Of a DNA stretch of 64,000 nucleotides, positions 1 to 64,000 are shown one piece after another. The stretch comes from Paraspadella gotoi. Lineage: Eukaryota > Animalia > Chaetognatha. The notes under the pieces are model-generated. The model was given only the letters and a program-made list of their open reading frames with translations, was not told the DNA's origin and searched no databases. Location: assembly GCA_051294375.1 (NCBI GenBank), contig CM119269.1, forward strand, positions 15,573,918 through 15,637,917, given 5' to 3'. The translations under genes and the position numbers were made by a program. Within the stretch, counting starts at the first letter, position 1; every line of letters starts with the position of its first letter.

Positions 1-318
1 AATAATTCTAACCTCTTGACTCCGTAAAGCTATTTCGTTTTCTATGAAAAGTTCTAAGAAGCAAAGCCTGAATTATCCAGAGGTTTTGCAATTATTTCTT
101 TTAATTTTAATTGAATAACTTTTTAAACTAAAAAAAAAAAAAATAAAGATTATCAATCAGTCAACAAATAAAACTTTGATTTTTTAGGCTACATTGTGGA
201 TACGCAACAATTCACGGAGACCAGCGAAATTTGTGCGTGCAAACTGAGGGGAAGCTTTTCCCCGAGGTTTGAGGTTCTGTGCTCCTGGCCATTGGATGAC
301 TGGTGGCCTCTGGTTTCC

Positions 319-2166
319 ATGGTGATCTCTACCTTTTCTTTGGTCTTTGCTCTGGTTCCGTCCGACATTGACGGTCACAAAATTTTGGGGCTCACCCTGC
401 GAATCACCGGCGTCTTGTCGGGAATGTACGCCATCACTGTCGGCTCTTACTTATTGCTCATGAAATCCATGATGTTTTCGGTCGTGATTTTCGTGACTTT
501 TCCGCTGCTTTTTCTCAGAGTTTGCCCTCCTCACGTTTTCGCTGGGCATCTACAAACCGTCTTTCCCTCATCCTGGTTAGACAAAGTAGTCAAACAGTTT
601 TCTCACTCTCGGGATTTACGGCGACTCTCTCTCGCTCAAACCTTTTTGTTTTTCAACTGTTTACTGGGCATCGAATACTTTTTCCAAAGCAAGCAAGCCT
701 TGAACGTTTGGAGAAATGAGGAATTGTCCAGCATCGCCTTGAGCAATTATCCGAAGGTCCGTATGGATCCATTATGTGTTGTTGTGGAACTACTCAAACT
801 TTCAGAACCGGCGTTAAGCGAAATAAAGAGCAGGTGCAGTTCCAATGAGACCGTCGTAATGAAAGTCGCGGACAAAAACAGTTGGGGCAAATTAATTTCG
901 AAGATGTATCCAGGAATGATGGACACGCATCCGGACGAGCAATTCCATTCTGGCCTTTTAAATGAGTGGAAAGGCGAAATTGAAAAGGTAGTCTCTGGAG
1001 TTTCAATGTACATTGGTAATTTTATTTTTCTCAGTCCTGGAAATCATTATCAGTCTTACGCGGTGGTCGCTGACAATGTTATTAATTTTCTACTTTGTTG
1101 TGTTAATGATGTAACATGTCCCGGCAAAAAATCGGAAAAGCTTAAATTCGTGGTGGTGCTGTTTGCATATGGCTTGCCATCGATTCTATCTTCAATGAAT
1201 CGAAGAGAGTCGAAAATAGTTCACAAGGTCATCGAACTGAATAGCATACATTTTGCGTGGACAGTTTGTTTTATGCTTTGCAATTTGTTAAATATAGGAT
1301 ACGTGATTGCTTCGATTATCAAAATGAGAAGAGCGTTTAAACTATCCTTGAGTCTGTTGATAGTGTTTTTATTTATTTCCAGTCAATACACATTTTACAA
1401 TCAACTTGGTTACAGGGCTTTAGCTGTTTGGTCAAAAGATTTTCACCGATATTGTGTCACGAGGTCTAGCCAGATTCCAGGGAATAAGATCTTATTTTCT
1501 CACACGAAAATAATTCGAAAGAACTTTGAACAGAGATTGTCATTTGTGATGATTAGAGAACTTTACAAAACGCCTTTCACATTGGCTTGGATAGCCATGA
1601 TCTGTCTACACGCAACTTTGGTCGTCACATCATCGATCCCAAGCACTCTGCCCGCCTCATTTCATTTTCTATCGGATCTTTTTGCCGTTTCGTCATTTTT
1701 CGGCATCGTTTATGGATGCATAAAATACGCGGAGTCTTTGCAGAGCGAGACGATTTTCGTCAACGCTCATTTACTTGAATATTTTAAGGACGCGCTGAGT
1801 GGCGGCTTTGTCGCTTCGTTACGCTTTTCTCGAAAATTAATCGAGGCAAAGAAGAATGCGATCCATTTGGACGATTGGCACATATATATGACGAAATGGT
1901 TTCGGAGTTACTTGACAAGTTTTGCTTTTTACGAGATGCTAAATGGAAAGGGAAATCTTTTGTCCTGCATCGATGATGAATCTTTAATCAACGGGACGGA
2001 GATCGATGTTGTCTCGGAATCCTTGGTAGAGTTTTGGTCCACATTGAAAACTCTGGTGGAAACGCAAAACTACCTCGTGTGGAAAGAGACATCATTCGGA
2101 TTGTTGGCATCGCTTTCTGGATTGTTTGTGATGATTTCGTGGGGTCGATATCAGTCAATATCGTAG
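319..2166 (+). CDS. Intronless multipass membrane protein (~615 aa from first ATG), family uncertain; C-terminal half resembles gustatory receptor-like/7TM ion channels
   Basis: Frame is open from 172 to the TAG ending at 2166, with first ATG at 319. A possible acceptor (tttttag, AG at 186-187) could add an upstream exon. About 10-12 hydrophobic segments. The last three (FTLAWIAMICLHATLVVT; FLSDLFAVSSFFGIVYGCIKYAESLQSE; YLVWKETSFGLLASLSGLFVMISW) recall GR TM5-TM7. The CDS is well supported; the family is inference. Confidence 0.75.
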   Translation: MVISTFSLVFALVPSDIDGHKILGLTLRITGVLSGMYAITVGSYLLLMKSMMFSVVIFVTFPLLFLRVCPPHVFAGHLQTVFPSSWLDKVVKQFSHSRDLRRLSLAQTFLFFNCLLGIEYFFQSKQALNVWRNEELSSIALSNYPKVRMDPLCVVVELLKLSEPALSEIKSRCSSNETVVMKVADKNSWGKLISKMYPGMMDTHPDEQFHSGLLNEWKGEIEKVVSGVSMYIGNFIFLSPGNHYQSYAVVADNVINFLLCCVNDVTCPGKKSEKLKFVVVLFAYGLPSILSSMNRRESKIVHKVIELNSIHFAWTVCFMLCNLLNIGYVIASIIKMRRAFKLSLSLLIVFLFISSQYTFYNQLGYRALAVWSKDFHRYCVTRSSQIPGNKILFSHTKIIRKNFEQRLSFVMIRELYKTPFTLAWIAMICLHATLVVTSSIPSTLPASFHFLSDLFAVSSFFGIVYGCIKYAESLQSETIFVNAHLLEYFKDALSGGFVASLRFSRKLIEAKKNAIHLDDWHIYMTKWFRSYLTSFAFYEMLNGKGNLLSCIDDESLINGTEIDVVSESLVEFWSTLKTLVETQNYLVWKETSFGLLASLSGLFVMISWGRYQSIS

Positions 2167-2727
2167 AGAGTAGACAGATACATATATTTATTTATATTTT
2201 TTTTTGGCGTTTCATTTCCGCAACAACTTTCAAAATGTTTTTTTTTCAATATTTTATTATTGGATCTATTGGAAAAATACTGCACTTGGTTTTTGTTTTT
2301 CAAGATATTTGTTACTAATGAGAAAAAAGACATAAGCATAACAGTCAACAAATAGGTTTTCTAACTTAATTCTGACCTAATTTGTTTTTCTCGCCCTTTT
2401 TTGTGGCTAGCCAATAAAAAAAACATTTAACATTTTCAGTTCGCATTTTCGCTTTAGTATTTTTATGCTAAAACTTTAAATAAAATCTTTTTGTGCACAC
2501 AATGAAAACAATCAATAATTCACTATTCGTATACGTAGTACGCATAATTGATTTAAATAAAAAGTCGATACAAACTGATATCTGGTGTCTTCTATATTGT
2601 AATAATGACTGGAGGAAAGTACATTTTTTTCCAGATATTGTTTTTCTCTCCAGGTTTCCAAGCTTATTGACCAATCATACAAGAAAAATTCAGGATCCTC
2701 AGCGTTGAACCTTAAATGGAAATAAAA

Positions 2728-8956
<6,229 letters not shown>

Positions 8957-11900
8957 GGTCAATTTTCGACAGGAAACGAAAATAAAGAGGATATTTTTTT
9001 TTCTTCTTGGGATCTTTGAATGATTTCGAGGGTAGAGTTGACGTCTATTTCTGATAGTCGTTGAGCGTCGACTGACTTTCAAGTTAAAAACGATTTAATT
9101 TTGACATTGATACATACTGCAGAGTTATGTGTCGTTTCAGGAGGTCGAGTTTGCAGTATCGCAGAAGGCGAGGCAACGCCACCCCGAGCGATAATTTAGT
9201 TAGGAATTGTTTTCCTTTTCAAGCTCATCATTTTTTTTTTCAGTTCGCGTAAAACTGAAGAGCGTTGGTCGAGTAAAAAATGCAGAAGGCAGATTAAGAT
9301 TTAAAAAAAAAAGATAAAAAAAAGGCAGTGAAAATACAATCGAAGATCGTGATCATTTCGAACGTCAACATCAACTTCATCTTCACCATCATCATCCTTT
9401 GTCGATCCCTCGATTGTTTCCCCGTGAGTCTCGGGGCAGTTGCTCTTCATCGTAAAACAAAACAGCTCAACTCCAGTCAACAAAAAGTATGAATACGATG
9501 AGAGCTAATAATTATGACAAATGGAAAAGTTCGAATTTATTTATGTGATATGATACATACATCAAATGTCTACGGCCCGCCAAAGTTAAGATTAAACCTA
9601 TCTTTTGTTTCGGATTTATCATATTTCGTGATTTAACGATAGAGGCGGGCGAGAGCGATTGGTAAAAACAATAGAGCATCTGAGGTTCTTAGTTTTAAAT
9701 TGTTTTCATTCATCTATTACTAAGAAATGAAGATTTCTATATTAAAAAAGGTCAATTCTAAATACCTGTTACCTAAAAATTACTGAATCACACGGCTATT
9801 TTTTTTTTAAATAATTTTGGACAAATGAAAAAAATGGGAAAGAGTTGGATTGTTTATGTATTAATATATGACAGTGACAATACAATTCATATGTAACTAG
9901 GGGATTTAGAATACAGAAAAAAAAATAAGAGCAAAATTACCGAACTATAGGACGAACGGAAACGAATGGAACTAAGCAGTACAAACCGTACTAACGGAAA
10001 AGAAAATATCGTTTGAGTAAACATAAAAATAAGTAATACGTAAATTGAGACGTAAATGAATTCATTCTGCTGATGTTTTGTCCGTTTAAATGATAATAAA
10101 TGATGAAAATAATGATGATTAAAACGACAAATTTTTTTTAAAAAATCATTTGAACAAACGAGAAAGATCAAGAGTCTGACATAAGAGAAAATAAACGAAA
10201 ACAATTATTAAAAAAAACAAACAAACAAAAGAAACGAAAATAATGATTTTAACAAAAGTGGACGAAAATAATAGCATTCAAATCAAGTTTCAAACTGTAC
10301 CGCGTTAAATTAATATCCGTTTAGGGATATAAACAACGTTCATAATAATATAAATGAAACTTAATTGTATGCATCACGGAGGTAAATGTGAATACGGAAA
10401 TGAATTGACGAAAAAAGTGTTATGATTAAAAAACACGTATTTTTGGGCAGTGTCTATATTCACATAGGCCTTCGATGACAGTTTTCAGAAATATAAAAAA
10501 ATTGGATCTAATTTCTTTTTCCAACCAAAAATCCGACCGCTTTGAACACAATGGTTTAAATTTGTCAATTTATGCAAGATAAAGTAATTCGAATCAAACG
10601 TATGTTCTGATGCACGGAGAGTAGCAGCCATGCAAAAAAATTTTCAGACAATTCGTGCTTGAAATGAGCTACAGTGGGAAATCTCTATAAAAGAGGGGAA
10701 TGTGCAATATTTTTCTGATTATTACGGTAAATTAAGTTGGATATGCTTTCCTTATAAAAATAGATATTGAGCGAAATTCTTTCTTTTTTTTTACCTGAAT
10801 ATTGTTTTCATAAAAACAAAAACAAAATGCTCTTCTCATCCCTTTTGATGTTATTGTAAAGCTAAAGTTTAAAAAAAAATATACTTTTATTTATTAATAA
10901 TCTCATGATCGGGAGAGAGGGAGCAACACGTACGTGGGTAAAATTGATATGTTTAAAGGAAATGTGGCACTGAGATACGAACTACATTCTATAATATTAA
11001 ATAATCCATTCAGGGAATTTGACCACTTTGTAAAGTTTTATGATATACGCTCATACTGTAACAACATCAAGATTGTAAAAATATATTTACAAGAATAAGA
11101 ATGGTTTCTGGAAAGAGGCTATTACTGTAAATACGTCTGGATTTTGCTTGGAAAAATATAAGTTAAAAAAAAAAAACAGTTAAAGAGCAGGGATTGTAAA
11201 AATATGTTTAAGCTCATCGGACCGTAGGCTAACTTAACTGGCCCATTCCATTTTAAAAAAGCTTAAGAGTGACCGAGGGACGTATGAGTACAAAGTCCTC
11301 AGATTTACCTGGACTACGAACTCTATTTCCAAATTTTCGTGAACACCCTTAGCCTTAAAAAAATTTTAAAATACAAAGGTATGACTAATGACTTTGAAAG
11401 ATTCAATGAGAGTGAGCGTCGAAATGAACAGAAACTGGAAAGTTTCGCTAGAATAAAACACGAGTTCAAAAAATACTAGTTGACTTGGAGAGGGGGGGGG
11501 TAAGTCAGCTATAATTCTCTGTGGATAAAAAGACCAGAGGTTGAGTAAACTATAAAATGGTGCGTTCGTAGCGAATCTAAACCCAGCTCTATCAGTCTAT
11601 GAATCAAACTCAGAAGCGACTAACAACTAAACAAGTCGGCTAGTTTTTTTTTTCACCGATCATTGATTGTATATATCTACCGAGTTAAAAAATAATTAGC
11701 TATCACTAATCTATAAAAATACTGTGAAAAATAGTCATGAGATTTGTAATAATAAACCTCGATCAAGGATGTTTAAAATTAAAACGAAAAAATGTTATGA
11801 CCTAGTTATCGATACGAAGCTTTCGTTCTATTTATTAATTTTAAAAAAAATTAAAAATTTTTGTCGTTGACTTTGTTCAATTTCTTTTCTTGAGAACATT

Positions 11901-12150
11901 ACCATCATGACATTATACTCGTCGTTGTCTTCTCTCAATCGACAATCTTGAGGCCTCTCGACGTTCAAAAAAAAACCAAAAAAAAAACACATAAGAAAAC
12001 AACCCAACGTTTCCGCCTCCAAAATGGCGTCGACGCCGACGAAAAATTTCATCCCCGCCTATTTTAAAATACTCTTCCTGGTCGGAGGCCGGATTCCAAT
12101 TTGGAGGGCTGGAGAGGGCGCCTCCTCATATGAGGGCCGCCGTTTCCTAA

Positions 12151-15100
12151 TTAAATAAAAAGACCGCTTTCTTTTATAAAGAGGCCTCCTCCGGCCGGCG
12201 TCTCTTTGATCCTCGCCGTCGACGACGACGTTGCCGAGTTTCGACGCCGTTCTCTTCGTATCGGCGAGGAGTTGGCGTCTCCACGTTCGAAGCGAGAAGT
12301 ACAGGTGGGCGACGATGCCGGCGCCGATGGCCGTCGCCTGGTGGTTGGGGGGGTGGTGTTTGAGGATGTGAAGAGAGCGGGGTGAGGGGTTGGGGATAAT
12401 GAAAAAAAAAAAATAATAATCATATAATTTTTAATAATAATAATGATAATAAGGATAATGAACTGAAACGAAATTTAGAACTAATTAAGAGAAGTTGAAA
12501 GTCAGTTATTAAATCATTCTCTATTTGTTTTTGGCTCAATCATCTCATATTTTGCAAAAGTTTACCATCTTTAATTTTAATGATGGACCTTACTTTGTCA
12601 GCGCGATAGCACATATGATTAGTTATCTCCTATACCAAATTTCATCTCACCCAAATTTTTTCTACAGGCGTCTGCAAAATACCAATGACGTTAAATCTCT
12701 TTCAATTATTATTATCTATATTATTCATGTAATTATTATTATTATTATTACACTCGTATTATTATTATTATTATTATTATTATTTCAATTATTAAATCTT
12801 TAAAGGCAACAAAATCCAATCGAGCGAATCTATCGATCTAGCGAACCTTCGGACAGCAGATCGATAATAAAGATTCTTATCTAGTCCATCACCTCATCGC
12901 ATCACAGACGGAGGTCCTTATCTTCTCCAGCACCCTATCCCTCTAAGCCTTACCCAGCACGTTGATGGAGGTCCTTATCCTGTCCAGCAGCCAATCGACG
13001 GCGACGATGAGGGAGATGTCCTCCAAGGGAAGTCCGACGGAGGAGAGGACGAGCATCATCGTGATGAGTCCGGCCGACGGGACGGAAGCCGCCCCCACGG
13101 ACGCCGCCGTCGCCGTCAGACTGAAGCGGGGGTACGGGGGTGGAGGGAAGGGAGCGAGGCGAAGAACGTTTAAGGAGAGGGGAGATAAAATCTTAAATAA
13201 TTATATTTATTATTATTAATTTTAGCTATAGTTATATGTGGCGATAATGATAATGAATCAATTCGGACGGCATTCAGCCTCGTCTCATTAGCTGAACAAA
13301 CTTAGCATGCCAGTGTGGCAGTGTGACACACCAGGTCATATAATCATATAATCCGTGGGTTACTGAGGTGGTCACGAAAGCTTTAGCGAAATACTGTCGA
13401 TCTTGTTTATTACCACCGTTATCATAGTTTACGTTTACGTTTTATGACAAAACTACTGAATATGTTATGGCAACAGCCGGGTTGCCTGTGATGCCCATTA
13501 AGATGGGGCATCTCACTGTTGATTTTGGGGGCTTCCGACCCTCAGTGACGCCTCCAGTCACTGGCGCGGTTACCCTAGGACGGTCTCGCTTTGCTAACGC
13601 AGAGGGAAGTCGTTAGGACAGTGGATGGAACACAAGGCCTGGGATAGTGAGCTCCCCCTCTGAGCCAATGGCTACTTCTTTCTGTCCACATCCCAAAAAC
13701 ACATTTAGATTTAAAATTCCCCCCACCAAAAAAAAAACAAAACACAAAACAAAAAACAAAACAAAAAAACAAAACAAACCTGACGGTGATGATCTGTCCG
13801 ACGTCGAGATAAATCCCGTTCATCTGCGCGATGAAGATTGCGGCGACGGCCTCGTACAGCGCCGTCCCATCCATGTTGATGGTGGCGCCGACCGGAAGGA
13901 CGAAACGCGTTACTCGTTTGTCCACCTTTAGATTCTCCTCCAGACATCGGAAGGTGATGGGGAGGGTGGCGGCGCTGTTGTGGAGTGGGGGGGTGGAAGG
14001 AGAAAGGGGGGGTTTGAGTTTGTGAGTAATGTTTAAGATTTGTAAGCATATGTATGTTATACAATGTAGTTGAATGGGTTGGATGTGGACATGGATAAGA
14101 CGAATTGAAGTACAATGTTGTCATCGACTGATTAACTAAATGATTAACTGGTAAGTACTAACTATTATTAATGTTTATTGCGACGTTTCTTTTTAAGGAT
14201 ATCATATGCAATATGCTTAACTCGCTTCCTTGCTTCTGTTTCGCTGAATGGACGATAATAAAGAAAAAGGCTAATTTTTAGTTCCTTTGACAAAAACAAC
14301 ATTTCTTTTTTTTTGTCAAAAATTGAAAAAACAAACAAAAAATTCCGGACAAACGAGGAGAGAGAGAGAGAGAGAGAGAGGAGAGACGAAGGAGAGAGAA
14401 GATGAGAGAGAGAGTGAGAGAGAGAGAGAGGAAGAGAGAGAGAGAGAGAGAGGAGAGGCGAGAGAACGGAGAGAGAGACGAGAAAGAGAAATAAAAAACA
14501 CATTTGCACTACCTCAAGAAAAAATGGGCGACGTTTGGCCAGAAAATAATCGAGACATAATCGCGGTACGTGGAGGGCAATTAAATAAAAATTTCTTTCC
14601 GCCCCTTTTCTTTTACAACCCCCTACACGACGTTTATAAAGAATCTAAGCCATGCGAGGGCAAAGCGTTTTTGTGTACTCTTATAATTCGACTCAAAAAT
14701 ATTGACGTTTTTTAAATGGCCGATGAAGAAAGAAAATTAACTCTTAAAAAACATTTGGAATCTGGCTCGGTTTAACGCATTGAATTTCCCACTGATTTAA
14801 ATATTATGTTTCGAAGCGATTTGAAAAATTGTAAACGTTACAAAAAATTTCGACTTCCATATTTCGCTTAAAAAAATACTAGTATGAAAACACATAGTTC
14901 GTAAAAAGTATTCAAATCAAATTTATTAAAGATTATTGCAGAGATAAAAAAAAACAAAAATGTTACAAACCCGACACCATTTTTAAAAAAAGTTAATCGA
15001 ATAAGTGTTAAATACAATATTTTAACAGAATGTAGTTTTTAAGATAATTTTAAAAAAATATTTTTGCGAGCCCGAAGAGAAGGGGAAGGGCAGGTGGGGA

Positions 15101-15531
15101 AGGCAGGAAATCATGCGTTGGTAAAAAGTCCGCGCAGAACTCAAGAAAGAACTGTTCGATGCCCTTTTATTTTCGCCACGCCCACCGGCCGAACTGGCCG
15201 TCTACGACTTGTCTTTAGACTCGTTGACGTCATTCTTCCGCGTCACCCTTTGACACGTCAATACCGCTCGTATGTCACTAGAAAAGCCGGCAAAAATACG
15301 TCTCGACCGTGTTCCGCCGTGACGTCACTTTTGTTTGTAAATTTACTGCATCGACTACGCTTTCGCCTCCTTCGCGATTAGCGTGCTAATTAACGCAGCC
15401 CACGCTAGAAGCAACGTCACATCTTCTTGCTTCCGGAGACGTACAATTTTGGCCGCCGCTCATCCAGACTCTGTTGAAGGGCGTTTCCACGTCGGCGTCG
15501 TAGGCGCCTGGAGAGAGAGACAGAGAAGAGA

Positions 15532-15562
<31 letters not shown>

Positions 15563-15568
15563 CAGAGA

Positions 15569-15612
<44 letters not shown>

Positions 15613-18600
15613 CTTTATGAATTCCTTGAGCCTTTATTGCTTTCGACGACTGAGACACTAATGGGAAATTTACGTACTCTCTCTTTCAAAAAAAAAATAA
15701 AATTATTTTTTTTTTTATGCTTCAATTTTAATGCGTACGAGAAAATGCGGGCGAAGAAAAAAGGAAAAAGCGACACCGGGGTGACATTTTTACTTCTGGC
15801 GTCACGAAGCGTTAAAGAAAAAAAAAAAAAGATTTCGAGAGGCATAATGTTGACGCGGGAGGTTCCGCGGACAAGTATTCTTTCATCTTATTACAAATGA
15901 GATCAAATTACATTAGAACGAGGCTAGTCTAATAAATTCAAATTGATACAAAGATTAAAAATTAAACTCATATATAAAATCAAGAGAAAACGCTTCAAAA
16001 GTAAAATTAAGATGGGCCATGTTGAGTCCGATTAGCACTCTTTTTCCACTCAGCCAACGCCCTTTACCTATACATATACGAGACGCCGGGCCCCGGCGTC
16101 ATCCCGCGCCGCCGTCCAATCCGTCGTCCGCGAACTGGAAACGGGTCGAGGGGCGTGTCGGGATTTGACGCCTGAGTCGGCGACATTGTAACCGTTTTGA
16201 GTCCTGAAATGTGATGAAAAGACTGAGGATAGGAAGTATACGTTATTATTAAGCATTTACAAAAACTAACGAAAATCCCTTTTTTTTCACCGAATTGAGA
16301 CCAGGAAAACCCCACCCTCTCTTAAACCAAGCATGCTTCCCTCAAATTGTTGCAAAGAACCCTCTGAAAAATTCATTACGCATCCTCTCCCCCCCCCAAC
16401 CGAATCCACACGCGGTGGGTCACCCACCGGAATTGTTGTTGTTTCTCGTCCGCTACGGAGACGGAGCTTGGCCAGATTTGGCCTCCGGTTTGACGCCGAC
16501 GCAACATGGACGACATGACGACGACGCCTGGATGACGCGACGATGGAACGACGACGCGAGCGAGGCGGGATCGCGATGTCGATGTAACATCTTGGCAACG
16601 ACGTCCTTGGAAAATAGTTAGTTAATTGTTAAATTTATTTATTTGGTGTATTTTATCTTCTTATTATAGATATTTTAATCGATTCATTTTGATTCATTCA
16701 TTTATTTATTAGTAATGGATTTCTTTATCTTTCATTAAGGACATTTACTTCTATATTTATCTTTTAATTCATTCATTCTGTTCAGCGTCGTTGGATCATC
16801 ATCGTTTTTGTCGTGAATTGAGTTCACTACATTTCTGACATTCTTTTCGTTCAGACATTCCGATATTTAAATCTCATAAATTTATATCTATTCAAACATA
16901 TTCAGTTTTATTCAGTCGTCCAAAATAATGACAGAAGTTGACTGAACAAAATATGTCATTCCCAAATCCGACTCACCGATCCAATTGTAGAACACTCGCA
17001 AAACGGGACGGTTCCGAAACTCGGTTCACGTTCGTGTCGATGGAAGAGGTTTTTGATTTTTGGCAAACAGATGCCGTCGTTGAGGACAAAAGTGACGCGA
17101 GAAGGGTTCCGTGTTGGCGCAGCGGATCGGGTCGTTGACGCACTTGATGGCGGAAAAGGAGAGGAGTTGGGTGATAGAGGAGATTACGAACCAGTTTCGA
17201 CTCTCGATGTTTTGGTTTTTGTTCAGTGAATTTTACGAATCAGAATAGTGTTAAATGAAACAACGCACGGGGGAAAACAGCAAAACAAACAAACATTGGA
17301 AAAACATAGTCTAATCTATAATTATAAATATTATATACATCTTGACAGCAATATAGAAAATGAGAGGAAAAAAGACAGCGAAAAATAATGACTGAGCCCA
17401 AGATCGACCGTTCCGCCCTCCACCTTTCTCCGTCTCGAATCTCCGACATATTGGCGCTTGCGGCGGATGGGCCGCTGACTCTTCGACAGGCGGACGCGCC
17501 GCCCATGAGTCCCAGCAGTCGCGCAGAGCAGCAAGAAGAAAGGACGCAGAATTTCGGCAGCGGTTGTCGATCTTTTCGTCGGTAGGCCCGGCGCTCGGAC
17601 CACGCTGAGATCTCGAGTTGTAGCCGCGGCGCGGCCGTCGCGAGGGGAGTCGGCGGCACCTCCCGGTTCGCGACGAGGAAGAACTGACCCGGATGTAACT
17701 GACCTTTCGAAAACGAACGCGGCCTGTAACTGACCCATTGTAATCACACTTCGATGGAAGTCTACGACGTTCCTCAGCGGACGGTTGACAATTTTTGGGA
17801 GATCCAAGCGCATTGGAACGCGAATAACGCTGGGGCATCGACCGGTGGCAGTTTCTGCAGCGGCGGAAGGCGTTCGCTGCGGCGTCAGCGCTAGGCCTCA
17901 GGTAGAGTCTGGTGTCGCCCGAATGGACGGAATAAATAAAGTCCAAGTCTTTGGAGATTGGCATTCGTCTTTGATTGCCACCGCGCCTGCGCCATTAGAG
18001 CGCGGGCGTTTGTCGTCGTCGTCATGCAGAGCGCACGACCTCCTTGATAAAACCCTTGCGGCGCAAGGATCCTGACGTTTCAACACTCCTTCCTTGCCAT
18101 GGCGATCGCTAGTTGGATATTTTCCTCGCGTCCAAAGTCGTCAATCTTCGAATGCCTCTTTGCAGTTGTGTTTTTTTATTACTGGCGATTTTTTTGCGCT
18201 GACGTGTTTACTGGTTTTAATTTGTTGTTTCCGCTGTTCATCTGTTTTTATATTTTTTCGGCCCTAAAAATGTTTATCGAAATTATAAGTACCGCGCAGC
18301 GACGACAAAACAGAGGGGGAAAAAAAGTGAAAATCGGCGAAAATGTTGTGAAAAGAACGAGGTGACGTATGGCGAGCCAGAGTTTTCGCAAATAATTACC
18401 ATGACGCAAACTTCCTTTTGACCGGGAGAGGATCGAAGAGTAAGGCGATGGAAAAGGGATGGAGAGAATGAATGAGGGATGACGACCGAAAAAAAAAGAG
18501 GATGGAGAGATGGGCGAGCCCATGCGAGCCGCCGGTTCTGGCAACGTTTTGGGGGGGGGAGAGGAATCGAGGCCGAGTTGATGTCGTTTTTCTAATTTGT

Positions 18601-19839
18601 ACTTTCTTATTTGTTATTTTTTTTAAGGGAATTTCGGATAAAAGATTAGATAATATAACAATTTTTTTAAGTATATGAATTTACTGCTAAATTTCAAAAA
18701 AAAAAACTTTTTTAAAAAGTTGCCTGCGCAATATATGGATTATTTTTATTCTTTAAAAGAGCTGTCAAAATTTAGGAAATTTAGGAAAAAAATTATCATA
18801 TCATAATTATATTTTCAAATGATGATTAACAAGTATTTGCTAATTGACAAAACTTTAAAATTTTCAAAAGTTTGAAAATATTTAATGCTGAATTTATAAT
18901 ATATAACTTATTAAAATCAATCAAAAATACTTAAAAGAACTTATTATAAGATCAAGACAGAAACTGGCATTGCAATAGAGTAAACGGTTTCAACAGTTCG
19001 TTATTGCAGATAAAAAGATAGACTAATTGACGTGAAAAAAAAAAGTTATTTTGCCCTTTACGTAATTTAGTTAGCGTAAATGGGTCGAGGGGGGGAGACA
19101 AATTCACGAAACCTTTTTTCGCCCAGGGTTTTTTTTTTATGTTCTCTTTTTATTTTTTGAGAAAGTAAAGTGAATTTCGTGAATTTAAGAGGCAAGAGTG
19201 AGGATGAGGAGAGGAGGATGAGAAAAGAGGGATTTAAGAATAAGAGGAAGAGGAGTTTATCGGCAAGTTGATCATTACGAGGCTCGAGCAAAGCTGAAAA
19301 AACTGAAAAAGAAATAACTCTTTATTCTAATTCTGATAATTCTGAACAATAGTGGCTTTTAAAAACTGTTGACAAATTTTATACTCGAAGGCTTCCAAAA
19401 TCAATTAATTTATTAATTTTTAAGCTGTGTAAATCCGCCAACGCGAAGCGAGAAGTAGTATTTTTAAACGTAAGAAAAATAAAGAATAGATGGTAGACGC
19501 TCGAGTGTACACAGAGCAGGATCGATGTAACGAGGTGTTATTGTTCACAACCGATAAATCCATCGTTGGCGTGGCTAATTTCAATTCATTCCAAAAAAAG
19601 TACGAATGTCCAGAGTATCTAGAAGAATATATCCCCACACCTTCTAAAAAAATCGAGAACTATGTACCCTCCGAGCTGAGAGGATCTCTTTCGCCGTATC
19701 GAAAACAATTTTTAAGAAGAGAACAAAAAAGGGAGTGTTGTTTTTGTTTGTGTGTTTTTTTCGCAGAAAAAAAATGTTGACGTCTGACGGAAAATGAAAA
19801 CCCCGGAATGGCAAAATAAAGAAAAGTCTTCTGCGATCG

Positions 19840-19874
<35 letters not shown>

Positions 19875-20237
19875 CGACGAGAGAGACGAGAGAGAGAGAG
19901 AGAGGAGAGAGAGAGAAGAGAGAGAGAGACAGAGAGAGAGAGAGGGGCTATTTTTTTTCTTTTTCTTTTTCTTATTTCTTAGATATTCTTCTCTATCTCT
20001 TTATTATTATATTATTTGTTTCTGTTTTGATCGTTGAATGTCCGTCCACCAAGATTCCCTTTCCACTTCCAGTCCGTCCCTGTTCCAAATGGACGTTCGA
20101 TTTCCGAAATTAACTTCATATTTTCCGACACGAGTATTTGAATCGCAGCACGAACGCCACCGGAAGTTCCCATTAGCGACGGCGATTTGCGTCGGCGATT
20201 CGTCGGCGGTCCCATTGGTCGCCACGGAACTTTCGGT

Positions 20238-20268
<31 letters not shown>

Positions 20269-23200
20269 TCTCTCCGGCGTTATCCAATCCTCCCCCGACA
20301 AATTTCTGGTTGTGAGGAAATGCTCTTGATGGAGAAGCGAGAGAGAGAGGCAAATTGATCGACTTCCGGGGCGTCGTTCGTCTTTTCGGCGTTCGGTTTC
20401 TCGCTGTGAGTCTCTCGAGATTCACAGATGCTCGGACTATAAATTCACGAACCTCCCAGGGAGATTTCTTAGCCGCTTCAACGTTCTATCTTTGTTGTTC
20501 GTTGTCCTTGTTTATTGTCTGATTGAGAACTGTGATTGACAGTTGTTGTCTCCTTGGTCATTTGGTCCGTGTTCATTTTGTTGTGCGTTTTCACTCATTC
20601 AATTTTTTTATTATTTAAACATGATCCTTTTCTGAAACGCCCCTTTTCCTCTTAACGACGCATGAAGGGCTCGAACTAGTCACACTATCTCCCAGCAGGC
20701 AGAGTAGTTCTCACCGCTTTGCCACGGAGTGTCGAATATTTCAAGGTCGTCGTCGATTTATCGTCCTCCTTGTCGGGTGGCACCCCTTGATACGAAACTC
20801 GGGAGGGGCTGTGTTAAACTTGTTTTGTTTTTTGTTCTTTCTTTCTTTCTTTCTTTCTATTCTTCTTTACTTTCTTTCTTTTATTTTTTTATCTGAGTTT
20901 ATATTTCCGTATTTTCTTAAATTTTAAAGAATATTTTTCGCAAAACAAATAATGAAAAATTGAAAATTTGACCTTCGTTCTCTCCATGTTTTGTTTTCTC
21001 AAAATTTGTTTCAAGTTCTTTTGTTTTAATTTGACCCACGGTTTTCCACAGCCACCGTTATAATACAAGAAAATTTTTTTAGAAAACTTTTATTTATCCG
21101 TTTGAGATCAACATTCGCATATTCTTGTGCAAAACTTATCCTTGAAATGAAGATCGGTGATTGTTCAATTCTCGGTCCAATCGCATGACACGGAGAGAGA
21201 GAGAGAGGAGACGAGAGTGAGAGAGACGAGAGAGAGAGAGAAGAGGAGAGAAGAGGAGGAAAAAGAGAGAGAGAGAGAGAGAGAGAGATTGTTATTTTCT
21301 TCTTTTCCTTCGCCCCCCCTTTTCTCCTCCGAAAAACTTGGCACCATTTTTCCTTCTCGTTGTGACGAAAGAGCCGAAACCCGTCGCTGATTGGAAAATG
21401 AAAAGTGGGTCGAATTTCTTGAAACGAGAAAGAAAGAGGAGGTTTGGCGAGAAAATGAAATGTCGGAACGAAGCGAGAGGATGAAGGATATGATTTTAAA
21501 AGCTGCAAAACTAAGAGAAAAAAGTGATCTGAAAAAGATTTTATTCACGTTCTGATAGAGTTGACCTGATTTATGTTGCATTTTATTGATTAATTTGATT
21601 AATTTGGTCACTACAATTCTAAACTCTAACCACTTTTTTCTCTTCATCTTGCTTTTCGTTTCTGTCTTTCTTTTACTTTTCTTCTTTTTTTTTTTCATCT
21701 CTCTCTTTCTTTCTCTAGCTTCGATTTCGCGCATCTGCTTCCGAATCTCGGTTCGACCATCGAAACGCGGAATCAAACAGAATCGATTTTGATACTGGAA
21801 TCATTNNNNNNNNNNNNNNNNNNNNNNNNNAAACGAGCAGAGAAAAAGAAAGAGAGAGAGAAAAAAAAAAGAAAGAAAAGTAAAGAAAGACAGAAACGAA
21901 AAGCAAAGATGAGAGAAAAAGTGGTTAAAGTTTAGATTAGTGAACCAAATTAATCAATTAATCAATAAAATCAACAAAATCAGTCAACTCTATCAGAACG
22001 ATCAATAAAATCTTTTTCAGATCACTTTTTTCTCCTTAGTTTTGCCGCTTTTAAAAATCATTCTCATCCTCCCTCGCTTCGTTCCGACATTTCATTTTCT
22101 CGCCAACCTCCTCTTTCTTTCTCGTTTCCAGAATTCGACCCACTTTTCATTTTCCAATCAGCGACGGGTTCGGCTCTTTCCGTCAACAACGAGAAGGAAA
22201 AATGTGCCAAAGTTTTTCGGAGGGAGAAAGGGGGGGGCTAATTTTTAGTTCCTTTGACAAAAACAACATTTCTTTTTTTTTGTCAAAAATTGAAAAAACA
22301 AACAAAAAATTCCGGACAAACGAGGAGAGAGAGAGAGAGAGAGAGAGGAGAGACGAAGGAGAGAGAAGATGAGAGAGAGAGTGAGAGAGAGAGAGAGGAA
22401 GAGAGAGAGAGAGAGAGAGGAGAGGCGAGAGAACGGAGAGAGAGACGAGAAAGAGAAATAAAAAACACATTTGCACTACCTCAAGAAAAAATGGGCGACG
22501 TTTGGCCAGAAAATAATCGAGACATAATCGCGGTACGTGGAGGGCAATTAAATAAAAATTTCTTTCCGCCCCTTTTCTTTTACAACCCCCTACACGACGT
22601 TTATAAAGAATCTAAGCCATGCGAGGGCAAAGCGTTTTTGTGTACTCTTATAATTCGACTCAAAAATATTGACGTTTTTTAAATGGCCGATGAAGAAAGA
22701 AAATTAACTCTTAAAAAACATTTGGAATCTGGCTCGGTTTAACGCATTGAATTTCCCACTGATTTAAATATTATGTTTCGAAGCGATTTGAAAAATTGTA
22801 AACGTTACAAAAAATTTCGACTTCCATATTTCGCTTAAAAAAATACTAGTATGAAAACACATAGTTCGTAAAAAGTATTCAAATCAAATTTATTAAAGAT
22901 TATTGCAGAGATAAAAAAAAACAAAAATGTTACAAACCCGACACCATTTTTAAAAAAAGTTAATCGAATAAGTGTTAAATACAATATTTTAACAGAATGT
23001 AGTTTTTAAGATAATTTTAAAAAAATATTTTTGCGAGCCCGAAGAGAAGGGGAAGGGCAGGTGGGGAAGGCAGGAAATCATGCGTTGGTAAAAAGTCCGC
23101 GCAGAACTCAAGAAAGAACTGTTCGATGCCCTTTTATTTTCGCCACGCCCACCGGCCGAACTGGCCGTCTACGACTTGTCTTTAGACTCGTTGACGTCAT

Positions 23201-23498
23201 TCTTCCGCGTCACCCTTTGACACGTCAATACCGCTCGTATGTCACTAGAAAAGCCGGCAAAAATACGTCTCGACCGTGTTCCGCCGTGACGTCACTTTTG
23301 TTTGTAAATTTACTGCATCGACTACGCTTTCGCCTCCTTCGCGATTAGCGTGCTAATTAACGCAGCCCACGCTAGAAGCAACGTCACATCTTCTTGCTTC
23401 CGGAGACGTACAATTTTGGCCGCCGCTCATCCAGACTCTGTTGAAGGGCGTTTCCACGTCGGCGTCGTAGGCGCCTGGAGAGAGAGACAGAGAAGAGA

Positions 23499-23529
<31 letters not shown>

Positions 23530-23535
23530 CAGAGA

Positions 23536-23579
<44 letters not shown>

Positions 23580-26500
23580 CTTTATGAATTCCTTGAGCCT
23601 TTATTGCTTTCGACGACTGAGACACTAATGGGAAATTTACGTACTCTCTCTTTCAAAAAAAAAATAAAATTATTTTTTTTTTTATGCTTCAATTTTAATG
23701 CGTACGAGAAAATGCGGGCGAAGAAAAAAGGAAAAAGCGACACCGGGGTGACATTTTTACTTCTGGCGTCACGAAGCGTTAAAGAAAAAAAAAAAAAGAT
23801 TTCGAGAGGCATAATGTTGACGCGGGAGGTTCCGCGGACAAGTATTCTTTCATCTTATTACAAATGAGATCAAATTACATTAGAACGAGGCTAGTCTAAT
23901 AAATTCAAATTGATACAAAGATTAAAAATTAAACTCATATATAAAATCAAGAGAAAACGCTTCAAAAGTAAAATTAAGATGGGCCATGTTGAGTCCGATT
24001 AGCACTCTTTTTCCACTCAGCCAACGCCCTTTACCTATACATATACGAGACGCCGGGCCCCGGCGTCATCCCGCGCCGCCGTCCAATCCGTCGTCCGCGA
24101 ACTGGAAACGGGTCGAGGGGCGTGTCGGGATTTGACGCCTGAGTCGGCGACATTGTAACCGTTTTGAGTCCTGAAATGTGATGAAAAGACTGAGGATAGG
24201 AAGTATACGTTATTATTAAGCATTTACAAAAACTAACGAAAATCCCTTTTTTTTCACCGAATTGAGACCAGGAAAACCCCACCCTCTCTTAAACCAAGCA
24301 TGCTTCCCTCAAATTGTTGCAAAGAACCCTCTGAAAAATTCATTACGCATCCTCTCCCCCCCCCAACCGAATCCACACGCGGTGGGTCACCCACCGGAAT
24401 TGTTGTTGTTTCTCGTCCGCTACGGAGACGGAGCTTGGCCAGATTTGGCCTCCGGTTTGACGCCGACGCAACATGGACGACATGACGACGACGCCTGGAT
24501 GACGCGACGATGGAACGACGACGCGAGCGAGGCGGGATCGCGATGTCGATGTAACATCTTGGCAACGACGTCCTTGGAAAATAGTTAGTTAATTGTTAAA
24601 TTTATTTATTTGGTGTATTTTATCTTCTTATTATAGATATTTTAATCGATTCATTTTGATTCATTCATTTATTTATTAGTAATGGATTTCTTTATCTTTC
24701 ATTAAGGACATTTACTTCTATATTTATCTTTTAATTCATTCATTCTGTTCAGCGTCGTTGGATCATCATCGTTTTTGTCGTGAATTGAGTTCACTACATT
24801 TCTGACATTCTTTTCGTTCAGACATTCCGATATTTAAATCTCATAAATTTATATCTATTCAAACATATTCAGTTTTATTCAGTCGTCCAAAATAATGACA
24901 GAAGTTGACTGAACAAAATATGTCATTCCCAAATCCGACTCACCGATCCAATTGTAGAACACTCGCAAAACGGGACGGTTCCGAAACTCGGTTCACGTTC
25001 GTGTCGATGGAAGAGGTTTTTGATTTTTGGCAAACAGATGCCGTCGTTGAGGACAAAAGTGACGCGAGAAGGGTTCCGTGTTGGCGCAGCGGATCGGGTC
25101 GTTGACGCACTTGATGGCGGAAAAGGAGAGGAGTTGGGTGATAGAGGAGATTACGAACCAGTTTCGACTCTCGATGTTTTGGTTTTTGTTCAGTGAATTT
25201 TACGAATCAGAATAGTGTTAAATGAAACAACGCACGGGGGAAAACAGCAAAACAAACAAACATTGGAAAAACATAGTCTAATCTATAATTATAAATATTA
25301 TATACATCTTGACAGCAATATAGAAAATGAGAGGAAAAAAGACAGCGAAAAATAATGACTGAGCCCAAGATCGACCGTTCCGCCCTCCACCTTTCTCCGT
25401 CTCGAATCTCCGACATATTGGCGCTTGCGGCGGATGGGCCGCTGACTCTTCGACAGGCGGACGCGCCGCCCATGAGTCCCAGCAGTCGCGCAGAGCAGCA
25501 AGAAGAAAGGACGCAGAATTTCGGCAGCGGTTGTCGATCTTTTCGTCGGTAGGCCCGGCGCTCGGACCACGCTGAGATCTCGAGTTGTAGCCGCGGCGCG
25601 GCCGTCGCGAGGGGAGTCGGCGGCACCTCCCGGTTCGCGACGAGGAAGAACTGACCCGGATGTAACTGACCTTTCGAAAACGAACGCGGCCTGTAACTGA
25701 CCCATTGTAATCACACTTCGATGGAAGTCTACGACGTTCCTCAGCGGACGGTTGACAATTTTTGGGAGATCCAAGCGCATTGGAACGCGAATAACGCTGG
25801 GGCATCGACCGGTGGCAGTTTCTGCAGCGGCGGAAGGCGTTCGCTGCGGCGTCAGCGCTAGGCCTCAGGTAGAGTCTGGTGTCGCCCGAATGGACGGAAT
25901 AAATAAAGTCCAAGTCTTTGGAGATTGGCATTCGTCTTTGATTGCCACCGCGCCTGCGCCATTAGAGCGCGGGCGTTTGTCGTCGTCGTCATGCAGAGCG
26001 CACGACCTCCTTGATAAAACCCTTGCGGCGCAAGGATCCTGACGTTTCAACACTCCTTCCTTGCCATGGCGATCGCTAGTTGGATATTTTCCTCGCGTCC
26101 AAAGTCGTCAATCTTCGAATGCCTCTTTGCAGTTGTGTTTTTTTATTACTGGCGATTTTTTTGCGCTGACGTGTTTACTGGTTTTAATTTGTTGTTTCCG
26201 CTGTTCATCTGTTTTTATATTTTTTCGGCCCTAAAAATGTTTATCGAAATTATAAGTACCGCGCAGCGACGACAAAACAGAGGGGGAAAAAAAGTGAAAA
26301 TCGGCGAAAATGTTGTGAAAAGAACGAGGTGACGTATGGCGAGCCAGAGTTTTCGCAAATAATTACCATGACGCAAACTTCCTTTTGACCGGGAGAGGAT
26401 CGAAGAGTAAGGCGATGGAAAAGGGATGGAGAGAATGAATGAGGGATGACGACCGAAAAAAAAAGAGGATGGAGAGATGGGCGAGCCCATGCGAGCCGCC

Positions 26501-27806
26501 GGTTCTGGCAACGTTTTGGGGGGGGGAGAGGAATCGAGGCCGAGTTGATGTCGTTTTTCTAATTTGTACTTTCTTATTTGTTATTTTTTTTAAGGGAATT
26601 TCGGATAAAAGATTAGATAATATAACAATTTTTTTAAGTATATGAATTTACTGCTAAATTTCAAAAAAAAAAACTTTTTTAAAAAGTTGCCTGCGCAATA
26701 TATGGATTATTTTTATTCTTTAAAAGAGCTGTCAAAATTTAGGAAATTTAGGAAAAAAATTATCATATCATAATTATATTTTCAAATGATGATTAACAAG
26801 TATTTGCTAATTGACAAAACTTTAAAATTTTCAAAAGTTTGAAAATATTTAATGCTGAATTTATAATATATAACTTATTAAAATCAATCAAAAATACTTA
26901 AAAGAACTTATTATAAGATCAAGACAGAAACTGGCATTGCAATAGAGTAAACGGTTTCAACAGTTCGTTATTGCAGATAAAAAGATAGACTAATTGACGT
27001 GAAAAAAAAAAGTTATTTTGCCCTTTACGTAATTTAGTTAGCGTAAATGGGTCGAGGGGGGGAGACAAATTCACGAAACCTTTTTTCGCCCAGGGTTTTT
27101 TTTTTATGTTCTCTTTTTATTTTTTGAGAAAGTAAAGTGAATTTCGTGAATTTAAGAGGCAAGAGTGAGGATGAGGAGAGGAGGATGAGAAAAGAGGGAT
27201 TTAAGAATAAGAGGAAGAGGAGTTTATCGGCAAGTTGATCATTACGAGGCTCGAGCAAAGCTGAAAAAACTGAAAAAGAAATAACTCTTTATTCTAATTC
27301 TGATAATTCTGAACAATAGTGGCTTTTAAAAACTGTTGACAAATTTTATACTCGAAGGCTTCCAAAATCAATTAATTTATTAATTTTTAAGCTGTGTAAA
27401 TCCGCCAACGCGAAGCGAGAAGTAGTATTTTTAAACGTAAGAAAAATAAAGAATAGATGGTAGACGCTCGAGTGTACACAGAGCAGGATCGATGTAACGA
27501 GGTGTTATTGTTCACAACCGATAAATCCATCGTTGGCGTGGCTAATTTCAATTCATTCCAAAAAAAGTACGAATGTCCAGAGTATCTAGAAGAATATATC
27601 CCCACACCTTCTAAAAAAATCGAGAACTATGTACCCTCCGAGCTGAGAGGATCTCTTTCGCCGTATCGAAAACAATTTTTAAGAAGAGAACAAAAAAGGG
27701 AGTGTTGTTTTTGTTTGTGTGTTTTTTTCGCAGAAAAAAAATGTTGACGTCTGACGGAAAATGAAAACCCCGGAATGGCAAAATAAAGAAAAGTCTTCTG
27801 CGATCG

Positions 27807-27841
<35 letters not shown>

Positions 27842-28204
27842 CGACGAGAGAGACGAGAGAGAGAGAGAGAGGAGAGAGAGAGAAGAGAGAGAGAGACAGA
27901 GAGAGAGAGAGGGGCTATTTTTTTTCTTTTTCTTTTTCTTATTTCTTAGATATTCTTCTCTATCTCTTTATTATTATATTATTTGTTTCTGTTTTGATCG
28001 TTGAATGTCCGTCCACCAAGATTCCCTTTCCACTTCCAGTCCGTCCCTGTTCCAAATGGACGTTCGATTTCCGAAATTAACTTCATATTTTCCGACACGA
28101 GTATTTGAATCGCAGCACGAACGCCACCGGAAGTTCCCATTAGCGACGGCGATTTGCGTCGGCGATTCGTCGGCGGTCCCATTGGTCGCCACGGAACTTT
28201 CGGT

Positions 28205-28235
<31 letters not shown>

Positions 28236-29590
28236 TCTCTCCGGCGTTATCCAATCCTCCCCCGACAAATTTCTGGTTGTGAGGAAATGCTCTTGATGGA
28301 GAAGCGAGAGAGAGAGGCAAATTGATCGACTTCCGGGGCGTCGTTCGTCTTTTCGGCGTTCGGTTTCTCGCTGTGAGTCTCTCGAGATTCACAGATGCTC
28401 GGACTATAAATTCACGAACCTCCCAGGGAGATTTCTTAGCCGCTTCAACGTTCTATCTTTGTTGTTCGTTGTCCTTGTTTATTGTCTGATTGAGAACTGT
28501 GATTGACAGTTGTTGTCTCCTTGGTCATTTGGTCCGTGTTCATTTTGTTGTGCGTTTTCACTCATTCAATTTTTTTATTATTTAAACATGATCCTTTTCT
28601 GAAACGCCCCTTTTCCTCTTAACGACGCATGAAGGGCTCGAACTAGTCACACTATCTCCCAGCAGGCAGAGTAGTTCTCACCGCTTTGCCACGGAGTGTC
28701 GAATATTTCAAGGTCGTCGTCGATTTATCGTCCTCCTTGTCGGGTGGCACCCCTTGATACGAAACTCGGGAGGGGCTGTGTTAAACTTGTTTTGTTTTTT
28801 GTTCTTTCTTTCTTTCTTTCTTTCTATTCTTCTTTACTTTCTTTCTTTTATTTTTTTATCTGAGTTTATATTTCCGTATTTTCTTAAATTTTAAAGAATA
28901 TTTTTCGCAAAACAAATAATGAAAAATTGAAAATTTGACCTTCGTTCTCTCCATGTTTTGTTTTCTCAAAATTTGTTTCAAGTTCTTTTGTTTTAATTTG
29001 ACCCACGGTTTTCCACAGCCACCGTTATAATACAAGAAAATTTTTTTAGAAAACTTTTATTTATCCGTTTGAGATCAACATTCGCATATTCTTGTGCAAA
29101 ACTTATCCTTGAAATGAAGATCGGTGATTGTTCAATTCTCGGTCCAATCGCATGACACGGAGAGAGAGAGAGAGGAGACGAGAGTGAGAGAGACGAGAGA
29201 GAGAGAGAAGAGGAGAGAAGAGGAGGAAAAAGAGAGAGAGAGAGAGAGAGAGAGATTGTTATTTTCTTCTTTTCCTTCGNNNNNNNNNNNNNNNNNNNNN
29301 NNNNCGATTGGACGAGAATTGAACCAATCACCGATCTTCATTTCAAGGATATTTTGCACAGAAATCGAATGTTGATCTCAAACTCGGGATATAAAAGTTT
29401 TCTAAAAAATTTTCTTGTATTAAACGTGGACGTGGAAAACCGGGTCAAATTAAAAACAAAAGAACTTGAAACAAATTTTGAGAAACAAAACAGGAGAGAA
29501 CGAAGGTCAAATTTTCAATTTTTCATTATTTGTTTTGCGAAAAATATTCTTAAAATTTTAAGAAAATACGAAAAAAACAGATAAAAAAAA

Positions 29591-29654
<64 letters not shown>

Positions 29655-30200
29655 ACAAAAAACAAAACAAGTTAACACAGCCCCTCCCGAGTTCGCTATC
29701 AGGGGTCACCCGACAAGGAGGACGATAAATACGACGACGACTTGAAATATTCGAACTCCGTGGCAAAGCGGTGAGACTACTCTGCCTGCTGGGAGATAGT
29801 TGACTAGTTCGAGCCCTTCATGCGTCGTTAAGAGGAAAAGGGGGCGTTTCAGAAAAGGATCAATGTTTAAATAATAAAAAAATTGAATGAGTGAAAACGC
29901 ACAACAAATGACACGGACCAAATGACAAGGATGACAACAACGTCAATCACAGTTCTCAATCAACAATAACAAGGACAACAACAACAAAGATAAGACGTTG
30001 AAGGCGGCTAAGAAATCACCCGTGGGAGGTTTCGTGATTTATAGTCCGAGCATCTGTGAATCTCGAGAGACTCACAGCGAGAAACCGACGCCGAAAGACG
30101 ACGACGCCCGGAAGTCGATCATTTCCTCTCTCTCTCGCTCTCGCTCTCCCTCAAAGAGCATTTCCCCACCAGAAATTTGTCGGGGGAGGATTGATAACGC

Positions 30201-30235
<35 letters not shown>

Positions 30236-33200
30236 NNNNNNNNNNNNNNNNNNNNNNNNNNNNNNNNNNNNNNNNNNNNNNNNNNNNNNNNNNNNNNNNN
30301 NNNNNNNNNNNNNNNNNNNNNNNNNNNNNNNNNNNNNNNNNNNNNNNNNNNNNNNNNNNNNNNNNNNNNNNNNNNNNNNNNNNNNNNNNNNNNNNGGACC
30401 GCCGACGAATCGCCGACGCATCGCCGTCGCTATGGGACTTCCGGTGGCGTTCGTGCTGCGATTCAAATCCTCGTGTCGGAAAAATATGAAGTTAATTTCG
30501 GAATCGACGTCATTTGGAACAGGGACGGACTGGAAAGGGAATCTTGTGGACGGACATTCAACGATCAAAACAGAAACAATAATATAATAATAAGAGATAG
30601 AGACGAATATCTAAGAAAAAGAAAAAGAAACAAGAACACTCAGCCCCTCTCTCTCTCTCTGTCCTCTCTTTCCTCTCTCTCCTCTCTCTCTCTCCTCTCT
30701 CTCTCTCTCTCCTCTCTCTCTGCTCTCTCTCTCTCGATCGCCACGAAGACTTTTCTTTATTTTGCCATTCGGGGTTTTCAATTTTCCGTCATGACGTCAC
30801 ATTTTTTTTCTCGAAAAACACAAAAAATAAAAACAACTCCCTTTTTTGTTCTCATTCTTAAAAAAAATGTTTTCGACGCGAAGAGACCTCTCAGCTCGGA
30901 GGGTACATAGTTTCCGATTTTTTTAGAAGGGTGGGGATATCTCTAGAAAACTCTGACATTCGTACTTTTTTTGGAATGAATTGAAATTAGCCACGCCAAA
31001 CGATGGATGTATTTCGGTTGTTGAACCTAAAACATCTCGATTCGTATCGATCCGTGCTCTGAGATACAACTTCGAGCTGTCAATCCACATTCATTTATTT
31101 TTCTTCGTTAAAAATACTACTTCTCGCTTCGCGTTGGCGGATTTACACAGCTTAAAAATTCATAAATTAATTGATTTTGGACGCCTTCCGAGTATAAAAT
31201 TTAGTCAACAGTTTTAAAAAGCCCTATTGTTCAGAATTATCAAGATAAGAATAAAGAGTTATTTCTTTTTCAGTTTTTTCAGCTTTGCTCGTAGCCTCGT
31301 AATGATCAACTTGCCGATAAACTCCTCTTCCTCTTATTCTTAAATCCTCTTCCTCATCCTCCTCTTCCTCATCCTCCTCTTCCTCTTAAATTCACGAAAT
31401 TCACTTTACTTTCTCAAAAAATAAAAAAGAGAACATAAAAAAAAACCTGGGCGAAAAAAGGTTTTCGTGAATTTGTCTCCCCCCCCTCGACCATTTACGC
31501 TAACTAAATTACGTAAAGGGCAAAATAACTTTTTTTTTTCACGTCAATTAGTCTATCTTTTTTATCTGCAATACGAACTGTTGAAACCGTTTACTCTATG
31601 CAATGCCAGTTTCTGTCTTGCTCTTAAATAAGTTCTTTTAGTATTTTTGATTGAATTTTAATAAGTTATAATTCTAATTCAGATTAAATATTTCAACTTT
31701 TGAAAATTTTAAAGTTTTGTCAATTAGCAAATACTGTTAAAATCATCGTTGAAATATAATTATGATGATAATTTTTTTCTAAATTTCATAATTTTGACAC
31801 TCTTTTAAGATAAAAATAATCCATATCTTGCGCAGGCAACTTTTTAAAAGTTTTTTTTGAAATTTACAGAATACATATACTTAAAAAATGTATATTATCT
31901 AATCTTTTATCCGAAATTCTTAAAAAATAATGAAAATGTAAAATTAGAAAACAACATCAACTCGCCTGGATTCCCCCCTCCCCCCCCCAAACGTTGCCAG
32001 AACCGGCCGGCTCGCATGGGCTTGCCCCCATCTCTCCATCCTCTTTTTTTCGGTCGTCATCCTCTTCACTTCTCTCCATCCCTTTTCCATCCTCTTCCTC
32101 TTCGATCCTCTTCCCGGTCAAAAAGGAGTTGCGTCATGGTATTATTGCGAAAACTCTGGCTCGCCAACGTCACCTCGTTCTTTCACAACATTTTCGCCGA
32201 TTTCACTTTTATCCCCCTCTGTTTTGTCGTCGCTCGCGTTACTTAATTCGATAACAATTTTAGGGCGAAAAATAAAAACAGATGAACGGCGGAAACAACA
32301 AATAAAACCAGTAACACGTCAGCGAAAAAATCGCCAGTAAATAAAAAAACACAACTGCAAAGAGGCATTCGAAGATAGACGACTTTGGACCGAGGAAAAT
32401 ATCCAAACTAGCGATCGCCATGGCAACGAGGAGTGTTGAAACGTCAGGATCCTTGCGCCCAGGGTTTATCAGGAGGTCGTGGCGCTCTGCAATGACGACG
32501 ACGACAACGCCCGCTCTAATGCGCAGGCGCGGTGGCAATCAAAGACGAAAATGCATCTCCAAAGACTTGGACTTTATTTATTCCGTCCATTCGGCCGACA
32601 CAGACTCTACCGAGGCCAGCGCTGACGCCGCAGCGAACGCCTCCGCCGCTGCAGAAACTGCCACCGTCGATGCCCCAGCGTTATTCGCGTTCAATCGCTT
32701 GGATCTCCCAAAAATTGTCAACGTCGCTGAGGACGTCGTAGACTTCCACGAGTGTGATTACAATGGGTCAGTTACAGCCTCGTTCGTTTCGAAAAGGTCA
32801 GTTACATCCGGGTCAGTTCCTTCTCGTCGCGACTCTGGGACGCCGCCGACTCCCCTCGCGACGCCGCGCCGGCGGCTACACTCGAGATCTCAGCGTCGGT
32901 CCGAGCGCCGGCGCCTACCGACGAAAAGATCGACACCGCTGGCGAAATTCTGCGTCTTTCTCTTGCTGCTCTGCGCGACTCTGGGACTCATGGGCGGCGC
33001 GTCCGGCTGCTCGAGAGTCAGCGCCCCTCCGCCGCAGCGGCCAAAGTCGGAGATCGAGACGGAGAAAGGTGAGGGCGGAACGGTCGATCTTGGGCTCAGT
33101 CCATTATTTTCCTGTCTTTTTTCTCTCATTTTCTATATTGCTGTCAGATGTATATAATATTTATAATTTTAGATTAGACTATGTCTTTTCCAATGTTTGT

Positions 33201-35796
33201 TTGTTTTGCTGTTTTTCCCCCGTGCGTTGTTTCATTTAAAACTATTCTGATTCCGTAAAATTCACTGAACAAAAACCAAAACATCGAGAGTCGAAACTGG
33301 TTCCGTAATCTCCTCCATCACCCCAACTCCCCTCCTTTTCCGCCATCAGTGCGTCACGACCCGATCCGCTGCGCCAACACGACCCTCTCGCGTCACTTTT
33401 GTCTCAACGACGGCATCTGTTTCCAAATCAAAACTCTTCACATCGACACGAACGTGACCGAGTTCGGACCTCCGTTTTGCGAGTGTTCCTACAATTGGAT
33501 CGGTGAGTCGGATTGGAATGACATTTTTGTCAGTCAACTTCTGTCATTATTTGGACGACTGAATAAACTGATATGTGAATAAATATAATTTATGAGATAT
33601 TAAATATCGGAATGTCTGAAAGAAAAGAATGTCAGAAATGTAGTGACTCAATTCACGACAAAAACGATTATGATCCAACGACGTTGACAGAATGAATGAA
33701 TTAAAAGATAAATATAGAAATAAATGTCTTAATGAAAGAATAAAGAAATCCATTACTAAATAAATAAATGAATGAATCAATGAATCGATTAAAATATCTA
33801 TAATAAGAATGATAAAATACACAAATAAATATTAACAAATTAACTACTATTTCCAAGGACGTCGTTGCCAAGATCGTTACATCGACATCGCGATCCTCGC
33901 CTCGCTCGGCGTCGTCGTTCCCATCGTCGTCATCGGCGTCGTCGTCATGGTCGTCATGTTGCGTCGGCGTCAACGGAGCAAATCTGGCCAAGGCTCCGTC
34001 TCCGTAGCGACGAGAAACAACAACAATTCCGGTGGGTGACCCACGTGGGATTCGGTTGGGGGGGGGAGAGGATGCGTAATGAATTTTTCAGAGGGTTCTT
34101 TGCAACAATTGAGGGAAGCATGCTTGGTTAAGAGGGGGTTCCTGGTCTCAATTCGGTGAAAAAAGGGATTTTCGTTAGTTTTGTATGCTTTTAATAAATA
34201 ACGTATCTTCTATTCTCAGTCTTTTCATCACATTTCAGGACTCAACGGTTACAATGTCGCCGACTCAGGCGTCAATACCCGACACGCCCCTCGACCCGTT
34301 TCCAGTTCGCGGACGACGGATTGGACGGCGGCGCGGGATGACGCCGGGCGCCGGCGTCTCGAAGAAGGTAAAGGGGCGTGGCTGAGTGGAAAGAGTGCTA
34401 ATCGGACTCAATGGCCCATTTTAATTTTACGTTTGAAGCTTTTTTATATATGAGTTTATTTTTAATCTTTGTATCATTTGAATTTTATTAGACTACCTCG
34501 TTCTATGTAAATTTATCTCATTTGTAATAAGATGAAAGAATACTTGTCGCGACCTCCCTCGTCAACTTATGGCCTCTCGAAAATATCTTTTTTTTTTCTT
34601 TAACGCTTCGTGACGCCAGAGTTAAAAAATGTCACCCGGTCGTCGCTTTTCCCTTTTTCTTCGCCCGCATTTCTCGTACGCATTAAAATTGAAGCATAAA
34701 AAAATAATTATTTTGAGAGAGAGTACGTAAATTTCCCATTAGTGTCTCGTCGTCGAAGCAATAAAGGCTCAAGGAATTCATAAAGCGCCCTCTCTCTCTT
34801 CTCTCGTCTCGTCTCTCTCTCTCTCCTCTCTCTCTCTTCCTCTCTCTCCGTCTCGACTCTCTACATCCGTCTCTCAATCTCTTCTCTCTCTCCAGGCGCC
34901 TACGACGCCGACGTGGAAACGCCCTTCAACAGAGTCTGCGATGAGCCGGCGCCAAAATTGTACGTCTCCGGAAGCAGAGTGTGACGTTGCTTCTAGCGTG
35001 GGCTGCGTTAATTACACGCTAATCGAAGGAGGCGAACGTGCAGTAATTACAAAAGTGACGTCACGCGGCCGGGCGACGTAATTTTTGCGGCTTTTTCTAG
35101 TGACATAACGAGCGTGACGTGTCAAAGGTGACGCGGGAAGAATGACGTCAACGAGTCTAAAGACAAGTCGTAGACGGCCAGTTCGCCGGTGGGCGTGGCG
35201 AAATAAAAGAGCATCGAACGTCTCTTGAGTTCTGCGGACTTCCAACGCATGATTTCTGCCTTCCCCCTACCTGCCCTCCCCTTCCTCTTCGGCCGCAAAT
35301 ATTTTTTTAAATATCTTAAAAACTCATTCTTTAAAATATTGTATTAACTTATTCGATTAACTTTTTTATGTCGTCGTTGTACATTTTTGTTTTTTTTATC
35401 TCTGCAATAATCTTTAAATAAATTTGATTTGAATACTTTTACGACTATGTGTTTTCATACTAGTATTTTTTAAGCGAAATATGGAAGTCGAAATTTTTGT
35501 ACGTTATCATTTTTCAAAATCGCTTCGAAACATAATATTAATCATTGGAAATTCAATCGTTAAACCGAGCCATTCCAATGTTTTTAAGAAGTTATTTCTT
35601 TCTCGGCCATTTTAACGTCAATTTTTGAGTCGATTAAAGTACAAAAACGCTTTGCCTCGCATGGCTTAGATCTTACGTCGTGTAGGGTTGTAAAAGAAGG
35701 GCGGGAGAAATTTATTTATTGCCCACCCGCGATTATGTCTCGATTATTTCCTGGCCAAACTCCATTTTTCTTGAGGTAGTGCAAATTGTTTTTTAT

Positions 35797-35858
<62 letters not shown>

Positions 35859-37782
35859 TGTCGGAATTTTTTGTTTGTTTTTCTTTTTGACAAAAAAAAA
35901 GAAATGTTGTTTGTCAAAGGACGTAAAAATTAGATTCGCGACTCCGAGTAAAGAAATGGAGGGGGAAGAGGAAGAGGATGAGGAATTAGTGAGTATAAGG
36001 ATGGAATGAATAGGAAATAGGAAAGAGTAGGAGAGATTAATAGGAGGAAGTGGGAGAAGATTCTGGAAGAAAAGATGGGGGTGATAAGAATAGGAGAAGA
36101 GAAGATAAGAGAGAAGAGAAGAGAGAAGGAGAAGAGAAGGAGAAGAGAAGGAGAAGAAGAAGAGAGAAGAGAAATAAAAAGTGGGTAAGAAAAAACATAA
36201 AACGATTCAGCACAATCAATGGCTTTTTAAACTCCAGGACATTCACCTCGAAAAAAGGAAAACATTTAAACCTTTTCAGGAAACATTTTTAAAAAGGTCA
36301 AGAGAAAAAAAACGTCCGAAGAAAAATTAAAAAAAAATAAAAATAAAAAGAAGAAAATAATTTGAGCAACGACATCTGGATAGAAAAAAAAATAACGGAA
36401 GTGAAACAAAAATAATTCGATTGGTAAAAAAAATTTGGCGAAGAAAAATCCTTTTGTTGCCAAACGAAGTCTTTTTCTCTTTCTATCTTTCCGACTAAAA
36501 AAGAAAAAAAAACTATTTTATGCGAATAACTTGTCTTTGTCAAAAATATCTGTCGGGCGACAGTAGTTTTGCTTCATTTGAACTTACCTAGATGATGTTC
36601 CCAAGGCCGTCAGCCAAGCCTGAAAGAAAGAGTTGAGAGGAAATTACGTTTTAAACATTGTACTTTCCGGAGTAAATATTTTATAATAATTCTGTGACTC
36701 GGAAGTTTCCATCGTAATCGATAATTGCGCCTTTTATAGCAATAAAAACTGACCTGCAGCATTCCGCTGTAAAATAGGTAAGGGTTCTTCCGTGTGACGA
36801 TGAAGTAAAGCAAAGGAAGAGTGCCGAGTGAGTGGATGGCCAGACCTGCCACTACCGCCGCCATGTAGAGACCCAACTTAAAAAAAAAAAGAGGAAGAAG
36901 TTTGTCGTCGTTGTCGTCGCTAATTATCCCGAAGGTAAGTTTTATGCTTCCTCACCTGAGCGAGCGTGTTCGACAAATCCCCGATCTCCATTAACTTTCC
37001 CATGATCAAGCACATGATGCCGAACGGAGCGTACCTGACATACGGATTCGAAATACATTATAACGGACGAAAGGAAAGGAAAGAGTCAAACCAAGTCGGA
37101 ACGAAATCGTCATTTTAGTGACAAAAAAGTAAATTATCTCAACGACGTCCAAAACACGTCAAAAACTCGTTTCTGTCAATCGTTTGTTTAGTAATTTAGT
37201 TTAGTAATTTAAAAAAAAACGTTAGAAAATTGAGGAAATCGAGTTAACACGGGAGGCATATTTGTACAGATTAAAGATAACAAAAAGCCCTTTGCAGTTA
37301 TCATTACGGTAAATTTACTTATAATTTTAAACAAACAAAAGAATCTATCCGACAAAGCCCTTTCTCCCTTCGCCTGGAGCCAGCGTCTCATCGCAACATA
37401 TTGAAACGTATATGAATGAATTCATACTATTTTTCTTTTATACACAAAAATCGTGCGGTAACTGTCGTCGTGTCACAGTTTTGATAATCCAAAATCCAAA
37501 ATCCTCACCACATGATGATGAACACGAGTCTCATGACGATTTCGTTGAGGACGACGAAAAACTCCACCATGAGTTTTCCCTTTTCCTCCAATTGACCGAT
37601 GATGATGCCGAAGGCGATGCAGAACACGATCAGACCCAGCACGTTCATTCCGTCTGGAGGGAATACATGAGGTTGTTGGGGAAGGGGTTGTTTGAGAGGG
37701 GGCTTATCTGTCTATCTATATTTCTTTCTTTCTTTTTTCTTTCTTTCTTTCTTTTTTCCTTCTTTTTTTTCCCTTTTTTTTC

Positions 37783-37858
<76 letters not shown>

Positions 37859-38975
37859 TGATTACAATTTTTACCTGAACATTATCTCTTTACCTTATCT
37901 TATCTTTCTTTTTTCTCTCTTTCTTTATTCACCTTGATTACAAACTTTAACTGAGCATTTTTCTCCATTTAAAAAAAAAAACATAATGTACGTGAGATAG
38001 CCACAGAGAAAAAAAGAGAGAAAACGAACCCGACCTTTGAAACGCAGCTTGTGCTTTCGTATGGTCGTCACGTTGTCCGGCAATATTGTATCGTTGCCGA
38101 CTTCCACTTCTTCGTAATAAGACTCCGTTTGTTGGAAACAGGCTTGAACGATGTTTTCCGGGAACATGTTCCTTGAGAAAAAGAAAAGGCCGATTTGTGA
38201 CGGAATGATTTTTATTAGAGGGCGACAGGGGTTTTCGGCTCAGGGGCCTTTTCTTGGCTCTCTTTCCCCAGAGGGCTGTAAATATTCCAGTAGTAGACAT
38301 ATATCTTTATATGGGTTTTTTTTTATCACGATTACTCAATGAGTGGCCATGTCTGTTTGTCTGCCCAAGATTGATCTGTTACAAGGGATTATTTGTCAAG
38401 GGATCTTCAAAATATAAAAAAATATTTTAACCGAATATTAAAAAAAAGGCTGACAAAACGCTAAATAAATTTTCGCATGGTAAGAAAACTTGGTAGTGAG
38501 AACTCTTGACATAGACTTTTTTTTTAGTTTCCCTTAATTTTTTTTTGCTACTTTGTTTTTATCTGAATCCCAACAATGGAGCCCCTATCGACAACTCAAA
38601 GAACGATTTAAAAAAAAAAAAAGACAACGAACCTGATAAGGTCGAGAAGGGCGTCCACGGTCGAGACCGTCTTGGTCGAGTGCGGTCCGGGTCCCCCACG
38701 GATGGTGTTCTAAAATTTAGTTTTTATTTTTAAGATAATTATATTTAACTTATCACACGAGGAAAAAGAAAATCGAAATATACCATTTCTGGAAGATTAA
38801 CAATAACCTACCTTGATGGAGGGGTCACCGGGATGGATCGACACAACCATGATGATCCCCACAACCGCCGCCAGCATCGTCGTCCCGAAGTAGTAGCACA
38901 GAGCGCGGGAGCCCATCTTGCCAGAAGACTTGGCGTCCAGTTGGGCCAGACCTGCGAGCGGGAAGTGGGTAGTGG

Positions 38976-39006
<31 letters not shown>

Positions 39007-39241
39007 AAGCAAAGAAAGACCGTGAGAATTCTTGTTTATTTTTTCAATTATCACGAACCGGAAGATCTAAGGCGTCTATCCTCAAATAATCCATCACCAA
39101 CGAATTTCGAATTTGAAAATTTTTGAAAGATTTTTTTCTGGAATCTGTTCTTTCGTTTATTTATTCTTCGGTATAATTTTGGGCCTGTTTACTTTTTCGA
39201 ATATTCCGTTCTTGATAAGGAACAATATTACAAAATTAAGG

Positions 39242-39281
<40 letters not shown>

Positions 39282-40894
39282 AAATGGCTCCTTACCGGCG
39301 ATCATAGAGGATGTGATGAGAGGAATGATAAGCATCTTCAACATTCTCATCAAAATGTCTCCGGGAAACGCAATCATTTGAATCGTGTAGAGATCCGGCT
39401 GAATAAACAAATAAGAAAAGATCCGTCATTGACTTCTCGATCGTTAGACTGTCATTTCTTACTTTTCGTACTCGCTCTTTCAAACCCAATGAATATTATA
39501 TTTTGAATTTCGCTTTTTTTTCAATAGCCTTGGCAAGCGAACCGTATCATCGTCCCATTTACCCACATCTTTCGTGTAAATCTATGTTTTACGCAGTTGT
39601 GATTTTTTTTAATCGAATATAACCGCAAATTTTATCGCTCGTAACCTAAAAGAATTCACGCCTATTTGCATAATAATCAAGAATCAATGACGGAATTCGG
39701 AACTTGAGATTTACTTACGAGAGACTACACTGTATAATCTTGGTCTATTCGATATGAATGCTTCTTTCACTCAAACATTTCTGCGTCTTTTCAATATTTT
39801 TTTTTGGACTTTTTTTTGAAATTCTTACCATTCGATGGGAAAAACCAGTACAAATCTCTATCAAAACAAAGAACGGTTATTCCAAGGTGTTGTGCTGCAT
39901 TAATTTTATTTTAACTGTCTTATCCCTTGTATTTCCGTATATACACGACACGCTCTGCATCGTAATCACGTCTTTTATTCCTTAGAGTTAGTAAGATTTC
40001 TTTAAAAACAAAAGGCGGGCGCGAGTAGTCGCTCAGATTTGAGGTTTTCCTGTTTTATCAAATGAGCAACGAACTATAGGTAAGTTATTAACGATTTCAA
40101 CGAAAACGTAAGTGGGACAGACCGACGGTCAGACATACCGACCGACGGACCGACGGACCGACCGAAAAGGGACTTATAGAGTCGCTCCGCGAGTACTCGC
40201 GACGTGACTAAAAACTAAATGACTCGATCGAATGATTTACATGTAAATATAACCATAAACTTTCATTACTTAAATTTGAAAAGCATTGGTGATGAAAAGT
40301 TATTTTAAACCCAAAACTTTTCGTATCAATGTATGTATAATATGTAATGTAATGAAGAGACAGATACAACCATCATACAAATTATCCGTACATTCAATAA
40401 ACAATTATGACAAGCTATGATGAATTGCATTGGGCTAAGGGTCAAAGTCAAACTCAAACCTCAAACTCAAACTCAAACTCAAACCTCACCTGAGCCAATC
40501 GGCAGAGGAATCCGAGAACGACGCCCAGAACGACGCCCAACACCGTGAGGACGAGAAGGAGGTTTTCCGATTTTCGCATCCATGCTAGAATCTGTTGTTA
40601 GTTAGTTTAGTTAGTTATATTATATCATAAATTAATGATAAATCGATTCGTAACTTCGTTTTTTTTAAAAAAAAAACTATGAAAATCAACCTCCGACAAA
40701 ATTACTAAAATATTTTTTTTAAAACAGAGCAAAATAGGAACTTAACACATCACGTCGATCGTAGTTATCGAAGAAAAAACCTTTATATAAAAGTTGCTTC
40801 CATACTTATTGAAATATAATGATGTAACTACCTTTGATGGAATCGACGAACGATAAGTTGGAATCCGTATCGCGTCTTTTTTGTCGTCCGCCAT
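12151..40894 (-). CDS. SLC1A2: Excitatory amino acid (glutamate) transporter, SLC1 family, EAAT2/GLT-1-like, 13 coding exons
   Basis: Exons: 40894-40832, 40591-40490, 39398-39296, 38951-38812, 38709-38633, 38171-38035, 37653-37509, 37034-36956, 36876-36754, 36619-36588, 13974-13780, 13120-12954, 12337-~12151. All are GT-AG with consistent phases. Motifs: [23 protein letters not shown] (HP1), [10 protein letters not shown] (TM7), SVPSAG (HP2), DRIRT (TM8 Arg for acidic substrates). The last exon has an indel, so the stop is approximate. Orthology to SLC1A2 rests on resemblance only. Confidence 0.95.
13466..13671 (-). mobile_element. Dispersed repeat family B, intact copy, in EAAT intron 11
   Basis: Reverse complement of 3487-3627 joined to 4248-4318. 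Confidence 0.85.
14271..21805 (-). repeat. Inverted, insertion-rich duplicate of 21831-22236 plus 29305-35933 (probable assembly gap-fill)
   Basis: Reverse complement of those segments with many 1-nt insertions; ends at a 25-N gap (21806-21830). Confidence 0.9.
15417..18100 (-). pseudogene. Frameshifted copy of the EGFR-ligand-like gene (probably artefactual)
   Basis: Same five exons as 32420-34984 but disrupted by indels. Confidence 0.5.
22238..29279 (-). repeat. Apparently exact direct duplicate of 14271-21312 (offset 7967)
   Basis: The ORF track repeats identically at +7967; the copy ends at a 25-N gap (29280-29304). Confidence 0.95.
23384..26067 (-). pseudogene. Second frameshifted copy of the EGFR-ligand-like gene (probably artefactual)
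   Basis: Same sequence and same indels as 15417-18100. Confidence 0.45.
32420..34984 (+). CDS. Membrane-anchored EGFR-ligand-like protein (TGF-alpha/Spitz/Keren-like), 397 aa, 5 exons, nested antisense in EAAT intron 10
   Basis: Exons 32420-33068, 33350-33502, 33858-34031, 34239-34367, 34896-34984. All four introns are GT-AG phase 1 and the join has no stops. Features: hydrophobic [20 protein letters not shown] then [13 protein letters not shown]; EGF module [48 protein letters not shown]; [27 protein letters not shown] followed by RRRQR; C-terminus GSRV*. The start codon is less certain. Confidence 0.9.
40013..40215. mobile_element. HINE-like element, uninterrupted copy, in EAAT intron 2
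   Basis: (gacc/gacg)n tract plus the hairpin end ttatagagtcgc...gtgactaaaaac; homologous to 4890-5676. Confidence 0.65.
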
Positions 40895-41413
40895 TTTTTT
40901 GTTTTTGTTTTTGTTTTAATGGCAGTAAAAAACTTTCGTTTTTTCCAAAGATTTGGTTAGATTTTTAAAATTTTTCTTACGTAGACACCTGGGGGGGGGC
41001 GAAAAAAGATTAATTATTTTCTTGGAAACGTTCTAGAAAATAATAATAATGATTAACAAGAAAAAACCAACACAAAAACAACAAATAACGACCAACACAA
41101 ATCATAAAATTATGATTCAAGTACCAGCTTATTTTTATTGAAAGCATTCATTTACATTAAAAGAATTTATTAACGATGCGTACGCTGCTCGAGAGCGTCC
41201 ACGATCGAACCGGTCAGAAACCGGTTGACTTTTAACTTGCAGAGATAAAAATCAAGAATGGCGGGAAAAATAGACGGATTGAAATGGAAATGCTCTCGCC
41301 TCGGGCAGATACTAATCGGGGTTTTAAAAACGAATTTCTATTTCCTTCACTCATATTATATAATTATAATTATCCATTGTGTTAATCCTTTCGGCTTCGT
41401 TGGAGTATTAGAG

Positions 41414-41621
41414 ATTTTAACAAAGTTTTGGGAAATGTTTTCGTCAACGAATTTTTTATTATGTATAAAGGACATGTTTCGACTCTTCATTTCTTTCACC
41501 TCTGATGAACTGAAATGAAGACTTCGACAATGAGGAGGTTTCGAAACAATGTCCCTTAACTATACTAATTATTTAAAAAAAATCAAAAGTTGACGGAAAA
41601 CATTTCCAAACTTTGTTAAAT
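41414..41621. repeat. Imperfect palindrome with degenerate hammerhead remnants (Penelope-like)
   Basis: Arms ttaacaaagttttgggaaatgttttcgtcaac / gttgacggaaaacatttccaaactttgttaa; the centre has ggacatgtttcg, ctgatga and cgaaacaatgtcc. Confidence 0.55.
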
Positions 41622-41861
41622 AATTATAATTAAAATTGTTACTTAATGATTTAAAAGCACGAACAATGATGGCGCGTCATAAATAATCTTAAATTGTTTT
41701 CTTTATTTTACAATTTTTTTGGAAAAAATATTTAAAAAAAAAATCTAGATCAGGGAAATAAATTAAATTAATGAATAAAATGATGTAACAGCACGAATCG
41801 CTTCAAGCAGTTTTTTCAACGTTACGGCGTTTTCAGTTGCTCTCTCTCTTCTCTCTTCTCT

Positions 41862-41911
<50 letters not shown>

Positions 41912-42729
41912 CTCTTCCGCTCTATTTGTTCAGCCACATAAAAGACAATGGATTGTTGCTGTCCATTGTGTTCAAGATTTTTTTACAGAATTCCATTGGA
42001 CCCAGATTCGAAGGCTCATCATGTCTCTGACGAACCAAGACAGAGATAATCGAAAAGAACTGAGTAAATAAATAATAGGTCTTTTTCTGTTTTTTTTTAT
42101 ATACTTTATAGAAGTAATATATCCGATTGAAAGGACCACCAATTCTTTTTTTCAATTTAAAAATATATCCATATTATATCTTTTTATTTTTGATTTAATT
42201 TTATAAATTTAAAGGTTTTTTAAATTGACCAAAATTTTCTAATATTCGCTAACTTTAAGAGTTTAAAATATATTATCTTGTAAGAGTGATGGAGGCCTTA
42301 AACCACCAAAGCCAGTCCAAAGTCAGGGGCAAGATAGCTTATTTTTTAAATGAATGAAAAATTTTTATATTGGTTGTACCAATTTCATATACAATTATAC
42401 ATAATTAATTTTTTTGCGGTGATTCATGGATAACGAAGAGGCGGTTAAAACTGTAATCTGAATTAGATGGCAGAACCGGAGTGACATGAGAACCGGAGTG
42501 ACATGAGAAAAATCAACGACTGTGACTTCATGTCTTTGACCGGTTTCAAACAGGAGAAAATATTGGTGGACAAATTTCTAGGTCGACATTGATATATTAA
42601 ACAATATTAAACTATTAGGAATGACTCAAACAAACTTGATTACGGTACAAATTACCATACAATGCAAATTACAAAACAAATTATAATTTTAGAATTTATT
42701 GTGTAATCCTTTGGTTTCGTTGCTTTAGG

Positions 42730-42893
42730 AATTTGCAGGAATAAGTTTGATTTGTTTGTGACAATTATTTGTTTTATTTCAGTTTAGAAACGGACATGTT
42801 TCGGCTTTGAATACAAGCCTTCATCATGTCCGTTTCTAAACTGAAATAAAACAAATCGTTGTCACAAACAAATCAAACTTATTCCTGCAAATT
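42730..42893. repeat. Near-perfect palindrome (~68-bp arms) enclosing a hammerhead core remnant on the minus strand
   Basis: The minus-strand centre reads TGATGA-AGGCTT-gtattca-AAGCC-GAAA-CATGTC. Confidence 0.75.
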
Positions 42894-43103
42894 TTATAAT
42901 TATATAAATTACCTTACAATATACAACTTATAATTTTTCCTTAAATATAAAAAAAAATGAATAAAAAAGGAAAAGGGGATCTGACGACCCCAAAGTTCTG
43001 TGATGTTTTTATGGAAGTTTTATGTTGCTGAAGAAATAAGTCTTCAATCATGCAACCAAAACATTTTCTTGTTTGGATTAAAAACAAAAACAGAGTGAGA
43101 GGA

Positions 43104-43155
<52 letters not shown>

Positions 43156-44254
43156 AAGAATGAACTCCCCCCTTTTAATCTTCTTACCTTTACAGTTTCT
43201 CCAGTTTATTTCGGCGACGTTTTCACCCGATCATTTTCACGTTTCTCTGTCTCGCTCTCGCTTTCGAATGTTAATTTATCGCTTCGCGTAGAATCGACGA
43301 AATAATTTTTAAAAACTCCGCGAATTTGACAAAATCCGTTTCGATCCTTTTTTTTTTTTTCACATCTCGACTACGACGACGGCGAGGAGGCTTTGTCCTT
43401 TTTTTTTTTTTAGTTTGTCTCTCTCTCGCTCTCGCACTCGCTCCGACTCTCTCTCTCTCTATGTCTCATCGACCGGATCGCTTCCGAGACGAGACGAAAC
43501 GACGACGACGACGACGACGACGGCGCAATTTCTCGTCTTTTTAATTCTCGTTCGTATTAATTCTCATGTCAGATTCGAGCGCGAAAGAGAGCGAGAGAGA
43601 GAGAGAGGGAGAGAGAGCAACAGGTCTCGTTGACGGCGGGAGAAGAGGCGATCGTGGCGCGACGGAGAACGAGACGGAAACGCGGGATCTCGCGTGTCTG
43701 AGGGAGATCGGGAGGAAAGAGAGGAGAGGGAGGAAAGGGGAAGAGAGGGAGGGAGGGAGGGAGGGAGGAAAAAGAAGGGGGAAGTTAGAAGAAGGAGAGA
43801 GGGAGGGAAGGGAGAAGAAAGGAAGAGGAGAGGGGGAAAGAAGGAGGAGAAGGGTAGGAAAAGGAGGAGAAGAGAGGAAGAAGAAAGAAAGAGGAGAGGG
43901 GGAAAAGAGGAGGAGAAGGGTAGGAGAAGGAGGAGAAGAGCGGGAGGGGAGGGAGAAGAAAGGAAGAGGAGAAGGTGAATAGAAGAGAAAATGTGAAGGG
44001 AATGAGAGAATGAGTTGAAATAAAGGAACAAGAAAGGTCAGAGAGCGGTGAGAAAAAAATTAGGGAAACGAGAATAGGAACCAAGAAAATGAGAAGGAAC
44101 GGGGAGAGGGAAGTAAAAGAGAATTGAAAAAAAAAAATATTAAGTGATAGAGATTTGCGCTTGCGCGAATGAATTTAAAATACTAAGTTTAAAACGGATT
44201 CATTCCAATCAGATTATTATAGATTAAAATTATGCAAGTAAAACTCAATCTCTT

Positions 44255-44323
<69 letters not shown>

Positions 44324-44439
44324 CTCCCGTCTTTTCTTTTTATTGTCACTTAATCCAATTTACGTCACATACGGGGATAGAGCGAGATAAAAGAGAGAGA
44401 GAGAGAGAAAGATAGAAATATAGATAGATAGATAGATCG

Positions 44440-44471
<32 letters not shown>

Positions 44472-44726
44472 ATATATATAGAGAGAGAGAGATAGTCGGA
44501 AGTGTGCGCCGGTTTCCGATATTTTCTAATTATTTTTTTTTCTGATAAAAAAAATACTTTTAAGATTAAAGATTGTTTTTTTAATAAAAAAAGAAAACGG
44601 ATAATTCTAGAAATTTATGATCATACAAAACGATATAACGGATTTAAACTTTATCTTGCAATTATAAAATTGTAGGATAGCAATTGAAGAACCATAGCGA
44701 CGTGAAAAATAGTATGGTAGTGCGTC

Positions 44727-44815
44727 AAATAATGTATGGGCCATTAATGAACACAAAATAATGTATGGGCCACTAATGCACATGAAATAATGTATGGGCC
44801 ATTAATGAACACGAA
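44727..44815. repeat. Minisatellite, ~30-bp unit x3
   Basis: Unit aaataatgtatgggccattaatgaacac. Confidence 0.9.
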
Positions 44816-45929
44816 AATTTCCAACCTCTTGACAAAATCTTTAGCCTTTAATATCATCATAATCATGAGAGAGAAAGTTGGTAAAAATCTTTCTTTTTGT
44901 TGTCGAGTTAATTTTTAAACTCTTCATTAGTTTGAGTCCTCGTTGATGTTATACATTTTTTTTTCTTCTTTTCGCAAGAAAATCAGATTGACGCTAATGA
45001 GTTTGAAGGCTTTAGAAACTAATTCTCCGACAACTAATCAACCATTCACGGATGTGATTGTTTAGAACCCGTGAGAAATTGTTTAGAACTAAAAGCTTAT
45101 TCGAACTTTGTTAAAACGAATTAATCCCTCTAAATATCAATATCCAAAAAAAAAAAAGAAGAAATTTCAGTCTCAATTTGAAAAAAAAAAAAATATGTTC
45201 GATTGTTTTTAACCTTTAAACGCATTTTTAATATTTTTTTAATATAGTTTTAGTTTGACAACATTTTTAAAAAGTTTTTTTTCCTTCAAATATCCAGCAA
45301 AGTTCGCTCATTCGGCCTAATTGTCGTTGTCGTCGTCGCGTCTTGTCAATTTGAAAATTTGTCAGTTGGTTCGTTTACTTTTAAAAATGTACTGTTATTT
45401 TAAACAACGACTTCATTCTTCCTTCTCGGGTTTAGGTAACTTTACTAGTTCGATCATAATTAAAAAACATAGAATCTTTATAATCTAATCTACTAATCTA
45501 AGATTATAACAACAACGACAACAAAGGAAGAAGACGAAGTCAGAAATACTTAAACCCCAAGTTTTCATTTAAAAGACAAAAGAAAAACCTGGAGGCAAAG
45601 AGGAATTCACACAATGCGGAGCCAGTGACGATTATGGAGGAAAAAAGAATAAAGACAAAAGATGATCGATGGAACTACGACGACGACGACGACGACGCCG
45701 ACCAAAACATACACTGATAATAATATGAAATATATATAAGAATGATGTAGAACGATGGGAAATTTGAGGAGGAAGGGAAACGACGCCGACGTATTTTTGC
45801 TCCCGGTAAGTAACAACAACAACAACAATAAAAGAAACGAAGACGATGAAGCGTTAGGAAAACAACGCGACGATGAAGAAGACGACCAACGACAACACGA
45901 TCCGCGAGCAACAATGACGACAACGACAC

Positions 45930-46350
45930 GACGAAGAGAAGAAGAAACGGACAACGACGATAAGGAAAACCGACGATGACAACGACGACGCCCCTACTAA
46001 TGACGACGACGACAAATAGACGAAGAGAAAGAAACGACAACGACGATAAGGAAAACAACGACAACGGACGATGACAACGATGACGCCCCTACTAATGACG
46101 ACGACGACACTGACGAAGAGAAGAAGAACGACAACGACGATAAGGAAAACACGAACGAATGACAACGACGACCGCCCCTACTAATGACGACGCACCGCCA
46201 GAAGAGAAAGAAGACGACAACGACGATAAGGCAAAACGACAACGACACGCCAGCGTTGATCAACGAACGACAACGACGCCCCTACTAATGACGACGAGAC
46301 GACACTGACGAGAAGAAAGAAGACGACAACGACGATAAGGAAGACAACGA
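45930..46350. repeat. GAC-rich tandem repeat, ~90-100-bp unit, about 4 copies
   Basis: Recurrent gcccctactaatgacgacg and gacaacgacgataagg. Confidence 0.85.
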
Positions 46351-46713
46351 CAACGAGGACGCCAAAGCCGCTGACGACGACGACGACGCCAAAGCCGATG
46401 ACGACAACGACGACGCCGCGCTCCGACGAGATACCTTAAAAAGATGACATAACTCGTTCCTCCGTCGCACGGGCGTCGGTGTTATTGTAAGCCCGCGGGA
46501 CTCGGCCGGGACCCACACAGATTCGGTTTTCGGAACCCGAGAGCGTAACGATTCTCGCGAACAAAGTTCATCGCAAATTCCAAACTTTTTCGGGATCGAA
46601 AGTTTCACTTTTTCTCACGTCGTCGAGGAATTCATCACCCATTTTCGCTTTTCAAAATGAGCTCTTTCCTCGCGACGGGGAGGTGGATATATGGAGGGAG
46701 CCATGGCGATAAA

Positions 46714-46756
<43 letters not shown>

Positions 46757-48477
46757 CTTTGAATTAAAAAGTCATCAGTAATCCAACCCAGGACGGAATC
46801 GGCCCAAAACCAGAGGCACAAAAATGAAACGAATTAATAACTAGTTGGCGAGTGAGTGACAGTCGCTCTTGTTGTTAACGTAAATCGCTGAAGTGAAAGA
46901 CAACGTTGAGTATTTGAAACTCGAAACTACTTTGTTCTCAGCTCAATCTTTCTATCATTCTCTTCTGTTTGCAAATAAACTACCACGCCTCCTTAAATTT
47001 TTATTATGAAATAAAATAGAAAACGACTACTGGATTTCCCCTTATTTTTTCACTTTTTTCTTTATTTCAAGCCTTTGGGAGCTTAAATGATTTGAACAAA
47101 GACGACGATGACGACGAAGACGACGACGAAGTCTTTGTACTTTAACAAGTTTGTCCTTTAACTTTCCAATTTCTTTTCTTCTCTATTTGTCTTACCTTCA
47201 TATTTCTTTCCTCTTCCTCCAAAATTTCTCTTTCCTTTAATTTTCCAATTTCTTTCCTTCTCTATTTATCTTTCCTCCATTTTTCATTATTATTACACCA
47301 AACTATATTTTTCCTTCCACTTTCCCCATCTTATTTTCTTCTCTATTTATCTTTCATTTTTCCTCCAAAATTCTTTTTTTTCCGTCTCGATTATTTCCTC
47401 TTCCACCTACGCGAGAAGCGAAGAGATTTCTTCACCGATTCGCTTCCCACAACCATTTCCTTTTTTCTTCCTCTTCACTCCCTCCCCACCTCCCCTCCCT
47501 CACCCTCTCTCCCTCCACCTCCCCCTCCCCCTGATCCAGTCACGCCAACGCTTCTCCTCCGCCACGGCATTCAAAACAGAGGCCTTCCTTCTTCTGTCCC
47601 GACGTCGTTGCTATTCCACGCCATTCGTCCGAGATGCCACATACTTAACTGTAATTTACCAGTTTTTGCCCGCTCTCTCTCTCTCTCTCTCTTCTTTCCA
47701 TTCTTCCATCTTTCCATCCAATTCTTTTCTTCCTTCTTCGACTTCGTTATTCCTTCCCTTCTATGAAGCGAGACCCACTCAACGACCGCACCCTACCCCC
47801 CCCCCTTATTTCCGCCCCAGCCCCTTATTTCTCCCTCATCAGCCCTTATTTCCCCCCAACTTCCCCCAACTCCTTCCGTCTTTCGAGATTTTCTTTTCTT
47901 TTTCAATTTTTCTTATTCCGTTATTTTTTCCCTCTTCTCTTTTAATGAGCTGTTATAAAATCCTGTCGAACCGACTTTTTTTGGTTTTTTTTATCGATTT
48001 TTTAATTCGAGAGAATCTATTTTTTTTATTTATTTTTTTCTATTGCGTTTTTTTAAACATTATTTAAAATTTTGTAATCTAATTTCGTCCGTCTATTTTC
48101 ATGTAGATATCGTGGAGAGAGGACCCGTTTCGGCCTTGAGAAGGGCTCTATCTCTGGCAACGTTTTTTGGATCAGAATACTCTCTCACTCTCTCTCTCAC
48201 TCTCTCTCTCTCTTGCCTTCCGTTCACGCTGAGAAAAAAAAATAAAAGGAGGAAAACATTTGCGGAGAAAAAAGATTCGCCCTGAACCTCCTTCGTCTCA
48301 CTCTCTGTCTCGTTCATTCACCTTCTCGTTTTTAGCGTGATTCGCTCGGTCTCCTCTCTTCTCTCTTTTACTAACCCTTCAGTTTTAACGAAGACTGTCC
48401 ATCTCTTTTCTCTCGCTCACTTACTCTCTCGTTGTTAAAATCGTAATTGGCTCTTTTCTTCCTACTCCATATTCAGT

Positions 48478-48508
<31 letters not shown>

Positions 48509-48638
48509 CCCCGACTTAATCTCCCCTCCTTCCTTCATCCCATTCAATTTTGTTTTTCCCTCCATGTCACTCACTCTCCTCCAGAGAATTTACCAAAAAA
48601 GTTACTCCTTTTCTCACCCATCATCACCTTACTCACTC

Positions 48639-48673
<35 letters not shown>

Positions 48674-48742
48674 GTTCCTCCTTGGCACTTTCGATGTGCT
48701 GCCCTTAATTTTTCCCAGTCGTATCTCTCTGATGACATCAAA

Positions 48743-48777
<35 letters not shown>

Positions 48778-51007
48778 GTCTCTATGGTTGTCATCTCATT
48801 TATGAACCAGTACACGAACTCTTTCACCATAAAGAAGGACAAAGTCTTGGGGGGGAAAAACTAAAAACTAATATTGTTGAAATTGAACTAAAAAAAAAAA
48901 TCAAACAATTACGATAGAAGGAAAGAAGAAAATAATTATTGAAAATAAAGAGAGAAAGAAAGAAAGAAAGAGAGAAGAAAGGATAGGAAAAGTGGAAAAC
49001 AAAGAACCAAAGAAAATAAAAATGATCAATTAGAAAGGAAAAAGAAATAAACGATAGTTAGAAAGAAAGCAAAAGTGAAAGAAAGAGAAAAAGAAAAAAA
49101 AATAAGAAAAAAAAAAGATGAGAGGGAGGAATGAAGGAAAAGCGAGAAGGCGTTAAAGTGTGAGAGAGCGGAAGAGAAGACCAGAAGCGCCGGCTGGCGG
49201 GCGAGAAAGGAATCCCAAATAAAGCGGACTAATCAGACAAAAGACGGTAAAACAAAACCCCGAAGAATGACAGCGATCCGGAGAAAAAATTGACCAGAAA
49301 AAAGAAAAAAAAAAACGGTAAGGAGAGAAGAACATAGAACAAGAACATAGAACAAGAACATAGCTCGGGAGAGATAAAGAAAAGTATTAAAATATTTTCT
49401 TCAGCAAGAAAGAAAAAAACAAAGAAAACAAAAAAATAAAGAAGGAAATTAAGATAGAATCGGGAAAGAAAGTAAGAAGGAAAAAATGAAAATAAGAAGA
49501 GAAAAAAAGAAATAAAAAAAGAAAGAAGGAAAGAGAGAAAACCAAATAAAAATATCTCTTTCGAAGAAAATGTAAAAATAAATCTTTTTCAAATCGTTAA
49601 ATAAAAAAAAAAAAGAAAGAAAGAAAGAGAGAAAAGGAAAAACCCCGAGAATTCAGGTTGAAGAGAAATCGCGGAAAATCCAGGGACCAACCTTGGATTC
49701 TGGAGCCCATGAAACCACCGAGATTTCCGCCATTTCTGACCCTTCGACGACGCCGAAGCCGAGGGTGAGTTCGGCGAGGTTTTTGATTTTTCTTACCTCA
49801 CCCTTTTTTCGTTTAGTTTTTCTGGACGCGAAATTTCGAGGACAAAATCGATTACAACGCGGATTAGAGGAAAAAAAAAAAAAGAAACAAAATCTCTTTA
49901 AAAAAACAACATAAAATTGAAAAGAAAAAAGAGAGGTGGAAAAAAGACAAGTCAATAAGGTACTTCAGAAAATATTCATGGCATTTACAAATTGACGATA
50001 CCAACTCTCTCGGTCATGAAAAAAGGCGAAAGCGAGAGAGAAACTTTTATCAACTATACATCGGTTTTCAAGTTCGGAGGGTTAAGGGCGGACGCTCCGA
50101 CTCGGCACACTCAGCTGAGGGTTAACGGAAGTGACCATCAGGCATTGGACGCCCAGAGACTCGATTTCCGCTCAAAGAAACTTATGTATAATAAGAATGA
50201 AGAAATCATAAATTTTAGAATCCTCGATTTCGTAATCTCAGAAGCAGTAAAGAGAGAGAACGAGTTGATCCGCGACTCTGTTTTCAGGGTTGAGGGCCAA
50301 ACCAGTGGGGGTCAATCAAGTGGGTCTCTCTCTCTCTCTCTTACACTCTCTCCTCTCGCCAACAACTAACTAGCCTTTCGACCGGAAAATCGCTCGCCGC
50401 TTTCCTCCCGCCCCCCCCATGCTGCCAAACGTGGGGGGGGGGAACGGGGAGTGGCGAAAGCCCATTTTGGTTTCCCAATCATCGTCAAAGTTTGAGAGGC
50501 CGCGACGTGGCCCGACTAACCAGTTACCAGTTCGCCTATCAAAAATCTCTCTGTTTTTCTCATTAAGACTTTTTTTCCCCTTTTCTAAACCTTTTTTTTC
50601 TAAACCCCCGCATTCATGGCCCTGAGGTCTTCCCTCACTGGCCCGATAATCATCACAGTTTTCCTTCAGTTTTCCATCGGTGAAATAACAATTAATACTC
50701 GCCAATAACCTTACCTTCCCTACTTTATTTATTTCAGTTGCCACTTTCATGGTCTCCATTTACTGTCTTTTAATCGTTCCATTCATACTGCCCTCTTTTC
50801 TCTTCTACCCCCCTTACCCATTTCCATATGAGCCACTCATCTCTTTTTCCACATTTGCTCGCACTAAACGTTCCCTTGCCTTTATTAGTTTATATGATCT
50901 CATATATCCACCGCGGTCGCTCGTTTGATAATTGCTTTCTAATGTCCTCAATTCCTCGCCCCTCTCTAATTCGGCGCTCAACTGCCACAGCTTGCTCTCC
51001 CATTTGC

Positions 51008-51310
51008 CATTTCTCACCACGACTGCCCCGATTTCTCTTCCAACTCACCACATTCTCACCACGACTGCCCTGATTCCTCCTCCCATCTCCCCACGACTGC
51101 CCTAATTCCTTCTCCCATCTCCCCACAACTGCCCTGATTTCTCCTCTCATCTCCCACAACAGCCCTGGTTCCTTCTCCCATCTCCCCAACAACTGCCCTG
51201 ATTTCTCCTCTCATCTCCCTGCCCTGATTTCTCTTCCCAATCACAGCACATTCTCACCACGACTGCCCTGATTTCTCCTCCCTTCTCCCCACAACTGCCC
51301 TGATTCCTTC
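51008..51310. repeat. Minisatellite, ~30-45-bp unit
   Basis: Recurrent ccacgactgccctgatttctc / cccatctcccc. Confidence 0.85.
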
Positions 51311-53085
51311 TCCCCCTTTTCTCATATCTTTCCCCTCGGGTGGTTTTGACAAAGACGGCCGGGTCTCTTAGCTGCAAGAAATTTTCCCAAGCAGCCATTA
51401 TTAGCACTCGTTAATGGGCCGGTAATGACGGCGGTAATTCGATTACCCGCCGATTTCGCCGCTTTTTTTAACAAGCCTTTTTTTAATGAGGCGAAGCATC
51501 TTCATAAGGAACTTTTTAATTTCGTGATTTAAAATCGCTAAGTTAAAAGTTAAAAGTGGATTTGATTAGTATATACGTAACGAATTAAATTTACAGTATA
51601 GTTTATAAAATTTGAAAACCAGCTTCTTGGGTCTTTTTTCATTCTTTTAGGTTTTTCTTGGGCTTTTAAAGTAAAGTTAATAAATTTTTTTTAGGTTCCT
51701 TTCACTCTCTCTCTCTCTCACTCTCTCTCTCTCTCTCTCTCTCTCTCCTTCTTTCTTTCACCTCGCCCGACCAAACGTCAGTCAATCAGTTGGTAGAGGC
51801 AAGACCATTTCCAACTTCAACCTCTTAATGTTTCCTTTGTTCGCAAAGTAAAACTCAGCAAACATACATAGTTCTCTTCTAACTTTGACAAACTAGTCAA
51901 ATTCTAAACAAAAATTCCATAACCAATACCCGCGTTTGATAAAAAAAAATCGAACCGAATTGAAGCGAAAGAAAGGCGAAAATATGAGATGAAAGGCGGG
52001 GAGTGAGAGAGAGAGAGAGAGAGATATTGGAAATCGTAAACGAGGCATTGTGAAAGCGCTCGTCAAATGACGATATGTTGTCGAACTCTGAATAAACATA
52101 GAATTAAAAGGTATTCCGAACTTGGGCAAAAAATACTATGGTCCATAAACAAACAGTAAAATTAAAAAATTAAAACATTTAATGAATTTTCAAGAACATT
52201 TAGTCAACTTTTGAGCGAAAATAAGAACTTAAGACAATTTTTTTTCTGTTTGAAGAAACTTCGAATTGGATGTTGAAGGAGAGAGAAGCCAACAAAAATA
52301 TTTCTGGTTAAATTATAAGAAATTATTCCTTAATTAAAAATAAAAGTAACTTAAAACATAATACAAAAAGCATAAAATTTAGACTAGGAAAAAGAAAAGA
52401 AATGATAAAATAAGGATAAGGATTGGGTCAAACACTGACAATTTCTCCCGAATCACTACCGCCACCTGGAGTCTCAAAAAAAATGGAATGACGTTTTTGC
52501 CTGAAATCCGATCAAAATCTTTTTCTCTTTTTATTTCTTTCAATCGCGAAATTCGATTTTTCATTTCGTCTCCACAAAAGACGATTTTTTCGTAAATTTT
52601 TGTTTTATCTTTTTTTAAAATCATTTTGTTTGTTCAGCTTATTTTTTTAATATCCATTAAATTCACGTTCGATTTTAGAGTTGTGTTACATAAGCTCAAT
52701 TAATTTTCTTAAAGTATTATCCTTATTTGCTTCATGAGAATTATAAATTGATAAATAAAGTTTGAAATTTAAACAAAAAGGTTATTTTAGTCTCGGAATT
52801 ATCAAAATATTTTAAATCCAGTACAGGTGGAATTAACATAAGGTCAGTTGATTTCGTTTTCTCTCATTTATCACCACCATTTTCGTTAGATGTGAAAGGT
52901 TGTGGCAAAAATTTTTAAAAAAAATGTAAAATGAGAAAAAAAATATGCCTTAAACGATTATATATTTTTTTGCAACAAGTCGGTGTCCAGACGAAAAAAA
53001 AAAAAACTTTACTAGAGTCGTCGGCTGAGGCACTTGGAGCGAAAATAATGTTCCATAGAGTAAAACAATAATAAATGACATTGAA

Positions 53086-53126
<41 letters not shown>

Positions 53127-53943
53127 AATCCGCGCGAGGAACCCGAAGAGTTTTTTCGAATAAAAAAAAGGAGAGTGAAGCGAAAATTTTTTCGGTGGCG
53201 AAAGAGAAGAAAGGAAATTATGCATGAAAAAATGGAGGAGGAGGAGGAGGAGGAAGAGGAGGAGCGGAGCGAGAGGAGGAAGAGGAGAAGGAAAGTGAGA
53301 AAGAGCGAAGATAACTTCTTTCTTCCACGGATCGTTTGAGAACGGAATAAAAATGAAGTTTGTGGGCAAGGGGGACAGAACCCAGGTTTTTTTTTTATTA
53401 CCAAGATCTAAGCATAGTAGTGTCGTGTTAGGAATGGGAATATTAGACAAATTTGCACCCTTTTTTAGGTTTATGTTTGAGAACTCAAAGTTAAAACGTT
53501 TAAAAAGAAAAATAAAAGTAATTTCTGATTTGTACAAGCGATCTTTGATAATAAACAGGAATTAAATTATAATTTCGGGATTACAATTTAAAAAAATGGG
53601 ACGTAATTAAATGGGGAGGAAGAAGAGAGTCGATCGAGGAAAAAACCTGGGAGATAAAATGGAAAGAAAAATTATCGAAGAAGAGGAAAAATGGAGGAAG
53701 ATCAACCCGATATATCTATTTATATATGTACCTTGGAGGCAAAATAGAGAGAGAGAGAGAGCGATATATATATAGCGATAGAGAAATCCGCGAGATATCA
53801 ATCTTGCCAACTCGTTTATGATTCCTTTGGGCTTTTCGAGTTCCGACGCGACGCGAGTTTTGTCAACAATAGATTCTGACCCGGAGCTAATTTTAGGCTC
53901 TGCCCTCAGAGCCACTGTCCTTTTTCCTTATAGAGGTTTATAA

Positions 53944-53984
<41 letters not shown>

Positions 53985-54152
53985 AATACAACAAAAGCAG
54001 GAGATTAAACAGAGATATCGTGGACCAAATTGTTATTTTTCGATTAATTGATTGTTTCAGAGGAGAAATCACGTTTTCGTCAGAGCGGTCACCTTATCCC
54101 TCGTGGTGATTTCAGGTCAATGATTGTAAATCTTGAGCCCGGAATCAAACCG

Positions 54153-54389
54153 TTATGGTGGACTAAAATCCACCAACCGTTCATCAGCGGCCATTGGTGC
54201 CGGAGGCAAGTCATTCGCCTCCCAACCCAAAGGTCCGGGGTTCTAGCCCGGTGGTCGTCTGGCAGTTTAGAGGGACGGGGCGCTTAACCCGCCTGTAACA
54301 CGATGTTACAGCCTGATCCGAAGCTCAGGGACTGCTTATATTGAACGGTTCTGTCACTAACATATAACAATAATTACTGTCTCTTCACC
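54153..54389 (+). mobile_element. Dispersed repeat family A with a tRNA-like segment (SINE-like)
   Basis: 54187-54258 has an A-box-like TGGTGCCGGAGG, a TCGCCTCCCA anticodon-arm-like stretch, a B-box-like GGTTCTAGCCC and pairing ends. A second copy lies at 2928-3101. Confidence 0.7.
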
Positions 54390-55715
54390 GTTTGTGTAAT
54401 AATTTAAAAATAACAGAGCTGTGAAGTTCTTTTCGACTTCCTGTTTTCGGGGTCGTGCGTTCGAGGCGTCTCCCGTTCAAAATGTCCGACAACAGTTTTC
54501 GAATTTTAATGTTTTATTATCCAAAACCCCGTAGAAACTAAGTTTCAAACGGGCAGACGCTAGTCCGTGATTCGATCCAGAGATTGAATGACTCAGTATC
54601 AAAAGGTAAACCAAAAATTAACCTTAAGAGGCTTCATACTCTCACGGCCAAACGAGTTTGACTTAGACAAATCAGATACTGAGAAAGAAAGGCGGGGCTT
54701 AATATCTTTGTCAGAGCTAAATCAAGTATAAATTCATAAATATATCGTAAAAGTAATACTCGAGAAGACAAAGTCTGGGTAAGTCCCATCGTCGTTATAC
54801 GTAACACGAAAACGTCATCTCGACGTCCTCGTCGTTGGATCGATGCCACTCGTGTTGGCTCGAAAAGCCGTGACGCGTAATGAGCGACGCTTGTTGGTCA
54901 TCATCGCCTCTTTCCGTTCGACGCGCCGCCAACTGTCACCGTAATTCACTTTCTCATTATTTTCATTATTACTAATTTGCGTCATTTTCGACGTCAGAAA
55001 CATGACTTCGTTTTAAATAATAGTGACGGGTGTTCCGGCAGGGACTTTAGAAAAAAAAATAGACATAATGACCTCGTTAAAATTCATGTTAAAATGAAGT
55101 AGTTTATTCCACCGATATTTCACGGAGAAATGACCACCACCGCCCTTAGACACTAACTCGGTCTGCGCCACTATCCCACGGTCGTTCACACTTCAGGGGA
55201 GCATGTTTTTCCCCATCTTCACGATCTAAGTAAAAAAGACTCGCGTTGCCACTTTCCTTCGCCTCGTTGCCACTCGCTGCCGAGTTCACGGTGAACGTCG
55301 GTTCATCACGCTTTTCGGTTCACCGCCCGGGTTCCTTCTTTTTCCGCCTTCGCGAGGAAGCCAGTTGCGGGGGGGGGGTTTACTTCGCCGACCCCGGTTC
55401 ACAGTCTTTCAAGTTTTTCTATCGTTGACAGCTCAGTGTCATTTTCATTTCACTATCAATTGAAGATGCCAGTATAGATACAACAATGTCATTGCTAAAA
55501 GTTAAACCAACAGATTTATAGCTTGATTTTGTAATTGCATCATTTAAATGTACTTTTTTATATTACTTATCGTCAACAGGATCAAAGCTGCTTAAACATA
55601 TAATAATGGTTATTTCATGTTTAAGATTCGCAAAAGTATTATATAATTCCGTAGTTAAAAAGTTGATTCTAGTGATTTGTCAATAAAAATCAAGAAGAAT
55701 AAGAGCAGCAAATAG

Positions 55716-55872
55716 GTTCACTGTCAATTACTAACTATGCCAACTCACTGTCGATTCAATTTTATTGTCGATGCCATTTATTGTTATTGCCAGTTCATTG
55801 TTAATGTCAGTTCACTGTCAATGCCAGGTCTCTGTCGATGCCAGTTGACTGTGAATGCCAGTTCACTGTCAT
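55716..55872. repeat. Degenerate ~18-bp tandem repeat
   Basis: Units resembling gttcactgtcaatgcca. Confidence 0.7.
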
Positions 55873-55997
55873 TGCTATTTCATCGTCGTCGCTTCGCTTC
55901 AGACGCCGATTCTTTCAGACGGAAAAAACTGTTTTTAGCTTTTGTCTTTTGTGGTGAAAAATCGAGAGACGTGAAATGGAGGCTACTTACCGCGAGT

Positions 55998-56205
55998 GAA
56001 GGAGAAAAAAAGGAGTGAGAGTGAGAGTGAGAGGGTATGAAGTGATATAGAGAGAGAGGGAGAGAGAGAAGGAGAAAAAAAGGAGTGAGAGTGAGAGGGT
56101 ATGAAGTGAGATAGAGAGAGAGAGGGAGAGAGAGAAGGAGAAAAAAAGGAGTGAGTGAGAGGGTATGAAGTGAGATAGGGAGACAGGGAGAGAGAGAAGG
56201 AGAAA
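55998..56205. repeat. Purine-rich minisatellite, ~65-bp unit x3
   Basis: Unit gaaggagaaaaaaaggagtgag...gagggtatgaagtga. Confidence 0.85.
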
Positions 56206-56726
56206 AATTCAGTAAGAAAGAGAAAAATTGAGCGAATGAATTAATTATTAAAGAAAGAGAGAAAAATTGAGAGAGAGAGGGAGAGGGAGAAAGGGATGGG
56301 GAAATAGTATATATGTTTTTCGAAAATCCTAAATCCCAAATCCAGAGAATGTTCTGTTTTTTAATTTTTCAAATCGAAACAACATGGTTTATCTTTGCAT
56401 TTAAAGTGAATATTTCCAAACAAGGGCCTGAAGCCGTAGATTCTTTTGTGCGAATAAGCACCGTCTTAGTCACTCAAACACAGTACCAAAAGTATTGTCA
56501 CCTTGTGTTGGATACTTTAACATCCCCCACCCAATCAATTAAAACAATTTAATTATAATTAATTAAGAAAAATTAAAAAGATACCTTTCTTACAGCTTAC
56601 AATTCGTTAAACAAAAATCTTAAAAGCATAAAGATCGAGCCGCTTTCGAGATAGGTAAGATTGAGTATTGCGATAGCTCGATGAGATCCGGAGCTTCACG
56701 TGTTATGAGCATCGATGTGACGATAT

Positions 56727-58259
56727 TCACAAAAAATACTTAAATCCAAATGTAATATGAAAATATCACAGTTATTTCAAGCATAAAAGCATATAATTTC
56801 TAACTTACTATGATCGCACACTTTTGTAAAACTTTATCATAATTATCGGAGCCATGACCGGCGAAGCCGGTTCAGGCTCTATAATGTTTTAGGTTGCTTC
56901 TTGTGATGGAGTCGTGTCGTCGTCGTGTCTCGGCGTCACGCTGTTTTTATATAAAACTACTACGCTTTTATAGGTTTGGCTGTAACTTACGTTTTTTTTA
57001 AAATAAAACTTATTATGAATTATGATAAAGTTTTACAAAAGTGTGCGATCAAAGTAAGTTAAAAATTTAGATATGGCTTTTCATCTTGAAATAGCTGTGA
57101 TATTTTCATATTACATTTGGATTTAAGTATTTTTTTTGAATTTCCACTTCATTATGATTTACTGCAATATGCAAATGAGATTAAAGTACTCATTATAACA
57201 CCAAATTAGTATATAGAAAGCTTTAATCTAATTTACATATTGCAGTATATAATATTGAAGATGAAATTCAAAAAATTTTTTTTAAAAATAATAAAAATGG
57301 GAACTCAAATTATCTTTTTAATGAGAAGCTATATCTTAATTTTAATACAAATAAAAATAAAATCTTTTACAAGCTGCGATTGGAAAAAATTGGAAAAATT
57401 TCCAATTGTAAACAATTGTAACATATTTTTGCCTTTCTTTTATTTCTTTAAATTACATATATATATTTTTTTCTTTTTTAGAGAAAACGAGTTCAGTCTC
57501 TGCAATGATCTGTACAGCGGCCTTCCAGCAGCTGTCCAGCTTTGTTTCTCTCTGTCTGTCTCTCTCTGTGTCTCTCTCTGTGACTCTCTCTGTCTCTCTC
57601 TCTCTCTCTCTCTGTGTGTACGATTTTTGCGTGATCGTTCGTTTTTGGAAAAAATTCTGATTATTTTTTTCCTTCTAAAAACTTTTATTATCACCATTAT
57701 CCCAAATTACATCCGAATTTTCGTGGATTTATTTAAGAAAAAGTGAAGAATAACTCATACGTCAGAAATTTTACGCTTCTCTCCATTTCTCTCCGTCTCT
57801 AACATGATTGTTATTAAAGAAAAAAATATATAATAAGCAAATAGCATATTTAATACAGATTTACATTGCCAGAGGAAATCTTTTCATACTCTGTCCAATG
57901 TTGTTGAGCGAAAAACCTTAAATTTTTTTCAACAATTTGAATATGCCGGATTGTATGCTATATGCCGATCATTTTTTTACTGCCTATTTTGCCGGTTTAT
58001 GGTTTAAACTACCAAACAATGTAATCTAGTTATCAAGTTCCATTAGTGAGGCAGTGATGAATTTGAAATGTGTGTCCATTTTCTTTGTTTCATATCGATT
58101 CAAGTATTTTTTGTTTGAATTTCCACTTCATTATAATTTACTGCAATATGCTAATTAGATTATAGTACTTACTGCAATATCAAATTAATATATAGTAAAC
58201 TATATTTTAATTTGGCGACGAGTAAACGATTTCGCGCCTATGCACGCGTCTGTTCAGCT

Positions 58260-58328
<69 letters not shown>

Positions 58329-58909
58329 TTCTCTCTTTACGATCTCTTGCGTGATCGTTCGTTTTTTTGAAAAATTCTGATTATTTTTTTCCTTCTAAAA
58401 ACTTTTATTATCGCCATTTATTCCGCGCTTTTTTTTTTCAATAAACAAAATCCAAATTTATATCTGAGATTTTCGTGAATTTTTTTTGAGAAAATGTGAA
58501 GAATAACTTACTTGACCGTTACGTGTATAATAGGATCAACTTGACCGAGATCACGCCGCCGTTGCGAGGCAACGGATAACCGATATAATTGGAAAGAAAT
58601 ACGGTTTTTCTTTTTTATTTCTCTCTCTCTCTGCTCTCTCTCTGATTATTTTTTTTCCTTCTAAAAACTTTATTATCACCATTTATTCCGCGCTTTTTTT
58701 CTCTTTACCTGGATTTCGTGGCCGTTGCGAAGAACGAGTAAACAATGTCAAGGAACATGACCTAATAACGCGATAACGCGATATTATTATATATTTATGG
58801 AAGTCAAAAATATCATAGTCGTTAACTGATATTTTCAACTATATATTTTGTTAATAGGGATTTAATAATTTTTCAATGTACAAAAAATTTCTTATATGCG
58901 CTTCTTTTT

Positions 58910-58975
<66 letters not shown>

Positions 58976-59151
58976 TTTTTTTTTCTTCTAAAAACTTTTA
59001 TTATCGCCATTTATTCCGCGCTTTTTTCTCAATACAAATCCCAAATTTACATCCGAGATTTTCGTGGATGTTTTTCCTAAAAATTCTGATTATTCTTTAT
59101 ATAAACGAGAGAGACCTAATAATGCGTTTCATTGGCGGGAAAACTGTCCAG

Positions 59152-59190
<39 letters not shown>

Positions 59191-61099
59191 TTCACTCATA
59201 CACGCATTTGTTTGTTTTATTTACGATGAATGATTCATCGCGTCATGAATACTATCATCGCATCAATGAATGACTATCATCGTATCAATGAATGATATCA
59301 TCATATCAATGAATGACTATCATCGCAAAAATCATTTGATTATCATCAAACAGTCAGTCATTTTGTTATCATCGCATCAATATTGGTTATCATCGCATCA
59401 ATATTTGGTTACATCGAAAGCGGCTCGATCCTATTGCTTTTAAGATTTTCATAATAATTTTATTTTAAAAAAAAAACGGTAAGTCACAGCCAAACCTATA
59501 AAAGCGTAGTAGTTTTTATATAATGAAAACAGCGTGACGGACGACGACACGACGCGAGACGACCGACGACGACTACGTCACAAAGAAGCAACCCTAAAAC
59601 ATTATAGAGGCCCTGACCCGGCTTTCGCCGTTCAGTCTCGAGTAAAAAACATTTTTTTATGGGGGGACATCGTCTGGCGCTCACATCTCTTGCAGTCAAG
59701 GTATTCTGGTCGGCCGCAGCCACGCTTCTCGTACACAACTCATAACAGTGTGTCCCAAATGGCACTGTCTGTTAAGAAAAGCTTTACTGCTCTTTTAATC
59801 ATTATTATAATGAATATGGCGCAAGTATGGACCATTTTATAGGATACCTAAAATTTAAAAAATAGAACGAAGAAAAACTCCTTAGTTATTACATAAAGCA
59901 ATTGATAAAAAAAAAATTAGGATTTTCAAAAAAAAAATTTAAATTATATATTTTAACATTTATTCAAATATTTTTTGATGCGAAATCCTTTCTTTTTTCG
60001 TTATTTATTGGCATTAGAGAAAGCAGGAATTTTTGTATTTTTAACAACGATTTTAATTAATAGTTGGACATGTTTCGGCTTGTTTACTTCAAGCCTTCAT
60101 CAGCATATGCTTGATGAAGGCTTGAAGTAAACAAGCCGAAACATGTCCAACCTATTAATNNNNNNNNNNNNNNNNNNNNNNNNNNNNNNNNNNNNNNNNN
60201 NNNNNNNNNNNNNNNNNNNNNNNNNNNNNNNNNNNNNNNNNNNNNNNNNNNNNNNNNNNNNNNNNNNNNNNNNNNNNNNNNNNNNNNNNNNNNNNNNNNN
60301 NNNNNNNNNNNNNNNNNNNNNNNNNNNNNNNNNNNNNNNNNNNNNNNNNNNNNNNNNNNNNNNNNNNNNNNNNNNNNNNNNNNNNNNNNNNNNNNNNNNN
60401 NNNNNNNNNNNNNNNNNNNNNNNNNNNNNNNNNNNNNNNNNNNNNNNNNNNNNNNNNNNNNNNNNNNNNNNNNNNNNNNNNNNNNNNNNNNNNNNNNNNN
60501 NNNNNNNNNNNNNNNNNNNNNNNNNNNNNNNNNNNNNNNNNNNNNNNNNNNNNNNNNNNNNNNNNNNNNNNNNNNNNNNNNNNNNNNNNNNNNNNNNNNN
60601 NNNNNNNNNNNNNNNNNNNNNNNNNNNCGATAGTAACCAAATATTGATGCGATGATAACCAAATATTGATGCGATGATAACCAAATATTGACGCGATGAT
60701 AACCAATAATTGATGCGATGATAACAAAATGACTGATGTGATGATAATCAAATGATTGATGCGATGATAGTCATTCATTGATATGATGATAATCATTCAT
60801 TGATACGATGATAGTCATTCATTGATGCGATGATAGTGATTCATTGACGCGCTGAATCATTCATCGTAAATAAAACAAACAAATGCGTGTATGAGTGAAA
60901 GAGAGAGAGAGAGAGAGAAGAGAGAGAGAGGCTGGACAGTTTTCCCGCCAAGAAACGCATTATTAGGTCTCTCTCGTTTATATAAAGAATAATCAGAATT
61001 TTTAGAAAAAAAATCCACGAAAATCTCGGATGTAAATTTGTGATTTTGCATTGAGAAAAAAGCGCGGAATAAATGGCGATAATAAAAGTTTTTAGAAGG

Positions 61100-61178
<79 letters not shown>

Positions 61179-61526
61179 GAGGAGGAGAGTGAGAAAGAGA
61201 GAGAGAGAGAGAGAGTTTTCCCACCAACGAGACGCATTATTAGGTCACTCTCGTTTATATCGGTTATCCGTTGCCTCGCAACGGCGTCGTGAAATTGGGT
61301 CTATGTTGATTTTTTTTATACACGTAACGCGTTATTAGGTCATGTTCCTCGACATTGTTTACTTGTTGCTCTCCGCAACGACCACGAAATCTAGGTTAAG
61401 TAAGTTATTGTATTTTGGGATTTTGTATTGAGATAAAATAATAAATGGCGATAATAAAAGTTTTTAGAAGGAAAAAAATCCACGAAAATCTCGGAATAAA
61501 TGGCGATAATAAAAGTTTTTAGAAGG

Positions 61527-61579
<53 letters not shown>

Positions 61580-63625
61580 TAGAGAGAAAAAGATTGTTCT
61601 TTTTTTAGGAAGAAACCAGACCGAGGTCAAATTTAATATTTGCTATATTAATTAATTTATAAATAGTTATCACAACTCAAATAATTATTATTTAAAAAAA
61701 AGTTAAAAATGATTAAATATATACACTAAAAATATTTAATTTAATAAAGTACAAATTATCAGAAATAAAAAAAAAGTAATGTTTAATTTGACTATATCTC
61801 TCTTATCAACTCCTATTTTAGATATAATTTGCCAATAGTGGGCCAACCGGTCCAAAGTTGCAATAATAAATAAAAACAAAATTTTTTTTTATAATGTGAT
61901 GTATGCAATTATATTATTCGGCGAAAGTGCTGCTTATATAATAGGTCACATTAGCTGATTTATATGTGATAATGCATATCATTATAAGTTATTCTTCATT
62001 TTTTTAAAAAAATAATAAGAGAGGAGAGGAGAGAGAGAGAGAGAGAGAGAAAGAAAAGAAAAACCGAATTTCTTTCCAATTATATCTCAGATATAAATTT
62101 GGGATTTTGTATTGAAAAAAAAAGCGCGGAATAAATGGCGATAATAAAAGTTTTGAGAAGGAAAAAAATAATCAGAATTTTTCAAAAAACGAACGATCGT
62201 ACAGAGTGAGAGAGACAGAAAGACAGAAAGAGAGAGAAAGAGAGACAGAAAGAGAAAAAGAGAGACAAAGAGACAGAAAGAAAGAGAAAGCTGGAAGCCA
62301 GCTGAACAGTCACTGCAGAACCTGAACTCGTTTTTTAAGGGTTCAGAAAAAGCAGCAACTGCCAAATATAAGAATTTTTTTTTTTTTTTTTTAAAACAAA
62401 GGAACTGAAGCCAAATATAAGAAAGAAAATCTATATATAATTTAAAGAAATAAAAGAAAGGCAAAAATATGTTACAATTGTTTACAATTGGAAATTTTTC
62501 CAATTTTTTCCAATCGCAGCTTGTAAAAGATTTAATTTATATTTGTATTAAAATTAAGATATAGCTTCTCATTAAAAAAATCCTTTGAGTTCCCATTTTT
62601 ATTAAAAATTTAAAACAAATTTTTTGAATTTCATCTTCAATATTATATACTGCAATATGTAAATTAGATTAAAGCATTTCTATATACTAATTTGGATATT
62701 ATAAGGAGTACTTTAATCTCATTTGCATATTGCAGTAAATCATAATGAAGTGGAAATTCAAACAAAAAATACTTAAATCCAAATGTAATATGAAAATATC
62801 ACAGCTATTTCAAGATGAAAAGCCATATCTAAATTTTCTAACTTACTATGATCGCACACTTTTGTAAAACTTTATCATAATTATCGAGCCATGACCGGCG
62901 AAGCCGGTTCAGGCTCTATAATGTTTTAGGTTTGCTTCTTTGTGAGTAGTCGTCGTCGTCGTCGTCGTCGTCGGCGTCACGCTGTTTTTATATAAAAACT
63001 ACTACGCTTTTATAGGTTTGGCTGTAACTTACCGTTTTTTTTAAATAAAACTTATTATGAATTATGATAAAGTTTTACAAAAGTGTGCGATCAAAGTAAG
63101 TTAAAAATTTAGATATGGCTTTTCATCTTGAAATAGCTGTGATATTTTCATATTACATTTGGATTTAAGTATTTTTTGTTTGAATTTCCACTTCATTATG
63201 ATTTACTGCAATATGCAAATGAGATTAAAGTACTCATTATAACATCCAAATTAGTATATAGAAATGCTTTAATCTAATTTACATATTGCAGTATATAATA
63301 TTGAAGATGAAATTCAAAAAAATTTTTTAAAATATAATAAAAATGGGAACTCAAATTATCTTTTTAATGAGAAGCTATATCTTAATTTTAATACAAATAA
63401 AAATAAATCTTTTACAAGCTGCGATTGGAAAAAATTGGAAAAATTTCCAATTGTAAACAATTGTAACATATTTTTGCCTTTCTTTTATTTCTTTAAATTA
63501 CATATATAATTTTTCTTTTTTAGAGAAAACGAGTTCAGTCTCTGCAATGACTGTACAGCGGCCCTCCAGCAGCTGTCCAGCTTTGTTTCTCTCTGTCTGT
63601 CTCTCTCTGTGTCTCTCTCTGTGAC

Positions 63626-63656
<31 letters not shown>

Positions 63657-64000
63657 GTGTGTACGATTTTTGCGTGATCGTTCGTTTTTTGAAAAAATTC
63701 TGATTATTTTTTTCCTTCTAAAAACTTTTATTATCACCATTATCCCAAATTTACATCCGAGATTTTCGTGGATTTATTTTAGAAAAAGTGAAGAATAACT
63801 CATACGTCAGAAATTTTACGCTTCTCTCCATTTCTCTCCGTCTCTAACATGATTGTTATTAAAGAAAAAAATATATAATAAGCAAATAGCATTTTAATAC
63901 AGATTTACATTGCCAGAGGAAATCTTTTCATACTCTGTCCAATGTTGTTGAGCGAAAAACCTTAAATTTTTTTCAACATTTGAATATGCCGGATTGTATG
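56727..64000. repeat. Complex cluster of Helentron/HINE-like repeats with direct and inverted duplications
   Basis: A module (hairpin gagcc..ccggcgaagccgg..ggctc plus a (gtc)n tract) occurs at ~56845, ~59640 (inverted) and ~62883. 56727-57960 recurs at ~62765-64000. The motif ttctaaaaacttttattatcgccatttattccg recurs on both strands. 22-bp atcatcgcatcaat arrays lie at 59255-59410 and, inverted, at 60628-60860. Confidence 0.75.
60064..60105 (-). ncRNA. Minimal type I hammerhead ribozyme core (Penelope-type); inverted partner at 60110-60148 (+)
   Basis: The minus strand reads CTGATGA-A-GGCTTG-aagtaaa-CAAGCC-GAAA-CATG-TC, i.e. canonical core, helix II and palindromic helix III. Helix I is weak. 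Confidence 0.65.

What the first reader, a model, noticed from the sequence alone, without database searches (positions are those of the whole stretch)
32420..34984. Hidden EGFR-ligand gene nested antisense inside a glutamate transporter intron
Seen: five GT-AG exons, all phase 1, splice into an uninterrupted 397-aa protein with one juxtamembrane EGF module ending G-R-R-C, a TM helix and a cytoplasmic tail. It lies on the opposite strand within EAAT intron 10, and the ORF track shows only fragments. Established: a single juxtamembrane EGF with Arg before the last Cys typifies EGFR ligands, and EGF/TGF-alpha signalling induces GLT-1 in mammalian astrocytes. Inference: the nesting may couple or oppose expression of growth factor and transporter, for example in glia-like cells.
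Basis: partly seen in the sequence, partly recalled or inferred. Interest (0 to 1): 0.8.

Follow-up and report, generated by a model that had tools for sequence, protein, structure and literature searches.

The report
Spitz-like growth factor inside transporter intron
A spliced five-exon gene lying backwards inside an intron of a glutamate-transporter gene encodes a likely lipid-anchored, short-range growth factor of the fly Spitz type with an unusually long front leader, and the nesting itself is likely incidental because nothing yet links the two genes' activity.

Summary
Observation confirmed. Five GT-AG exons with phase-1 introns give 397 aa. One contig of a probable RNA run carries all four junctions; three DNA runs carry none. 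The gene lies antisense in intron 10 of an EAAT2-like gene. The two inverted copies at 14-29 kb are likely long-read gap-fill artefacts.

That arrangement marks Spitz/Keren/Gurken-type ligands, whose N-terminal Cys is palmitoylated in fly Spitz. Best reading: a Spitz-type EGFR ligand, likely lipid-tethered and short-range. Its oddities are a 173-aa basic leader before the signal, a 19-residue C3-C4 loop, a short stalk, and an intron between C5 and C6 instead of C4 and C5.

Receptor binding, cleavage and lipidation are inferred. Coupling to the transporter has no support: the exons do not overlap, and most mammalian nested pairs are uncorrelated. Synteny and co-expression could not be tested. 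The scan had not noted this elsewhere.

The parts
32130..32419 (+). 5'UTR (minimum extent; the X9 contig runs about 100 nt further left). Holds two short upstream ORFs, 36 aa from 32136 and 7 aa from 32282
32420..33068 (+). Exon 1 coding part (aa 1-216), phase-1 donor
32420..32938 (+). 173-aa Arg/Ser/Ala/Thr-rich leader, predicted mostly unstructured, no homologue found; translation likely but unproven
32939..33007 (+). Internal signal-peptide-like segment aa 174-196; begins with an in-frame CTG, ends in an A-x-G site; confident helix 173-192
33008..33016 (+). Cys197-Ser-Arg: predicted mature N-terminus and predicted Hhat/Rasp palmitoylation site
   Evidence: comparison by eye; substrate rules
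33350..33502 (+). Exon 2: EGF module C1-C5, 19-residue C3-C4 loop, sequons at N226 and N251
33858..34031 (+). Exon 3: end of EGF module (Arg270, C6 at 271), 5-7-residue stalk, TM helix (33884-33961), basic stop-transfer
34239..34367 (+). Exon 4: cytoplasmic tail
34896..34984 (+). Exon 5 coding part to stop.
36588..40894 (-). Host EAAT2-like gene, coding exons 1-10 (exon 10 = 36619-36588)
13975..36587 (-). Host intron 10 as assembled (22.6 kb, inflated; at least about 7.6 kb looks real)
12954..13974 (-). Host coding exons 11 (13974-13780) and 12 (13120-12954)
14269..21312 (-). Inverted, indel-ridden copy of about 29305-35930; likely raw long-read gap fill, not a gene
22236..29279 (-). Second copy, identical to the first over 7044 nt; likely the same artefact

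Best explanation
This is a spliced gene, antisense inside intron 10 of an EAAT2-like glutamate-transporter gene, that encodes a likely Spitz/Keren-type EGFR ligand, likely palmitoylated and so short-range, and its nesting is likely incidental. Shown: exons, splicing, constraint on the exons, one EGF module next to a TM helix, the nested position. Inferred steps: translation starts at Met1; the helix at aa 174-196 acts as an internal signal sequence, leaving the basic 173-aa leader in the cytosol; signal peptidase cuts after Gly196; Hhat/Rasp palmitoylates Cys197; a protease, rhomboid by analogy with Spitz, cuts at the start of the second helix; the released EGF fragment stays held by its lipid and activates EGFR on adjacent cells. 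The most the nesting would impose is polymerase traffic on opposite strands, or shared enhancers.
For: Junctions in a probable RNA contig and in none of 3 DNA runs; exons depleted of variants. 7 of 7 PDB matches to exon 2 and 7 of 8 to the two-sequence profile are ErbB/EGFR ligands, all weak. Pfam EGF E=0.0076 with C6 missing from the query; Atlas hits are EGF clusters at 0.84 or less. An unnamed relative, P0001, keeps 25 of 50 residues, all five Cys, both sequons and the long loop. In the PMC4914847 supplement, 12 of 25 non-flatworm protostome EGF-type sequences clearly show a Cys right after the hydrophobic N-terminal segment, and 3 more do so with atypical N-termini (by eye). Cys-Ser-Arg meets the Hhat rules: Ser allowed second, a basic residue within seven. 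Ten K/R lie in the 25 residues before the helix. Met1 has a strong context, G+C steps from 0.42 to 0.58 there, and an open frame of this length arose in 88 of 5000 simulations. Nesting: N-free sequence 30396-60159 holds exons 1-10 and the EGF gene; both host halves match the same relatives best (85.6-90.9% and 99-100%).
Against: No binding, cleavage or lipidation data, and no signal-peptide predictor was available. The C4-C5 intron of most ErbB ligands is absent. The leader has no codon-usage signal (784 of 2000 shuffles score as high; GC3 0.61 against 0.73) and no homologue. In the 12 clear cases above the signal lies at the very N-terminus. The rhomboid motif at Ala279 means little: 4328 of 5000 shuffles contain one. 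The RNA evidence is one contig from one run whose type is a guess; strand is inferred from GT..AG only.
Confidence: 0.55

Rival explanations
1. Dual-pass, type III NRG1/NRG3-like topology: the first helix is never cut off and remains as an N-terminal anchor, so after a juxtamembrane cut the EGF module signals by contact.
For: A long cytosol-type basic N-terminus, then a helix, an EGF module and a second helix is the dual-pass layout (PMC9118086, passages). EGF-type ligands with two TM regions are reported (PMC4914847). The best weak PDB matches include NRG1.
Against: The helix ends in a small-x-small site directly before Cys-Ser-Arg, as in Spitz-type ligands. No Ig or neuregulin domain was found.
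Confidence: 0.17
2. The leader is not translated: the protein starts at the in-frame CTG (codon 174), giving an ordinary 23-aa signal peptide and a 224-aa Spitz-type precursor; the upstream open frame is 5'UTR or a recent read-in.
For: The CTG sits exactly at the start of a textbook-length signal. The leader shows no codon bias and has no homologue. No run differs from the window at that codon.
Against: The X9 contig is continuous across Met1, which has a strong context; the frame is open while the other two frames have 3 and 4 stops; no indels were seen in it. The CTG has C at -3.
Confidence: 0.13
3. The nesting is functional: ligand and transporter are co-regulated or mutually exclusive through shared enhancers or transcriptional interference, forming a growth-factor/glutamate-uptake loop.
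For: EGF/TGF-alpha raise GLT-1 in astrocytes (PMC6406900). The two genes are transcribed toward each other, with the ligand's inferred 3' end 1.2 kb from host exon 10. A minority of nested pairs are co-expressed or exclusive.
Against: No expression or synteny data. No exon overlap. Over a tenth of mammalian genes host another, and most pairs are uncorrelated. Intron 10 is the host's largest intron, the usual place for nested genes.
Confidence: 0.15
4. A single-EGF membrane protein that is not an EGFR agonist (adhesion, decoy or antagonist).
For: C4-C5 intron absent; two conserved sequons inside the module and a 19-residue loop could hinder receptor binding; all database matches are weak.
Against: Arg before C6, juxtamembrane position and the N-terminal Cys motif together; fly Spitz, Keren and Gurken also lack the C4-C5 intron; loops of 16-17 residues occur in LIN-3 and gastrotrich ligands (by eye).
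Confidence: 0.1
5. The nesting or its orientation is an assembly error, or the - strand copies are real (inversion haplotype or duplicates).
For: Intron 10 holds three N gaps and two inverted copies; host exon 13 looks frameshifted. The stretch 35930-36588 was not checked with independent reads, nor the host exon 10-11 junction in RNA.
Against: The copies are identical to each other over 7044 nt yet have different left neighbours. Against the + copy they show 439 insertions, 108 deletions and 97 substitutions, in exons as in introns, and they break the reading frame. The gene is N-free contiguous with host exons 1-10, and no exon 11 lies between.
Confidence: 0.07

Closest known systems
Drosophila Spitz, Keren, Gurken and protostome EGF-type ligands (PMC4914847 supplement; PMC8061759)
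   Same: Signal-like segment followed directly by Cys with a nearby basic residue; Pro-rich stalk; one EGF module with Arg before C6; TM helix; cytoplasmic tail. Spitz is among the weak PDB matches.
   Different: 173-aa leader before the signal (only the Tribolium Keren entry, possibly a gene-model error, has about 110 residues before its Cys); C3-C4 loop 19 against 12 in Spitz; stalk after C6 5-7 residues against about 20; intron between C5 and C6. Fly spitz and Keren are not nested in an Eaat gene (recalled, not checked).
Dual-pass neuregulins, NRG1 type III and NRG3 (PMC9118086)
   Same: Cytosol-type N-terminus, first hydrophobic helix, one EGF module, second helix; predicted to stay membrane-held after processing.
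   Different: Here the first helix looks cleavable and is followed by the Spitz-type Cys; no neuregulin domain and no C4-C5 intron.
Host/nested gene pairs (bioRxiv 10.1101/2023.05.02.539096)
   Same: A complete gene in the host's largest intron, opposite strand.
   Different: I found no paper on an EGF ligand nested in a glutamate transporter (0 papers with all four terms).
EAAT2/GLT-1 (SLC1A2) for the host gene
   Same: Pfam SDF; exon 11 is 86-92% identical to named EAAT2 proteins, against 69-77% to entries named EAAT3, EAAT5-like or SLC1A6.
   Different: Whole protein 89.5-93% identical to unnamed relatives and at most 66% to any named protein retrieved. No tree was built.

Membership tests
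EGF-type EGFR ligands (Barberan 2016 criteria) | Full-length protein with only one EGF motif | tested here: met
   One six-Cys module, spacing 9-5-19-1-8; Pfam finds EGF only in exon 2
EGF-type EGFR ligands (Barberan 2016 criteria) | No Ig domain; zero to two TM regions | tested here: met
   No Ig hit in any exon; two hydrophobic helices
ErbB ligands (Stein and Staros 2006) | EGF module close to a TM region | tested here: met
   C6 at 271, TM from about 277
ErbB ligands (Stein and Staros 2006) | Arg before the sixth Cys | tested here: met
   Arg270
ErbB ligands (Stein and Staros 2006) | Splice site between C4 and C5 | tested here: not met
   The intron lies between C5 and C6, as the X9 contig shows. 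Fly Spitz, Keren and Gurken also lack the site, so I do not file it under this strict definition but it does not exclude ligand function.
Spitz/Keren/Gurken type | Cys as first residue after signal cleavage, with Hhat-compatible neighbours | tested here: inconclusive
   A-x-G site then Cys-Ser-Arg fits the rules; cleavage is judged by eye, no predictor or experiment
Spitz/Keren/Gurken type | Signal peptide at the very N-terminus | tested here: not met
   The signal-like segment starts at aa 174 if Met1 is used; hence a variant. It would be met if the CTG is the start.
Spitz/Keren/Gurken type | Rhomboid cleavage at the TM start | tested here: inconclusive
   Motif at Ala279, but 4328 of 5000 shuffles also have one
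Spitz/Keren/Gurken type | Palmitoylation; binding and activation of EGFR | not testable with these tools
   No receptor sequence of this animal in hand; bench assays needed
Dual-pass neuregulins (NRG1 type III, NRG3) | Uncleaved N-terminal TM anchor | not testable with these tools
   Helix present; whether it is cut is unknown
NRG-type ligands | Ig I-set domain or neuregulin domain | tested here: not met
   No such Pfam hit at E<=1 in the five exons
Nested gene | Whole gene inside one host intron | tested here: met
   Between host exons 10 and 11, N-free to exon 10; the host junction itself was not seen in RNA
Functionally coupled host/nested pair | Correlated or exclusive expression; conserved nesting | not testable with these tools
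   No genome held; no orthologous locus found; no stranded or cell-level RNA

The most novel reading that the evidence does not exclude
A Spitz-type lipid-anchored EGFR ligand made with a 196-residue cleavable leader whose basic cytosolic part is a retained product with its own role, encoded in a conserved nest inside the GLT-1-like transporter gene so that the two are regulated together as an invertebrate neuron-glia growth-factor/glutamate-uptake module.
Probability: 0.1. Interest if true: 0.65.

Novelty: new variant of a known kind. Interest (0 to 1): 0.33.

Why it matters
It adds a transcript-supported EGFR-ligand candidate that plain ORF calling misses, in an animal lineage with no named close relatives in the protein collections. 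It suggests that the palmitoylation Cys known from fly Spitz is widespread in protostome ligands, which is directly testable. The very long leader before a Spitz-type signal would be an unusual way to route or time a growth factor. The nesting would matter only if co-regulation or conservation is shown. The locus is also a clear warning that gap-filled assemblies can fake inverted and tandem gene copies.

Tried and rejected
No whole genome is held for this window, so receptor, Hhat and rhomboid genes and paralogues were not sought. Word-index protein searches: exon 2 found nothing among proteins of 89-2000 aa; exon 1 gave 0 of 1142 candidates at E<=10 among 118-378 aa. The full HMMER scan gave 2 hits; P0002 is a Cys-rich repeat protein, judged chance. 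The metagenome scan gave 2 loci of 134 candidates, both chance matches without the Cys pattern, so synteny is untested. The Atlas gave no usable hit for exon 1. No run on record as RNA was listed; X9 is a guess. The exon 2 model lacks C6 and is low-confidence (pLDDT 55); its Foldseek search was uninformative (0 matches at E<=0.001). Exon 3 matched only generic TM stretches. No complex was predicted because no receptor was in hand. Paralogous or pseudogene copies on the - strand were rejected on the error spectrum. My first topology reading (type III NRG1-like) was demoted after the supplement comparison. Low-depth X9 contigs in intron 4 (depth 2-3) could be pre-mRNA of either gene or DNA and were not used. 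Reads were examined only over 32130-34770. Literature searches (0 papers; 4 papers, 3 listed, none relevant by title and abstract start) found no report of this arrangement; the library lacks most subscription papers.
Full report
Observation. With boundaries 32420-33068, 33350-33502, 33858-34031, 34239-34367 and 34896-34984, all four introns are GT-AG and phase 1 and the product is 397 aa. An in-frame stop precedes Met1. Of 9 runs that hold the region I laid 4 on 32130-34770. One 1990-nt contig of X9 skips introns 1-3 exactly, and its loose end after exon 4 is the start of exon 5. X1, X4 and X5 show none of these joints. X9 is only guessed to be RNA and contigs give no strand, but precise GT..AG skips absent from DNA runs are what a spliced + strand transcript gives. 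The contig covers exon 1 without a break from 32130, so Met1 and the whole first exon are in the message. Variants among the runs avoid the exons: 5 substitutions and 0 indels in 1105 nt, against 24 and 10 in 1246 intronic nt (p=6.7e-6). Two exonic changes alter a residue, and one of the five probably comes from repeat-derived contigs.

Host and nesting. Twelve - strand exons from 40894 to 12954 splice in frame to a 454-aa SDF-family transporter. Exon 11 is closest to named EAAT2 proteins. Exons 1-10 and exons 11-12 both match the same unnamed relatives best (85.6-90.9% and 99-100%), so they are very likely one gene. Sequence from 30396 to 60159 has no N; it holds exons 1-10 and the EGF gene and no exon 11. 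The EGF gene must therefore lie in intron 10 unless that contig is chimeric or the host is truncated. I did not see the host exon 10-11 junction in RNA and did not check 35930-36588 with independent reads.

Assembly artefact. 14269-21312 and 22236-29279 are identical over 7044 nt and are inverted copies of about 29305-35930. Against the + copy they carry 439 extra bases, 108 missing bases and 97 substitutions, at 9 differences per 100 in exons and 11-13 elsewhere. That insertion-heavy pattern and the 25-N spacers are, from my recall, typical of raw long reads placed by gap-filling software. The copies are frameshifted and are not paralogues. They do show one molecule spanning 29305-35930. The real intron is at least about 7.6 kb.

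The protein. Exon 2 alone scores Pfam EGF at E=0.0076, below the curated cut-off, with C6 missing from the query. All 7 PDB matches, each weak, are neuregulin-1 or Spitz; a two-sequence profile gives ErbB ligands in 7 of 8 rows. A scan of 1.84 billion representatives found one real relative, P0001, from an unnamed genomic fragment; it shares 25 of 50 residues, the 19-residue C3-C4 loop and both sequons, and its similarity spans just the exon. Arg270 precedes C6, as in verified ligands (PMC1618406). Ile276 sits five residues after C6, where ligands have a receptor-contacting hydrophobic residue (recalled; Spitz and Keren show Ile there). The intron falls between C5 and C6, so the C4-C5 criterion of that paper fails, as it does for fly Spitz, Keren and Gurken.

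A second hydrophobic stretch, aa 174-196, is the only confident helix in a single-sequence model of exon 1. It follows 10 basic residues in 25 and ends in an A-x-G site before Cys-Ser-Arg and a Pro-rich stalk. In the supplement of PMC4914847, 12 of 25 non-flatworm protostome EGF-type sequences clearly have a Cys directly after their signal-like segment and 3 more do with atypical N-termini (by eye). Spitz is palmitoylated on this Cys by Rasp, which limits its spread; Keren and Gurken are thought to be; no vertebrate EGFR ligand has it (PMC8061759). Ser at position two and a basic residue within seven meet the Hhat rules given there. This moved my reading from type III neuregulin-like (PMC9118086) to Spitz-type.

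The leader. Evidence that aa 1-173 are translated is mixed. For: strong Met1 context, a G+C step from 0.42 to 0.58, an open frame reached in 88 of 5000 simulations, stops in the other two frames, no indels. Against: no codon-usage signal on a small training set (784 of 2000 shuffles as high), no homologue, two upstream ORFs, and an in-frame CTG exactly where a 23-aa signal peptide would begin. A recent capture of 5'UTR would explain both sets; that is inference.

Mechanism. Most likely the helix works as an internal signal, is cut after Gly196, and Cys197 is palmitoylated. A cut at the start of the second helix, by rhomboid in analogy with Spitz, would then leave a lipid-held EGF fragment acting on neighbouring cells. 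The rhomboid motif (PMC2941825) is present at Ala279 but uninformative. The stalk of 5-7 residues seems short for metalloprotease shedding (recalled). Every step after splicing is inferred.

Coupling. EGF and TGF-alpha raise GLT-1 in astrocytes (PMC6406900), but by signalling, not by gene position. The transcripts share no exon; the ligand's inferred 3' end is 1.2 kb from host exon 10. In mammals over a tenth of genes host another, usually in the largest intron, and most pairs show no expression relationship. No orthologous locus could be fetched. I put functional coupling at about 0.15.

Papers seen. PMC4914847: parts 1-2 of 6 of the text, passages, supplement passages and supplement parts 11-12 of 15; its domain figure is an image and was not seen. 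PMC1618406: abstract and parts 1-2 of 3 of the Ligands section. PMC9118086, PMC8061759, PMC2941825, PMC6406900 and bioRxiv 10.1101/2023.05.02.539096: passages only; the preprint's supplements were not seen. Searches found no report of this arrangement.

Organism and verdict. The animal is unidentified. An earlier unchecked note on this genome suggests an arrow worm; I did not test it. The gene is real and nested, and is best read as a new variant of the Spitz/Keren-type ligands with an odd leader, loop, stalk and intron. The headline idea of regulatory coupling is unsupported. Interest 0.33.

Noticed in passing
window 3100-8950 (- strand): A multi-exon neuronal-type nicotinic acetylcholine receptor subunit gene directly downstream of the transporter on the same strand (Pfam Neur_chan_LBD and Neur_chan_memb; best PDB matches beta-2, beta-4, alpha-4). 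Its first exon looks frameshifted near 8840, possibly a sequence error.
   Followed up: partly
window 172-2166 (+ strand): A 664-codon open frame with several hydrophobic stretches and no credible Pfam or PDB match.
   Followed up: partly
window about 12180-12340 (- strand): Transporter exon 13 reads out of frame against the relatives' C-termini; likely uncorrected long-read sequence.
   Followed up: partly
window 21313-22235: Two arms about 90% alike in inverted orientation either side of a 25-N gap; probably sequence that truly belongs left of 29305, misplaced by gap filling.
   Followed up: partly
window 56729-57957 and 62762-64000; 58250-63800: A 1.2-kb direct repeat (96%) and several inverted 200-550-nt repeats around a 468-N gap; repeat family or further gap-fill copies.
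   Followed up: no
window about 42755-42890: A long near-perfect inverted repeat (arms of about 60-70 nt) in an upstream intron of the transporter gene, seen by eye; may be a MITE-like hairpin.
   Followed up: no
window about 43190-43700 (- strand): A likely non-coding first exon of the transporter gene ending at a GTAAG donor near 43188, seen by eye.
   Followed up: no
window 34032-34238: Intron 3 of the EGF gene differs from the window at 9 substitutions and several indels in run X1, more than neighbouring introns in that run; a divergent haplotype or local error.
   Followed up: no
PMC4914847 supplement, parts 11-12: The Cys right after the signal segment recurs in priapulid, brachiopod, bryozoan, nemertean, annelid, gastrotrich and nematode ligands (by eye), suggesting that Spitz-type palmitoylation is ancestral in protostomes; not remarked in the parts of the paper that I read.
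   Followed up: partly
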